DNA of 64,000 bases from Calditrichia bacterium (GCA_050633245.1 JBOEGD010000018.1:1-64000), one strand, 5' to 3'. Shown: positions 1 to 64,000, numbered from the stretch's first letter. A program made the numbers and translations. Notes: generated by a model not told the origin, from the sequence alone.

Positions 1-75
1 CGGGAGATTTTGACGACTTACACTCAGATAGTATCATTATAGTTTATTCTGCGTTTATGAGAATAACTCGAAAGA

Positions 76-951
76 ATGAAGCATAATTTAAAGGATATCA
101 AAATGAATACATTTGCTATATCTCTGCTTTTTTCATGTTTTTTATCAGTTATTTACTCAAGCAATTTATTTGCCGAAGAACCTGATTCTACAAAAGCTAA
201 ACAATGGATTGAATTGCGTGGAGATGTGGCTGCCAATATTACGGGAAACGATTCTACAAATTCTGAATCTGGTAGTGGGGGGATGATATGGAATTATCTT
301 TTTGAAAAGGCACAGCTTAGAATAAGTACATTTTATAGCATTACTTCTATAGATACTATAAGGGGTGATAAGCCTAAGATTTATGGTTCATCATTGCTGA
401 ATCCATTCTTGGGTGAAGGTGCTAAAATCAAGGTTGAGTATCTAAACTTGTGGAAGTGGAATTTGTTCGCTGAACCTAAATTTGGCTTTTATTTTGACGC
501 GACTTTTAATCAATTAACATGGCAAGGGCAAAGGCAGGCTGTTGATAATGAGGGTAGTCTTATAGATGACTCCTTATTTGTTGACACTTAAGAAGGTCAA
601 AATACTATTTTTAGAGTTGGGGCGAATTTTACTCCTGTTGATGATGTAAAAGTGGGAGAAAGTAACTCGACAGCTCTACAATTTGAATTAGGATTTGTTT
701 CAAGAGTCGTTGATGGGGACTTAGGCCTTGGAAAAAATAGGCGATTTAGGAATACTCTCTTAGGAAAAGCGCCGACGAAATCTGCATGGTTTTGGGGGAT
801 TGATTTAGGAGCAAAATTAAGATTCAATCAATTATTTGCTGAAATAAGATATTCTTATTTGAATGGAAAAGTACCTGGGTTATCTGATCCGCGTGTAGTA
901 GTCAGAGCCGGATTAGATGCAAGGGTTTTACGACTGAATTTAAAGGACTAA
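76..951 (+). pseudogene. Secreted/outer-membrane beta-rich protein interrupted by one in-frame TAA (589-591)
   Basis: ORFs 76-591 and 652-951 share a frame, and 592-651 is open (EGQNTIFRVGANF...). There is an N-terminal signal peptide (…SNLFA|EE) and alternating beta-strand patterns at the C-terminus. Confidence 0.6.
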
Positions 952-1123
952 ATGTTAGTATGACGCTCTCTTTGTTCGCAGTGATGTAGTATTAGCATCT
1001 AAAAATTATAGCTATAATCGATTTTATGGATTTAGGATTAAGCAAGAAAGGAGGGGACACAAATATCTTTGCACTTTTTTAGTCTGTAGATTACTAAAAC
1101 CTGATCTTTCGGTGTTTGTGCAA

Positions 1124-1155
1124 CAGGTGCAAATATATTTGCACCTGGTTTTTTT
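1124..1155 (+). terminator. Perfect 24-bp palindrome followed by a T-tract
   Basis: CAGGTGCAAATATATTTGCACCTG then GTTTTTTT, between convergent genes. Confidence 0.55.
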
Positions 1156-1310
1156 GGTAACCTCAATAAAAACAAAATAAATCAGACACAAATATTTCTG
1201 CACTAACCCCGAAGGAGGGCTCTAAGCAGGGGGGATTATGCAGTTTTTCTTAATGAGAGGAAATGTTAACGAGGATAAAGAGGGGAAATGACGAATTTAG
1301 ACTATGTATA

Positions 1311-2801
1311 CTACAGCACCCAAGTCTCACCAATCACCTCATCCAGTGTGGTCTCACCGGATATTACGTGTTCATATCCGGCCTGCTGAAGCGGCCGAAA
1401 TCCTTTCTTCCATGCAGCTTCAGTTAGCTGTTGAACTGAGACGCGACGTGTGATAAAATCTGCCAGCTCCGCATCGATTACCAGAGACTCTAATATGGCC
1501 ATTCGCCCGGAGTAGCCACTTTGGTGACATCGATTGCAGCCAGCTCCGCGAAAGTGCTTCGCTTTTTTTACTTCTGATGGTAAAGAATAACTGGTGTATC
1601 GCTCGAGTACCGTCGGATCTTCCACTTGGCAAGATTTACAAATTCGCCTTACCAGTCGCTGAGCGAGTATCATTCGAAGGGAATTAGCAACCAGAAACGG
1701 TTTTGTGCCCATGTCCATTAACCTGGCAATTGTGCTGATGGCATCGTTGGTATGCAGCGTACTTAACACCATATGACCGGTAAGCGCCGAGCGAATGGCA
1801 ATCTCTGCAGTCTCTCCGTCACGGATTTCACCAAGCATGATGATGTCTGGATCCTGTCTCAGTACCGTACGTAATATGGAGGCAAATGTGAGTCCGATAT
1901 CTGCTCGAACCATTGTTTGATTTATGCCTTCAAGGTTGTATTCGATCGGATCTTCAATGGTAACAATGTTCACGTCAGATTGATTCAAATAATTCAGCCC
2001 GGCATATAGCGTAGTGGTTTTACCACTACCGGTAGGGCCGGTAACCAGCACCATGCCGTTGGGCATGCGCAACACTTTCTTAAGGTCGGCCAGAACGGTT
2101 GCTTCCATATTCAGTGAATCCAGCGACAGATTGAGAGCTGACTTGTCCAGAATACGCAAAACGACCTTCTCACCGAAGTCCGTTGGCAGTGTAGAAACGC
2201 GCATATCGACCGTACGATTATTACTAGACATTCGGATACGACCATCCTGCGGGCGTCGTTTCTCGGCAATATCCAGTTCCGCCATTATTTTTAATCGTGA
2301 TACTACCGCTTGCGGGCGGAGTGCAGGTTGGTCATATTCGGTCAGCTTGCCATCAATTCGCATGCGAATGCGGAAGGATTGATCTTCGCATTCGACGTGT
2401 ATATCACTGGCGCGCATACGAATGGCGTCGCTGATACAACGATTGACGTATTCAATCACGCCGCCATCCCCAGAGGTAACATGCTCTTCATTGCGCTGCT
2501 TTTCTTTTACTGCAAACTTTTGTGCAGGTGCATCAGCCGATTTGGCTTCCACCCCATAAACCATGGCAATAGTCTCAAGTATCTGTTCTTCAGGCCAAAT
2601 CTCATGGTCGATGTGACAGTCGAACAAAAAGGTAAGCTCTTCAAGCTGTGTGGTCTGAAGAGCTTGAGTGGTTGCCAGACAAACAGAGTTAGCATCGGCG
2701 CGAATAGGCAATAGTAGATATTGTAATGCATACTCGTGCGGTATCTTACGAGAAAGCTTTTTTATTATTTCTTCATTTGACGGCTGTGGGGGGCTGTTCA
2801 T
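1311..2801 (-). CDS. gspE: GspE/PilB-family secretion ATPase
   Basis: ASDIH, RRPQDGR, Walker A GPTGSGKT, TIEDPIEY, LRQDPD, Walker B GEIRD, His box STLHTND, CxxC..CxxC. Start moved to MNSPP. Confidence 0.93.
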   Translation of the reverse strand: MNSPPQPSNEEIIKKLSRKIPHEYALQYLLLPIRADANSVCLATTQALQTTQLEELTFLFDCHIDHEIWPEEQILETIAMVYGVEAKSADAPAQKFAVKEKQRNEEHVTSGDGGVIEYVNRCISDAIRMRASDIHVECEDQSFRIRMRIDGKLTEYDQPALRPQAVVSRLKIMAELDIAEKRRPQDGRIRMSSNNRTVDMRVSTLPTDFGEKVVLRILDKSALNLSLDSLNMEATVLADLKKVLRMPNGMVLVTGPTGSGKTTTLYAGLNYLNQSDVNIVTIEDPIEYNLEGINQTMVRADIGLTFASILRTVLRQDPDIIMLGEIRDGETAEIAIRSALTGHMVLSTLHTNDAISTIARLMDMGTKPFLVANSLRMILAQRLVRRICKSCQVEDPTVLERYTSYSLPSEVKKAKHFRGAGCNRCHQSGYSGRMAILESLVIDAELADFITRRVSVQQLTEAAWKKGFRPLQQAGYEHVISGETTLDEVIGETWVL

Positions 2802-3459
2802 CAGGCATCCTTTCCGGAGTAGACAGACTATCATCAGGAATTGAAACTTCCGACTTGGAAATCTTGATGGTCAGACCTGACAGTAGCTTATCTATGCCTT
2901 TTTGCATCACCTGCTTTATGTCTGATGCCGCCTTAATATCATGCTCACGCAAAAGCAGTAATTTTCCACTTGCTACCTCAAGAAAGCGAACGGTGATGCG
3001 CAAGCGATGCTGAAGCTTGTCTAAATCTTTAAAGCTTGAGCTGTTGTCCAGGATGCCCAGAACCAAAATTTTTGCCTGAAGCGTATCAGCCAAGTAAGTG
3101 GCTGCTTCCAGTGATAAAAAGTAGCTATTGCTAATTTCTTGCTGTTTCATTGCATCATTCACAAAGCTGCGATCTACAACTGGTAAGTGTTTGCTGTTTA
3201 TTAAGCCAGCTGTTAATCGGTCTGCTGCAATATGCCCTAGAGCTGCACTCAGACCATCACCACGCACCACAAAGGGTAATACAGCGAGTCTATCGGTTTC
3301 TTGTAGTTCCACTTCGGGAGAAGATTTAAAAGCACCACAACTAGTCAGAAACAGGCAGAGGAGGAGACAAGAGTAAACGGTGAACTGTGAACAGGGGGCA
3401 GACCTCCGTAGGCTGAGCATAGCCATAGCCGAAACAATGGAAAATAAGTAATTGATCAT
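2773..3459 (-). CDS. Lipoprotein with CsgG/FlgO-like alpha/beta domain (possible pilotin or accessory)
   Basis: Lipobox LTS|C, 'RLAVLPF', 'VVDRS', 'VRFLEVASGKLL'. Lies inside the secretion operon. Confidence 0.6.
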   Translation of the reverse strand: MINYLFSIVSAMAMLSLRRSAPCSQFTVYSCLLLCLFLTSCGAFKSSPEVELQETDRLAVLPFVVRGDGLSAALGHIAADRLTAGLINSKHLPVVDRSFVNDAMKQQEISNSYFLSLEAATYLADTLQAKILVLGILDNSSSFKDLDKLQHRLRITVRFLEVASGKLLLLREHDIKAASDIKQVMQKGIDKLLSGLTIKISKSEVSIPDDSLSTPERMPDEQPPTAVK

Positions 3460-3480
3460 GATTTTTTCCTTTGGATAGAA

Positions 3481-3903
3481 TTAATCCGGAATTACCTGAC
3501 GAATATTGCCGGACTGATCAACTTCCCATGAGTTAAATGTGCCGTCCTTGTCAAAATCTACCACAGCAATTGCTTTCGCTAGAAAATGCCCGGCATCGGC
3601 TTTAGTGATCTCAATGCGGTAGCGCGCATCACCACCTTCGGTAACCAGGCTTTCCTGAGCAAATCCAACCGCCGCAAGCTCCTGCCCATAGCGATCATTC
3701 TCGTAATAATATGATTGCTGCAAGGTATGCAAATGCTTCAACATCATTTTGGCTTCTGTAGTCTTGGCTTTTGAAATCACTGAAGTAAATTTGGGTATAG
3801 CCAGCAGCACCAGTATCCCGATAATCACTATGACTACCAAAATCTCCGGAAGTGAAAAGCCTTCTTCTTCTCCGAGGCGTCTGTTCAGACTTTTGCGCTT
3901 CAT
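3481..3903 (-). CDS. Major type IV pilin/pseudopilin
   Basis: Class III signal G|FSLPEILVVIVIIGILVLLAIP with E5. SD AAGGGAG upstream of ATG 3903. Confidence 0.9.
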   Translation of the reverse strand: MKRKSLNRRLGEEEGFSLPEILVVIVIIGILVLLAIPKFTSVISKAKTTEAKMMLKHLHTLQQSYYYENDRYGQELAAVGFAQESLVTEGGDARYRIEITKADAGHFLAKAIAVVDFDKDGTFNSWEVDQSGNIRQVIPD

Positions 3904-3934
3904 TTTTGTCTCCCTTATTTGTTGAAGTTCAAGC

Positions 3935-4005
3935 AAGTGAAAAGTGAAAAGTGAAATGGGCCATTTAGCTCTGCCGTCAGTTAATTGCCGTCAGTTAATT
4001 GCCGT
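3935..4005. repeat. Short tandem repeats: (AAGTGAA)x3 and (TGCCGTCAGTTAAT)x2.4
   Basis: Read directly at 3935-3955 and 3972-4005. Confidence 0.8.
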
Positions 4006-4160
4006 TTTTTATTACCGCCTGTTTTCGGGCACTTCGTTTATTGGGCGTCCCGATTCTCGGGATTGATTGGGCGCTCGCCAGGCTCGCTTATGGGCAGACA
4101 CGTTGTTTTTTCTGTGTTTTGTGTTCTGTTTCACCCGCTCGCCTCATCTCCCGCTCGTAA

Positions 4161-5258
4161 TCAGCCTGGCATAATCGTAGACATATTGAACAATGGGAGG
4201 TAAATAGAGATTAGGATAACGCCAATGATGATACCCAGAACAACAATCATTACTGGTTCAATAATCGATCCCAATAGCTCCACAGCAGCATCGAGATCCT
4301 CATCGTAAGAGTCCGCTACTTGCAAGAGCATCGCCGGTAGTTCTGCCGTTTCTTCACCTACTCCGATAATGCGTGCCAGGCTGATCGGGAATATCTCAGA
4401 ATTGTCCAGTGAAGCAGCGATTGAGCCACCCCGACCTGCCAGGCGACGAATCTTTTGCAGTTCACTTCGCATCACGCTATTTGTTAGCGTGCGTTCGGCT
4501 ACGTCCAAGGCCGGCAGAAACGCGACACCACTTTCAAGCAGCGTGCCCATTGTTCTACAGAATTGTGCCAGCAAATTCTTACGAATGGTATTTCCGATGA
4601 GTGGGGCAGCAAGCATCCACTTATCGAGCCTATCCCGAAAAGCCTTTTGCTTTAGAGCCCAATGCATGAGAAAGAGAAGCATTAGCAGGCTAACAGCCAT
4701 TATTAGGCCATGTGTATTTACAAATTGGCTAATAGTCATTAGTGTTCGGGTAAGCCAGGGAAGTTTAGCGTCAAATTCTCGGAAAAGCCCGGCAAATGTT
4801 GGTAATACAAACATTACAATAAAGGTTAGGGCTGAGAAGGCGACGCCAATTACAAGGAGGGGATAGGTCATCGACTGAACAAATTTGCGCTTTAAATTTG
4901 CCATCTTCTGTTGATAAGCTGCAACCCGAGTGAGCATCTGGGGGAGCGTGCCGGTTAACTCACCAACTTCTACCAAACTGCAGAGGAAGGTGTCAAAGGT
5001 TTTAGGATAGGCTCGTAATCCTTCCGCAAGGCTGGCACCCGACTGCACTTTTTTAGCTACGCCTCTTAATATCTCGCGCAGTGCCTTGTTACCTGCCTGT
5101 TCTTGCAGCATCTCTAAACTTTCTGTTAACTGGAGTCGTGCTTTCAATAACACTGATAGTTCACGCGTAAATTCTCTGGTTGCACGCCCGGAAACTGGCC
5201 TTGTTTTGCGAGAAGGCTTTCCGTGAGAGGTTCTTTCCAATATTAGTGTTTCTGTCAT
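4161..5258 (-). CDS. gspF: GspF/PilC inner-membrane platform protein
   Basis: FTRELSVLLKA, GELTGTL, MTYP, FCRTMGTLLESGV, GEETAEL, IEP...IYLPLF. Start moved to MTETL. Confidence 0.92.
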   Translation of the reverse strand: MTETLILERTSHGKPSRKTRPVSGRATREFTRELSVLLKARLQLTESLEMLQEQAGNKALREILRGVAKKVQSGASLAEGLRAYPKTFDTFLCSLVEVGELTGTLPQMLTRVAAYQQKMANLKRKFVQSMTYPLLVIGVAFSALTFIVMFVLPTFAGLFREFDAKLPWLTRTLMTISQFVNTHGLIMAVSLLMLLFLMHWALKQKAFRDRLDKWMLAAPLIGNTIRKNLLAQFCRTMGTLLESGVAFLPALDVAERTLTNSVMRSELQKIRRLAGRGGSIAASLDNSEIFPISLARIIGVGEETAELPAMLLQVADSYDEDLDAAVELLGSIIEPVMIVVLGIIIGVILISIYLPLFNMSTIMPG

Positions 5259-5396
5259 AACGCAAACCCTGTTTTCTGTATTTACTTCAGGCAAATAATA
5301 AATTTTATCTGCTTCGCCTATTCTATATGCGGAATTAACTGAGCTGTGTGCGCTTGTTTGAAATTCGACTTTAAAAGGTAAATCGTATTTTTCTGT

Positions 5397-5443
5397 ATAG
5401 GGTGAGGGCGGCTTTCCAAGCTGGCTTTCCGCCCTCACCCTAT
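5397..5443 (-). terminator. Strong stem-loop downstream of the beta-helix triplet
   Basis: 15-bp perfect inverted repeat ATAGGGTGAGGGCGG/CCGCCCTCACCCTAT. No U-tract follows it on the minus strand, so it may be an mRNA-stabilising hairpin instead. Confidence 0.5.
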
Positions 5444-5458
5444 TAAAAAATCTGAACC

Positions 5459-7021
5459 CTAAAGTCGAACATTTAAGCTGTCAATTAATGTATCAGGAAC
5501 AACGAACACCGGGCTTAAATCCAGTTTAACAGCATCAAGTATCGTTGTATGTACCCTTAATAAGGTGTCTACACCTGCTGGATTGGTCTCATAATAGACA
5601 TTCTCTACATCGAAGTAGGTATTGTTGCTTATCAGAAGTCTACCATTATTCTGAGCATAGTCAGATATTGCAGTAGCATCAATATTGGTAATTACGTTAT
5701 CGGTAATCAGCGGATTCGGACTGTCGTATTGAATCAAAATCCCATCTTTCCAACCACTAATCACATTATCCTTAATAATATTTGAATTACCTCTATCAGA
5801 TGCCTCAGCAACAATATCGTCAGTAACAAGGATGGCAATGGTCGCAGGAAGCCCGGGGAGTTCGTCGTTTCGTCCAAATAGCACGTTGTTTGTAACAACA
5901 TTATTTGAGCTATTGATCCGAATTGCAATTTGCCCTTGCTTTGCCAGATAGCCTGTCGTGTCCTGTGCCTCATAGCGGTTTCCATCGATAACGTTTAACT
6001 CACCATCGATATTAAAACCAACAGGTGAACCGGCAACAACTCGCCCGGAACCTCGCGCAATATTGTTACGATATTCTACGCTTCCGACACCTGGCCAATT
6101 CGGAATTTCTTTAAGCACCGCATCTATTAAGGTAATGTTCTTATAGCTATCCTTTCCTGCATCTACAGATAGATTCCCTGCGATAAGCCCATTAAACCCC
6201 AAGGAATAATAATCTGAATCATACGAGTTACGAGATGTGTTGTTGATAATAGTGAAATTTACAATTGCTGGAAGTAAGTAGAAGCCATTACCATAGATTG
6301 TGTCATCTACTGCACCGTTGTAGTCACAACCTTCTATACGGATTCTGTCTATGAGTCCCGCAGAGGTGATCGCTTTATTCCCTAAATTTTCAGCTGGTCC
6401 GCGTTTCGGAACTTTTGGCCAGGTGCAATACAAAATTTCCACGTCTCTTGCAACCGTATCCGCCACATGTTCATAGTCGCCCCCGTGACGTTGTTCACCT
6501 CCGAAACCAATCCACCAGGAATCATAAAAATTCACGTGAGAGATGGTAACTCGGTCATTTTCACCGAATGTATCTCCTCCTTCAAAGTAGAGTGGGACGA
6601 CAGCGTTTCTATAGCCGTTTAAGGTTGTATCCGGTCCACCGGGACCATGCGTTATTTTTTGTCCACTTCCCATCTGACAATCAATGTTGAAGTTTCTTAG
6701 CTCAATATCTGCACAGTTGCGGAACTTCATTAGGTGATTATTCCAATTTGTTTTAATGGAATCTCGAAATGCCAACACACCGGGCCCGTGAATTCTAACG
6801 CCATTCGTGTTGTTTATATTGATACTATCGATAAAAACCGTGTCTGCCGGAAGCTGGATTACACGTCCATTTGCAATGGAAATTACATATTTCAGGACAA
6901 CTCCATTTGTGTCAGCTTTTGTGGAGTCATTCGTTATTACACCATAATCTGTTAGATATAGCGGTTGGCCCAATGCCAGGCCGCCGCTAAGTAACAGTAT
7001 GAATAGAACAATAAGCTTCAT
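5459..7021 (-). CDS. Secreted right-handed parallel beta-helix protein, paralog 1
   Basis: Signal peptide (ALG|QP), pectate-lyase-3-like N-terminus (LTDYG…), Asn/Ile-rich repeats (IxNN, IxDN), C-terminus DSLNVRL. Confidence 0.8.
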   Translation of the reverse strand: MKLIVLFILLLSGGLALGQPLYLTDYGVITNDSTKADTNGVVLKYVISIANGRVIQLPADTVFIDSININNTNGVRIHGPGVLAFRDSIKTNWNNHLMKFRNCADIELRNFNIDCQMGSGQKITHGPGGPDTTLNGYRNAVVPLYFEGGDTFGENDRVTISHVNFYDSWWIGFGGEQRHGGDYEHVADTVARDVEILYCTWPKVPKRGPAENLGNKAITSAGLIDRIRIEGCDYNGAVDDTIYGNGFYLLPAIVNFTIINNTSRNSYDSDYYSLGFNGLIAGNLSVDAGKDSYKNITLIDAVLKEIPNWPGVGSVEYRNNIARGSGRVVAGSPVGFNIDGELNVIDGNRYEAQDTTGYLAKQGQIAIRINSSNNVVTNNVLFGRNDELPGLPATIAILVTDDIVAEASDRGNSNIIKDNVISGWKDGILIQYDSPNPLITDNVITNIDATAISDYAQNNGRLLISNNTYFDVENVYYETNPAGVDTLLRVHTTILDAVKLDLSPVFVVPDTLIDSLNVRL

Positions 7022-7116
7022 ACTAACACCTCATTTGTGATGAACAGCCTGCGTACATCAGCCCGTACAAAGGCCGCTCCATACCTCTGACGATATATGC
7101 ATCCATGCAATATTTG
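7022..7116 (-). promoter_or_regulatory. Conserved leader, copy 1 (TGCAT-GG-ATGCA motif plus hairpin before the RBS)
   Basis: Motif at 7095-7116 recurs at 8771-8792 and 10413-10434. Hairpin at 7042-7080. Confidence 0.6.
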
Positions 7117-7187
7117 ATTCTTCAATACCCTAAGATGTGGGCAGAGCACTAAATTGGCATTCTGTCCTTACTATTAAAGAGGTAACC

Positions 7188-8696
7188 CTAAAGTCGAATA
7201 TTTAGGCTATCAATTAGAGTATCATTAACTCCCGGTGCGGCCCCATCTCGGCGAATTGCATCCAAAATGGTTTCATGTGTTCGTAATAATGTGTCCACTC
7301 CGCTTATGCGATACGCATCGCGAACATTAAAAAAAGAATTATAGCTGGAAACCAGCCTGCCATTATTTTGTCCATAGTCCCAAACGGCAACTGAGTCAAT
7401 ATTGCTAAATGAATTGTTCGTAATTAATGGGGTGCGGCTATCATACTGTATCAATACTCCTTCTCGCCAGCCATCGATAACATTATCCTTTATAATATTG
7501 GATTCTTCTAGTGTGTCAGTAACAGGATTGTGACTAACAAGGATAGCAATGGTTGCAGGAAATCCCGGGAGTTCGTCGTTTCGTCCAAATAGCACGTTGT
7601 TTGTAACAATATTGTTTGGGCTATTGAGCCGAATTGCAATTTGCCCTTGCTTTGCCAGATAGCCTGTCGTGTCCTGTGCCTCATAGCGGTTTCCATCGAT
7701 AACGTTTAATTCACCATCGATATTAAAACCAACAGGTGAACCGGCAACAACTCGCCCGGAACCTCGCGCAATATTGTTACGATATTCTACGCTTCCGACG
7801 CCTGGCCAATTCGGAATTTCTTTAAGCACCGCATCTATTAAGGTAATGTTCTTATAGCTATCCTTTCCTGCATCTACAGATAGATTCCCTGCGATAAGCC
7901 CATTAAACCCCAAGGAATAATAATCTGAATCATACGAGTTACGAGATGTGTTGTTGATAATAGTGAAATCTACAATTGCTGGAAGTAAGTAGAAGCCATT
8001 ACCATAGGTTGTGCCATCTACTGCGCCGTTGTAGTCACAACCTTCTATACGGATTCGATCTATGAGTCCCAGTGAGCTGATGGCTTTATTCCCTAACTTA
8101 TCAGCTGGACCGCGCTTCGAAATTCTTGGCCAGGTGCAACGTAAAATTTCCACGTCTCTTGCAATAGTATCTGCCACGTGTTCGTACGTACCTCCCGATT
8201 TCTGTTCACCTCCAAAGCTCGTAGTCCAACTGTCATAAAAGTTTATTCCTTCTATCCGAATCCTCTCGTTTATACCGAATGCACCTCCTGCTTCAAAGTA
8301 AAAAGGAAGAACAGCATTCTTATACCCATCGTTGCTATCTCTCCCTGATTTGCAATCTACATTGAAGTTTATTAAATTAATATCTGTGCAGTTGCGAAAT
8401 TTAATTAGGTGATTTGTGTTCTTTTTTTTATTGATACTATGATATGCGAGAACTCCCGGGCCGTGAATTCTGATTTTGCTTGTATTCTTTATATTTATAC
8501 TGTCTATAAAAACCGTATCTGCCGGCAGCTGGATAACCCGGCCGTTTGCAATAGAAATAACGTATTTTAGAGAATCCCCATTTGCTACAGATTTAGTTGT
8601 ATCGTTGGTTATAATACCATAATCTGTTAGATATAGCGGTTGACCCAATGCCAGGCCCCCGCTAAATAACAGTATGAATAAAACAATAAGCTTCAT
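7188..8696 (-). CDS. Secreted beta-helix protein, paralog 2
   Basis: Paralog of 5459-7021. True start MKLIVLF at 8696 with SD GAGGTG. C-terminus DSLNIRL. Confidence 0.8.
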   Translation of the reverse strand: MKLIVLFILLFSGGLALGQPLYLTDYGIITNDTTKSVANGDSLKYVISIANGRVIQLPADTVFIDSINIKNTSKIRIHGPGVLAYHSINKKKNTNHLIKFRNCTDINLINFNVDCKSGRDSNDGYKNAVLPFYFEAGGAFGINERIRIEGINFYDSWTTSFGGEQKSGGTYEHVADTIARDVEILRCTWPRISKRGPADKLGNKAISSLGLIDRIRIEGCDYNGAVDGTTYGNGFYLLPAIVDFTIINNTSRNSYDSDYYSLGFNGLIAGNLSVDAGKDSYKNITLIDAVLKEIPNWPGVGSVEYRNNIARGSGRVVAGSPVGFNIDGELNVIDGNRYEAQDTTGYLAKQGQIAIRLNSPNNIVTNNVLFGRNDELPGFPATIAILVSHNPVTDTLEESNIIKDNVIDGWREGVLIQYDSRTPLITNNSFSNIDSVAVWDYGQNNGRLVSSYNSFFNVRDAYRISGVDTLLRTHETILDAIRRDGAAPGVNDTLIDSLNIRL

Positions 8697-8792
8697 AATA
8701 ACACCTCGTTTGTGGTGGACAACCGGTGCACATAAGTTCGTACAAAGGCCGCTCCGATACTTCTGGTGATATGTGCATCCATGCAATATTTG
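8697..8792 (-). promoter_or_regulatory. Conserved leader, copy 2
   Basis: CAAATATTGCATGGATGCACAT plus hairpin at 8717-8755. Confidence 0.6.
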
Positions 8793-8860
8793 GTTCTTCA
8801 ATTCTTTGAAGGTTTGCGGAATACTGAATAGCATTCCGCTTCTATTGTTGGGGCTTAAGC

Positions 8861-10345
8861 CTACAGCCGAATATTTAGGCTATCAACTAAAACACTATCT
8901 CCCATGGGTGTAGTCGCATTACGACGGATTACATCCAACATGGTCTCATGCACTTGCAGTAACGTATCTACACCACTAATTCGATACGCATCGCGAACAT
9001 TAAAAAAAGAATTATAGCTGGAAACCAGCCTGCCATTATCTTGCCCATAATCCCAAACGGCGACAGAATCAATATTGGTAAATGAATTGCTTGTGATGAG
9101 TGGATTGCGGCTATCAAGCTGGATCAAAACTCCGTCTCGCCAACCATCGATAACGTTATCCTTAATAATGTTCTGGTTGCCAATGTTGAATGTATCGGTT
9201 ACCAGAATAGCGGTTTGTCCGGGAAATCCAGGTAGTTCATGATTTCTTCCAAGAAGAACGTTGTTGATAATAACGTTATTAGGGCCATTAACGATGATGC
9301 CAACTTGAGCATGATTTGCCACATAGCCGGATGTATCCTGTGATTCATAGCGATTGCTGTCTATGATATTCAAGTCGCCGTCTATCTTAAACCCAACGGG
9401 TGAGCCACTTATAAACCTTCCGGAGCCTCGTGCCAAATTGTTGCGATAGTTAACACTCCCAACGCCTTGCCAGCCGGGGATGTTATTAAATGGAGAAGTC
9501 AATGCGAGGTTCATGAAATTATCTTTTCCACCATTTATTGATTTATTACCTTCTACAACCCCATTATGTCCGCCTAAATAATAATCATAATCATAGGTAT
9601 TCCTGGAAATGTTGTTCTTAATAGTAAAATTACAAACGGCCGCAAGTTTAATGAATCCTCTTCCATAGATTGTCCCATCAACCTCTCCATTAAAGTCACA
9701 CTCTTCAATACGGATGCGGTCAACCAATCCTTGTGTAAGAATTCCTCTGGGGCCGGCAACACGTTTGGGGACTCTAGGCCATGTGCAGCGCAATATCCTT
9801 ACGTCTCTTGCAATCGTATCTGCTACTTGAGAGTAAACGCCTGCGGATGTCAGCTCTCCACCAAATCCTAGCCACCAGAAGTCATAAAAATTCACGTCGG
9901 AAATGGTTATTCGCTCATTTTCACCGAATGCTCCCCCGCCCTCAAAATAAAACGGAAGGACAGCGTTATTATATCCATTCCCACTACCTGCCCCGTTCTT
10001 GCCATCTACATTGAAGTTTATCAGCTCAATATCAGCGCAGTTGCTAAACTTGATAAGGTAGTTGCTCGTAAGTGTTTTACTGGAGCTGCGATATACCAGT
10101 ACACCGGGACCGTATATCCGAATTCCGTTTGTGTTGTTTATATTGATACTGTCAATATAAACCGTGTCTGCCGGTAGCTGAATAACGCGCCCATTTGCAA
10201 TAGAAATAAGATGTCTTAAAGAATCCGCGTTTGCCGCAGATTTCGTGGAATCATTTGTAACGATACCATAATCTGTTAAATAAAGCGGTTGTCCTAAAAT
10301 GATACTACTGCTGATAAGCAGTAGAAATAGAATGGTAAGCTTCAT
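8861..10345 (-). CDS. Secreted beta-helix protein, paralog 3
   Basis: Same architecture. Start MKLTILF with SD GAGGTG. C-terminus DSLNIRL. Confidence 0.8.
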   Translation of the reverse strand: MKLTILFLLLISSSIILGQPLYLTDYGIVTNDSTKSAANADSLRHLISIANGRVIQLPADTVYIDSININNTNGIRIYGPGVLVYRSSSKTLTSNYLIKFSNCADIELINFNVDGKNGAGSGNGYNNAVLPFYFEGGGAFGENERITISDVNFYDFWWLGFGGELTSAGVYSQVADTIARDVRILRCTWPRVPKRVAGPRGILTQGLVDRIRIEECDFNGEVDGTIYGRGFIKLAAVCNFTIKNNISRNTYDYDYYLGGHNGVVEGNKSINGGKDNFMNLALTSPFNNIPGWQGVGSVNYRNNLARGSGRFISGSPVGFKIDGDLNIIDSNRYESQDTSGYVANHAQVGIIVNGPNNVIINNVLLGRNHELPGFPGQTAILVTDTFNIGNQNIIKDNVIDGWRDGVLIQLDSRNPLITSNSFTNIDSVAVWDYGQDNGRLVSSYNSFFNVRDAYRISGVDTLLQVHETMLDVIRRNATTPMGDSVLVDSLNIRL

Positions 10346-10434
10346 AATAAACACCTCTCTGATGATGGATGAGTTGCTGATTTATACAGCTCATCCAAAT
10401 GCTCCTGCTAACATATGCATCCATGCAATAATTG
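10346..10434 (-). promoter_or_regulatory. Conserved leader, copy 3
   Basis: CAATTATTGCATGGATGCATAT plus hairpin TGGATGAG…CTCATCCA at 10366-10397. Confidence 0.55.
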
Positions 10435-10611
10435 GTTTCCTATAAAGTTTTAATTATCTGTTTACCACCGGCCAAAAACATTAAGGAAAAGATGCTTTGC
10501 TACTTTATGAGGCATTAGCTTCGTTGAAGGATTATGAAAGTGAGCTGTAAAACCTGAATCTGAGCAAGAACAGTTTCTGAAGCATGAATGTCTAATGAGG
10601 CTAAATGCGTC

Positions 10612-11088
10612 TTATTTAGACAGTGCGATGTCAAAACTTCTCTTCTCGAAATGAACCTTTATTCCCTCCTTGTTTATTGTATCAATTCGCATTCCCATTA
10701 TCCGCTGACCTGTTATCGCGATATGAGTTTGTCCATCCGGGAATTCAAGAAGAGCCAGACCCCCTTTTTCATCCTCGAGATATCCCAGATAACGAATTTG
10801 CGGTTTTTTGATAACCCCATTTTTTTGATTAACTGCGCTAGCTCTTCGCTTTATCGGCCTTTTATAGGGGCGAAAGGGGTTCCTCGCTGAATACAAAGTG
10901 CTTTCAAAAAGCGAATCCAGGCTGAAGCGATTTCCAGGGTTTGTGTCTACCACTTTTGTAACTTCTGGATTGATTATTTCTATTGGTTCGACGCTTTTGT
11001 TAAACTGAAAGAGAACAGCTGCCCAGACTCCGAATGCAATCATAAGAAGCAAGATTGTTACAAATTTATTGGACCTGGGGTTAGTCAT
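10612..11088 (-). CDS. PilP/GspC-like assembly protein
   Basis: N-terminal TM, 'RNPF' motif, C-terminal beta domain (YLGYL…ALLEF), position in the operon. Confidence 0.6.
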   Translation of the reverse strand: MTNPRSNKFVTILLLMIAFGVWAAVLFQFNKSVEPIEIINPEVTKVVDTNPGNRFSLDSLFESTLYSARNPFRPYKRPIKRRASAVNQKNGVIKKPQIRYLGYLEDEKGGLALLEFPDGQTHIAITGQRIMGMRIDTINKEGIKVHFEKRSFDIALSK

Positions 11089-11609
11089 TGTAGTCTTGCC
11101 TCTACCCTCAATGAAAATATGGGCTTATCTAATGCTTTGGGTTTCAGTTTTACCTGTAAATTGCGTAATGATAAAGGGCTTGCTGAGTGTTCCATAGAGT
11201 GAATAAATCTTAAACCGCTGGCATAACTCGCCTGAAGAGAAATATCCAAATTCATGCGACTATAGTCCTTCTTCTTCTCTTCAATACCTGGCTGGATGTT
11301 TACAATTGTGACGCCAAAAGAATCCGCAAGCTGGTTAATTGATGTGTATATGGATGCGCTTTTTCCATTAATTAATTGAGTTTTTCGCATCATACTTAAG
11401 CGTCTCTGTTTCTCCTGCAACTGTGCTCGTTGCGTAACAATCTTTGCGATAAGCTCTTGCTCAGGGTGAATCTTATCAGCAATAATTCCACACTCTTTTA
11501 ACAACAGATGTGTATCGGTCGTCAAGCTGGAAAGAATCTTAATTCCCAGTATCAGTAGCAAAATGGCAGTAGCCACACTAATCCACTTCCACGATATTCC
11601 GAACATCAT
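11085..11609 (-). CDS. PilO/GspM-like protein
   Basis: TM, coiled coil, then a ferredoxin-like C-terminus (SLQASYASGLRFIHSME). Overlaps its neighbours. Confidence 0.7.
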   Translation of the reverse strand: MMFGISWKWISVATAILLLILGIKILSSLTTDTHLLLKECGIIADKIHPEQELIAKIVTQRAQLQEKQRRLSMMRKTQLINGKSASIYTSINQLADSFGVTIVNIQPGIEEKKKDYSRMNLDISLQASYASGLRFIHSMEHSASPLSLRNLQVKLKPKALDKPIFSLRVEARLQ

Positions 11610-12912
11610 ACTCCACGGTTAAGAGGATATTTTTTGGATGTCTAACGGCCCATTTACGATAGATATCTCTGACAGACTTCCATTCCATTTCAACCAGACG
11701 CGCTCCGTGAACTTCTTTCAGGGAATTGAGCACTTCAAGCAATAATGAGAGATAAGTAGGATTGGGAGCCAAAGCATTGAGGATCACTTTTGTATCAGTG
11801 CCCGCTTCTTGTTGGAAGGAGATGTCAGTAAACCACAATTCACTCGGAACCTGACTGGTAAGTCTTACAAGATGAAGAGCGAGTGTTGAGTTTTGTCCAG
11901 ATGATCTAATTAGCCCTCTGTAGCGAAGATCAAGTTGTTCCAGCTTAGTTTCTAAAGATTTTAGCTCTTGGGATTGCGGAAGTATGTTTAAGAGTTTAGC
12001 CTCAAGAGAACCTTGATAATGCAGGAGTGTGAATTGTATGATATAAAACAGGGCAGCTGAGATGAGCAAGAAGATTCCACTCAGCAGGACTATTTTTTTT
12101 GTTAAATGACGAAAGAATAGCTCTTCGCTGTCTCTTCGTTGTGTATCCGAACGCAGGTCGAGACCGTCAGATGGATAAAATGCCCCTAAAGCACTTGAAG
12201 CAGCAGGCCAATATGCTTTCTCAAGAGAGGTAAAGAATTTTGCCGGCTCTATTTTATCGATGGCGCAGGGGGTTTGTAGTTGTTCTGTAAACTGCTCAAG
12301 TGTAAAATCGAGAGCGCCATCTTCATGCAATAACAAATTCCCATAATAAGATGCATCAGCACGTTCTATTTTACATGGACGGGAATGTTCTTTTAGCATA
12401 TGTTTCATGCCGAACAGCCAATGAGAAATTCGAATAGGGCTACCGACTATATATTTCGCGGCTCTCTCAACCTGTTCTTGACGGAGAAGGATTACTACTA
12501 TTTCAATCGTCTCGAGAGTACCCTTTAATCTTTGCCACCGGATTATGCTCGCTTCTCCAGTGGGACGAAAAGGAAAAAGAGTCTGCGATTGTTCCTGAAG
12601 GAAAGAATTTATCTCAGACAACGGCATTACAGGTATAGTTATGCGCTTAAGCATCATGCGTTCGTGCGGCAATATTATATTTATATAATCTGACTTGGGA
12701 AGGATTTGCTGCCAATTTGTATCATTCGAAATTTCTTCACTCGATATCAACTGAACGGTATGCAACCATCGACGTAATAACACCAGCCGGAATCCATCAG
12801 TGCTCGGTTCGATCCCAAGTGATGTATCGCCAAACTGAAACAAGGTATAGAGTTTTGCAAGAACGGCTTGAATCGATACCAATTCGTTTTCCTTTATTCT
12901 GGGTTTAACCAT
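11578..12912 (-). CDS. GspL-like (PilM-PilN fusion-like) protein
   Basis: Cytoplasmic N-domain (LGIE…), single TM, coiled coil, PilN-like 'VPSELWFTDISF'. Confidence 0.65.
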   Translation of the reverse strand: MVKPRIKENELVSIQAVLAKLYTLFQFGDTSLGIEPSTDGFRLVLLRRWLHTVQLISSEEISNDTNWQQILPKSDYINIILPHERMMLKRITIPVMPLSEINSFLQEQSQTLFPFRPTGEASIIRWQRLKGTLETIEIVVILLRQEQVERAAKYIVGSPIRISHWLFGMKHMLKEHSRPCKIERADASYYGNLLLHEDGALDFTLEQFTEQLQTPCAIDKIEPAKFFTSLEKAYWPAASSALGAFYPSDGLDLRSDTQRRDSEELFFRHLTKKIVLLSGIFLLISAALFYIIQFTLLHYQGSLEAKLLNILPQSQELKSLETKLEQLDLRYRGLIRSSGQNSTLALHLVRLTSQVPSELWFTDISFQQEAGTDTKVILNALAPNPTYLSLLLEVLNSLKEVHGARLVEMEWKSVRDIYRKWAVRHPKNILLTVEYDVRNIVEVD

Positions 12913-14762
12913 GCGTCATTACCATAGGTCAAACGCGGGGTAACGTAAATAATAAGTTCGCTTTTAGATTTGTTGAAGTTTCTGTTGCTGAAAAGTCTGC
13001 CAAGAAGAGGAATGCGTCCAAGTAACGGGACTCTGCTGATGCTTTCCGAATCAATTTCTTGTATCAAGCCTCCCAGGACAATGGTTTCTCCATCGCGTAA
13101 CCTAACGGTGGAACTGAGTGAACGACTCTGTATATTTGGCGGCACTTCTGGTGAGATCTGTTCTCCAGGAGTATTGAACTCCGGATAAATCTCCACGGTG
13201 ATCTCCCCAGAAGAGCTGACCCAAGGGGTTATCTTTAGTGAAATATTTATTTCGACTGTCTGGAAGCGCTCAGTCGTTTGCAATAGCACTTGCGAAGGAT
13301 CGCGAATTGGGGTTTCCGATATCAGTTTGAAATATCGGGTCTCACCTACTTTAAGTTCGGCGGTGTGACCATTTAGCGTAGAAATTTGCGGTCTGGATCG
13401 TATATTGGCTTTACCCTTTTGTTCCAGTGCACGAACCTTTAGGTAAAAGTCATCGGGTAGATTACCAATGTTCACGCCGCTGAAAAAATTGTCCAGCTTG
13501 TCCAGATACTTGTTAGTATTGTCACCGTTCCAGAAAATGTCTACGCCGGGTATCCAGCCATCGAAGAACCCGCTACTGGAATCAGGGTTGTTTAGACCGG
13601 CTTCAATAGAGATATCTCTGCTATCGGTAAAGGTGAAGTCGACGACCAGCACCTCAAAGAACACCTGAGGAATCGGCTTATCCATCCTTTTCAAGATATC
13701 TTCTATTTCACTTACAACTGAACCGGCCCCGTTTACAAGGAGCGCATTGTGCTCACGAATAACGGAAAGTTCTGCCTTGTCAGTTACCTGTTTTGGAAGC
13801 ATTTCAATGACACCCTCAGCTTTCAAGTGTTTCAATTCAATGAGTCTCGAGAGGGTGAGACGAGTATTGCTTTTATCGCCAACGAGATACACATTGTCAC
13901 TTTGCTTGTAGGTGAAGTTGCTTTCAAGCAAAAGCATACTCAGGCATTTATCAATAGTTAACCATTGTGCCTTACCGTTGATCTTGCCCTCTGGCTTGTC
14001 TAAGAGAAAAATACCAATGCCTGTTTTCGCCGAAAGCTCATTTAGTGTTATCTCCAAATCAGCGTTTTGAATATCCAGAGATATCAGTTTATTGGCATCA
14101 ATGCTGATCCATATGCCAGTTGATGCCTTATTGGCGCCAGCCGCGTAGGCAGGACGCGCAAGATGAAAAACCTCTCCGTCTTTACGTAGTTGGAGGCCAT
14201 TAATGCTGGCAATTTGCTGCAAAGCATCTTCTAAAGGAAGGTTTTGCACCATAGCTGATATGGTGCCGTTTGCATTTTGTGCTGCTAGGATAGTTTTACC
14301 GGTGGTGCGAGAGAGCTCTCTCATGCTCTGCTGTAAATTCTCATCTTGAAAGTCCACTGAAAGTAGATCATCGATATAGTCAATCTGCCAGACTTTTGGT
14401 GGTGAAGGAGGCTCTGTTGGCTGTTTTATTTTAATAATATTCCCATGCTCTATTAACTCAAGATTATTTTCAGCTGCAAGGAATTCCAGTGCCTCTATAG
14501 CCGAAATGTTAGCCATATGCAGCGTAACACGTTTCTGAATAGCATCTTCAATGAATAGATTCAGTTGGTATTTTTTAGCGATAAGCCGTACGACATCTTT
14601 CAGCTCTGCATTTTTGAAATCCAGCTCAGCAATAATTTGATTGAATCCGCGAAGAGGATTACTTGCTGAGTCCTCCTGTGCACGACTCGAATGAGAGAAC
14701 ACTGTCAGGCATAGTATAAGTGCGAGCATGTAAAGTGATTTAGAATTTGAAGATTGGATCAT
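12894..14762 (-). CDS. gspD: Secretin (GspD/PilQ family) with repeated STN-like N-domains
   Basis: Signal peptide, LDFKNAELKDV, DKPIPQVFFEV, RPQISTLNG, VRLRDGETIVLGGL, VPLLGRIPLLGRLF, ELIIYVTP. Confidence 0.93.
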   Translation of the reverse strand: MIQSSNSKSLYMLALILCLTVFSHSSRAQEDSASNPLRGFNQIIAELDFKNAELKDVVRLIAKKYQLNLFIEDAIQKRVTLHMANISAIEALEFLAAENNLELIEHGNIIKIKQPTEPPSPPKVWQIDYIDDLLSVDFQDENLQQSMRELSRTTGKTILAAQNANGTISAMVQNLPLEDALQQIASINGLQLRKDGEVFHLARPAYAAGANKASTGIWISIDANKLISLDIQNADLEITLNELSAKTGIGIFLLDKPEGKINGKAQWLTIDKCLSMLLLESNFTYKQSDNVYLVGDKSNTRLTLSRLIELKHLKAEGVIEMLPKQVTDKAELSVIREHNALLVNGAGSVVSEIEDILKRMDKPIPQVFFEVLVVDFTFTDSRDISIEAGLNNPDSSSGFFDGWIPGVDIFWNGDNTNKYLDKLDNFFSGVNIGNLPDDFYLKVRALEQKGKANIRSRPQISTLNGHTAELKVGETRYFKLISETPIRDPSQVLLQTTERFQTVEINISLKITPWVSSSGEITVEIYPEFNTPGEQISPEVPPNIQSRSLSSTVRLRDGETIVLGGLIQEIDSESISRVPLLGRIPLLGRLFSNRNFNKSKSELIIYVTPRLTYGNDAWLNPE

Positions 14763-14997
14763 TAACCCACCGATAACGACAAACAAAAAATGTCGTTGAC
14801 TTTTGATGATCTATAGCGCCTTATTTGAGTAGAAGACACTGTTAATTTTTGTATAGCTAAAAAGGTTGTTTTACTGCTGTAATTTGTCAGATTTTATCTT
14901 GAATAAGGGGAAGTTTTTGGCCTGTCCATTTTTTTCTTGCCATTGGCATAATAAATCGTATGTTTGTAAATGTCAACCAAAATCACACATTTGAGTT

Positions 14998-15441
14998 ATG
15001 TTGACTAGCGAAATCACAAAAACGATTGGGTTGCGTTTAAAGCAATGTATCCAAGAAAGCACCTTTACACAGAAGGAGATTTCACATGAATTAGGCATAT
15101 CTGAAAATACTCTGACGAACTACATTCAGGGAAGAAGAAGCCCGAATGTGATGCTCGTGGCTCAGCTAGCCGGATTGCTAAACATCAATCTTAATTGGCT
15201 GTTACGCGGAGAAGGGTTCATGCATTTATCAGCAGAAAATGAGAGACACGCCGATGGAGGTCTATCTGCTGAGGGGAATAAGCAGTTGGAGAGAGAGCTT
15301 GCCCTCTTACAGGAGGAAAATAGGGCCTTAAGAGAGAAACTGCATTATCTGAGTTCAGACAATACAGTTCAAAACAAGAAAATTGAAAAAATGGAGAAGC
15401 AAATTGAGCGAATAATGTCGATTCTCGACAAAAACAAGTGA
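14998..15441 (+). CDS. XRE-family HTH regulator with C-terminal coiled coil
   Basis: IGLRLK…TQKEISHELGISENTLTNYIQGRRSP…LNWLLRGEG. Confidence 0.85.
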   Translation: MLTSEITKTIGLRLKQCIQESTFTQKEISHELGISENTLTNYIQGRRSPNVMLVAQLAGLLNINLNWLLRGEGFMHLSAENERHADGGLSAEGNKQLERELALLQEENRALREKLHYLSSDNTVQNKKIEKMEKQIERIMSILDKNK

Positions 15442-15552
15442 TATCTCGCAATACCCAGTAGACTACTTTCCTCCCTCATTTGAAATTGAGCACATGCAGC
15501 GCTGATAAATAAGGACAGCCTGAAGACGTTTTCAGAGCTCAAAAGGACAACT

Positions 15553-16905
15553 ATGCTTAAAAATATAGTTAGATCTGAACTTGGTTCGGCTTTATTGACT
15601 GTGTTGGTTCTATCGCTAATAATCTCGGGTCTTATTTTGACGTTGTTGAGTGGATCGCTAATACAACGACGTTCCATTTTATATAGTCAGGATAAGTTAT
15701 TAGCACGCTATGCAGCGGAAAGCGGAGTAGAGGAAATACTTGCTTCATTGCATCAGAATTACAATGGGATAGGTTTTGCTCCTAAAACACAACAATCGAC
15801 TCTACAAACCGGAAGTCACGTCGAACAATCTATTCGGCGTTGGGGAGCTTTTTTACACCTTAAAAGTGTTGCCAGGTCGCATCGAGCAGAGTATGAAATT
15901 TCAGTATCGGTTGGATTACATGGTGAAAAGTTTTTGAGTAACGGATTAATTGTTAACCCGGCCTATCCAGAGCTGCTCGTTACAGGCCAAACCCGAATTG
16001 TTGGAGACGCTGCTGTTGGATTGAAGGGGGTTAAAAGTGCCAATACACGTGGAATACCTTATACCGGTGATAGGCTTGTCTATGGAACGATAACCCGAAG
16101 CAGGGAAGACAAACGTCCAGTAATAGACTATGAACAAGTTCAATCATTGTTTACTTATTTTGATCAGCAGTTTCGTCTACCCAAGCGTAGTTTTCAAGAG
16201 TTTGTGATAGGTGACTCGCTTGTTCAACTTCCCGACTGGCCTGAAGAAGTTCCGATCGTCGAAGTAACTGCAGAAGAATTAAATAGAGAAGACTGGCAGA
16301 TTAGAGGCGCTTTAACGCTTGTTTGTAATGATACTTTAATTATTACGAGTAAAGTTTTTCTGGGTCGATATGTAACGCTGTTAACCAAAGGTCTATTGCA
16401 GTTAAGTGCGAATGTTCAAGTTGATGAAGCAATTCTTTATGCTTCAGAAGGTCTGCGATTACATGACGTTCGGAATAGTCGTGGACAATTCTTTTCCAGA
16501 GGAAATGTTGAAATAATAAATAGTAAGCTTTCATACCCAAGCTGTAGTTTGGTATGGTCGGATGCAGAGGAAGCAAGGATAATACTGAGTGCTGGAACAA
16601 CAATTAAAGGTTCTGTATATCTATTAACCGTCAGAAACTTGCCAGTGCCTCGTACTCTACGGGGCAAACTTATAATAGATGAAGATGCCATTTTAATTGG
16701 ACTCGCGTTCTCTGATAATCTTTGTGAATTGAAGGGAGAGGTAAATGGTAGCGTTATTACAGATCGTTTTCATTTTTATTATTCACCTACTGAATACTAC
16801 AATCGCATTATGGACGGCCGTATCCAGCGCAGTAAGCTAAAGCATCTTGAGCTGCCGTTGTTCTTCAAAGATTCAGGTCGATTAACAGTCATGGAGACTA
16901 GATAA
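15553..16905 (+). CDS. PilX/GspK-like minor pilin with large beta-rich C-terminal domain
   Basis: G|SALLTVLVLSLII (no E5), 'ARYAAESGVE'. Confidence 0.7.
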   Translation: MLKNIVRSELGSALLTVLVLSLIISGLILTLLSGSLIQRRSILYSQDKLLARYAAESGVEEILASLHQNYNGIGFAPKTQQSTLQTGSHVEQSIRRWGAFLHLKSVARSHRAEYEISVSVGLHGEKFLSNGLIVNPAYPELLVTGQTRIVGDAAVGLKGVKSANTRGIPYTGDRLVYGTITRSREDKRPVIDYEQVQSLFTYFDQQFRLPKRSFQEFVIGDSLVQLPDWPEEVPIVEVTAEELNREDWQIRGALTLVCNDTLIITSKVFLGRYVTLLTKGLLQLSANVQVDEAILYASEGLRLHDVRNSRGQFFSRGNVEIINSKLSYPSCSLVWSDAEEARIILSAGTTIKGSVYLLTVRNLPVPRTLRGKLIIDEDAILIGLAFSDNLCELKGEVNGSVITDRFHFYYSPTEYYNRIMDGRIQRSKLKHLELPLFFKDSGRLTVMETR

Positions 16906-17273
16906 TGTTTCAGCAAACAAGCGATGAGAGTGGCTATTCACTGATGGAGATTTTGGTGGCCCTCGTCTTACTACTTATCGTCCTGATACCTTCTGGACAG
17001 TGGATGGGTAAGCACCTGGTTGATAGAACCGATCTGAATAAACTCTTTGCATTACGGTTGGCTGAACTAACTATGGAGGAATTGATCCTCCAAGGTGAGT
17101 TCCGGTCTGAGGTAAAAGAAATAGAATACAAAAATCAAGTGTTTCAAAGTACTACACGCATTCAAGAAATTAGAGAAAATCTGATTTTAGTTACTATTGA
17201 AGTAAGAAAGGGGGAGAGGCTTCTCTGTCATTTGAAGCGTTCTCACTATCTTGTTATTAATTCGCAAACCTGA
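16905..17273 (+). CDS. Minor pilin (GspI/PilV-like)
   Basis: G|YSLMEILVALVLL class III signal. Confidence 0.8.
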   Translation: MFQQTSDESGYSLMEILVALVLLLIVLIPSGQWMGKHLVDRTDLNKLFALRLAELTMEELILQGEFRSEVKEIEYKNQVFQSTTRIQEIRENLILVTIEVRKGERLLCHLKRSHYLVINSQT

Positions 17274-17281
17274 TTCAGTAT

Positions 17282-17800
17282 GTGATGAAGAAACAGATGC
17301 AAAAGGATGCCGGCTTTACGGTCATTGAGTTGATTATTGCCGTGCAGCTAACGCTGCTGGTAATAGGCATGGCATATACAAGTTTTCTATTTGCTCAGAA
17401 AATTTACCTGCGTTGGCAATCGAAAACCAATGCAGAGCAGCAATTAAATTTGATTCATCAGCAATACTCGGTTCGCCTGAATAAGCTGACACATATTCAC
17501 AGCGCTGAGTCACAGCTTTTGATTGGACAAACCAGACGTCTGGAAAAAATTGAGCTAACAATTGCTGAAGATATTGATTCCGGTAATGCAGTGGTACCCA
17601 ATGGATTTTACGGCTCCTTCTTTTACCTTATTGATGGACAGATGAATTGGAATCGCTCTGTTGACCGAAATTCGAATGGGGGAAATGAAACATTACCGAT
17701 TTCGGCTGTCAAGCTGGAAGGAAACTATTGGCATAATGGAAAGAGCTTTCAGGTGAAGATTGTACAACGTCTCGTCAGGCGAATACCAATAATTCGCTAA
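17282..17800 (+). CDS. Minor pilin (GspJ/PilW-like)
   Basis: G|FTVIELIIAV class III signal. Confidence 0.8.
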   Translation: MMKKQMQKDAGFTVIELIIAVQLTLLVIGMAYTSFLFAQKIYLRWQSKTNAEQQLNLIHQQYSVRLNKLTHIHSAESQLLIGQTRRLEKIELTIAEDIDSGNAVVPNGFYGSFFYLIDGQMNWNRSVDRNSNGGNETLPISAVKLEGNYWHNGKSFQVKIVQRLVRRIPIIR

Positions 17801-18297
17801 AGCCAATGAAGTGGATCGAAAAAGTTCAAATTGGCGAATATCTCTGGGGCAATAAGATGCAGGCCGATTAAAGCGAAGGTAGCAAGCCCGAGGTAGAATC
17901 CGAGTGGAATATGTTTACCATGTAAGTCTTTACTAATGAGTCGTGCTCCATAAACAAGTGTAACGGCAAAAAATGAAGCGATGAAAAGACTCAGCAAAAA
18001 TCCGGGGAAGCCAAGCAAGGCCCCAATCGCTCCGGCTAACTTTATATCGCCGAAGCCCATAGAGTCTTGTTGGAGAAAGACATTACCTGCGAATCGCACA
18101 AGTGCGAGAAAGCCTGAGCTGTATAAACCTGAAAGTACCTGCTCATACCAAGTTACTTCCAAATGTATGCCACCTGCCAGCAGGGCAGAAACGAAAAGGG
18201 TCAGGGTTGCTACATTAGGAATGCGCCGACTTTTGAGGTCGGAAATCATTACCCAAAGACAGCAAAGGCAAAGAAAAGAAAGTATAAACAAATGCAT
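17797..18297 (-). CDS. Prepilin peptidase (A24), short form without the N-terminal Zn/methyltransferase-associated domain
   Basis: Catalytic Asp motifs ISDLKSRRIPN and MGFGDIKL, 'IPLGFYL', multiple TMs. Confidence 0.85.
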   Translation of the reverse strand: MHLFILSFLCLCCLWVMISDLKSRRIPNVATLTLFVSALLAGGIHLEVTWYEQVLSGLYSSGFLALVRFAGNVFLQQDSMGFGDIKLAGAIGALLGFPGFLLSLFIASFFAVTLVYGARLISKDLHGKHIPLGFYLGLATFALIGLHLIAPEIFANLNFFDPLHWL

Positions 18298-18427
18298 GAA
18301 GAATGATGGCTCTAACGAATATGAAATGCAAGGGTAATAGAAGATAAGTGTGTTTGTCAGAGACTGAACCCGTTTGGTTGATGACAATTGAAGAGTAATA
18401 AAAAGTGGATATTTATAAAGAAGAGAA

Positions 18428-19368
18428 TGTGATACACCAGACCCTCCCGGAATAAATCCGTATATTCCGAAGTCATAAATGGAGGTAGTCTAATGCATCA
18501 AGAAGTCAAAGATATTCTAAATCAAAGAAGAAAACTGGTAGTTCTGGAGTATGCAAAAGCTATTGGTAATGCTCGCAAGGCCTATACCGAATTTGGAGTA
18601 CCGAGCTCCTCTTTCTATGAGTGGAGAAAAATCTTTGAGCAAGACGGCGAAGCAGGATTTCTACGAAAGAAGCCGGTAGCCAGATCACACCCTAAGAAAA
18701 TTAAACAGCCTGTCATCGATAAGATCGTTCACTTACGGACCGACTACCAACTCGGTTTCAAACGAATCCAATTCTACCTGGAACGCTATCATAGAATCTT
18801 CATTTCTGAGTCGAGCATTACAAGGGCATTGGTCAAGCACAAGATCAATCGACTTCCTAAAACTGCCTCTAAGCGAACCCTTCATACCAAACGATATACC
18901 ATGAAAACACCTGATCACCACGTTCAGGTAGATATTAAATTTCTTAAACTTAGCGACGCTTCCGGCAAGAAGATGAGACGCTTTCAGTATACAGCAATCG
19001 ACGATGCAACTCGTATCAGAGCCTTGAAGATTTACAAAAGACATACACAGCAAAACGCAATTAACTTTATTGATTATGTCGTAGATAGGTTTCCATTTCG
19101 AATTCACACGGTACGAACCGACCGGGGGCATGAGTTTCAGGCAAAATTTCACTGGCATGTAGAAGACCAGGGCATGAGACATGTCTATATTGAACGGGCG
19201 ACACCGCAACTCAATGGCAAAGTAGAAAGATCGCATCGAACGGACGAAGAAGAGTTCTATCATTTCCGTAGACCACATGGGGCATTTAAGGGAAGAACAC
19301 TTGTATGAGAAGCTAAGACCTCTCTTGTTAAAAACGTAAATCATTCCGGGAGGGTCTGCTGTAGCACA
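18428..19368 (+). mobile_element. IS481-family insertion sequence (decayed)
   Basis: 26-bp terminal IRs TGTGATACACCAGACCCTCCCGGAAT (18428-18453) and 19343-19368, 24/26 match, TGT…ACA ends. No clear target duplication. Confidence 0.88.
18493..19340 (+). pseudogene. IS481 DDE transposase with a C-terminal deletion and frameshift
   Basis: HTH N-terminus, VQVDIK, AIDDATR, TDRGHEF, NGKVERSH. 'EEFY' joins directly to 'HFRRPHG', and the 'YEKLR' tail lies in another frame. Confidence 0.75.
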
Positions 19369-19514
19369 AACAATACGTCATCACTCCCCGTCAAATAATC
19401 ACCTTTTCTTGCCACAGTTTGCTCTCAAATGTTTTCCAGGCATAAGACCTAACAACCAATTCAATCAACTCCTTACATTGACTATATTGAACTTAGCTAC
19501 TCCAATATAGTCAA

Positions 19515-19645
19515 GACTTAAAATTCCTCGGTGTGAAACACCGTGCCGGTTTGACAAAACCGCAGGATGGCGGTTTTGCACTGCCCGAACGGGCAGCCCG
19601 CAGGGCGAACAACAAGGAGGTTGTGAGTGAGTCCGGCCCCGGGTA
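19515..19645 (+). pseudogene. 3' fragment of tRNA-Leu(UAA) with a ~76-nt insert in the T-loop (probable att-site remnant)
   Basis: Anticodon loop CTTAAAA, long variable arm CGGTGTGAAACACCG, T-stem GCCGG-TTTGA[insert]GT-CCGGC, acceptor 3' strand CCCGGGTA. The 5' half is absent. Confidence 0.7.
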
Positions 19646-19805
19646 TTTAGTAAAAACAATATTTGGGGCTGATTGGCAAAGCTGCTGATTAGCCTTGTTT
19701 TTTGCTGGTGGTAAAAGAAGTGGTAACAAGCGGATTGCTGAAAGTGATTAGCTGACTGTATGGCGTTAAAAAAATATGGGACGGGGCTAACGATCTTCTA
19801 AGAGA

Positions 19806-19834
19806 TGGTGTTTGATTAGTTTAGTCAAACACCA
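19806..19834. promoter_or_regulatory. Inverted repeat (operator or hairpin)
   Basis: TGGTGTTTGA-N9-TCAAACACCA. Confidence 0.4.
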
Positions 19835-20604
19835 GGCGGCGAATTATGCCTAAGTAATCCAGTCCTGAAAGAAGGGATGTTTAAATCGTCAGAAAAGTCA
19901 TTGATTTATTCGTCACCCGTCTCTTCGATTAAAGACAAGTCACTCCGAGAGATTTTGGCGATTTACATTTAAATGTTGAATTTATATATAGAAATACTTA
20001 TTATTTATCTATCACTCCCCTCCATCTTACAAAGGCGATATATTTAACGCTTTCAAAAACAATATTCTAAAATGTTAATATCACAAACATGCATTAATTT
20101 CGCTTGTTTTGTTTGCAAAAACTTGCGAAAAGTTCTGACTTAGTACGACTCTTGATCCTGCGACTAAGAGTAAGTCTCGATTATATCTTTAAGCTATTTT
20201 ATACGTAAACTATGCAACTATTCATTTTTATGTTATTCAGGGGATGGATATTGTAACATAATAACCATCAAGCATTGTTTGTTTAGCTCGTATACCTGAG
20301 GGCTACAAAGTATGGAATATTACAATTTAGTAAGAAAGACCATAACCTTTAAACCTATATGGCTACTTTCTACTTTGAAGATGAGGAAGCCAAATGTAAC
20401 TGCCGGTTCTCCGGAGGTTTTTGTAGGCTCGATTTTGTAAATAACGGAACCTGTTTTATGAAGTTTGTATGATTCCCATTATAACTGTAACAAACGACAT
20501 TTATTAATTCTTAGCCTGTCTCAATTTGGTATGCAATTCTGTGGTGTTAGTAAGGGCTTCATTTGTTTGCCACTATCTTGTAGGAAAATCTTGGTACTTA
20601 AAAG

Positions 20605-22986
20605 ATGACAACCGAAAAAACACAAATTTTCCTGTCTTATGCACGCGAAGATAAACTTCAGGTAGCCGAGTTCTATAGGAGGTTGTTTGAGTTGGGATTC
20701 AATCCGTGGATGGCTAGTGAAGATCTTTTGCCCGGGAAGGAACAGAAATCAACTATTGCAAAGGCAATAGAGAATTCAACATTTTTTGTTGTTTTCTTAT
20801 CAAATCAATCAGTAATGAAACGTGGATCAGTGCAAGTAGAATTAAAAGAAGCATTGAAAATATTGCAAGAGAAGCTTCCGGAAGATATTTACTTGCTACC
20901 AGTTCGACTAGAACCGTGTGACATTCCGGATTCCCTGGGAGGGTTGCAACATGTTGATCTGTTCGAAGAAGAGGGCTTCGATCGGTTGATCCAGGCTATT
21001 AATTCGGGATTAAGGCCACTCAGTAAGAGTCCAGGAAATAAATCAAGGATTCCAAACAGGGACGAGGGTTCAATGAATAAAGTGTTTATTTGCCATGCGG
21101 ATAAAGACATGGCTTTGGCGAAGGAACTGGCCGATTTTCTCAAAGGAGACATAAAGGTATTTCTTGAAGCAGATAACGATGAAGACCTAACGACCAGAAA
21201 TGAGAAAATTGATAATGCCCTGATTAGCAGTGATTACTTCCTTGTTGTCTTATCCAAATCGGCTCTCGGCTCAGAATCGGTTGCTGAGCAACTGGATATT
21301 GCTCGTAATCTGCATAAAGAGGGAAATATCGATATTCTCGTTTTTTTAAAAGAGAAATGCAATATTCCACCCTTTCTTAAGCGCTTCGAGATAATTAACT
21401 ATATCGGGCGTCCGAAAGAAGCGCTTAAGAGGCTCTCAAGGATGGTAACACAAACCGGCACCGATGATCAATTTGAGTATAATACATCTCATACAAAGCC
21501 GGATCCAAACGATAAGAAGGAAGATGACCGTATTCCTTTCTCCAATCAGGAGAAAGTTATTCCGAAAACACTAAGGCCATACGGCAACCCAATCAGAATT
21601 GTTAATGGCCCACCCGGCTCTGGAAAATCATATCTTCTGAACCAGCTAAGCTCCTTTTTCAGTGATCCATCAAGCATACCGGAAGTTTATAAAGTGAATC
21701 CTATGCCACACCCGGCTCGGTGTATTTTAGTCGAGTCCAATGGGCAATCAATTAGAAAATTAATAAATAAGTTATTCTCTGAGTTTGGAGAAGAGATACC
21801 AGCAGGTAGTAAAGTTGCGTCGCTCGGTCATCAATTTGGTGATATGATCCTTGAAGATCATAGTCGCTCTCAAAGGGAATTCGGATATGCACTCCTTATC
21901 GACCTTAATGGAATACCGAACGATAGATTCCTTGAATCGCTGCGACAGGAATTCCTGCCGAGTTTGTTAGAGTCGCTATGGACAGATGATTTCTTCGCCT
22001 GTGAAGGCCAATACGTCGGCGAATTGATGAAGTTTCATATCATAATTGCAGGAAGCTCCTTATCCCGTTTTACTATGGATACTTGGGTAGATGAAACATG
22101 TAATCTTCATCCCTTTTCAATAGAACACCTGCAAGATACAGCCCAAAAATATCTAAGAGATGGGTTCCGCAAGGAGAGCCTGGACCAGCTTTGTAATCAT
22201 ATTTACCATTTTAGTGGTGGACATACCCGCTGTATGGCAGAAATTTTACGTCTATACAAGAGTGTTCGGGTGGCTTCCCCGAACAGGTTTATCGAGGAAT
22301 ATGGAGTAAAAGTTGAAACTATTGTTACCCATGAAAGGTACGAGCTAAAGCAGAGCTGGCCCGAATATCTTGTAACTCTTATGGAAGCATTATGCGGATA
22401 CAGATATATTAATGAATTTCTTTTGGGTAGATTGATTGAGGAAAATAACCTCAGTCAACATGTTAATGTAGCTAGGCTAATCAAAAGGTTGAAAAAACTA
22501 AATTATCTTATACCCCATAACCGTGACGCACGAGTTCTTGAGGTTCATCATCATCGTATTCTGGGGCACTTACCTAATCAGGATGTCACAAACTCCGTTA
22601 ATGCCAGAAATTCATGTCTTGCTTATTTGCAAGTTACAGACCAGAATCCTCAAGCTATCGAACGGTGGGGAATAGAATATTTGTTCCACTCCCTAAATAT
22701 TAATACACATGACAAAAGTCCTGGGCAGGTTGGGATTTTCAGAAATAACTTTTTTGACTCCGAACTACCAAAGATCCTCGACGTGCTAACAAGTATAAAT
22801 AAAGAATGGCTGACATTGCAGGAAAAGTTAATTGAAATATTGAAATATGATAAAGATTTTCAGTTTTCAATCAATTACAGTCTCGGAAGTTCTACCAGCA
22901 AATCAACTATGTTTAAAACACTCATCGATAAAATAAATATCTATTTTGAAACGAAGAGTAACCGAGGAGGGGATGATGCCGACTAA
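20605..22986 (+). CDS. TIR-TIR-P-loop NTPase (STAND-like) protein
   Basis: TIR1 IFLSYAREDK…FVVFLS…VQVELKEA, TIR2 VFICHADKD…FLVVLSKSA…VAEQL, Walker A GPPGSGKS, 'SGGH' helical-domain motif. Confidence 0.8.
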   Translation: MTTEKTQIFLSYAREDKLQVAEFYRRLFELGFNPWMASEDLLPGKEQKSTIAKAIENSTFFVVFLSNQSVMKRGSVQVELKEALKILQEKLPEDIYLLPVRLEPCDIPDSLGGLQHVDLFEEEGFDRLIQAINSGLRPLSKSPGNKSRIPNRDEGSMNKVFICHADKDMALAKELADFLKGDIKVFLEADNDEDLTTRNEKIDNALISSDYFLVVLSKSALGSESVAEQLDIARNLHKEGNIDILVFLKEKCNIPPFLKRFEIINYIGRPKEALKRLSRMVTQTGTDDQFEYNTSHTKPDPNDKKEDDRIPFSNQEKVIPKTLRPYGNPIRIVNGPPGSGKSYLLNQLSSFFSDPSSIPEVYKVNPMPHPARCILVESNGQSIRKLINKLFSEFGEEIPAGSKVASLGHQFGDMILEDHSRSQREFGYALLIDLNGIPNDRFLESLRQEFLPSLLESLWTDDFFACEGQYVGELMKFHIIIAGSSLSRFTMDTWVDETCNLHPFSIEHLQDTAQKYLRDGFRKESLDQLCNHIYHFSGGHTRCMAEILRLYKSVRVASPNRFIEEYGVKVETIVTHERYELKQSWPEYLVTLMEALCGYRYINEFLLGRLIEENNLSQHVNVARLIKRLKKLNYLIPHNRDARVLEVHHHRILGHLPNQDVTNSVNARNSCLAYLQVTDQNPQAIERWGIEYLFHSLNINTHDKSPGQVGIFRNNFFDSELPKILDVLTSINKEWLTLQEKLIEILKYDKDFQFSINYSLGSSTSKSTMFKTLIDKINIYFETKSNRGGDDAD

Positions 22987-25804
22987 AGTTTCATTTATTG
23001 GACGAGAAACAGAGTTGGAGAAAATTTTATCCTTCGCGGCAGAAGAGAAGACCAGGAAGGTGCTCTTGATTGAGGGGGATGGTGGAATTGGAAAATCTGC
23101 CCTTCTGACAGAGGCACGCGAAAAATGTTTGAATATTGAAGAAGAATATCAGAAACTTTTGGGCAGTGAAATTGAACTGGATGATTTACACATTATAGAT
23201 ATTATCGATTTCGACAATCGACTTAACCATATTCCAGAAGTAGTTAGAAACTTTATTGCTGAGCAGTTAGATGCGAATAGCTTTAAAAACTATTATAAAC
23301 TGCTTGAAGATTTACGCATGATGAAAGCTAAAAAAGTTGAAGGGTTCGAACTACAAGAGAAGGAAAAGGAAGTACGCAGCAGTTTTGTGACAGATTTCAA
23401 TAAATTTAGCCAACAGAATCGTGTCGTTATTTTTTTTGATACCATGGACTCACTTCCTGCAACAACGATATGGGATCGATTAATCGACTTTATATTGGAA
23501 GTGAAAAATGTTCTTTTTGTTTTGGCTGGCAGGAGTAGTATTAAGCTTATTGAACACATCGAACCTCGATTAGGGGATGATGTAGAACGTTTAATACTTC
23601 AGCCAATGTCTGAAAAAGACAGTATGAATTATCTGAATCTGAAGAAACAACAATTACATCTAAATATTCCTGATTCTCTCACCGAAAAACTACTTTATAT
23701 TGCTCGCGGATTGCCAATTATTGTCGATCTTGCTGTTGAATGGCTGGCACGAGGTGTAAGGCTAGACTGGCTGGAAAAAGTCGAGCCGACGCAAACTGAA
23801 AAAATTAATATTCAACAGCTGAAACTGTGGGAAAACCTCTTGGTTAGTCACATTGCGGATTTACACCATCCTATGAATGAGCTCTGCCTTGTTCTTTCAC
23901 GAATATACCCGCTGGATAAAGATGGATTAAGGGTATTCTTCTCAGAGCAGGATTATGATGCTGACCTTCTTTTTGAACAGGCGCAAAACTTTGTCTTCAT
24001 TAAAACAATCTCTGGTAAGTCGCTTACGATATCTCTCCATGATGAGATGCGCAGGATGGTAAGTGAATATGTCTGGCCGGAATATGACCCGGACGGTACG
24101 CAACGAAAATCAGAAAGTAAAATTGCAATATCGTACATTATGGAACAACTTCGTAATACAGAAAATCAACTTGATAAACTTGAGAAGAATCCAACTTCGG
24201 TGTCTCACCCCGCCCTTGTTAGGATAGATCTAGATTCGGAATTGTCGATTCTGAATAAGCAGCTTGTCGAGCATGAAGTTTTTGTAAATCTATTTGAAGA
24301 TTTTGATCGCTATAAAGATGAAAGCAATAAGGCCAGACGAGGCTATGATTTTGTTTTCGCACGCCGTCTTCAGGAGTCGATCGCTTCACTCTATCCATTA
24401 TTCAATAATGAACAACAATATCAGTTCGATTTGCTCAAAGGTCGCCTCCAATACCGCCTTCAGGAAAATAAAAGTGCTCAAAAGCTGTTTAAAAAGCTGC
24501 TCAGACAAAACAAGGATGATGATTATAGAAGAGGTGAAATTTATAATGGGTTGGGTATTTGTGAAATGAACCTCGCCGATTTAAAGAAAGCACTAATGTA
24601 TCAGAAGAAAGCCTTAAAAGTTTTTACAGAAGGAAAATACGAATATCCTATACCTTTTGTAGCAAATCAAATCGGATTAATATATTCAAAGCTGGAGAGG
24701 TGGGAAGAGGCTGTAAAAACATTTCAGAAGGCATTTGATGCCGCAAATAATTTACCGGTAGGTCAGAAGAGGGATTCTGAAACACACAAGAAAAGGATTC
24801 CTCAAGATGAAAAAATGGATTTAATGGCTGGAATTATGAATTATTGGGGATTTGCTAACGCAATGATTGGCCGACGTGATGAAGCATTTGACTATTGTAG
24901 TGAAGCAATTGAAACCTGGAAGATTTTAAAATTACCTCGAAAAATGGCACGGGGTTACGCCTTGCTGGGAGCGGTCCATCGCATTAGAGAGGAATTCGGT
25001 CTGGCTGAAAGTTTTTTGGAAGAAGCCATTAAAGGCATAGAATTACCAAATGATAGCGAGCGCATGGTGCAGGCATATTCTGACCTTGGATTCACGTATC
25101 ATATCATGGGAGTAGATCCGGAACTAGAACAGATTTTAAAGGCGCAATCATTGCTTGATATAGGTGTATCGATCGCTAAGAAATATGATGTCCGCCTGGA
25201 GCTGCCGCTTTTGCAAAGTCGGCTGGCCCGGGTGTACTGGCTTTTTTTCCAGAAGGACCCGGATAATTCAACTGATCCCAAAATCGCCGAATACAAACGC
25301 AAGGCACGTAAAACTAATGAAATCGCCTATGAAGGAGCTGAGAAAAATGGGCATACCTATACAATCGCAAAGTGTATTCTGGGTAGAGCAGAGTTTGATA
25401 TCGAAGACCCGAAAGCCTCAGAAGATAAAATCCCGCAGTACGCTATTCAATTACAAAATGCCCTGAAAAAGTCTCCAAAAAAATATCCGCTATTTGAAGG
25501 CCGGATGGATCGTATTCAGGCAGAAATGTTTTTTAAAAAGAAAGATTTCAATAAGGCAATTCAGTTCTACGCCGATGGCCTTTCAAAAATCAATTTGCAT
25601 GGCGGATACGGCACTTACTCGATTGAAGAAGAATTGAAAAAACTTTCTGCGGAGCTAGCTATGTTGCCTAAAACAGATGCTTTACAAATGATTGTAGAAC
25701 TAAATACGTTCTGGAATAATAATAGCTACAGAAAAACCAATCAACGCTTGATCTCGTGGTGTCGCTCGCAGACTGTGAGAATAAATGCTAGCCAACGAAG
25801 GTGA
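22976..25804 (+). CDS. STAND/AAA_16 ATPase with C-terminal TPRs
   Basis: FIGRETEL, Walker A GDGGIGKS, Walker B IFFDTMD, LAGR, ARGLP, LHDEMR, TPRs. SD GAGGAGG before ATG 22976, overlapping the upstream stop. Confidence 0.85.
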   Translation: MPTKVSFIGRETELEKILSFAAEEKTRKVLLIEGDGGIGKSALLTEAREKCLNIEEEYQKLLGSEIELDDLHIIDIIDFDNRLNHIPEVVRNFIAEQLDANSFKNYYKLLEDLRMMKAKKVEGFELQEKEKEVRSSFVTDFNKFSQQNRVVIFFDTMDSLPATTIWDRLIDFILEVKNVLFVLAGRSSIKLIEHIEPRLGDDVERLILQPMSEKDSMNYLNLKKQQLHLNIPDSLTEKLLYIARGLPIIVDLAVEWLARGVRLDWLEKVEPTQTEKINIQQLKLWENLLVSHIADLHHPMNELCLVLSRIYPLDKDGLRVFFSEQDYDADLLFEQAQNFVFIKTISGKSLTISLHDEMRRMVSEYVWPEYDPDGTQRKSESKIAISYIMEQLRNTENQLDKLEKNPTSVSHPALVRIDLDSELSILNKQLVEHEVFVNLFEDFDRYKDESNKARRGYDFVFARRLQESIASLYPLFNNEQQYQFDLLKGRLQYRLQENKSAQKLFKKLLRQNKDDDYRRGEIYNGLGICEMNLADLKKALMYQKKALKVFTEGKYEYPIPFVANQIGLIYSKLERWEEAVKTFQKAFDAANNLPVGQKRDSETHKKRIPQDEKMDLMAGIMNYWGFANAMIGRRDEAFDYCSEAIETWKILKLPRKMARGYALLGAVHRIREEFGLAESFLEEAIKGIELPNDSERMVQAYSDLGFTYHIMGVDPELEQILKAQSLLDIGVSIAKKYDVRLELPLLQSRLARVYWLFFQKDPDNSTDPKIAEYKRKARKTNEIAYEGAEKNGHTYTIAKCILGRAEFDIEDPKASEDKIPQYAIQLQNALKKSPKKYPLFEGRMDRIQAEMFFKKKDFNKAIQFYADGLSKINLHGGYGTYSIEEELKKLSAELAMLPKTDALQMIVELNTFWNNNSYRKTNQRLISWCRSQTVRINASQRR

Positions 25805-25808
25805 TCTT

Positions 25809-27263
25809 ATGCATTCAGGAATTCGGGTATCAACACAAGAAAAATTGTCAAGAACTGATATTGATTCAGTAGATTGTTCATCTCTAATCGCGACAAATCA
25901 ACGTTCTAATTCAGCTGAAAACCTTGATTGGGACAAGCAGTATGTACGCAATTTTGATTCGCTGGAGTTAGATAACGGTGATGTGGTTTGCTATAATGGG
26001 CAGAATGCCCCTGCCTTGCTTTGCTCCAAGGTCTTTGAAATTCTTACCGCTTTTGAAACTCCATCATCTATTAATCAAATTTTTAAAAGTGATGCCGGGT
26101 CTTTCAGGATAAAAGAGTTCGGGGAAATGGTGGAGAGCTTTATTTCACTCGGTCTTATTTTACCGTTAAACCGAATCGTGCCTAGGCCCAATGAGGTCAT
26201 TGATAAGTTGACGGCATGGCTACATATCACAGATGTTTGTAATCTGAGTTGTAGTTACTGCTATTTGCCTCATAATCCTGTGACGATGTCAATTGCAACG
26301 GGAAAGGGTATAATTGATTCTGTCTTCAGGTCAGCGAGTGAGCAGGGTTTGGAAAAAATCCAGCTAAAATATGCAGGCGGGGAAGCAATGTTGAAGCTTC
26401 CTATCATCTGTGCCTTGCAAAAGTATGCGATGGAATTAGCCGCGAAACATGATGTCCAACTTGAGTCAGTTGTGCTAAGTAATGGGACCCTGATTAATTC
26501 ATCGGTTATTGAGGAGCTCAAGAAGTTAAATTTGCACATAACTATTTCACTTGATGGATTAGGGCCCCTTCATGATCAACAACGTCATCATGCTAATGGA
26601 AAGGGATCATTCGCAAAAGTTGTTGATGGTATTGCACTATTAGTTGCGCATGGAATAAAGCCTTTCATTGCAGTCACCATCAGTAGCAATAACGTCGATG
26701 GGCTGGCCGAACTGACAGAGTGGTTACTCAGACATGACCTGCCATTTAAGTTTAGTCTTTATCGTGACAATGCATTTGCAAAATCAACTCATGAGCTGAT
26801 GCTTGATGAAAAGAAAATTATTGCTGGCCTACGTGCTGCTTATAAAGTGATTGAACTGAACCTGCCTAAAAAGTGTTTGCTGAACTCTTTGCTTGATCGG
26901 TCAAGCTTATCAGAACCACAATTAAGGTCGTGTGGAGCAGGCGAAAACTATATGGTTTTTGATTACAAGGGCAACGTATCCAAATGCCAGATGCAAATGA
27001 ACGTCTCTGTCACAGATTTTCGTAGCCGAGATCTACTTGAAGAACTTCAGAGTTCTGAAAAGGGTGTGATCAACTTAAGCGTCGATGAACGAGAAGGATG
27101 TCGCGATTGTAAGTGGAAATATTGGTGTGGTGGTGGGTGCCCTGCACTTACTTACCGTGCTACGGGCCGATACGATATAAAGTCTCCCAATTGTAATATT
27201 TATAAAGCATTATATCCTGAAGTGGTACGGCTAGAAGGTCTTAGGTTGCAACTTTTCTCTTAA
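25809..27263 (+). CDS. Radical SAM/SPASM-domain protein
   Basis: CNLSCSYC, GGE, SNGT, ISLDG, SPASM CGAG…C…CRDCKWKYWCGGGC…C. SD AAGGTGAT. Confidence 0.92.
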   Translation: MHSGIRVSTQEKLSRTDIDSVDCSSLIATNQRSNSAENLDWDKQYVRNFDSLELDNGDVVCYNGQNAPALLCSKVFEILTAFETPSSINQIFKSDAGSFRIKEFGEMVESFISLGLILPLNRIVPRPNEVIDKLTAWLHITDVCNLSCSYCYLPHNPVTMSIATGKGIIDSVFRSASEQGLEKIQLKYAGGEAMLKLPIICALQKYAMELAAKHDVQLESVVLSNGTLINSSVIEELKKLNLHITISLDGLGPLHDQQRHHANGKGSFAKVVDGIALLVAHGIKPFIAVTISSNNVDGLAELTEWLLRHDLPFKFSLYRDNAFAKSTHELMLDEKKIIAGLRAAYKVIELNLPKKCLLNSLLDRSSLSEPQLRSCGAGENYMVFDYKGNVSKCQMQMNVSVTDFRSRDLLEELQSSEKGVINLSVDEREGCRDCKWKYWCGGGCPALTYRATGRYDIKSPNCNIYKALYPEVVRLEGLRLQLFS

Positions 27264-27477
27264 TCATTATTAGATATCTACATGGGTATAGTGAATTTCA
27301 AGGCTGGTGGTCGGATTCAGCCTTAGGTGCGAACTTTAGAGCATAAGATGCAGATATAAATGATGCTCGGGTAATCCCCCGAAAAATAGTGTTATCGAAA
27401 AGTAGAATTTCCTTGTATTATTTACCAAGGAGATTCGTTCTGAAAAAGTCCCGATTTATTGGCTATACAGAGTTAGT

Positions 27478-27948
27478 TTACTTTTTTTGATCGATCTGCT
27501 TTCGCATTTCTGCACGACGCTCTTCGGCAATTTCTTTCCACATCTTTAGTTGCTCCTTTGAAAGAACTTCCTTGAGCTTTTTTTCTGCAACCTTATCTAC
27601 CTTTAACATGGCGCTGCGTAAGCTAAGCTTTTTGCGAAAGCTGAGATTGCGAATTTCTCCCGGATCTGCCGGGTCGATGCCATATTTGGCGAGGACAGCA
27701 ATCCGATTTTTACCACTCTCTTCGATTATGGGCCGGAAAGCCTTGCTTTGTTCGTCCGTTAGCTGTAGATGGTCTTCGGTTTTCTTAAGCTTGACCTGCA
27801 TCTCTTCTTTTAATTCAGAGCTGATTTCTTGATGCTTCTCTCCCTTTACATCCGCTGTGTTATCCTGAGCATGTAGAGGTGAGATGTGCATTAATAGCAG
27901 GATGATAAACACACCGGAGAGTTGAGTGCGGATTGTTCTGTGGGTCAT
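27478..27948 (-). CDS. Secreted helical hypothetical protein (Spy/CpxP-like LTxEQ motifs)
   Basis: Signal peptide LHA|QD, LQLTDEQ and VLSKEQ motifs. Confidence 0.65.
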   Translation of the reverse strand: MTHRTIRTQLSGVFIILLLMHISPLHAQDNTADVKGEKHQEISSELKEEMQVKLKKTEDHLQLTDEQSKAFRPIIEESGKNRIAVLAKYGIDPADPGEIRNLSFRKKLSLRSAMLKVDKVAEKKLKEVLSKEQLKMWKEIAEERRAEMRKQIDQKK

Positions 27949-28079
27949 ACTTGTGATCCTTTTTGGTTGTTTGTTTAAGAAGCTGTGAAAAAGATAAGTG
28001 GTATAGACAGGTAAAATGTCCGTCAGAATGTATTTGGATGTCCGGAAACACGAATCAGGACAGGATGCGGAATAGGGAG

Positions 28080-29234
28080 CTATTCGGCCCTGGTAGACGG
28101 GGACTCGCTACGAAAGGTGCCCGGTGAAACACCAGTGGCTTTTTTGAAAGCAGCATAAAAGGTGGAGCGCGATTTAAAACCGGCATCGCCTGCAATTCCA
28201 TCGATGCTGATGTGGGCCAACGCAGGATCAACTAACATTGACTTAGCCGCTTCAACCCGATACCCATTTACAAAGTCCATAAAATTCTGATCCAGTTGTT
28301 CATTAACCACCTGAGATACATAGCGATAGGGAATGTCGATTTGCTTCGCCGCATCGCGTAGCGTCAGCTCCTGTGTCAGGTAGGGCTTGTTTTGCTCGAA
28401 GTGCTGTTTCAGCGTGTTTAGATGAGCTGCTTTTTGCGTATCGTCCAGCTGAGAGGAAACATATCTTTCATCTTCCTGCACTTTACCGGATAGCTTAAGA
28501 GCCGAAGAAATACCGTGAAAAACCTCTGGACGCACTAGCGCAATAAAGGTAATGGCACTCATAAAGATGAACATGGCAAGTCCTGCCATTAGTTGATAGG
28601 GTGTGCGAAGGGTAAATACCGCCAGAAGCAAAAACAGCATCACCAACAGGCCGGTGAATAGCTTGAGCCACTGGATGCTTATTTCATCACGAAAGGAGGC
28701 GACATTCAGCACATGTTTTTCAAAGCGGCGGATCCAGAAAAATGAAAGAAGCACATAAATGCAGGTTACAATAAATCCGATGCGTATACCGGGGATCATG
28801 CTACGATAGATTTCATGCTCAAGATAACCTGAGATCATCATTGAGCGCAGCTCCGGCTCTGCAGGAAGAAGCGGGAGCAACAAAGACAGATGTATTAAGG
28901 CCGGGATGAAATGCAGAAGACGACTTGCCTTAAAGAGGTAGCCGGAGTCTACAGCGGTTCGCACATAGAAATAGATCAGTGGGCCAAAAATGAGCGCCAT
29001 TGCGCCCCATAAATGGACAGTCCAGTATGGGGCCGTTTCGATTTGTATGCCGGACAGCCTTCTGGCAGAGCCGAGAAGCATTAGCATCAGGAAAAGCATT
29101 ATACCTGCAAACATTCTGTTGGAAGTCTTATTCTCCGACTTCCAACAGCAACTTGCAAGGCATAACATTGCTGCCTGGAATGCACCCAGGAGCATCAAAA
29201 GTTGTGTAGGGTTCAACGTTTTTTCCAGACCCAT
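28080..29234 (-). CDS. Membrane-anchored AraC-family regulator
   Basis: About seven TMs, then AraC HTH (NFMDFVNGYRV…AGFKSRSTFYAAFKKATGVSP). Confidence 0.9.
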   Translation of the reverse strand: MGLEKTLNPTQLLMLLGAFQAAMLCLASCCWKSENKTSNRMFAGIMLFLMLMLLGSARRLSGIQIETAPYWTVHLWGAMALIFGPLIYFYVRTAVDSGYLFKASRLLHFIPALIHLSLLLPLLPAEPELRSMMISGYLEHEIYRSMIPGIRIGFIVTCIYVLLSFFWIRRFEKHVLNVASFRDEISIQWLKLFTGLLVMLFLLLAVFTLRTPYQLMAGLAMFIFMSAITFIALVRPEVFHGISSALKLSGKVQEDERYVSSQLDDTQKAAHLNTLKQHFEQNKPYLTQELTLRDAAKQIDIPYRYVSQVVNEQLDQNFMDFVNGYRVEAAKSMLVDPALAHISIDGIAGDAGFKSRSTFYAAFKKATGVSPGTFRSESPSTRAE

Positions 29235-29283
29235 TTCGCAGGCTCCGTGGGCTAGTAAACTTTTCCTTGATAGCTGCTTTATA

Positions 29284-29311
29284 AAATATGCCCCATCAAT
29301 GGGGCATATTT
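29284..29311 (-). terminator. Intrinsic terminator-like hairpin
   Basis: AAATATGCCCCAT-CA-ATGGGGCATATTT. Confidence 0.55.
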
Positions 29312-29347
29312 CTTTAAGTCTCTTCCAGTATCATTAACTGCGGAACT

Positions 29348-29536
29348 CTAATACTGTTCCAACTCCTCAGCGGTAAACAACTCCGTTCTGTCTTTCGTTG
29401 CCTCGCGCCATTTGGTGACCTGCTCTACCGGAAACCAGGGATTTGAAAAGCTGAAAGAGTTTCGGGTAAAGATGAGCAAAGCAGCAATGTCTTCATCGCT
29501 CAAATTCGGATTGTTTTTAATGATATCGCGATTGAC
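29348..29536 (-). pseudogene. C-terminal remnant of a cytochrome c-type domain protein
   Basis: Open frame with no start: NPNLSDEDIAALLIFTRNSF…WREATKDRTELFTAEELEQY*, resembling the LSDEEIAAVLTYIRNSW tail. No CxxCH is left. Confidence 0.55.
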
Positions 29537-29804
29537 CTAATTTCGGCGAGCTTGCGGAAGGCCGTATTATGCTCCAGAATCACTGGAATACCGTCCACTT
29601 TCGCAGCATAAAGATTCGAGAGTTGTAAATTTCTCAATGTGCTTCACACTTTCTCGAGAATCCCGAATGCCTTAGAATTAAGGTGTTTGGGTCTTCTGCT
29701 TACCTTATCAATCTAATACTACCTCCGTTCTCAATATAATAAGGCCGGTCATGTTGTCGAGCAGAGAAGTGGCGAATACAGGGTCTTGCGTTCGATTCTT
29801 AATT

Positions 29805-29820
29805 TGGTACGGTATTTGAA
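29805..29820 (+). promoter_or_regulatory. Possible sigma-54 (-24/-12) promoter
   Basis: TGGTACG-GTAT-TTGAA about 110 bp upstream of 29930. The -12 element is GA rather than the canonical GC. Confidence 0.35.
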
Positions 29821-29929
29821 CAAGATTTAGCTAACTGAAATGGAAAAAAATCCTTCAGGTAACCCAAAACTCCGTAGGCGATGGTCTTCTATGATCATCG
29901 CTGCGGCCCTCCATTAAAAAGGCAACCCA

Positions 29930-32900
29930 ATGTTAAAATCAACCCGTTATTTTTATAGTAGCTGTGCAAATATAATACTCCTCTGTTTGGGCAGTTTCGT
30001 GTTTGGACCAATACAACTTTCCGCGCAGAACTCTTTGCCTTCAGATAAGTACGGTGTTATCGCGAAACACCACTTTAAGGTCCTTGTCTTCTCTAAAACC
30101 GCGGGATTTCGGCATGGCTCCATTCCCGATGGTATTGCTGCCATACAACTATTGGGTATGCAAAATCTGTTTGATGTGGACGCCACTGAGAACGCTGCAG
30201 ATTTTACCGACGCCAATCTTGCGCAGTACGATGCGGTGATATTTCTAAACACCACCGGAGACGTGTTAAACGACACCCAACAGGAAGCATTTGAACGCTA
30301 TATCCGTGCGAATGGTGGATTTGTTGGCATCCACGCGGCTTCAGATACCGAGTATGGCTGGCCGTGGTATGGCGACTTGGTCGGCGCGTATTTTGATAGC
30401 CACCCCAATATTCAGACCGCTGAAATTGTGGTGGCCGATCGCTTCCATCCCTCTACAACCGTTCTGCCGGAACGCTGGCAGCGTAACGATGAGTGGTATA
30501 ACTTTCAGTCAAACCCGCGCGGCGATGTGCATATTTTAGCCACGCTGAGCGAAAATAGTTACTCTGGTGGAAATATGGGATACGATCACCCCATTGCCTG
30601 GTGCCACGAGTACGACGGTGGACGTGCCTGGTATACCGCTGGCGGACATACCAATGCCAGCTACTCGGAACCGGATTTTTTGCAACACATACTTGGTGGA
30701 ATTCGCTTTGCTGCAGGTGATGTGAGTGCTGAATGTGGTGCGACGATCGAGCAAAACTACGAGAAGGTTGTGCTTGATGACAATACGCAAAATCCAATGG
30801 AGCTTGCCGTTGCCCCCGATGGCCGCGTTTTCTATGTAGAGCGAACCGGTGAGGTGAAGCGTTTTGATCCGGCAGACAATTCAGTGCAGCAGGTGGCGCA
30901 ACTAAATGTCTCTACTGCTCAGGAAGACGGTTTGCTAGGTATTGCCCTAGATCCAGATTTCGATACCAATCAGTGGATATATTTGTTCTATTCTCCCGCC
31001 GGCACGATTCCGCGTCAGCTTGTCTCCCGCTTTACCTATACGAATGACATAATTGATTTAGGCTCCGAAGTTGTGCTGCTGGAAATACCGGTTCAGCGGG
31101 ATGAATGCTGTCATTCAGGTGGCTCGCTTTCCTTTGGGCCAAACGGCAATTTATTTATCTCAACCGGCGATAACGTGAATCCCTTTGCCTCCGACGGCTA
31201 TACGCCTATCGATGAGCAGCCAAATCGTGCGGCATGGGATGCGCAGGGAAGCTCGGCAAATCGTAACGACCTGCGTGGTAAAATTCTACGCATTAAACCT
31301 GAGGCAAACGGCAATTATACCATACCTGCAGGAAATCTCTTCCCCGAGAACGGCACGGATGGACGCCCGGAAATCTATACGATGGGTCTGCGAAATCCAT
31401 TTCGTTTCTCGGTCGATCCAACGAATGGCTGGCTTTACTGGGGCGATATTGGTCCGGACGCTGGATCGGATAACGCATCGCGTGGCCCGAAAGGATACGA
31501 TGAATTTAACCAGGCGCGTGAGGCAGGTAATTTCGGCTGGCCTTACAGCATTGCGGATAATAAGCCGTATCGCGATTACAACTTTGCTAACGGACAACCG
31601 GGGCAGCTATTCGATCCACTAGCACCTATAAATACCTCTCCCAATAATACGGGAAGTCAGACCTTGCCTCCTGCAAAGCCGGCTTGGATCTGGTATCCAT
31701 ATGAAGCCTCGTCGGAATTCCCTGAGTTGGAAGCCGGAACGCGCACCGGTCTTGCCGGGCCGGTATTCTACCACGACCCGTCGAATCAGTCTGAAAACCG
31801 ACTTCCACAGTATTTTGACAATACACTGTTTATTTATGAGTGGAGCCGTAGCTACATAAAAGAGGTGAAGCTCGATCAAAATGGAGCCCCGTTAAAGATA
31901 AATGACTTCCTTCCCGGAACAGAATTTCTACGTCCAATCGATATGGAGCTCGGGCCGGATGGCGTGCTATATATTTTGGAATGGGGCACGGGCTTTGGCG
32001 GAAATAATCCAGACTCGAAGCTCAGCCGTATTGATTTTGTGCGCGGCAGTCGTTCTCCGATAGCTATTGCCCGAGCCGAGCCAAGCTCCGGTCCATTACC
32101 GCTTAATGTTCAGTTCTACGGTGAGGATTCTTTTGATCCGGACTTTGGAGAAACGCTGAGCTTTGCATGGAGTTTTTTGGGCGATAACACGATTAACAGC
32201 ACCGATATGAATCCCACATTTACCTACACAGCTGCCGGTGTTTATATGGCTCGTCTTACAGTTACCGATCCCGATAGCAACGAAGCTGTTGTCAATATTC
32301 CGATAACTGCCGGTAACTCCGAGCCCGAGGTGACAATCTCGGCACCGGCGGAAGGCGGCTTTTATCGCTGGGGGGATGCCGTCGAGTTTGCCTTATCCGT
32401 AACGGATGTTGAGGATGGTAGCACAGCCAACGGGACAATTGATTGCGACTCTGTGGTTTTTCAAGCCCTGATTGGGCATAATGACCACGCTCATCCACTG
32501 GATCAGTTCAACGCCTGTGATGGAAGTTTTGACGTCGTTGACGGGCACGGCGGCGATGCAGACAATCTGTTTTATGTTGTGGAAGGAAGCTATACTGATC
32601 GCGGGGCTCCCGGAACCGGACAATTAACCGGCCGGGATATTCAACGTATAAATCCAATGCGCCTTGAAGCAGAATATTTTAGTCAAAACAATGGTGTGCA
32701 GCTCGAAACAACCGGTGATATTTTGGGTGGCGGAGAGAATATCGGATTTATTGCTCATGGCGACTACATTACCTTCGAGAGCCTGGATTTACGCAATATA
32801 GACTTTATGACATTCAGAGTTGCATCTGCCGGTGTTGGTGGGAGAATTGAAGTACGAACAAATGCCACGACTGGCCAGCTTTTGGGTACCGCCTATGTGG

Positions 32901-33811
32901 AACCGACGGGGGACTGGCAGTTTTATCGCAGTGTGACCATCCCGATAACCGATCCCGGTGGAAGTAATGAGATTTTCTTCCTCTTTCTGAATCAGCCCGG
33001 AAACGATGGTCTGTTCAATGTCAATTGGATTGATTTTCACGGCACCGGTATCTCTGTGCCGGATCCACTGGACCCTGATGGATTATCAGCTTCGTATTTC
33101 GATACGCCGGATCTTGCCGGTGGTGCGCGAGTGCAACGTGTCGATCCCATGGTCAACTTCAACTGGGATCAGTATTCGCCTGCTCCCAGCATCGACAATA
33201 ATACATTCTCGGTGCGATGGAGTGGTTTCTTACGTGCTCCGGAAACCGGAAACTACCGCTTTTATACCCGTACTGACGACGGTGTACGCTTGTGGATTGA
33301 CGGTGATCTTAAAATTGATCAATGGCAGCCACAGGGCGCTACAGAGTATCAGACGAATAACATCCCGCTACAGCGCGGTAATTTTTATCATATCAAGATG
33401 GAATATTTTGATGACCAAGGCTTAGCACAGGCCGACTTGTCCTGGTTTGGACCATCCATTCCCAAACAGACTATCGGCCGCGAATATCTCTATCGCGAGG
33501 GACATCCGGTAGGCTTGGAAGCTGGCGATGATGGACAGATTATTCCTAAAGAACTGGTACTCTTTCAGGCGTATCCGAACCCATTTAACCCCAGCACGAC
33601 TCTTTCGTTCAGCTTGCCTCGCCGACTGGACGTCAAACTAAGAATCTTTGACGTCTTGGGACGTGAAGTGGCGTTAGTCCTAGAAGAATCTCTTCCTGCC
33701 GGAAGCCACGTGATGAAATTTGATGCTGCCGACCTTGCGACCGGTGCATATTTTTATCGTCTGGAAACGGCAGTTGGAGTGAAAGTGAAAAGAATGATGC
33801 TTCTAAAGTAA
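29930..33811 (+). CDS. Secreted ThuA-like + glucose/sorbosone dehydrogenase beta-propeller + PKD + CBM6 + PA14 + C-terminal sorting domain protein
   Basis: VLVFSKTAGFRHGSI (ThuA), CCHSGG and MGLRNPFR (GSDH), PKD, RVASAG…TGDWQ (CBM6), FSVRWSG…DDGVRLWID (PA14), YPNPFNPST tail. Confidence 0.88.
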   Translation: MLKSTRYFYSSCANIILLCLGSFVFGPIQLSAQNSLPSDKYGVIAKHHFKVLVFSKTAGFRHGSIPDGIAAIQLLGMQNLFDVDATENAADFTDANLAQYDAVIFLNTTGDVLNDTQQEAFERYIRANGGFVGIHAASDTEYGWPWYGDLVGAYFDSHPNIQTAEIVVADRFHPSTTVLPERWQRNDEWYNFQSNPRGDVHILATLSENSYSGGNMGYDHPIAWCHEYDGGRAWYTAGGHTNASYSEPDFLQHILGGIRFAAGDVSAECGATIEQNYEKVVLDDNTQNPMELAVAPDGRVFYVERTGEVKRFDPADNSVQQVAQLNVSTAQEDGLLGIALDPDFDTNQWIYLFYSPAGTIPRQLVSRFTYTNDIIDLGSEVVLLEIPVQRDECCHSGGSLSFGPNGNLFISTGDNVNPFASDGYTPIDEQPNRAAWDAQGSSANRNDLRGKILRIKPEANGNYTIPAGNLFPENGTDGRPEIYTMGLRNPFRFSVDPTNGWLYWGDIGPDAGSDNASRGPKGYDEFNQAREAGNFGWPYSIADNKPYRDYNFANGQPGQLFDPLAPINTSPNNTGSQTLPPAKPAWIWYPYEASSEFPELEAGTRTGLAGPVFYHDPSNQSENRLPQYFDNTLFIYEWSRSYIKEVKLDQNGAPLKINDFLPGTEFLRPIDMELGPDGVLYILEWGTGFGGNNPDSKLSRIDFVRGSRSPIAIARAEPSSGPLPLNVQFYGEDSFDPDFGETLSFAWSFLGDNTINSTDMNPTFTYTAAGVYMARLTVTDPDSNEAVVNIPITAGNSEPEVTISAPAEGGFYRWGDAVEFALSVTDVEDGSTANGTIDCDSVVFQALIGHNDHAHPLDQFNACDGSFDVVDGHGGDADNLFYVVEGSYTDRGAPGTGQLTGRDIQRINPMRLEAEYFSQNNGVQLETTGDILGGGENIGFIAHGDYITFESLDLRNIDFMTFRVASAGVGGRIEVRTNATTGQLLGTAYVEPTGDWQFYRSVTIPITDPGGSNEIFFLFLNQPGNDGLFNVNWIDFHGTGISVPDPLDPDGLSASYFDTPDLAGGARVQRVDPMVNFNWDQYSPAPSIDNNTFSVRWSGFLRAPETGNYRFYTRTDDGVRLWIDGDLKIDQWQPQGATEYQTNNIPLQRGNFYHIKMEYFDDQGLAQADLSWFGPSIPKQTIGREYLYREGHPVGLEAGDDGQIIPKELVLFQAYPNPFNPSTTLSFSLPRRLDVKLRIFDVLGREVALVLEESLPAGSHVMKFDAADLATGAYFYRLETAVGVKVKRMMLLK

Positions 33812-34141
33812 GATTCTCTCCGCATGTTTTTGTGAAAGAAAAGAAACAATCGAATTATTCCACATAACCTGGGTAAAGCAGGCGAAGGTCTGACTTACCC
33901 GGGCATTTCCCAACCGAACTTTGTTGTCTAATATCAGAATTTACATTTTATTAATACCTTGATGCCAATTGTTGCAGAAAACCTTATAAATTTTAGAAAT
34001 TTCCCTATGAAGCCGACTATAGTATGAATAAAATAGAGCCACACATACGGGATGCGGAAACTCCGTCTAATGGGTTTGACTGAAAGTGGATTGAACGATT
34101 CATCTCCTTATCCATAGAGAGAGAAGTAGGAAAGTGAATAG

Positions 34142-35995
34142 ATGCTAAAAAAAGATTTAAATAGATTAGATGTGTTTTGCCTGGCATCCGGAGCGATGAT
34201 TAGCTCGGGACTTTTCGTATTGCCGGGCATTGCATTTGAAGTGGCCGGACCGGCCATGATTCTCGCTTATGCTCTTGCGAGTATTTTTATTATCCCTGCC
34301 ATGCTGTCTCAGGCTGAACTCGTAACGGCCATGCCGAAAGCAGGGGGTAGCTATTTTTTCATAGAACGCAGTCTTGGACCGTTGATGGGAACCTATGCCG
34401 GTTTCCTTAACTGGTTGTCCATTGCTCTGAAAGCCGGGTTTGCTCTAATTGGGGTTGGAGCCGTCGGCGCCCAGTTTTTGCCGGTGGCACCCGAGCTGGG
34501 TGTTAAGATCATTGCCATTGTAGGATGCGTCATATTTACAATTGCAAATCTGGTGTCGGTGAAAAGCGTTGGGAGCTTGCAGACAGTATTGGTGTTTATC
34601 CTGCTGGGTATCCTTGTGCTGCATATCGGGGTTGGGGTTAATGCAGTTGACACCGGTATGTATTCGCATTTTGTGACCACCGATATCGAAACGCTATTTG
34701 CTGTTGCCGGAATGATATTTGTTTCTTTTGGCGGTCTTACCAAGGTTGCGAGCGTTGGAGAAGAGGTTACGGACCCGGGCCGTAATCTACCGCAGGGTAT
34801 GTTTCTCGCATTTGGTGTGGTTAGCGTGCTCTATGTGCTGGTGATTTTGGTTACCGTTGGCACTGTCCCCGCCGAAAAACTTTCAGGTTCGCTCGTTCCG
34901 ATTGCACTCAGTGCCGAGCAGATCTTTGGCCGTTGGGGAATTATTGCCGTTGAGACTGCTTCACTACTGGCATTTATTACCACTGCAAATGCGGGAATTC
35001 TTTCCGCCTCCAGATCTCCTTTGGCAATGAGTCGCGATGGATTGGTGCCCGAAGCACTTTCCCACACCAGTAAACGATTTCGCACACCACATACCGCGAT
35101 TATTCTTACCTCTATCTTTATCATACTAGTCGTCGCGATATTGTCGATTGAGAATCTAATCAAAACGGCTTCAACCATGATGATTCTGATGTTCATTCTG
35201 GTAAATGTTGCCGTGCTCGTTATGCGAAGCAGTAAGCTGCAAAGCTATCAGCCGGTGTATCGTGCGCCGTTCTATCCGTGGCTTCAGATCATTTCCATCG
35301 TGCTATATGTCTTCCTGATATTTGAAATGGGAACGATTCCCTTGCTGATCACGGGTGGATTTGGAGTACTCGCAGGTGCCTGGTACATCTTTTATGTGTG
35401 GCGTAAGATTGACCGAGAATCTGCATTTATCTATTTGGTAAAATCGATAACCTCAAAGGAAATTGTTCGCACCGACCTTGAAGATGAACTGCGACAGATT
35501 TCGCTTGAGCGTAGTGGAGCAGAGCTGGATCGCTTCGATCACCTATTACATGAATGTGTAATACTCGATTTTGATGAAGCAATGACGGCACAAGAACTCT
35601 TTCATCGGATGGCCGCAGAGCTTTCCACACATATGGATTTGGATGAGGAGACGCTCTACAACTCTTTTATCGATCGGGAAAAAGAGTCCAGCACCGTTAT
35701 TTCCCCAGGATTGGCTATTCCACACGTGATTGTAGAAGGGGAGGGCATATTCGATATTTTGCCGGTCCGCTGTAAAGGTGGTGTGACTTTCTCGGAGCTT
35801 CATCAACCCGTTCAAACCGTTATTGCTCTTGTCGGGTCCGAGGATGAGCGTAATTATCATTTGCGTGCACTGATGAGCATTGCTCACTTGGTTCAAAACC
35901 CCGAGTTTAAGACCAACTGGATGAAAGCTCGCAACATCGAGCAACTTCGCGATGTCGCCTTGCTGTCACGTCCGCGGGTAAATGGAGAAGAATAA
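34142..35995 (+). CDS. APC-family amino acid permease fused to a PTS EIIA (Ntr/Fru-type) domain
   Basis: GAMISSGLF, AELVTAMPKAGGSY, multiple TMs, C-terminal REKESST…GLAIPH. Confidence 0.9.
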   Translation: MLKKDLNRLDVFCLASGAMISSGLFVLPGIAFEVAGPAMILAYALASIFIIPAMLSQAELVTAMPKAGGSYFFIERSLGPLMGTYAGFLNWLSIALKAGFALIGVGAVGAQFLPVAPELGVKIIAIVGCVIFTIANLVSVKSVGSLQTVLVFILLGILVLHIGVGVNAVDTGMYSHFVTTDIETLFAVAGMIFVSFGGLTKVASVGEEVTDPGRNLPQGMFLAFGVVSVLYVLVILVTVGTVPAEKLSGSLVPIALSAEQIFGRWGIIAVETASLLAFITTANAGILSASRSPLAMSRDGLVPEALSHTSKRFRTPHTAIILTSIFIILVVAILSIENLIKTASTMMILMFILVNVAVLVMRSSKLQSYQPVYRAPFYPWLQIISIVLYVFLIFEMGTIPLLITGGFGVLAGAWYIFYVWRKIDRESAFIYLVKSITSKEIVRTDLEDELRQISLERSGAELDRFDHLLHECVILDFDEAMTAQELFHRMAAELSTHMDLDEETLYNSFIDREKESSTVISPGLAIPHVIVEGEGIFDILPVRCKGGVTFSELHQPVQTVIALVGSEDERNYHLRALMSIAHLVQNPEFKTNWMKARNIEQLRDVALLSRPRVNGEE

Positions 35996-36310
35996 GACAA
36001 TTGTTCAATGGCTGCTTCGATACGGTCGCGGCAGCCGTTGGTAACGATGTGTGGCAATTTTTGACTCTCGAACTACCCAATCCTCTAAATAAGAGTTGTG
36101 AATTATTTAACTTGTTCAACGCGCGAAAATTCGTTGACATGTGTATAAACAGTGGCTTTATTAAATTACCTCCAACTAAATACGTCTCGCGCTTATTTGT
36201 TCTTTCTGCGCTCTTGACTTCCTTTTGATGCTCGAAAACAATGCATGAATTTCATCTGCAACGGTGCAAATGGTGTGGCGTTGTATGTGTTCACCTAACA
36301 TAAATCCAGA

Positions 36311-36979
36311 ATGGAGCATGTTATGAAAGTTATGTTTTCCGGTAACGAGAATCATTTTATCACGAAAGCCGGCTTCGATGGGCTTGTTAACAGGTATCAA
36401 GCGCTTCCAGCGAAGACCTCTAAGGGGCTCGGTGGCTACATTAGCAAGGAAGCTCTGAAATGCCTGCTTGCTCATCCTGATGCAATCGGACTGCGTTATT
36501 ATTACGGTCTGACTGAGACGCAAACACCCGGATTGCTATGGGTTGCCAGTTCGATAAAGGGAACAGATCTCATTGAATAAAATTTTATTAAGCTCTCTGG
36601 TTTCAGCCCAAAATCCCCTCAAAACATGTCAAGTTTTGTCAACAAAGACTACGCTGTTTCTATAGATGATGCCGTTGCGTTGACTGCACGTTATCAACAG
36701 CAGGCTGATGAGAACTCCGTAAAAGCGGGGTTCTTTGGCCGCGATGCACTGCACAAACTTTTGGATCAGTATAGTTGCATTGGCATCAATTTTTACTATG
36801 GTATGAGTGCCGATGAAGCCAGAGTGCTTTTACTGGTTGGTGTAGATGAAAAGCATGAAGAACTTCAACGCGGTATTTTGCTGGAGTATTCGGTGCCCTG
36901 TCCGCCCTGGTGTGCAGCAGAGTCTGTACTTGCCGGAACGATCTCCGCAATTAGCACGCAGCGGTTGGATTCAAAGTAA
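36311..36979 (+). pseudogene. Tandem-domain hypothetical protein (GLRYYYG / GINFYYG…CPPWC) split by an in-frame TAA, or two small paralogous genes
   Basis: 36311-36580 and 36626-36979 are homologous and in the same frame, with an open 15-codon linker. Confidence 0.55.
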
Positions 36980-36996
36980 ATTCTGAAAAATTCATG

Positions 36997-37033
36997 GATC
37001 TCATAGCACATTATTGCTGTGAGATCTTTTTTT
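36997..37033 (+). terminator. Intrinsic terminator
   Basis: GATCTCATAGCA/TGCTGTGAGATC stem followed by T7. Confidence 0.75.
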
Positions 37034-37163
37034 CCTCAACCAGTAAAACCTGTATTATGGGTTTGAGATGCCTCCTGCTCTGATTATTTTAATAGATACC
37101 ATCCGGAGCAACAACTAATCCTCCTGCCGGATAGGGAAATCGCTATTCGAATGGATTCGCAAC

Positions 37164-40100
37164 ATGACGCCTGTGCGGCTTTTTACAATATATGATAATC
37201 TGGACCCACTCCAGCAGTCGATTGTTCAAATTTGTTCTATTGCCTATCGAGGGCAATCTAAAGAAGATTTGTTGAAGTGCCTTGATAAAGCCAATATCTG
37301 CAAGCCTGCCGGTTTGGCATACGAATATGAAGACCTCAAGCCAATCCTGGAAAAATTGGTCGAACAGGATATCCTTTCCATTACCAGGCAGATCAGCTGT
37401 AATCCGCAACTCATTGAATATGTAATGAGGAAGATCTATCTGCGTCCGCCGTTTAAGAAGCTGTTATCTGTGGTTAGGGATGTTCATCCACTCGAACGAA
37501 ATGGGTTCAGCTATAGCTTTGGCGGCTTAAATTTATTGGATGAAAACGTTCCACGCGAAATCCGACTGGCCATTTACGAGGGAGACGGTGATCGCTATAA
37601 TCGACTTGTCGGCTATGCTGAAAGTCGACAACTACACAATTTGCCAACGTTCTTTTTGCAAATGGTTTGCGCGAATCCATTCGAGCCTGAATGGTTCGCC
37701 AGGTTGTATAAGCCCTTCCGTGAAGCAGCAATGACCGAGATCGTGCATAATGCGATTCTGATGTTAGAACCCTGTCATGCCTACCTGACTTATCTGAAGA
37801 GTCTCGATTCAAGCGATTTATCGTCGACTATGGCAGAAAACCTTGCCCTCATTCTTTTGATACGTGGACAAACAAGTGCTGCCACAGAATTGCTGGAAAC
37901 CTCGGTGGAATCCGGAAGTGCAGACGTGAGTTTCGCTCTTATTCAACTCTTAAGCGGTAACGTGGATAGGTCGCTTCCTCTTTTTCGAAGCGCGTTGAAA
38001 TATCATCGAAAGTTGAGCCTTAACCGAAAGGACTTTTTGAGACATCCCGGAGGAGTCTTTTATTGGCTGGCGCTTTTGGCTGAGAACTCCCCAAGAGACC
38101 TTGATGAGCTCGAGAAGGTCGTTGCGGTAGATTATTCAAATCTTTCATCTACTGCGCTTGGCTGTTTGAAGGTTATGCAGATGGCAATGGTTTGCCTGCG
38201 AAGTTCCTCATCGGGAATGCCGAGCCGGTTATTGCTATCCGAAAATGGAGATGAAAAAGATAGCATCGTTGTCCTTTTCAAAAGTCTGATTATGCTGTGG
38301 TATTTTCAGGAAGAGCTGACTCAGCAGCATGGATTATTATACAACTATTTTTTGCAGGCTCGTCAATCGGGGCATCGTTGGCTGGAAATGGAGTTTGCAG
38401 CAATCCTGAAAGAGTCTGGTTATCGCGCTGCGAAAGTTGATGAGTCTGTTGAGAATCTTCCGGCACGATTAAAATTTACACCATTGGCTCATTTGCGCCA
38501 GCCTTTGTCGGCTTGGGAACGTTGCTTGAATGCTCTGGAGACACTTCCTGAAGACAGCTTTTCCAGCCTGAATTCGTTCTCAACTGAACGTTTGGTTTAT
38601 CTCGTTTCTACAGAATCGGATGGCAGTCTGCATTTTAGTCCGTATTTGCAGAAACGCAGTGCAAAAAAGGGATGGTCCAAAGGACGCGCCGTTGGCCTTG
38701 GACGTTTGTTACATGCAGATTTGGCCTGCATGAGCGCGCAAGATCATGAAATCGCTAAGACAATACTTCGAGAGCCTGGTTATTATGGAAATGAGAAGCT
38801 CTCCTTCGATACGTGGCAGGCTGCACTGGCCGCTGCTGGGCACCCACTGCTATTCTTAGCGGATTCTCCCGGTCATCCGGTTCAAATTATTCGTGATGTA
38901 CCAACAGTGGTTGTAGCCGGTAACTCAACTGGATTTTCAATTTCAATATCGGTTGCTCCACAAAAATCTGGAATAACAATTGTTGAAGAGGCAATGGATC
39001 GCTTTCGGATATTTGAGTTTACTCCGCAGCATCTTCGGGTAGCAGAAGTGCTGGGAAGTGAAGAAATGCTGATCCCGGCTGAGGGTGAGGAACAGCTTAG
39101 GCAAATGCTTGGAAAACTCTCCGGATTAATAACGATTTATTCCACGCTTGAAGGGGAGCACAATTCTGTTGTTGCTGTGGATGCCAAAGATGAGCTACAT
39201 GGTCATCTAATTCCTGTCGGTGATGGTTTTAAGCTGGAAATGTTGGTAAAGCCGGTAGGGCAGGACGGACCCTATTTAAAACCCGGAAAAGGCAGTCTCA
39301 ATATTCTGGCTACCATAAACGGTCAACGTTTGCAGGCGCGTCGCGATTTGGCTGCGGAAGAGCTGCGCATTGAAAAAGTTTTGGAGGCCTGCCCAGGCCT
39401 GCAGCTACTCGATACCGGAACAAATATCTGGGTTTTAGACGACCTGGAACATTGTTTAACGACGCTTCTTGAACTTCAGAAAATACCTGACCTTATCACG
39501 CTTGAATGGCCGGAAGGCCAGACGATGAAAATTCAATCTCGTCTCGATCTTAACAATGTCTCTATACGCATCGAACAGCAGCAAGATTGGTTCGGTCTTA
39601 GCGGTCGGGTAGAACTTGATGACAAAACCGTTATGCAAATGCATGAGCTATTAACTTTGCTTGACGACAGTCCATCTGGATTTGTGAAAATTCGAGCAGG
39701 TGAGTTTCTTGCTCTTACCGATTCATTGCAGCGTCGTTTAGAAGACTTGAAGGCTTTTTCACAAAAGAAAGCGAAGACGCTTGAAATCCATCCCACCGCT
39801 GCCTACGCACTGGAAGAGTTTTTACAGAGCTTTGGCAGTGCGCAGGTAGATGGCAGTTGGAAAGAGCATATTGCAAGATTAGAATCCGCAGAGGATATGG
39901 ATTTTGAGATTCCCTCCACGCTGCAAACGGAGCTGCGTGACTATCAAGTTCATGGCTTCAAATGGTTAGCACGTTTGTCTTACCTGAAATTTGGTGCCTG
40001 TTTAGCAGATGACATGGGATTGGGCAAAACTATTCAGGCTCTGGCGGTGTTGTTAATGCGAGCGAAAGAAGGGCCCGCCCTGGTTGTCGCCCCGGCGTCG

Positions 40101-41300
40101 GTTACCTTTAACTGGGCTAATGAAATACATCGCTTCGCACCTACTTTGAACGTGCGGCAGTTTACCCAAAACGCTCGTGATGAGTTAGTTGATGAGCTGG
40201 AACCATTCGATATACTTATATGTAGCTATGGGCTGTTGCAGAGTGAAGTTGATCTGCTCTGCAGTGTAGAGTGGGGGACCGTAGTTTTAGATGAGGCTCA
40301 GGCTATAAAAAATGTTGCGACCAAGCGAAGTAAAGCGGCCATGAAGTTGCGCGGCGGATTCAAGTTGATTACCACCGGCACGCCGATGGAGAATCATCTT
40401 GGTGAGCTTTGGACACTCTTTAACTTTATAAACCCGGGCTTGTTGGGATCGCTGAAATCGTTTAATACCACCTACGCCATGCGGATTACCAAGTTTGATG
40501 ACAGGAAAGCTCGAAATCGCTTAAAGCGTTTGCTTCAGCCGTTTATTCTTCGTCGCTTAAAAAGCGACGTACTTGATGAGTTACCGCCGAAAACAGAGAT
40601 TAATCTGAACGTTGATCTCTCACGGGAAGAGGCTGCCTTTTACGAAGCGCTGCGCCAGAAAGCGGTGCATAATCTATCTGTCCTTGACGCTGCTACCTCA
40701 GATGGCCGCTTTCAGGTGTTCGCTGAGTTGATGCGTTTACGTCGTGCCTGCTGCCATACAAGTCTCGTTGTTCCCGGTAGCGACATTAAAAGCACGAAGC
40801 TTACGCTTTTTCTGGAGTTGGTCTATGAACTGATCGAAGGGCGACACAAGGTGTTGGTGTTCAGTCAGTTTGTCGATCACCTGACAATTATTTCAGACGC
40901 TTTACGAGAGCATGACATCTCATTTCAATACTTGGACGGTTCGACTCCGATTCCGCAGCGTAAAAAACGTGTGGAAGCCTTTCAGGCAGGCGAGGGAGAC
41001 GTCTTCTTAATCAGCCTGCGTGCTGGCGGTATGGGGCTTAATCTGACAGCTGCAGACTACGTCATCCACATGGATCCCTGGTGGAACCCTGCGGTAGAAG
41101 ATCAGGCCTCAGATCGTGCGCATCGCATTGGTCAAGAGCGTCCGGTAACCGTTTATCGTTTTATTACTACCAACACCATTGAAGAAAAAATCATCGACCT
41201 GCATTCCCGCAAACGCGACCTCGCCGATGCCCTGCTCGAAGGCACCGATACGCCGAGTAGTATCTCGGTCGATGAGCTGGTGCAGCTGGTTAGAGAGTAG
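37164..41300 (+). CDS. SNF2/SWI2-family helicase-like ATPase with long helical N-terminus
   Basis: LRDYQ, LADDMGLGKT, DEAQ, TGTPMENHL, LVFSQF, GLNLTAAD, DPWWNP, DRAHRIGQ. Confidence 0.95.
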   Translation: MTPVRLFTIYDNLDPLQQSIVQICSIAYRGQSKEDLLKCLDKANICKPAGLAYEYEDLKPILEKLVEQDILSITRQISCNPQLIEYVMRKIYLRPPFKKLLSVVRDVHPLERNGFSYSFGGLNLLDENVPREIRLAIYEGDGDRYNRLVGYAESRQLHNLPTFFLQMVCANPFEPEWFARLYKPFREAAMTEIVHNAILMLEPCHAYLTYLKSLDSSDLSSTMAENLALILLIRGQTSAATELLETSVESGSADVSFALIQLLSGNVDRSLPLFRSALKYHRKLSLNRKDFLRHPGGVFYWLALLAENSPRDLDELEKVVAVDYSNLSSTALGCLKVMQMAMVCLRSSSSGMPSRLLLSENGDEKDSIVVLFKSLIMLWYFQEELTQQHGLLYNYFLQARQSGHRWLEMEFAAILKESGYRAAKVDESVENLPARLKFTPLAHLRQPLSAWERCLNALETLPEDSFSSLNSFSTERLVYLVSTESDGSLHFSPYLQKRSAKKGWSKGRAVGLGRLLHADLACMSAQDHEIAKTILREPGYYGNEKLSFDTWQAALAAAGHPLLFLADSPGHPVQIIRDVPTVVVAGNSTGFSISISVAPQKSGITIVEEAMDRFRIFEFTPQHLRVAEVLGSEEMLIPAEGEEQLRQMLGKLSGLITIYSTLEGEHNSVVAVDAKDELHGHLIPVGDGFKLEMLVKPVGQDGPYLKPGKGSLNILATINGQRLQARRDLAAEELRIEKVLEACPGLQLLDTGTNIWVLDDLEHCLTTLLELQKIPDLITLEWPEGQTMKIQSRLDLNNVSIRIEQQQDWFGLSGRVELDDKTVMQMHELLTLLDDSPSGFVKIRAGEFLALTDSLQRRLEDLKAFSQKKAKTLEIHPTAAYALEEFLQSFGSAQVDGSWKEHIARLESAEDMDFEIPSTLQTELRDYQVHGFKWLARLSYLKFGACLADDMGLGKTIQALAVLLMRAKEGPALVVAPASVTFNWANEIHRFAPTLNVRQFTQNARDELVDELEPFDILICSYGLLQSEVDLLCSVEWGTVVLDEAQAIKNVATKRSKAAMKLRGGFKLITTGTPMENHLGELWTLFNFINPGLLGSLKSFNTTYAMRITKFDDRKARNRLKRLLQPFILRRLKSDVLDELPPKTEINLNVDLSREEAAFYEALRQKAVHNLSVLDAATSDGRFQVFAELMRLRRACCHTSLVVPGSDIKSTKLTLFLELVYELIEGRHKVLVFSQFVDHLTIISDALREHDISFQYLDGSTPIPQRKKRVEAFQAGEGDVFLISLRAGGMGLNLTAADYVIHMDPWWNPAVEDQASDRAHRIGQERPVTVYRFITTNTIEEKIIDLHSRKRDLADALLEGTDTPSSISVDELVQLVRE

Positions 41301-41483
41301 GGAGTTTTATTTCTACTTGCTTTCTTTCGCTTCAAAAGGTAGTCTTTATTACTCCCTAATTAGTTTTTTAGTAACACTTATTGATTGTTGATGATAGCCA
41401 GGCATTTTATTTTACCTCTGGAATCATCCGCAATACATATTCTCCTCGCAATGCTTATATATCGAGTGAATGGGAAACTTTCG

Positions 41484-42284
41484 ATGAAAGATTTTAAGGA
41501 TAGTAATAGTAAAAAATTGCCACAAAGAGAGGATGGCTCTGGTAATGATAGTTCTATCAGTGCCGGTGATGTGCAAAAGTCTTTGTTGGTGTCAGGTAAT
41601 AACAATTCTATTTCTATAAATGAAACGAGTGAGCATAACTTTCCTGATTTAGAACCAGAAAAAAACGCCAAGCTAATATTGGTTCGTTTTCTTGCTGTCA
41701 TCGCGGTATTGTGTGTACCACTAATTACTTATCTGCTTAGTGAGAATGAAGGAACGCTTGAAATATTAACAAACCAGAATAGTGTGGATGTTTTTCTCAA
41801 TGAATCTCATAAAGGAATTGCCAGTCCTGGAAAAAGGCTGGTACTAGAAAATCTAAAGTCCGGGAGCTGGTCACTACGTGCTGAAAAAGAAGGCTATATG
41901 TCGTATATTGAAGAGGTAATAATTTCTTCGGGTCAATTAACGACTAAAACTGCTCATCTCGATAAGCGTCCCCAAGTCTCTTCTGAAAAAGTAGATTCAA
42001 CGCAATCAGTAGCTGGCTCAGGCTATAAGCAACCTCAACCCAAAGTTATTCCACAGCGCCTTAAGGCTATAACTGTTGGATTTCTGGTCTCCAATCCAAT
42101 GAGAGATGGTCGTGTTTTTATCGATGGGAAACTAGCCTCTGTTCCACAAAATACAATTTTAAAAGAGTTGAAGCTTGTTGATACTAAACCGCACCGGATT
42201 GTGGTGAAGACCGTTACTGATAGCTGTGTTGCCGAAGGACCATTTGAAGATGGTAGCACGATCTCCATGTATTGTACGAAATAA
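41484..42284 (+). CDS. Single-TM protein with PEGA-like domain(s)
   Basis: TM, then GTLEILTN…VFLN…LKSGSWSLRAEKEGY. Start moved to MKDFK. Confidence 0.65.
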   Translation: MKDFKDSNSKKLPQREDGSGNDSSISAGDVQKSLLVSGNNNSISINETSEHNFPDLEPEKNAKLILVRFLAVIAVLCVPLITYLLSENEGTLEILTNQNSVDVFLNESHKGIASPGKRLVLENLKSGSWSLRAEKEGYMSYIEEVIISSGQLTTKTAHLDKRPQVSSEKVDSTQSVAGSGYKQPQPKVIPQRLKAITVGFLVSNPMRDGRVFIDGKLASVPQNTILKELKLVDTKPHRIVVKTVTDSCVAEGPFEDGSTISMYCTK

Positions 42285-42561
42285 ACAATACAAAGATGAA
42301 AATCGATCTATTAGGTTTGGGTGGCTTCTCTACCTCATTAGATACATCCAACCCATTCCCTTTTCGCCTTTTGCAAGGCACATTTCCCACTTGATAAAAA
42401 TCTAAAACTTCCATTTCTTGCGAAAACTACCCATTGTCTGCATCTGATATAGCGAAGGCAGACCTTTTAGGCAGATTGAACAAGTTTTCTCTGCCAGCTG
42501 GAACCTCTTCACTGGACTTTACCCACTTAAAGATACAAAAACTATTACGACGAGAAATTCT

Positions 42562-43521
42562 ATGCATAAATCCATTTGCAAATTTTTTCATTTATTGCTC
42601 TTCTTATGCTTCTGTGCGGAGGCTGGTGAACCACTCAAGGGCAAAAGCCTGTATGTTTGGAGCTTCGCTGCAAAAGAGGGTATTTCCGAACAGTTTGCTG
42701 TGAATGTAACTGAAGAAGTAGAAGAGCTGTTGATCAACAGTCGACAAATAACGGTTTTACAGCGTCGAGAAATGAAAGGCCTTTTCGAGCAAAGTCAACA
42801 GGAGATTTTGCTGGACGGAATTAATTCGTTAGCTGACTCTGTTGTCGAAAAGTTGAGATTTAAAAAAGTGAACATTGTTGTCTTGGGTGAAGTGAAGTTT
42901 GAAAACGAGAGCGGCTTAATCAAAATTCGCGTTTTTGTGAACGATTTTAATTCAGAGATCTATGTCTCGAAAACGATTTTTTGCCCGAAGAGTATAATTA
43001 GTGATCCGCAAGAGAGAATGCCTCACATTAAAAATCTAGTGAATCAGCTTCTAAATGGAATGATGTTAGAAAATAAGAATCCGGTTGTTCCTCCTATAAA
43101 GAATGATTCCAATTCACCGATAAAACCGAAAAAAGAACAGGACTTCTCACTTCTCTTTAACCTGCTCCCTGGTGGTGCACAATTTCAGCGACAACGCCCT
43201 ATTAAAGGTCTTTTAGTTGCCTCAAGTGCTATCGGTTTTACTTTAGCAGCAATCTGGGCAGGGACACAGCGCAATACAAATCTCGAAAACGCTGCGCGTA
43301 CAACAGGTAGCGGTAGAGAACATTATATCGATCAGTCTGAAACTTGGAAAAAGAGACAGTCCGGATTCGTATTGGGAGCAGTGGGGGTTTATTTATTTGG
43401 CCTTACAGACTTACTTCGACCAATCGAACCTATTCCTAATGCAAGCTTGGCACTACGTATTACGCCCGGTAATGAAAAGCATAGTCGCAGTTTTGCTGTC
43501 GATGTTCGATTGAGCTTATAA
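42562..43521 (+). CDS. Secreted/membrane protein: CsgG-like N-domain plus C-terminal membrane hairpins
   Basis: Signal peptide, ITVLQRREM…VVLGEV, 'LLPGGAQF' followed by hydrophobic helices. Confidence 0.6.
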   Translation: MHKSICKFFHLLLFLCFCAEAGEPLKGKSLYVWSFAAKEGISEQFAVNVTEEVEELLINSRQITVLQRREMKGLFEQSQQEILLDGINSLADSVVEKLRFKKVNIVVLGEVKFENESGLIKIRVFVNDFNSEIYVSKTIFCPKSIISDPQERMPHIKNLVNQLLNGMMLENKNPVVPPIKNDSNSPIKPKKEQDFSLLFNLLPGGAQFQRQRPIKGLLVASSAIGFTLAAIWAGTQRNTNLENAARTTGSGREHYIDQSETWKKRQSGFVLGAVGVYLFGLTDLLRPIEPIPNASLALRITPGNEKHSRSFAVDVRLSL

Positions 43522-44068
43522 AAAGGGGACTATTGAACCCGGAACGCAACGAAATACTGTTGCGACCACCGTGTCGTCAAACCGCGAATACTATGTGAAT
43601 ATTCGAAGATATATGCAGCACTCCGCTGCCTACGAAGTGAAATCAGAGTTTTTTCCAATTGGGGTTCAAGACATAGGAGAACCAAATGATAACCAATTTG
43701 GGGCAACTGTAATTAGCCCGAAATCACAAGCTAATGCATTGATTGGCTTCTCTGAGGATAACTCAGACTGGTATCAGGTAACATTTTCGGATAGCGGCGT
43801 ATTTCGGGTCTTTGTTGAAAACAAAATGTTGGGAACAACTGCGGCAGCGCGGATGGGAAGAACGATTGTTTATCGACAAAATGGAACAAAATTGGAGGTT
43901 GTTGCAAAAATTGCCCAGACTGTATTTGATGATTTTATCCATAATGGCACGTTACGGAGCAGCGATGAAATAATGGTGGAAGCTGGTGAAATTTTTTTAA
44001 TCAATGTTCCAAAATGACAGAATTCCGCAGTTTTATATAATCTTAGATGCGTTTTTATTGGCAATTGA
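43514..44068 (+). pseudogene. 5'-truncated fragment of a PPC-like repeat protein, paralogous to the 45077 C-terminus, with an internal TGA
   Basis: DIGEPND and DWY motifs. The frame continues past TGA 44015-44017 (VPK*QNSAVLYNL vs VPRWDKHVAPYTL). Confidence 0.6.
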
Positions 44069-44093
44069 AAACCAGAGTATTGATTGGAGAAAT

Positions 44094-45023
44094 ATGCAGG
44101 TACAACGACTATGTCGAATGTTCAAGTTCTTAACTCTTTGTCTACTTGGCTTTGCCTTCTGGATCTTAAGCTGTGATTCAGTAAACCCGGAAATTTGCCC
44201 GACTACAAAAATATTTGGCAATGCTTACAATCAACTAAATTCGTCCAGTCAGATAGCCAATGTATTGGTGCGCCTGGCTCCGGGAAATACTACAAAATTA
44301 ACTGACTCAGACGGTTACTTTGAATTTGATGTGGAATCAGGAAACCGTTATACGCTCACTTTTGAAAAAGAAGGTTTTGAAAATGTGAATCAGTCCATCG
44401 CTATCGATTGTAGCGAGGGTGATCGAAATTTGGATGCCATAATGGAACCGATCCAACCCATTCTGATAGCAATGCCATTGGCTGCCGATTTTGGCTCCAG
44501 CAATACAACTCTGCCAATCGAAATTCGCAATGAAGGGAAGGGAATATTGGATTGGCAGATTGCGGAAAATGTTGACTGGCTATCCATCAATCCGTTGACG
44601 GGGAGCACCGAGAGTGAGGTTTCTACGCTTGTTCTAACGGTGAACAGAGGGAATTTGCCAAATGGTGAGTTCTCCCGGAGTTTTGCTATTTCTTCGAATG
44701 GTGGAAGTCAAACGATTGATGTTTCTGTCAGCAAGGTAGACCAATTGGAGGTCTCCCCGTTAAACCTCGACTTTGGTACCTCGCAAAATCAACAAAGTAT
44801 ATTTTTGAGGAATTTGGGGGTGTCAACAATTAACTATTCGGTTCTCGAAAGTCTTGCCTGGCTCACGGTTAGTCCGGTGCAGGGAAGCCTGGACAATGGA
44901 ATCGAACCTGTCTCCATTTCAATCGACCGAAATCTCTTAACCTCTGGTACACATACGGGAAACATTACGATTACATCGAATGTGAACAGTGCCATTGTTG
45001 ACGTATCGGTTGAAGTTGAATGA
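44094..45023 (+). CDS. Lipoprotein: carboxypeptidase-regulatory-like domain + 2 BACON domains
   Basis: SD GGAGA, lipobox ILS|C, TDSDGYFEF, 'DWLSINPLTG', 'WLTVSPVQG'. Confidence 0.75.
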   Translation: MQVQRLCRMFKFLTLCLLGFAFWILSCDSVNPEICPTTKIFGNAYNQLNSSSQIANVLVRLAPGNTTKLTDSDGYFEFDVESGNRYTLTFEKEGFENVNQSIAIDCSEGDRNLDAIMEPIQPILIAMPLAADFGSSNTTLPIEIRNEGKGILDWQIAENVDWLSINPLTGSTESEVSTLVLTVNRGNLPNGEFSRSFAISSNGGSQTIDVSVSKVDQLEVSPLNLDFGTSQNQQSIFLRNLGVSTINYSVLESLAWLTVSPVQGSLDNGIEPVSISIDRNLLTSGTHTGNITITSNVNSAIVDVSVEVE

Positions 45024-45076
45024 GATCAGCTTTGTAATGTCAGAAAGTTTGGGATATAAATAGGGAGAATTTATAT

Positions 45077-48000
45077 ATGAGATATTTAATAGTTGCTTTG
45101 CTATTGGGAACAGTCGTCATACTTAGCTGTGAGTTTTTAGCAGGTCCGGAAGAAGACAAGGCTGGCGAGGCCTCAATTTCCGGGCAGGTAAAGGACACAA
45201 ATGGTCAAAATGTTAGAGATGTGATCATCTCTACCGCTCCCGAGACGAGAAGTGTATTGACTGATGGGGAGGGAAGATATGTGTTGACAGAGCTCCCGTA
45301 TAATCCTTACACCATTAGCGCTCAGAAAGATGGTTACCAAACCGAGCAGAAAAACGTTACGATAGATGCGGATACTGATTACCCCATCTCGTTTGTGCTT
45401 CGCACGTCTGATCCGGTGCTGAGAACCAATCCTCTCCTTCTCGACTTTGGTGCAACGACTACCGTTCTTCCGCTTGAAATCATCAATGATGGCGAAGGAA
45501 TACTGAATTGGCAAATCACCGAAGACGTACCTTGGATTATAAACATCTCACCCAGGCATAGCGGACAGAGTCGTGCCGATTCTTCAGCGGTTGTAACCGT
45601 CCAAGTGGATAGAAGTAATTTACCTGAAGGACGAGAAACCAATAGCCTGACAATCTCTTCTAATGCCGGTGCACGCGTCGTGAGCGTTGCGATTACAAAG
45701 GGGGCATTTATTGAAGCCTCAAGTGAGAACCTGGATTTTGATACGTCTTTAGAGCAGCTGTTTTTTACACTGAAAAACGGCGGAGAAGGGACTATTAATT
45801 ATTCCATTTCTACGACAGCTTCCTGGTTGACTGTTAACCCCGGCAGCGGTAGCCTGGAAAATGAAGAGGACATTATTGAGGTAAATGTAAATCGGGTTGG
45901 ATTACCATTCAATACTTACTACGGGCGAATTGTTGTCAATTCGGGTTCCGGTACAATAAATATTGACGTTGTGATGGTGGTGCCCAACCCAAATGAACCT
46001 CAGCTGACCCTGTCTTCTAATTCGCTTGACTTTGGAAATTCATTTGTTGATATCGATCTGCAAATTTCCAACTCAGGTGTTGGTACTCTAAACTGGCAAA
46101 TAAACGAGAGTTTGGACTGGCTCACAGTTTCGTTGGCGAATGGAACTTCAATGCCAGGTCAACCATCGACAGTTAAGTTTACTGTCTCGAGGGCGAATCG
46201 TAATGCAGGAACGTATGACAATCAGGTTAATATTATAACAAATGATCCAAACACGTCCAACTTTTCGCTTAATGTACGAATGGTAATTGAAGACACTCCG
46301 GTTCTGGCGCTTTCCGAAGAGGTGCTGGATTTTGGTCGGAGTAGTACCTCGCGAAGTTTCGAAGTTTCTAACACAGGTACCGGTTCATTAAACTGGAGTG
46401 TTGCCGGCAATAGGCCCTGGTTGTCTTTTAATCCGATCACCGGTGACAATCAAGGAACTGTGAACGTGCAGGTAGATCGTGTTTTGGCTGGTCCGGGAAG
46501 TCATAGCGGGCAAATTGATGTGACCTCCAATGCCGGGACCAAACCGGTGTTGATATTCCTGGAGAATCGCAGTAACAATGTGGCACCAACAGCTGAGTTT
46601 GTTTCAACTCCGCTAATAGGTGAGGTGTCGACGGTCTTTTCATTTGATGCCTCTCCATCAACAGATGATTTTGATCCATTGGACTCATTAGAATTTCGCT
46701 GGAAATGGGATGCCGCCTCGGAATTTACCGAATGGTCGAGCGATCGAACTGCAATGCATCAATATTCCAATACCGGCACAAAGTTTATTACTCTGGAAGT
46801 GCGGGATCTGGAAGAGGCTGTTGGAAGCGTTTCCAAATCCGTTTCAGTCAGACAAAATCAACCACCAAGTGCCGCATTTATCGTGAGCCCACTGACTGGT
46901 ACTGTCTCAACTCTGTTCGAATTTGATGCGGGTCAGTCATCAGACGATATCACCCCAGTTGGTGATCTGGAGGTGCGTTGGCAATGGGACTCGGGGAGCA
47001 GCTTTACCAGCTGGACAACCCAAAAACTGGCAAGTTATCAATATGTCGTAATCGGACAAAAACAGATAGTTCTGGAAGTTCGGGATGGAGCCGGTTTGGT
47101 TTCTAGTACTGCACGTACTATTCAGGTTGGGAGCGATCCGGTACAGGAGGTCGAACCAAATGATACACGCGGACAGGCAAACTCTATCGACGAGAATTCT
47201 ATTATTTATTGTGAGATCGGTGTCGGGAGTGATAATAAAGATTGGTTTGAATTAGTTGCTCCGGAGAATGGTAAGCTCTGGTTTGAAATCGAAAATCAGG
47301 AAACATCGGGCTCAAACAACGCCCGTATCAATCAATCATCTCTTTTAGTAATAAATGGATTTGATCAAACCACCTTGGCAACAGCAGGGATTTATCACAG
47401 CGGTCAATATTACATTGCTCCAAATGAAACTGCAACTAGTGCTAAAGCAGTTGTATCGAAAGACAGAACGTATTTCTTTGAGATCCCTCAATTTGCTGGG
47501 CATAGTGCTCAGTATATTTTGCGGGTCTTTTTTGAGCAGATAGCCCAAAACGACATTGGTGAGCCGAACAACCAAAGAGCAATGTCCACTAATGTTAACA
47601 GCAATGATTTTTATCAGGCACATGTCGGTTTTGCTGTAGGAGTAACAGGGAATGTTGATTCAGAAGATTGGTATGAATTCTCTTTTACTGAGAATGGCTT
47701 TGCTCAGTTCTTTATTGAAAATTTACATACAGAATCTGCGACTAATGGCAGAATTGATATTTCTACGCTTTACGGAGCAACGGTCTTTGATTTAATACCA
47801 TTGACTTCCGCATCTATTTATCATAGTGGGAGCGGTGGGGGATACTACATCGGTACTCAGGAAACAGCGACCAGCGAAAAGGCAGGCATAGATAGAGGTC
47901 GCTCTTATTTCTTACACATTCCGCAATACGCTCAACATTCGGCTCCATATGAATTTAGTCTATCATTTATTCCCATATCAACCAGCGATATTGGTGAACC

Positions 48001-48820
48001 AAATGATGATATTGCTGCCAAGACCAGTCTACCGGTGAACAATAATTATGATGCCTTGATAGGTTATTCTCAGAGCACTGGACTCTATGATGAAATAGAC
48101 TGGTATAGTCCGGACTTTAGTCAGCACGGTCTTGTTAAATTTACCGTTAAGAACCTCTTTCCAACGGGAATAGACGATGGGAGAGTTGCACCATGTAATC
48201 TTTTTGTTAAAGACGGGTTTTCTCTTAATAGCCTGGATCTTCTGCGTATTTACCACAGTGGGAGTAATGGGGGATACTTTATCGGTTCAGGTGAATCCGT
48301 AGAAGGAAGTCGTGTTGCTGTTGCAACTTCTGAAGAATATCTTTTTTCGGTAGAGCAGTTTCAGAGAAATCAAGCTCCATATAACGTGGAGCTTGAATTC
48401 ATTCCTATTCCAATTGCGGATGTTCTGGAGCCAAATGATTCTTTGCAGATAGCGGCACAAATTCCGTTTAACACTACCATAACAGGAATCTCTATTGGGT
48501 ATAATGCAGACAATGCTGATTGGTATAGTGTTACTCCCTCTCAAAATGGCTCTTTTCAATTTTCTATTTCAAATAAGCACATAGCAGGTGTTCTCGGTGG
48601 CCGTATTGCTACTTGTACGCTTTACAATGATAACGGGAGCGCCCTGGCGATGGCGCGAATCTATCATAGCGGAACCGGTGGTGGTTATTATATCGGGCCG
48701 GATGAGTCTGCTAGTAGCACTATTGAGCCTCTAATAGCAAACCAGATATATTACATCGAGGTGCCAAGATGGGATAAACACGTGGCACCGTATACCCTGC
48801 AAACTAGTTTTAGTCCTTAA
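45077..48820 (+). CDS. Large surface lipoprotein: carboxypeptidase-regulatory-like + 4 BACON + 2 PKD + 4 PPC-like repeats
   Basis: Lipobox ILS|C, repeated LDFG…WL.V, FDAS.S.DD…WxWD, EPND…DWY/F repeats with IYHSG..GGYYIG. Confidence 0.8.
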   Translation: MRYLIVALLLGTVVILSCEFLAGPEEDKAGEASISGQVKDTNGQNVRDVIISTAPETRSVLTDGEGRYVLTELPYNPYTISAQKDGYQTEQKNVTIDADTDYPISFVLRTSDPVLRTNPLLLDFGATTTVLPLEIINDGEGILNWQITEDVPWIINISPRHSGQSRADSSAVVTVQVDRSNLPEGRETNSLTISSNAGARVVSVAITKGAFIEASSENLDFDTSLEQLFFTLKNGGEGTINYSISTTASWLTVNPGSGSLENEEDIIEVNVNRVGLPFNTYYGRIVVNSGSGTINIDVVMVVPNPNEPQLTLSSNSLDFGNSFVDIDLQISNSGVGTLNWQINESLDWLTVSLANGTSMPGQPSTVKFTVSRANRNAGTYDNQVNIITNDPNTSNFSLNVRMVIEDTPVLALSEEVLDFGRSSTSRSFEVSNTGTGSLNWSVAGNRPWLSFNPITGDNQGTVNVQVDRVLAGPGSHSGQIDVTSNAGTKPVLIFLENRSNNVAPTAEFVSTPLIGEVSTVFSFDASPSTDDFDPLDSLEFRWKWDAASEFTEWSSDRTAMHQYSNTGTKFITLEVRDLEEAVGSVSKSVSVRQNQPPSAAFIVSPLTGTVSTLFEFDAGQSSDDITPVGDLEVRWQWDSGSSFTSWTTQKLASYQYVVIGQKQIVLEVRDGAGLVSSTARTIQVGSDPVQEVEPNDTRGQANSIDENSIIYCEIGVGSDNKDWFELVAPENGKLWFEIENQETSGSNNARINQSSLLVINGFDQTTLATAGIYHSGQYYIAPNETATSAKAVVSKDRTYFFEIPQFAGHSAQYILRVFFEQIAQNDIGEPNNQRAMSTNVNSNDFYQAHVGFAVGVTGNVDSEDWYEFSFTENGFAQFFIENLHTESATNGRIDISTLYGATVFDLIPLTSASIYHSGSGGGYYIGTQETATSEKAGIDRGRSYFLHIPQYAQHSAPYEFSLSFIPISTSDIGEPNDDIAAKTSLPVNNNYDALIGYSQSTGLYDEIDWYSPDFSQHGLVKFTVKNLFPTGIDDGRVAPCNLFVKDGFSLNSLDLLRIYHSGSNGGYFIGSGESVEGSRVAVATSEEYLFSVEQFQRNQAPYNVELEFIPIPIADVLEPNDSLQIAAQIPFNTTITGISIGYNADNADWYSVTPSQNGSFQFSISNKHIAGVLGGRIATCTLYNDNGSALAMARIYHSGTGGGYYIGPDESASSTIEPLIANQIYYIEVPRWDKHVAPYTLQTSFSP

Positions 48821-48876
48821 TAATGCAGTTTTTGGGTTAGACAGACTTAGAAAAAGTAATGACATCGGAGTGGAGA

Positions 48877-49602
48877 ATGTATAAGGTAATAGATATATAT
48901 ATAATTTTATTTTTATTAACCGGATGGGGTGTGGCGCAACCTGATATTCTTCGTCATGAAAAAGCTATTTCCAGCGAGGCAAAACGTTATTTCGGGAACA
49001 AAAGTGAGAATGTTGGAAATCCCTCAGCAGCATGGTCCGCTCGGAAGTTCGATGGCCGTCGCAGTAGTTTGAACAGTGCCTCTGATCGACGCTGGCTTGG
49101 CGCTCTCTTTTCGCTTTCGTACAACACCTTTACTTACACCAGCTCTTCCTGGCGAGAGCATTATGACAATATATCTGTTGAGCTGGATTCAATTGTGGTT
49201 TTGAGCGGGATCGGTGGCGCCTTTGGTTTTTGGGTCAAAGAGTTTCTGCTTTTACAGGTGGAGGGAGGCTATTTCTATAATCAAAGATTGCGTGCCAAAT
49301 ACAATGATGTTGAATATGCAAAATTTAGAGCTGAGGGCATTAGCTGGAACTTGGCTTCAATACTTACTTTTCCGATAGGCCGGTATGTAACGTTCGATGT
49401 TGGCGGCGGGTATTCCGGACACCACTTACGAATACGGTTCTTTGGGCAATCTGAGCTTGGCATTACGCGTAATTATTACGCACTTACTGGATTTCGCGTT
49501 GGCCAGTCGAAGATATCTGTTTTTCTGAATAACCATTTTTTATTTAATGCTGCAGCTATTAAGGGGTATCATATGAGAGTCGGAATTTCTTATCAGCTAT
49601 AA
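48877..49602 (+). CDS. Outer-membrane beta-barrel protein
   Basis: Signal peptide, amphipathic strands, C-terminal RVGISYQL. Confidence 0.65.
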   Translation: MYKVIDIYIILFLLTGWGVAQPDILRHEKAISSEAKRYFGNKSENVGNPSAAWSARKFDGRRSSLNSASDRRWLGALFSLSYNTFTYTSSSWREHYDNISVELDSIVVLSGIGGAFGFWVKEFLLLQVEGGYFYNQRLRAKYNDVEYAKFRAEGISWNLASILTFPIGRYVTFDVGGGYSGHHLRIRFFGQSELGITRNYYALTGFRVGQSKISVFLNNHFLFNAAAIKGYHMRVGISYQL

Positions 49603-49615
49603 CAAATGACTTGTG

Positions 49616-51028
49616 TTAGGCCTTAGATTTATTCTGAGGGTTTAAGATAAAGGATCTCGCTCGTCTTGCGATCCGGCTATCTCTATCACCCTCTAGCCTA
49701 ATAGCAATCGAAAAACAAAGTTTAGCAAGCTCAGAATAGTGTTTTTCACGATCCGGGTGATTCATTCTGTAGGCGAGATACCATTCCCCCAAATGTAGGT
49801 ACGTTGATGATATATGAGGTTCATTTTCAATACAGTCCAAGAGAAGCGACTTTGAGAAAACGAAATCCCCTGCTTTTAACAGTGCATAGCCGTAAGCATC
49901 CTGAAGGAAGCCCCAGCTTATCGGGATAGAATGGCCGACAAGTCTTGAAAGAACAGCAGCATCCTTTTCCAAAGCATTTTTATGTAGAGCGCCTCGGATT
50001 AATTCCAACGGCCGCTCTCTTTCCTCTGAAGTTTTAGAAATATCTTCAATATGCAATTCCAACTTTTCGGCCTCTCTAAGCCCTCTCGTAATTTGATATA
50101 AGAAGCATCGGCTATTGCGTTGTTCCGAAAGCTCTAACACTTCATACATGGCCTGGTCATCTTCAACCTCCCCAAGAGCGAGAGCTTTTTGTAGGTAAAG
50201 TAAATTGTCCAATGAGGCATCTCGCGTCTCAGAGGATAACTCTTTGTTAAGCAAAACAAGCGCATCGGCATATTTACCACGTATTCTAAACATACATGCT
50301 TTTATTATCACAAGCCTTGTTGACATTTTTTTATTGGCTTCCAGTTTGAGAAAAAGTTTTGACAAGTCCTTCCACTTTTGTCCTGTTACAAGTTTAAAGG
50401 CATGTTTCTCTGTCTCTGTAAGCTCGACACTATCATTGTTTATCATTGCCAGCAATGTTCGAGCTCGCCTTGAAATATTTGCATCATGTAGAACAAACCG
50501 TCTTAAAACAAAATGCAACACCAATCCACCCGAAAAACCAAATAAATAAAAGACGGCATAATGTTGATGATAAATTGCAAATGGGAATAGCCAAAGAAAG
50601 ATCATTATGCAGGATAATAAGGCGAGACGCTGTATATCGGTACTTCTATCAAATAGATGATTTATTGAGTAAGATAACAACATCTTTCTAAAAATTGTGC
50701 CAACGATTAAGCCTAGAATTACATATTGAAAGACTCCTTCTAGTGTTATCAGTAGACTCTTATTAGCGGATAAGAATGGGTAAAGGAAATAAAACAGGCA
50801 TACCACCGAATACACTATCAAGCTTGCGATACTAATCACGAGTAGCTTTTTGGCAAAGAAGAGTGATAAGTGTTTTTGAATACCTGCGACGAGGTTTTCG
50901 ATTGTAAACACACCAACCGTGATTAAGAATCCAGTTAAAAATGAAAATTGATGATAAACTGACAAGTAGGAAATAAATAGCAATATAATTATATATAGCG
51001 CCCACCAAATTACTATTTTATATGCCAT
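49616..51028 (-). CDS. Six-TM membrane protein with C-terminal TPR-like region
   Basis: Hydrophobic N-third, then DAYGYALLKAG and TYLHLGEWY. Confidence 0.7.
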   Translation of the reverse strand: MAYKIVIWWALYIIILLFISYLSVYHQFSFLTGFLITVGVFTIENLVAGIQKHLSLFFAKKLLVISIASLIVYSVVCLFYFLYPFLSANKSLLITLEGVFQYVILGLIVGTIFRKMLLSYSINHLFDRSTDIQRLALLSCIMIFLWLFPFAIYHQHYAVFYLFGFSGGLVLHFVLRRFVLHDANISRRARTLLAMINNDSVELTETEKHAFKLVTGQKWKDLSKLFLKLEANKKMSTRLVIIKACMFRIRGKYADALVLLNKELSSETRDASLDNLLYLQKALALGEVEDDQAMYEVLELSEQRNSRCFLYQITRGLREAEKLELHIEDISKTSEERERPLELIRGALHKNALEKDAAVLSRLVGHSIPISWGFLQDAYGYALLKAGDFVFSKSLLLDCIENEPHISSTYLHLGEWYLAYRMNHPDREKHYSELAKLCFSIAIRLEGDRDSRIARRARSFILNPQNKSKA

Positions 51029-51064
51029 ATCCTCTCCTCTCTAGGTTCTTTCCTAAAAATATCA

Positions 51065-51090
51065 AGCCAGCTGACTCACGTCAGCTGGCT
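51065..51090 (-). terminator. Stem-loop downstream of 51176-52108
   Basis: AGCCAGCTGAC-TCAC-GTCAGCTGGCT. Confidence 0.55.
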
Positions 51091-51175
51091 CTTATTGGCA
51101 GACTCACTCCCCAGGGAATCTGCACGATTTATTAAATTCTCTTTGCGATTATTCGCTGATCATAAATGCTATGGG

Positions 51176-52108
51176 CTATTTCTTAACGACTATGAACCGA
51201 TAATCAATTTCGCGTCCTTTATCGTCTGCATTATAGGTTGGACGAACCGCACGGATCATAATTTTACTGCCGCCGATGTACCAATAGGGATTGGTTGTTA
51301 CGCCGATCTTCATTTCCTCCCACCTATCTTTGTCATTTGTAAAGGAGTAAAATTTACCGCTGGTGGTGCGATAGACAACCAGATAACCAAGCTTGCTATT
51401 TGTTCCATTTGTGGTTGACGTAAATTTCAAAGTCAGCTGCTGTCCGGCTTCAAGAAGCGTATAGAGGTAATCATTACTGGTATTATGCAGTTTACTGGAT
51501 GCTTTCTCGGCAATCTTTTTTGCAGATCTGATGTAGGGGGTAGCATATCCAGAAGCTGCTGATACATAGTCTTTGGAAAAGATGAGCTTTATTTCGTTGC
51601 CATATGAACTGTAAATCCCATATGGATAGCTCGTGCTAAAAACTGGACCCTTTTTGTCGGAACCCTTTACAGAAAGGGGGGAGGACGAGCCCCCTGATGG
51701 TGAGAATGACGTTCCGGTGGTTGAAGTTAACTGCTGATTGATAAATTTTATTTTGTTATTATAGCCTGTTATGATGGTACTGTAAGCTGTTAATTCAACT
51801 GTCGTTGCAGCACATTCTCTGGCATTGTCAAGGCAGTATGCAAGCCCAAATAGACCCACGACAGCGAGAATGCCACGGGTATCATCGTCCATGTTTTCCG
51901 TCAGAAAAGAGGCAAGTCCTCCTCCAGAAGCTATGATCGCTGCAGTTGCAGCCTTGTGCTGCAAAATATAAGACATCATGGAAAGCTGCTTCTTACTCAG
52001 TTCACTTTGGTAATAGCGCTTTTGACTTTGCAATTCGCTTATTGTCTGTGCCTGACAAATACCGACGATAAGCATCAATACTAAGATAGCGGTATTTTTT
52101 TTAACCAT
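51176..52108 (-). CDS. Secreted hypothetical protein
   Basis: SD GGAG, start MVKKNT, signal CQA|QT, hydrophobic hairpin, Ser/Thr linker, beta C-domain. Confidence 0.65.
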   Translation of the reverse strand: MVKKNTAILVLMLIVGICQAQTISELQSQKRYYQSELSKKQLSMMSYILQHKAATAAIIASGGGLASFLTENMDDDTRGILAVVGLFGLAYCLDNARECAATTVELTAYSTIITGYNNKIKFINQQLTSTTGTSFSPSGGSSSPLSVKGSDKKGPVFSTSYPYGIYSSYGNEIKLIFSKDYVSAASGYATPYIRSAKKIAEKASSKLHNTSNDYLYTLLEAGQQLTLKFTSTTNGTNSKLGYLVVYRTTSGKFYSFTNDKDRWEEMKIGVTTNPYWYIGGSKIMIRAVRPTYNADDKGREIDYRFIVVKK

Positions 52109-52142
52109 TATTTGTCTCCACTCCATAACTAGATTAGCATGA

Positions 52143-52337
52143 TTAATAGATATTCCGTTTATCCTGATGCTCAGAGAGCAGGTGGCCACAGTGTGGGCAC
52201 TTGCGTTGAAAAAGGCCAATGTTCCATGAGGTAGCCATATCAGCTGCTTTACGCAATGGTTTCATTACAAAAGTTTTTGCAGATGTCTCTGTACATTTTG
52301 GGCAATCTCTACAGATCTTTCGTTCTTTGTGCTTCAT
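52143..52337 (-). CDS. Small Cys-rich (zinc-ribbon-like) protein
   Basis: SD GGAGG, CxxCxxC and CPHCGH…H motifs. Confidence 0.55.
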   Translation of the reverse strand: MKHKERKICRDCPKCTETSAKTFVMKPLRKAADMATSWNIGLFQRKCPHCGHLLSEHQDKRNIY

Positions 52338-52695
52338 TCTTCCTCCACGTGTTTGTTATGAACCATCTTCACTCGGAAATGAGGGGGACATTGTTCTTGC
52401 CTTTGTCTATTAGAGTCACCGCTGAGCTACTTTTCGCAAATGTTTGAGAAATATTCATTTTTTTTAAATTTCTTACTATCTCCTTGTCTCCCAGTCTGAT
52501 GCGAAAACTCCACCCGAACCGCATCTTATGTTTATCTGTGATGGGTTTTGTTCCAGTCTGATGGGAAAAATTTGAATATCTGTCGCTAAACGCTTACATT
52601 TTTGCATCAACTCCCCAATGCGAATAAGACGATTCATATACGAATACGTCTCGTATACCTATATTAGAATTTCATTCGAAACCGGATCACCGCTG

Positions 52696-54174
52696 ATGCC
52701 TGTTGATGATGGAAAAAAAACGATTCTGATTTGCTCTGCCAATCCAAAAGATATGAGGCGTGATCGCCTGGAAGACGAGCAGCGGCTAATTGAGAGTACG
52801 CTACGTCGCGACAAACAGCGCAAAAAGTATAAGATTGTTTTTTCCACTGCGACAACCATAAAGACATTGCGACGCGCTCTTATTGATCACGAGCCGTCAA
52901 TTCTTCATTTTTGTGGCACAGCTGACCGCAGTGGGGTATATGTTGAGGATGGCAATGGCAATGCGAAGGCTGTCGATCCGCATCACCTGCTTAACCTTTT
53001 GGATCTATTTAAGGATTCTCTGGAGCTGGTTTTTCTGAGCGGCTGTTACCACCCACAACTGATGGAGAATATCAAAACCCAAATTTCTGATGTTGTCGGG
53101 ATATTACCACATCCGGATTTACACCGAACAGATTTGGACGATTTGGTTGCCCCTTTTTACGAGGCAATGTTAGCAGAACGGCACGGCCCGGTTTGGGCTG
53201 TGGACTTTGCGCGTAGAGCTCAAAATCTGGACGCCGAGAAACAGCACTTGGCTAAATTGTTGGTACACCATTCTGAGGACATTCCTTCCGATATTGAAGT
53301 TCCGGCATTTCCATCGGCTAAGCCAGAACTTCAAGTTCCCCAAAATCCCGGCTGGGTGGAGTCTTTGCTGCCATTCCTGTGCGACTGTAGTAACATGGAG
53401 ATGGCCTTCCGGCGGGCACTCCGTCATTATTTGAGCGAGCCTGTTCGTGGTCCGCTCATTACTTTTTTTCTGGGTGATGAGAATGATTGCCTGCACAAAT
53501 TACTGGAACGGTTTCATTATCACCCATTGCAGAAAACTTCTGTTGCGTTTCAGGATTATCCAGAGTGGGATTTTCTTTCTGTAGGCTCCGAATGGCCGAC
53601 TTCACTAAACAATTTTGATATGGAGCTGAGCAATCGCCTCGCTTATTCGCTGGATCTGAACGCCGATGACGAGGAGGGGTTGAAAATAGAGTGGCCTTCA
53701 CGACCTCTGCCGCAGGTGTTACCCATTCGCTACGATTTGAACAGTTGGAAGGGCAATAGGGGAAGTGGCTTGCAGGCGTTTATTAATTTTTGGAAGTTGC
53801 TTAGCGGAGAAAATTTTGGCCAACCTATGATTATTTTCTTTCAGATAGAGTTTAATCAGCAAAGTGGGCTCTGGAGAAACATTTCCAGCAACGATCTAAA
53901 ACGTGTCCGAAGATTTATCGAAAATCAGATAAAATATGCTCCTCCTGACGTCAATATTTTACTTTTACCACCGACCGAAAAGATACGAAGTAAACATATA
54001 CAAAGCTGGAAAGACCATGAACTCGTAAAGTCATTTTTGGGTGATAAACGATTCCAACTCGATTTATCAACTATCCTCTCTTCTATGAAAAGTTGCAATA
54101 ACATGAAATTAGCGTCGAAAGAGCTCAAAAATGTTCTTGCTAAATTACAAAACGACTATCGCGACTCGGCTTAG
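52696..54174 (+). CDS. CHAT/caspase-like domain + inactive STAND (iSTAND) protein of a ternary conflict system
   Basis: ILICSANPKD…LRRAL…ILHFCGT…VFLSGC, then LPFLCD…PLITFFLGDENDC (degenerate P-loop), directly upstream of MoxR. Confidence 0.75.
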   Translation: MPVDDGKKTILICSANPKDMRRDRLEDEQRLIESTLRRDKQRKKYKIVFSTATTIKTLRRALIDHEPSILHFCGTADRSGVYVEDGNGNAKAVDPHHLLNLLDLFKDSLELVFLSGCYHPQLMENIKTQISDVVGILPHPDLHRTDLDDLVAPFYEAMLAERHGPVWAVDFARRAQNLDAEKQHLAKLLVHHSEDIPSDIEVPAFPSAKPELQVPQNPGWVESLLPFLCDCSNMEMAFRRALRHYLSEPVRGPLITFFLGDENDCLHKLLERFHYHPLQKTSVAFQDYPEWDFLSVGSEWPTSLNNFDMELSNRLAYSLDLNADDEEGLKIEWPSRPLPQVLPIRYDLNSWKGNRGSGLQAFINFWKLLSGENFGQPMIIFFQIEFNQQSGLWRNISSNDLKRVRRFIENQIKYAPPDVNILLLPPTEKIRSKHIQSWKDHELVKSFLGDKRFQLDLSTILSSMKSCNNMKLASKELKNVLAKLQNDYRDSA

Positions 54175-54201
54175 TCGCATTATTAAACTCAGGATAATAG
54201 C

Positions 54202-55203
54202 ATGACATTTCAACTCTACAAAACTGAACTGAAGGCGCCTCAGAAAAATATGACGTCTCTGCTTCCGGCATCTGCTGGGCAGGTGCTTACTAATCCGGAA
54301 AATTATCGAGCCTCTCCAGATTTGGCTGCCGCTGTGAACGTAGCACTGCGTCTAAGGCAGCCGCTGTTGGTTACCGGCGAGCCGGGAACCGGCAAAACCC
54401 AATTGGCACACAGCGTTACCTGGCAGTTGGGGCTTGGACAGGTGCTTGAATTTGAAACCCAATCCAACAGTATTGCGCGCGATCTGTTCTACAGTTACGA
54501 TCACATGAGCCGTTTTCATGCCGCGCAAACCAAAACAGGCAGCGATGACAATTTGGATTATCTGGAATATCAGGCGCTTGGCAAGGCTATTCTTCTGGCA
54601 AATAAAAATTCGACAGTAAAAGATTTTCTGAGGCCAGCAATGGACTTTCAGCATCCCGGCGAGCCAAGACTCTCGGTGGTGCTGGTGGACGAAATCGACA
54701 AAGCGCCGCGCGATTTTCCCAATGATATTCTCAATCAGATTCGCCGCATGTATTTCCGTCTGGGGCCAATGAATAATGTTAAGGTGGAAGCCGATCCACA
54801 GTGGCGACCGATACTTATTTTTACCAGTAACTCGGAGAAACACCTGCCCGATGCCTTCCTGCGTCGCTGTGTATACTATCATATCCCTTTTCCAGAGGAC
54901 AATGAGCTGAAAGACATCGTTGCCAGTCGCCTTGGCAAGACAGCTGAAGCGTTAAAGGCAGAACCGGTAATCTATGATGCACTTGAATTCTTTCAGAAAG
55001 TACGTAACATGGCGCCTCAGCTGCAAAAAAAACCGGCTACCGCTGAACTGCTGGACTGGCTAATGCTGCTGCAGGATATGCAGCAGGAAAAAGGGACATT
55101 GAGCTCTGATGATTGGCAAATCAGTTTGCCTTGTTTGCTGAAGACCAGTACGGATCGCGAATCTGTAATGAAACGAATGCCGCAATGGCTTACAAGCGAA
55201 TAG
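54202..55203 (+). CDS. MoxR-family AAA+ ATPase
   Basis: GEPGTGKT, LVDEIDKAPRDFPNDIL, TSNSEKHLPDAFLRRC, KKPATAELLDW. Confidence 0.92.
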   Translation: MTFQLYKTELKAPQKNMTSLLPASAGQVLTNPENYRASPDLAAAVNVALRLRQPLLVTGEPGTGKTQLAHSVTWQLGLGQVLEFETQSNSIARDLFYSYDHMSRFHAAQTKTGSDDNLDYLEYQALGKAILLANKNSTVKDFLRPAMDFQHPGEPRLSVVLVDEIDKAPRDFPNDILNQIRRMYFRLGPMNNVKVEADPQWRPILIFTSNSEKHLPDAFLRRCVYYHIPFPEDNELKDIVASRLGKTAEALKAEPVIYDALEFFQKVRNMAPQLQKKPATAELLDWLMLLQDMQQEKGTLSSDDWQISLPCLLKTSTDRESVMKRMPQWLTSE

Positions 55204-58200
55204 GCGCCGGCAAACATCTCTTTTACCAGCTTCAGCTCGATAAATTTTTTGAGGAGTTGAGACGCAATGGTTATCGTGTCGGAGTGGATACCCACCTGCG
55301 GGTTCAGCAGCTTTTGCTGTCTCTGGCTTCGAATAATGAAATGCCCGATAATCCAATGCTGCTGCAGCCAATGCTTGCAGCACTGGTATGTGGCAGCGAA
55401 ACTGAGCAGCAGCAGTTCCCGAATCAGTTTCAGAGTTGGTTGGTGCAACAGAATCTGGCGGGAAAAGGACAACCGGCCGCAGACGTGCCGGTTGCAGAGG
55501 AAAATGAGCGCTTCCAGGAACTGATCGAATTGGCTCAAACAGAAGAAAAGGGGCTCTTTTTCGCCATTGTTTTGGCTGCGTTCTTTGTCTTACTTGCATT
55601 GTTGAGATTTAATCATTCTTCGCAACCGCATGAGTTCGAATTAAGCGGTTTGTTACAAACAGAAGATGGTGCCCCGTTCGCACATTCTCCTATTAGTTTT
55701 GCCGGGCAAAAGGATAGCACCGACTCATCCGGTAAATTTCGATTCACTTTTATCGAAGCAGCAAGCAGCGGCTATCTAACAGTCGATTCTACCGGCTATA
55801 GTAATACATCTTTTGCAATTCCGCGCAGCAAATCTATTGAAGATACTTCGCTGGTCGCCCGGCAGGATATTCCAATCGTTCAAGTTGATTCTACCGCTAT
55901 TGTACTTTCAGATACCGTGCCAGACAGTCTGCAGCCAACTTATACGACCTATAAGATGCCCATCGGATGGGAGTGGTATTGGCCGATGCTCCTGCTGTAT
56001 TTGCTGCCGGCAACACTCGCGCTATTGTACGCCGGATATTATTACTGGCGCCGCCGCTTTGTACTGCAGCGCAGGCCACCACGTGGAGAGCCTACGTTTG
56101 AAGAATGGCTGCTGGAGCTTTCTGATGCCAATCCGCTGTTCATGAGCTCCGGTATGCGGCGCAGTAGTCAGGAGCTGCGCCGCCACTTGCTGCGCGATTC
56201 CGGCCGGGTGGATGTCGAATCTACCATAACAGCAACACTGGAAGCAGGAGGCGTACTAACACCGGTGTCTGGCCGGGAAAAAGTGACGCCGGAATATCTG
56301 CTGCTAAGGCAGCGTCATGGACGCAACGATCAATCCGATGAGTGGATAAAAGCCCTGATCTTCCGCCTGAAGGAACAGGGGATTCTGCTGAATAATTACG
56401 AGTTCTCCGGCAGTGCCGGACTGTGCAGAGACGTTGATGATCCGCGCAGCAGCCGTAGCATTGAAGCTCTTTATTCCCGCTTTGCCCACTGTCGCCTGCT
56501 AATATTTGCCGATGCCGATTCTATGTTTAATCCACTTAGCGGGGTTGCGCTGCCCTGGCTGAAGCAGCTTGATGACTGGCAGCACAAGGCGATATTCGTC
56601 CCGCCGGAACAGCTGAAGTTGAATCGCTGGCTGCCGGAAGCATTAGAGGAGCAGGATTGTTTATTGTTCGAGGCAAATGCCGACGGTTTGGAAGCGCTGG
56701 TCGAACGCCTTATAAAGAACGATATGAACGAAAACGGCGCGCAAATTTTGCCGCATTCGGAATGGGAGGAGTGGATCGATCCGCCCGGTTGGTTAACCGG
56801 CCGGACACCGCCGAATCAGAAGCAGATTAGCCATCTGCTTGGCAAGCTGAAGCGCTGGTTCAACAATGATGAAGCCGGCTACCACTGGCTGGCCGCCTGC
56901 GCTGTATTCCCGCTGTTGCGCTGGGAACTAACGCTTTTTCTTGGTGAACAGTTACGAGGAAGTAAAGAAATGCCGCTGCTGAATGAAGAGCGCCTCGAAA
57001 AACTGGTGCAGCTACCGTGGTTCCGACGCGGTTTTCTGCCGGACTGGCTGCGTGAAGCGCTTCTGATTTCACTAAGCAAAGATCAGGATGCCTATATCCG
57101 CAATATTCTGAGTGATGTGATGAGGCAAAGGGATACTGGCTTATCCTCGGGGTTCCCGCTCAACGTTGCGGATGACCGCTCGCGTAATCTGCGTGAAGTC
57201 GCTGCGCGTCAGTGGCGCCGACTTATTGATACCGCCCTTCCGGGACTGCCGGACGATGCCATTTTTAAAGATTTCATACAAGCGCCACCAAGCCGCAGCC
57301 TGCTCTTTTTTTTGCCGGAAGAATGGCAGCGTCGTCTCGCGCCGCTACTGCGTAATTACCTGGCTGGTATGGCACTTACTTTATTTGTTTTGCTTGCAAC
57401 CAGTGCATTTTTCCTGGCTCCGCCAGTCCAGGATAAAATCATAAATAGCCCGGTAGAGATGCTGCTGGTCCCCGGTGGTGAGTTTGATATGGGCAGCAAT
57501 GATGAAGATGCAGATACTGATGAACAGCCGGTACACCGGGTGCAGGTTGGCGATTTTTACATGGGACGCTATGAAGTAACGATTGGTCAATTTTTACGCT
57601 TTATTGATGAGCAGGATACAACGAAACGCTCGGAGCGTGTAAGCTGGCGCCCACCTGACTACTCAGTGTCTGTGCATCATCCGGTGGTAAACGTAAGCTG
57701 GGAGGATGCTGTGCGTTTCTGCAACTGGATGAGCGACAAGACGGGGCGAACCAGAGTGTACAGTGAAACCGACAGCGGCTGGACGAGCAATGTTAACGCT
57801 GATGGTTTCCGCCTGCCCACTGAGGCCGAGTGGGAATATGCAGCGCGTGGTGGGAAGCAATATAAATATCCGTGGGGTGAAGAGGGGATTCTCTCAAACA
57901 TTGCAGATTCGATGGCATTACAAACAATTTATGAAGGTTTAATTACTATTGAATCCAATTACGGTGATAACTTCGCCTATGCTTCTCCAGTGGGTAGCTT
58001 TCGACCAAATCCTTTCGGGCTGGAAGACTTGGGTGGAAATGTCTGGGAATGGTGCTCCGATTGGTATGATGCTGAGTATTATCAGCAGTATTCCGATAGC
58101 GCGGTAGCAAGAAATCCTATTGGCCCACAGACAGGTTCGGGCCGCGTTCTGCGCGGCGGTAGCTGGTTCAACCCCGCGCAGAATTGCCGTTCAGCGTGTC

Positions 58201-58595
58201 GCCACTGGTACGATCCCGACGACCGCAACAGCGACGTCGGCTTTCGTTTGGTTTTGCCAAGTTTTTCTTTACAGAAGTTAGCGCCAAATGCCTCAGAAAT
58301 ATTTTTCGGTGCCAATCCAATTTCTGACTCTATACTAATTGTAAATGAGGCACCTATCAGTGTTGTCTTAAATGTCAGTACTGATAGGAAAGACTGGTCT
58401 ACCCATGTTCTTAATGTTAATACTTCAATGGCACTGAAGGTTGATGGACAAAGCGACATTTATTTCAGAATGTATACAGCGCCTGATTTGAGTCGGAGTA
58501 AGATACTTGTCGAAGCAACCCTTGAAAAAAATGAGCAATATCGAATATTTTATAATCAACTGAGAAATCAATACGATGTGAGCCTTATAGATTAA
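55185..58595 (+). CDS. Membrane vWA-like component with a C-terminal FGE-sulfatase (CLec-fold) domain
   Basis: FFEELRRNGYRVGV N-terminus, DVESTITATL…PEYLLL (degenerate MIDAS), WLAACAVFP, three TM segments, FRLPTEAEWEYAAR, GNVWEWC, RGGSW…GFR. Confidence 0.85.
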   Translation: MAYKRIGAGKHLFYQLQLDKFFEELRRNGYRVGVDTHLRVQQLLLSLASNNEMPDNPMLLQPMLAALVCGSETEQQQFPNQFQSWLVQQNLAGKGQPAADVPVAEENERFQELIELAQTEEKGLFFAIVLAAFFVLLALLRFNHSSQPHEFELSGLLQTEDGAPFAHSPISFAGQKDSTDSSGKFRFTFIEAASSGYLTVDSTGYSNTSFAIPRSKSIEDTSLVARQDIPIVQVDSTAIVLSDTVPDSLQPTYTTYKMPIGWEWYWPMLLLYLLPATLALLYAGYYYWRRRFVLQRRPPRGEPTFEEWLLELSDANPLFMSSGMRRSSQELRRHLLRDSGRVDVESTITATLEAGGVLTPVSGREKVTPEYLLLRQRHGRNDQSDEWIKALIFRLKEQGILLNNYEFSGSAGLCRDVDDPRSSRSIEALYSRFAHCRLLIFADADSMFNPLSGVALPWLKQLDDWQHKAIFVPPEQLKLNRWLPEALEEQDCLLFEANADGLEALVERLIKNDMNENGAQILPHSEWEEWIDPPGWLTGRTPPNQKQISHLLGKLKRWFNNDEAGYHWLAACAVFPLLRWELTLFLGEQLRGSKEMPLLNEERLEKLVQLPWFRRGFLPDWLREALLISLSKDQDAYIRNILSDVMRQRDTGLSSGFPLNVADDRSRNLREVAARQWRRLIDTALPGLPDDAIFKDFIQAPPSRSLLFFLPEEWQRRLAPLLRNYLAGMALTLFVLLATSAFFLAPPVQDKIINSPVEMLLVPGGEFDMGSNDEDADTDEQPVHRVQVGDFYMGRYEVTIGQFLRFIDEQDTTKRSERVSWRPPDYSVSVHHPVVNVSWEDAVRFCNWMSDKTGRTRVYSETDSGWTSNVNADGFRLPTEAEWEYAARGGKQYKYPWGEEGILSNIADSMALQTIYEGLITIESNYGDNFAYASPVGSFRPNPFGLEDLGGNVWEWCSDWYDAEYYQQYSDSAVARNPIGPQTGSGRVLRGGSWFNPAQNCRSACRHWYDPDDRNSDVGFRLVLPSFSLQKLAPNASEIFFGANPISDSILIVNEAPISVVLNVSTDRKDWSTHVLNVNTSMALKVDGQSDIYFRMYTAPDLSRSKILVEATLEKNEQYRIFYNQLRNQYDVSLID
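58152..58255 (+). repeat. Candidate DGR variable region 1 (104-nt homolog of 60381-60484)
   Basis: 86/104 identical to the second copy. 14 of 18 mismatches are at codon positions 1-2. Confidence 0.65.
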
Positions 58596-58630
58596 AACAA
58601 TAATTATCGCTAAAGGATAATCAAGTACTG

Positions 58631-59135
58631 TTAGAATAGTATTTTCTCAAAAATAACCGGCTCCAACGCATCAAGACCGTTTTCCAGGGCGAGTGAAGCA
58701 CAGGCAATATCGAAGGATTTTTTATAATCTTTTCCGGCAAAAATAGCATCATAGAACGCTATGGCAAATTTAATGGCCAGTGGATCGTGAATCGGTTGTT
58801 TCATGCCGATGGCTGCCGGGATCCCGGCTTTGGCAGTGTCTTCTGCTACTGCAGCCGTTTTGCAGGCATTGAAGAGTACGCATTCAAGGGAATCGAACAT
58901 GACTAAAAAATCGGCCAGCGCCTGTCGCGGCACAAGCTTACTTAGGCCGTTGTCGTCCAAAAGCATTATACCGTCTTCAATAGCATGGCCGCAGAAGTGT
59001 ACAACAGACGGAGATTCATCCAGCAGGGCACGGTTCATATCACGAAGCCAGCTCGCGGATCTCCTCATCCAATCGCAGGGGATTTGTGTTGTCGGTCGGG
59101 TTCGCAGAAAGAATGAGAATGATTTTTTCAGACAT
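58631..59135 (-). pseudogene. CHAT/caspase-like domain gene with a frameshifting internal deletion
   Basis: ATG 59135 reads MSEKIILILSANPTDNTNPLRLDEEIRELAS*. The rest (RDMNRALLDESPSVVHFCGHA…LFNAC) is in another frame. Confidence 0.75.
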
Positions 59136-59153
59136 AACAAAAAGTAAGATATT

Positions 59154-64000: not shown

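Follow-up and report, generated by a model that had tools for sequence, protein, structure and literature searches.

Gene organization of the locus

Three genes, designated g1, g2 and g3, lie on the same strand of the window, which is the whole 64-kb stretch of DNA that was analyzed, and each overlaps the next, as an earlier note on this DNA had claimed in describing them as overlapping or abutting. From the coordinates, g1 and g2 overlap by 14 nt if g2 starts at ATG or by 41 nt if it starts at TTG, and g2 and g3 overlap by 20 nt. The features of the locus are listed below, with the evidence for each in parentheses.

18428..19368, + strand: IS481-type element adjoining the module, given as context only and outside the system (transposase ORF, terminal inverted repeats)
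19369..20604, no strand: AT-rich 1.2-kb stretch 5' of g1, presumed promoter region (ORF lists, GC 0.36-0.38)
20605..22986, + strand: g1, TIR-TIR-STAND NTPase, 793 aa, effector-carrying NOD protein without a repeat domain (ORF, Pfam TIR_2)
20626..20991, + strand: g1 TIR domain 1, residues 8-129 (best Pfam TIR_2 stretch, profile 1-122 of 122)
21070..21354, + strand: g1 TIR domain 2, residues ~156-250 (PADLOC ThsB 156-222 and TIR-NLR 157-244; two Pfam TIR_2 stretches)
21523..22713, + strand: g1 NOD module, residues ~307-703 (invariant columns in the family alignment; hhalign to the g2 family)
22946 (TTG, 952 aa) or 22973 (ATG, 943 aa)..25804, + strand: g2, STAND NTPase-TPR protein without an effector domain (ORF, Pfam)
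24431..25801, + strand: g2 TPR region, starting near residue 496 (952-aa reading) and running to the C-terminus (Pfam TPR families 496-700; family profile against PDB)
25785..27263, + strand: g3, tail-RRE-radical SAM-SPASM enzyme, 492 aa (Pfam Radical_SAM; NCBIfam maturase models; AF2 fold matches)
25785..25916, + strand: g3 N-terminal tail, residues 1-44, disordered, short strand-like I13-R14 and D30-C31 (AF2 pLDDT, motif counts)
25938..26165, + strand: g3 RRE-like (PqqD-like) peptide-recognition domain, residues 52-127 (AF2 model, Foldseek)
26238..26261, + strand: g3 radical SAM cluster motif C152-x3-C156-x2-C159 (invariant in two family alignments)
26931..27194, + strand: g3 SPASM region with seven invariant Cys, C383, C401, C439, C442, C448, C452 and C470 (family alignment)

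The insertion sequence reported beside the locus is present: its transposase ORF (18493-19308) scored 174.8 bits against the IS481-type model NF033577, below the cut-off of 224, and its 26-nt inverted repeats (18428-18453 and 19343-19368) are 92% complementary. The att-like scar that had also been reported could not be substantiated. No tRNA was found in the 64-kb window, the Rfam search of the window gave no match, including in the 1.2-kb stretch upstream of g1, and the direct repeats flanking the module were only short matches at the level of chance. A marginal inverted match of 22-27 nt was seen between 19719-19740 and 27696-27717 (blastn E 0.019 within the window). The stretch at 19369-20604 contains no ORF of at least 80 aa and has no extended similarity to the rest of the window. 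The module is surrounded by a secretin/pilus cluster and genes for a Spy-like protein, an AraC regulator and carbohydrate-related functions, which are not defense genes.

Two paralogous NTPases, one with TIR domains and one with TPRs

Domain scans agreed with the earlier claim that one NTPase carries effector TIR domains and the other carries TPRs and no effector. In g1, Pfam TIR_2 was matched over two stretches (E 3.8e-40), and the PADLOC matches, namely PDC-S66, Aga TIR, ThsB and TIR-NLR (E 3e-4), were confined to the TIR domains, for which no PDB sequence match was found at E 1e-3. The P-loop that follows them matched AAA_22 below its cut-off (E 3e-4). The Walker A motif of g1 is GPPGSGKS, in which G338, G340 and K341 are invariant in the family, and a GGH-P motif is located at residues 538-541; GxGK, D and G-H-P are invariant family-wide, and the core is conserved in 26 related loci. 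The g1 family also has a conserved C-terminal W-E-F-x-F-x-V-N-Y motif. The structural look-alikes of the g1 NOD module in the ESM Atlas, taken as a lead only, were MalT/AfsR-type STANDs and LuxR.

The TPR region of g2 was identified both by Pfam (TPR_12, E 1.7e-16) and by comparison of the g2 family profile with PDB, in which TPR proteins were matched over profile positions ~484-805. AAA_16, ATPase_2, nSTAND1 and NB-ARC matched g2 below their Pfam cut-offs, and more generally the Pfam STAND-type models (AAA_16, NB-ARC, nSTAND1/5/6 and NACHT) matched the g1 and g2 families only below cut-offs. The g2 family is invariant at GxGGxGK, D-T, G-P and L-H-D and has conserved C-terminal G-Y-G-x-Y and W-C motifs. 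Judged from their motifs, both g1 and g2 can be classed as STAND NTPases, in which Walker A and B precede a helical domain bearing a GxP motif, together with a winged-helix region. Alignment of the two NOD modules by hhalign (probability 99.5%, E 7.8e-23, 367 columns) indicated that the two NTPase modules are paralogues.

Domain matches were tallied in 24 g1-position proteins, from the window and 23 other loci, across which Walker A and G-H-P are invariant. These matches were TIR_2 (seven), CHAT and Trypsin_2 (three each), SEFIR and caspase (two each), and SIR2_2, PNP_UDP_1, Peptidase_C25, EAD9 and EAD7 (one each), so that ten effector or adaptor families occur at the N-terminus of the g1 family on one NTPase core. 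By sequence, such swapping of N-terminal domains on a constant NTPase core is a pattern typical of conflict systems. A conserved NTPase core with variable effectors is also a criterion of conflict systems in Kaur et al. 2020 (PMC7159879), and this combination is found in the g1 family. That article also describes an EAD coupling principle for NTP-dependent conflict systems, in which a core component and a stand-alone effector encoded next to it carry the same EAD. Directly upstream of g1, a trypsin-EAD9 protein is encoded in locus L011 and a protein ending in EAD7 in locus L060; EAD9 and EAD7 were each found on one g1-position protein, in a tally made by family and not by locus, and the window has no EAD. 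As far as domain content indicates, the adaptor arrangement in L011 and L060 may fit the coupling principle of Kaur et al.

Conservation of the gene neighborhood

Synteny was analyzed in 80 metagenome loci fetched by the g3 family, 68 of which had at least 600 nt of upstream sequence. A g2-family protein, called at a profile E below 1e-15, was encoded directly upstream of the g3 relative and on the same strand in 59 of these 68 loci, while nine had no adjacent g2. In 38 loci, g2 was complete and the sequence extended at least 1.5 kb beyond it; here the next gene upstream was a strong match to the g1 core in 26, a weaker NTPase of ~400 aa in six and something else in six; g3 was kept in these variant loci, canonical g1 thus being absent from 12 of the 38. 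After dereplication at g3 identity of at least 90% (62 clusters), g2 was adjacent in 48 of 53 and g1 was next in 23 of 32, counts that favor positives because the best-placed locus was taken per cluster, and the loci are not independent samples. The neighborhood check called for earlier showed that the three genes co-occur far beyond chance.

Gene order shows that a STAND NTPase with C-terminal TPRs (g2) and, immediately after it, a radical SAM/SPASM enzyme (g3) make up the core pair of the module. Most commonly, the pair is preceded by a paralogous repeat-less STAND NTPase (g1), whose N-terminus is swapped between death or signaling domains and in the window bears two TIR domains. Two fusions were also found, a 1620-aa protein reading CHAT...TPR...radical SAM and a 1042-aa protein reading STAND...radical SAM; each was seen only once, in an automatic assembly, and might be an artifact of gene calling.

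About 2000 homologues of g3 were found at E ≤ 1e-3 among 8000 candidates, and a g3 relative was encoded in 383 of the 465 stretches matched in the metagenome scan. Named homologues belong to Cyanobacteria, including Nostoc punctiforme PCC 73102 (ACC84678.1), Chloroflexota and Acidobacteriota. The gene was present in one of 41 relatives searched and one of 86 genomes of the phylum, in each case the window genome only.

A radical SAM/SPASM enzyme with an RRE-like domain

Pfam Radical_SAM was matched in g3 with an E of 2.3e-14. Comparison with NCBIfam gave matches to 67 models, none at its own cut-off; the top-scoring models were those of RiPP maturases, namely PapB, DynA, nif11-type and SCIFF, the best being PapB (NF047865, 147.2 bits against 340). 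The CxxxCxxC cysteines C152, C156 and C159 and the seven SPASM cysteines are invariant across 26 g3-family sequences. The best PDB folds for the AF2 model were CteB (E 6.8e-17), TigE, anSME and ChlB in the Foldseek search, and the alignment with CteB extended over 460 columns, nearly the full length.

The RRE-like domain of the AF2 model consists of strands at 52-55, 58-61, 67-70, 77-79 and 125-127 and helices at 81-91, 96-103 and 109-121, with pLDDT of ~80-92, and the same domain was modeled with high confidence in a homologue. CteB itself carries an RRE. The domain order of g3, with the RRE, the CxxxCxxC radical SAM core and the seven-Cys SPASM region, is that of the maturases CteB (PDB 5WHY/5WGG), PapB (NF047865), TigE (8VPO) and ChlB (9GMC). 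In contrast to these, g3 scores below every curated cut-off, has no separate precursor gene that could be found, carries a Cys/Asp tail ahead of the RRE, and is located beside a pair of STAND NTPases rather than in a precursor-transporter-protease cluster. We infer that g3 is a peptide maturase of the CteB/PapB type, with putative chemistry of the thioether or cross-link type.

The pre-RRE tail contains a [DENQ]CxC motif, in one to six copies, in 106 of 118 g3 homologues, and the family alignment includes a tail Cys column conserved at ≥ 90%. This Cys/Asp motif in the N-terminal tail of g3 itself had been missed in the earlier note. The window g3 is one of the 12 of 118 in which no more than one Cys adjoining an acidic residue is left, here only D30-C31, and the tails of its two closest relatives are reduced in the same way. 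Residues 1-44 were modeled at pLDDT below 50, the Cys stretch being disordered in both AF2 models; a strand at residues 11-13 was placed with modest confidence (pLDDT ~61) in the 125-sequence AF2 model. Tail segments gave no match to NCBIfam precursor families at E up to 1. No FxSxx-type peptide had been visible in the initial reading, and consistent with that, the 80 loci yielded no conserved small ORF, either inside the module or up to 1.2 kb from it, small-ORF clusters being confined to near-identical loci.

Comparison with known systems

No described system matching the three genes was found in PADLOC, NCBIfam or the literature searched. The PADLOC check gave no system-level match: g1 matched only TIR models, g3 only radical SAM models at the viperin level, and g2 none. 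With Avs/AVAST, bacterial NACHT and the TIR-NLR candidates of PADLOC, the module has in common a STAND NTPase, repeats, an N-terminal effector such as TIR, and oligomerization expected on sensing. In those systems, however, one chain holds effector, NOD and sensor, whereas here these are split over two paralogous NOD proteins, and the module has an obligate radical SAM partner (the 59 of 68 loci above). Against the Avs, TIR-NLR and Thoeris models, g2 matched no families and g1 matched at the TIR level only. In plant sensor/helper NLR pairs, two related NOD proteins split recognition and execution; the comparison is one of analogy only and does not extend to common descent or to hetero-oligomers here, and no radical SAM partner is known in plants.

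The earlier note had found the locus loosely reminiscent of the actinobacterial FxSxx-COOH loci, for which Kaur et al. (2020) cite a 2011 study by Haft and Basu. Kaur, Burroughs, Iyer and Aravind (2020, eLife, PMC7159879) link the FxSxx-COOH system to VMAP ternary systems and propose that it serves multicellular bacteria in conflicts, with a processed peptide as signal or toxin. FxSxx-COOH is the closest system found and the analogy is apt, both having a radical SAM/SPASM enzyme, a TPR-bearing STAND (AP-ATPase) and a TIR-bearing NTPase, but membership fails, as the window module does not have the defining features. The module has neither an FxSxx-type small protein nor a zincin-like metallopeptidase, and no peptidase domain occurs in or next to the window's operon. 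A vWA-MoxR-type domain was unmatched, and no MoxR-vWA or GAP1 GTPase core was found, in g1-g3 and the 15 neighboring ORFs scanned. The FxsB model is absent from the best 25 of the 67 NCBIfam matches of g3, and g2 reached only 14.4 bits (E 0.0097) on FxSxx_TPR (NF040586), for which the cut-off is 300. Furthermore, the candidate peptide is here part of the enzyme itself, and the named g3 homologues are those of the three phyla given above, not of Actinobacteria.

Proposed function and alternative explanations

From its sequence, the trio looks like one copy of a widespread gene module resembling an immune or cell-suicide system. It is likely that the three genes form a functionally linked conflict module, and, with slightly less assurance, that the locus arose by horizontal acquisition of a widespread, apparently unnamed and undescribed three-gene NLR-like conflict module that works by the following mechanism. 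The g2 protein would be the sensing or regulating NOD protein and g1 the executing one, the two co-assembling via their related NOD modules; for such a hetero-assembly the chances appear evenly balanced. The assembly would gather the TIR domains, and the resulting destruction of NAD+ or nucleotide signal would stop the infected cell. The g3 enzyme would modify a peptide or protein, and its own N-terminal tail, in which a short strand and then Cys-Asp motifs precede the leader-peptide-recognition (RRE) domain, would be the likeliest substrate, although that the tail is indeed the substrate is doubtful. For the window copy the idea is weakened, because its tail has lost CxC and keeps D30-C31 only. 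The tail, modified or unmodified, may serve as ligand, license or brake for the NOD-TPR protein. Phage defense by the locus, with the NTPases as a sensor/helper pair and g3 making or modifying a ligand or component, may be envisaged.

A more specific and rather speculative version is that g3 modifies itself, its N-terminal strand serving as an internal leader that docks on the RRE of the same protein and its Cys-Asp motifs being cross-linked in cis, and that the TPRs of the partner NOD protein read the state of the tail. That state would depend on SAM, reducing power and intact Fe-S clusters; if it is set by SAM and redox conditions and read by the TPRs, the NLR-like pair would therefore guard metabolism. 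Instead of binding a phage protein, the pair would then watch over an activity that phages disturb, such as SAM supply or redox balance, and the TIR or other effectors would be released when the tail is no longer modified.

Alternatively, g3 might mature or license one of the two NTPases, for example by introducing a cross-link or altering a side chain at a motif conserved in g1 or g2. The strict g2-g3 adjacency and the rare fusions are consistent with this, as are the conserved C-terminal motifs of both NTPase families; in addition, identity to the window protein is much higher for g3 (43-50% over 25 homologues) than for the homologues of g1 (14-25%) or g2 (17-32%), which, being so far above both, points to a conserved substrate. 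However, neither g1 nor g2 showed a conserved tail that is Cys/Ser-rich or disordered, g3 is kept in variant loci that have no canonical g1, and RRE-bearing radical SAM/SPASM enzymes such as CteB, SuiB and PapB usually act on short leader-bearing peptides. Maturation of an NTPase appears unlikely.

The RiPP maturases at the top of the NCBIfam scores of g3, and the MalT, LuxR and AfsR regulators among the ESM Atlas look-alikes (again a lead only), could also be read as signs of a RiPP natural-product cluster, in which g3 matures a small precursor that is encoded elsewhere or was missed and the NTPases are MalT/AfsR-like pathway regulators. This is very unlikely in view of the TIR, CHAT, caspase, SIR2, trypsin and EAD domains at the g1 position, the absence of a DNA-binding domain from g1 and g2 in Pfam, the absence of a conserved small ORF over the 80 loci, and the absence of a transporter or leader peptidase from the window's operon by ORF and Pfam scan. 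Least probable is a viperin-like role, in which infection-sensing NTPases would switch on g3 to make a small-molecule antiviral or signal. The sole PADLOC matches of g3 were prokaryotic viperin models (E 3e-15), and viperin structures appeared in the fold search (E ~1e-8 to 1e-7), but these alignments covered the radical SAM core only (~275 columns, against 460-494 for CteB-type maturases), and g3, with its complete seven-Cys SPASM region and its RRE-like domain, has two features that are not known from viperins.

If the module is immune, as in the conflict-module reading, it would be a bacterial instance of paired, paralogous NLR-like ATPases between which sensing and execution are divided, which to our knowledge has so far been mainly a plant theme. 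It would also link an NLR-like pair with a radical SAM/SPASM enzyme; enzymes of this class are known from natural-product biosynthesis and are not known from immunity. The g3 family is large, the Cys/Asp tail fused ahead of the RRE gives biochemical work a concrete starting point, and the questions are open to testing because the family occurs in tractable organisms such as Nostoc punctiforme PCC 73102. The self-modification reading, if true, would mean that sensing in STAND immunity can follow a new principle and that leader-fused enzymes form a new class among the radical SAM enzymes.

Organization of the three-gene module

Open reading frame (ORF) calling placed three same-strand genes exactly where an earlier note had put them: g1, encoding a TIR-TIR-NTPase; g2, encoding an NTPase-TPR protein; and g3, encoding a radical SAM/SPASM enzyme. 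These genes and the insertion sequence (IS) beside them are as follows.

18428-19368, IS481-type element with 26-nt terminal inverted repeats at 18428-18453 and 19343-19368, upstream of the module
20605-22986, + strand, g1, 793 aa, two TIR domains followed by a P-loop NTPase
22946 (TTG) or 22973 (ATG) to 25804, + strand, g2, N-terminal NTPase and TPRs
25785-27263, + strand, g3, 492 aa, radical SAM/SPASM enzyme

The ATG at 22973 is the more likely start of g2. The overlap between g1 and g2 is 14 or 41 nt, and that between g2 and g3 is 20 nt. Both g2 and g3 are present in one copy each in the source genome. Pfam TIR_2 matched g1 in two stretches (E 3.8e-40), the best being residues 8-129, and the PADLOC ThsB and TIR-NLR models located the second TIR domain at about residues 156-244. 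The NTPase of g2 gave only sub-threshold Pfam matches, namely AAA_16, ATPase_2, nSTAND1 and NB-ARC, and its TPRs were clear (TPR_12, E 1.7e-16).

Conservation of the trio across metagenome loci

The g3 family comprised 2003 proteins at E≤1e-3 among 8000 candidates, and the best relatives, from Nostoc, Calothrix, Anaerolineales/Chloroflexota and Blastocatellia, were 43-55% identical to the window protein. When g3 alone served as the query, a scan of genome contigs yielded a single distant locus (L001), 31% identical over residues 135-250. With a 26-sequence g3 alignment as the query, a metagenome scan matched 465 stretches. A relative is encoded in 383 of them, and 80 loci were retained, whose ORFs were called and then searched with the window proteins and the family profiles.

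Upstream of g3, 68 of these 80 loci extend for 600 nt or more; 59 of the 68 encode a g2-family protein immediately upstream on the same strand, and nine lack an adjacent g2 (L010, L012, L019, L059, L062, L064, L066, L068 and L072). In 38 loci g2 is complete and is preceded by 1.5 kb or more of further sequence. A strong match to the g1 core lies next upstream in 26 of these 38; a weaker AAA_16-type NTPase of about 400 aa together with other genes is found there in six, and something else in the remaining six. Dereplication at ≥90% g3 identity (62 clusters) gave 48/53 for g2 adjacency and 23/32 for g1, counts that use the best-placed locus per cluster and so favor positives. On the synteny counts of 59/68 and 26/38, chance adjacency of the trio was rejected. 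The earlier note had held that its proposal would be refuted if g3 failed to co-occur with the ATPases in other genomes; because such co-occurrence was found, the association stands. Two rare fusion proteins (P0121 and P0122), both singletons from automatic assemblies, point in the same direction as the synteny, toward a linked module: a chain of 1620 aa has the arrangement CHAT...TPR...radical SAM, joining CHAT-STAND-TPR to the enzyme, and a chain of 1042 aa has the arrangement STAND...radical SAM.

Variant modules were also observed (L021, L024, L025, L015, L023, L034, L055, L081 and L006-L008), in which the canonical g1 is replaced and three or four genes, each encoding about 400-760 aa, precede the g2-g3 core. 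Domain matches in 20 scanned proteins from these modules were AAA_16 (5), TIR_2 (3), Trans_reg_C (2), ORC-CDC6-like (2), SWIM (1) and NACHT (1), and some of the g2 proteins are 1377-1409 aa long.

The g1 position and its relationship to g2

The proteins at the g1 position were compared in the window and 23 of the 26 canonical loci (n=24), leaving out L032, a duplicate of L029, and L056 and L073, which are truncated by the ends of their contigs. All 24 retain the NTPase core, with G338, G340, K341, D433 and G539-H540 invariant in the alignment. The N-termini are TIR_2 in seven proteins, CHAT in three, Trypsin_2 in three, SEFIR in two, caspase in two and SIR2_2 in one, with further single matches to PNP_UDP_1, Peptidase_C25, EAD9 and EAD7. 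Judged from these domain assignments, the g1 position appears to behave as an effector slot. Directly upstream of g1 lies a trypsin-EAD9 protein in one locus (L011) and a protein ending in EAD7 in another (L060), EAD denoting an effector-associated domain; this would fit the EAD coupling logic described for NTP-dependent conflict systems by Kaur et al. (2020, PMC7159879). GNAT and PIN proteins occupy the same place in other loci.

The NTPase modules (NOD/STAND) of g1 and g2 are paralogues: when the two family profiles were compared, they matched with 99.5% probability (E 7.8e-23, 367 columns) across Walker A, Walker B, a GxP-type motif (GGH-P in g1, G-R/L-P in g2) and the D-x-x-R-R / H-D-E-M-R region. 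The two proteins divide the remaining parts between them, g1 carrying effectors and no repeats and g2 carrying repeats and no effector. Look-alikes of the g1 NOD in the ESM Atlas were MalT/AfsR-type STANDs, a likeness taken as a lead only. The TIR region of g1 had no match among PDB sequences at E 1e-3.

The source genome has a large TIR repertoire, since the g1 query found nine other TIR-bearing ORFs in it with 32-44% identity to the g1 TIR. These ORFs are on contigs C11 (219695, 255054 and 261065), C2 (76891 and 79623), C16, C37, C26 and C14; they include two pairs whose members are no more than a few kb apart, and a single ORF with an in-frame TAG.

The radical SAM/SPASM enzyme and its Cys/Asp tail

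Among 26 homologues there is no variation in the CxxxCxxC motif of g3 (C152/C156/C159) or in seven C-terminal cysteines. The best NCBIfam models were peptide maturases (PapB, 147 bits; DynA, 127 bits; nif11-type, QhpD-type and SCIFF), with all scores far under the respective cut-offs. An AlphaFold2 model of the window protein (mean pLDDT 71.9) contains a domain resembling the PqqD-like leader-peptide-recognition domain (RRE) at residues 52-127 (pLDDT about 80-92), preceded by a disordered tail at residues 1-44, and the 125-sequence model of a Nostoc homologue (pLDDT 86.2) has the same layout. The top PDB structures found by Foldseek were CteB (E 6.8e-17, 460 columns), TigE, anSME and ChlB, whereas viperins matched the core only. 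CteB is a thioether-forming enzyme. Because of the maturase profile matches, the RRE-like model and the CteB-type folds, g3 is predicted to be a peptide- or protein-modifying enzyme. Complex prediction for the TPR region of g2 (residues 470-943) with g3 (score 0.00, mark 0.32) counts neither way.

The tail, a feature absent from the earlier note, has a recurrent pattern in the homologues. A short hydrophobic P-x-I-L-like stretch lies ahead of the RRE and is followed, some 10-20 residues later, by one or more copies of [D/E/N/Q]-C-x-C with the consensus CDCxxxDCAC. The tails of 118 of 125 homologues could be anchored, and 106 of these 118 have the motif, in one copy in 37, two in 66, three in two and six in one. 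The other 12, which include the window protein (D30-C31) and its two closest relatives, have at most a single Cys beside an acidic residue. In one Cys column of the tail, conservation reaches 90% or more. In the 125-sequence model of the Nostoc homologue, tail residues 11-13 form a strand (pLDDT about 61) and the Cys stretch is disordered.

A separately encoded precursor was sought among 1149 ORFs of 18-130 aa located within the module or 1.2 kb around it by all-against-all blastp, and no conserved small ORF was found in this range; clusters came only from near-identical loci, and a separately encoded conserved precursor was rejected for now. As for the tail, motif copies ranging from one to six are easier to reconcile with a substrate-like repeat than with a cofactor site of fixed form. 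A search of six tail segments against NCBIfam at E up to 1 returned nothing meaningful and no known precursor family. The tail may itself serve as a built-in substrate of leader plus core, a tentative reading that is possible and on balance rather unlikely.

In six loci (L012, L024, L025, L017, L019 and L040) the g3 homologue has a long tail in which E-D-[DN]-C-A-C-A recurs in two or three spaced copies, with up to 11 cysteines ahead of the radical SAM motif, and these multi-copy tails resemble multi-core precursor peptides. The g3 homologue of Nostoc punctiforme PCC 73102 (P0105 / P0123) is annotated with 496 aa in GenBank (ACC84678.1) and with 431 aa in RefSeq (WP_234711017.1). The shorter RefSeq start drops the conserved Cys/Asp tail, and automatic annotation may thus hide the tail in many genomes.

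Genomic context and distribution

Within the inverted repeats of the IS481-type element, which bears out the earlier note's mention of an IS beside the module, lies a transposase ORF (18493-19308). The transposase may be truncated or decayed, because it has only 271 aa and scores 174.8 bits against an NCBIfam cut-off of 224. The same note had also described an att-like scar. This remains unconfirmed, since no tRNA, Rfam match or convincing repeat flanking the module was found in the window, and it was rejected with tRNA, flanking direct repeats and extended similarity all missing. A marginal inverted repeat at 19719-19740 / 27696-27717 does bracket the module. Its arms are 91% complementary over 22 nt, and blastn aligns 27 nt at 89% with a within-window E of 0.019; its right arm is inside an LTXXQ/Spy-like ORF, and it may be due to chance.

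GC content is 0.36-0.42 over the module versus 0.46-0.51 downstream. Neither promoter-like sequences (29 versus 22.1±4.3 in shuffled controls) nor terminator-like sequences (7 versus 7.0±2.4) exceeded the controls. A terminator-like hairpin of 15 pairs followed by a T run was observed between the IS and the module (19664-19697) and might shield the operon from transcription that starts upstream.

Neighboring genes form a secretin/pilus-type cluster or encode a Spy/LTXXQ-like protein, an AraC regulator and carbohydrate-related proteins that bear a T9SS sorting domain; together these neighbors are not a defense island. Large secreted proteins with a T9SS C-terminal sorting domain and BACON/PKD domains are encoded at 29930-33811 and 45077-48820. 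A SNF2-family helicase of 1378 aa (37164-41300), whose first ~920 residues have no Pfam match, is followed at 41385-43521 by two ORFs (299 and 319 aa) also without a Pfam match.

The source genome was the only one in which g3 was found among the 41 relatives searched and among the 86 genomes of the phylum (species in the genome set searched, 53 of high quality). No g3 relatives were found in the plasmid collection at E 1e-50 or in the phage collection at E 1e-20. The patchy distribution and the adjacent IS fit horizontal acquisition of this copy of the module.

Comparison with known systems

In agreement with the earlier proposal that the locus matches no described defense system, PADLOC gave no system-level match for g1, g2 or g3, and no NCBIfam model reached its cut-off. 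Among described systems, the FxSxx-COOH peptide-processing system (Kaur et al. 2020, PMC7159879) comes closest, and the locus shares with it a radical SAM/SPASM enzyme, a TPR-bearing ATPase (an AP-ATPase in FxSxx-COOH) and a TIR-NTPase. The locus differs from it in missing the FxSxx precursor and the zincin-like peptidase, in having no FxsB or FxSxx_TPR family membership, and in lacking the vWA-MoxR context. The source-data tables of that paper may list related neighborhoods. Searches of the main text of openly accessible articles found no description of paired STAND proteins encoded with a radical SAM/SPASM enzyme. The locus is assigned to no named system and is classed here as a putative NTP-dependent conflict system with a peptide-modifying arm.

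Proposed working of the module

Across the loci the g2-g3 core is conserved, a paralogous NOD carries swappable effectors, and the maturase-type enzyme bears a Cys/Asp tail. In the working proposed here, g2 would sense a trigger or be licensed, and g1 and g2 would co-assemble via their NODs; after that, the tandem TIRs of g1 would consume NAD+ or produce a signal, and the cell would be stopped. The switch would be controlled by g3, which may modify its own tail or, alternatively, a component. What the earlier note had observed is largely upheld, apart from the att-like scar, and its interpretation finds partial support. This locus is one copy of a widespread module for which the sources searched gave no description, and which is of high interest and testable.
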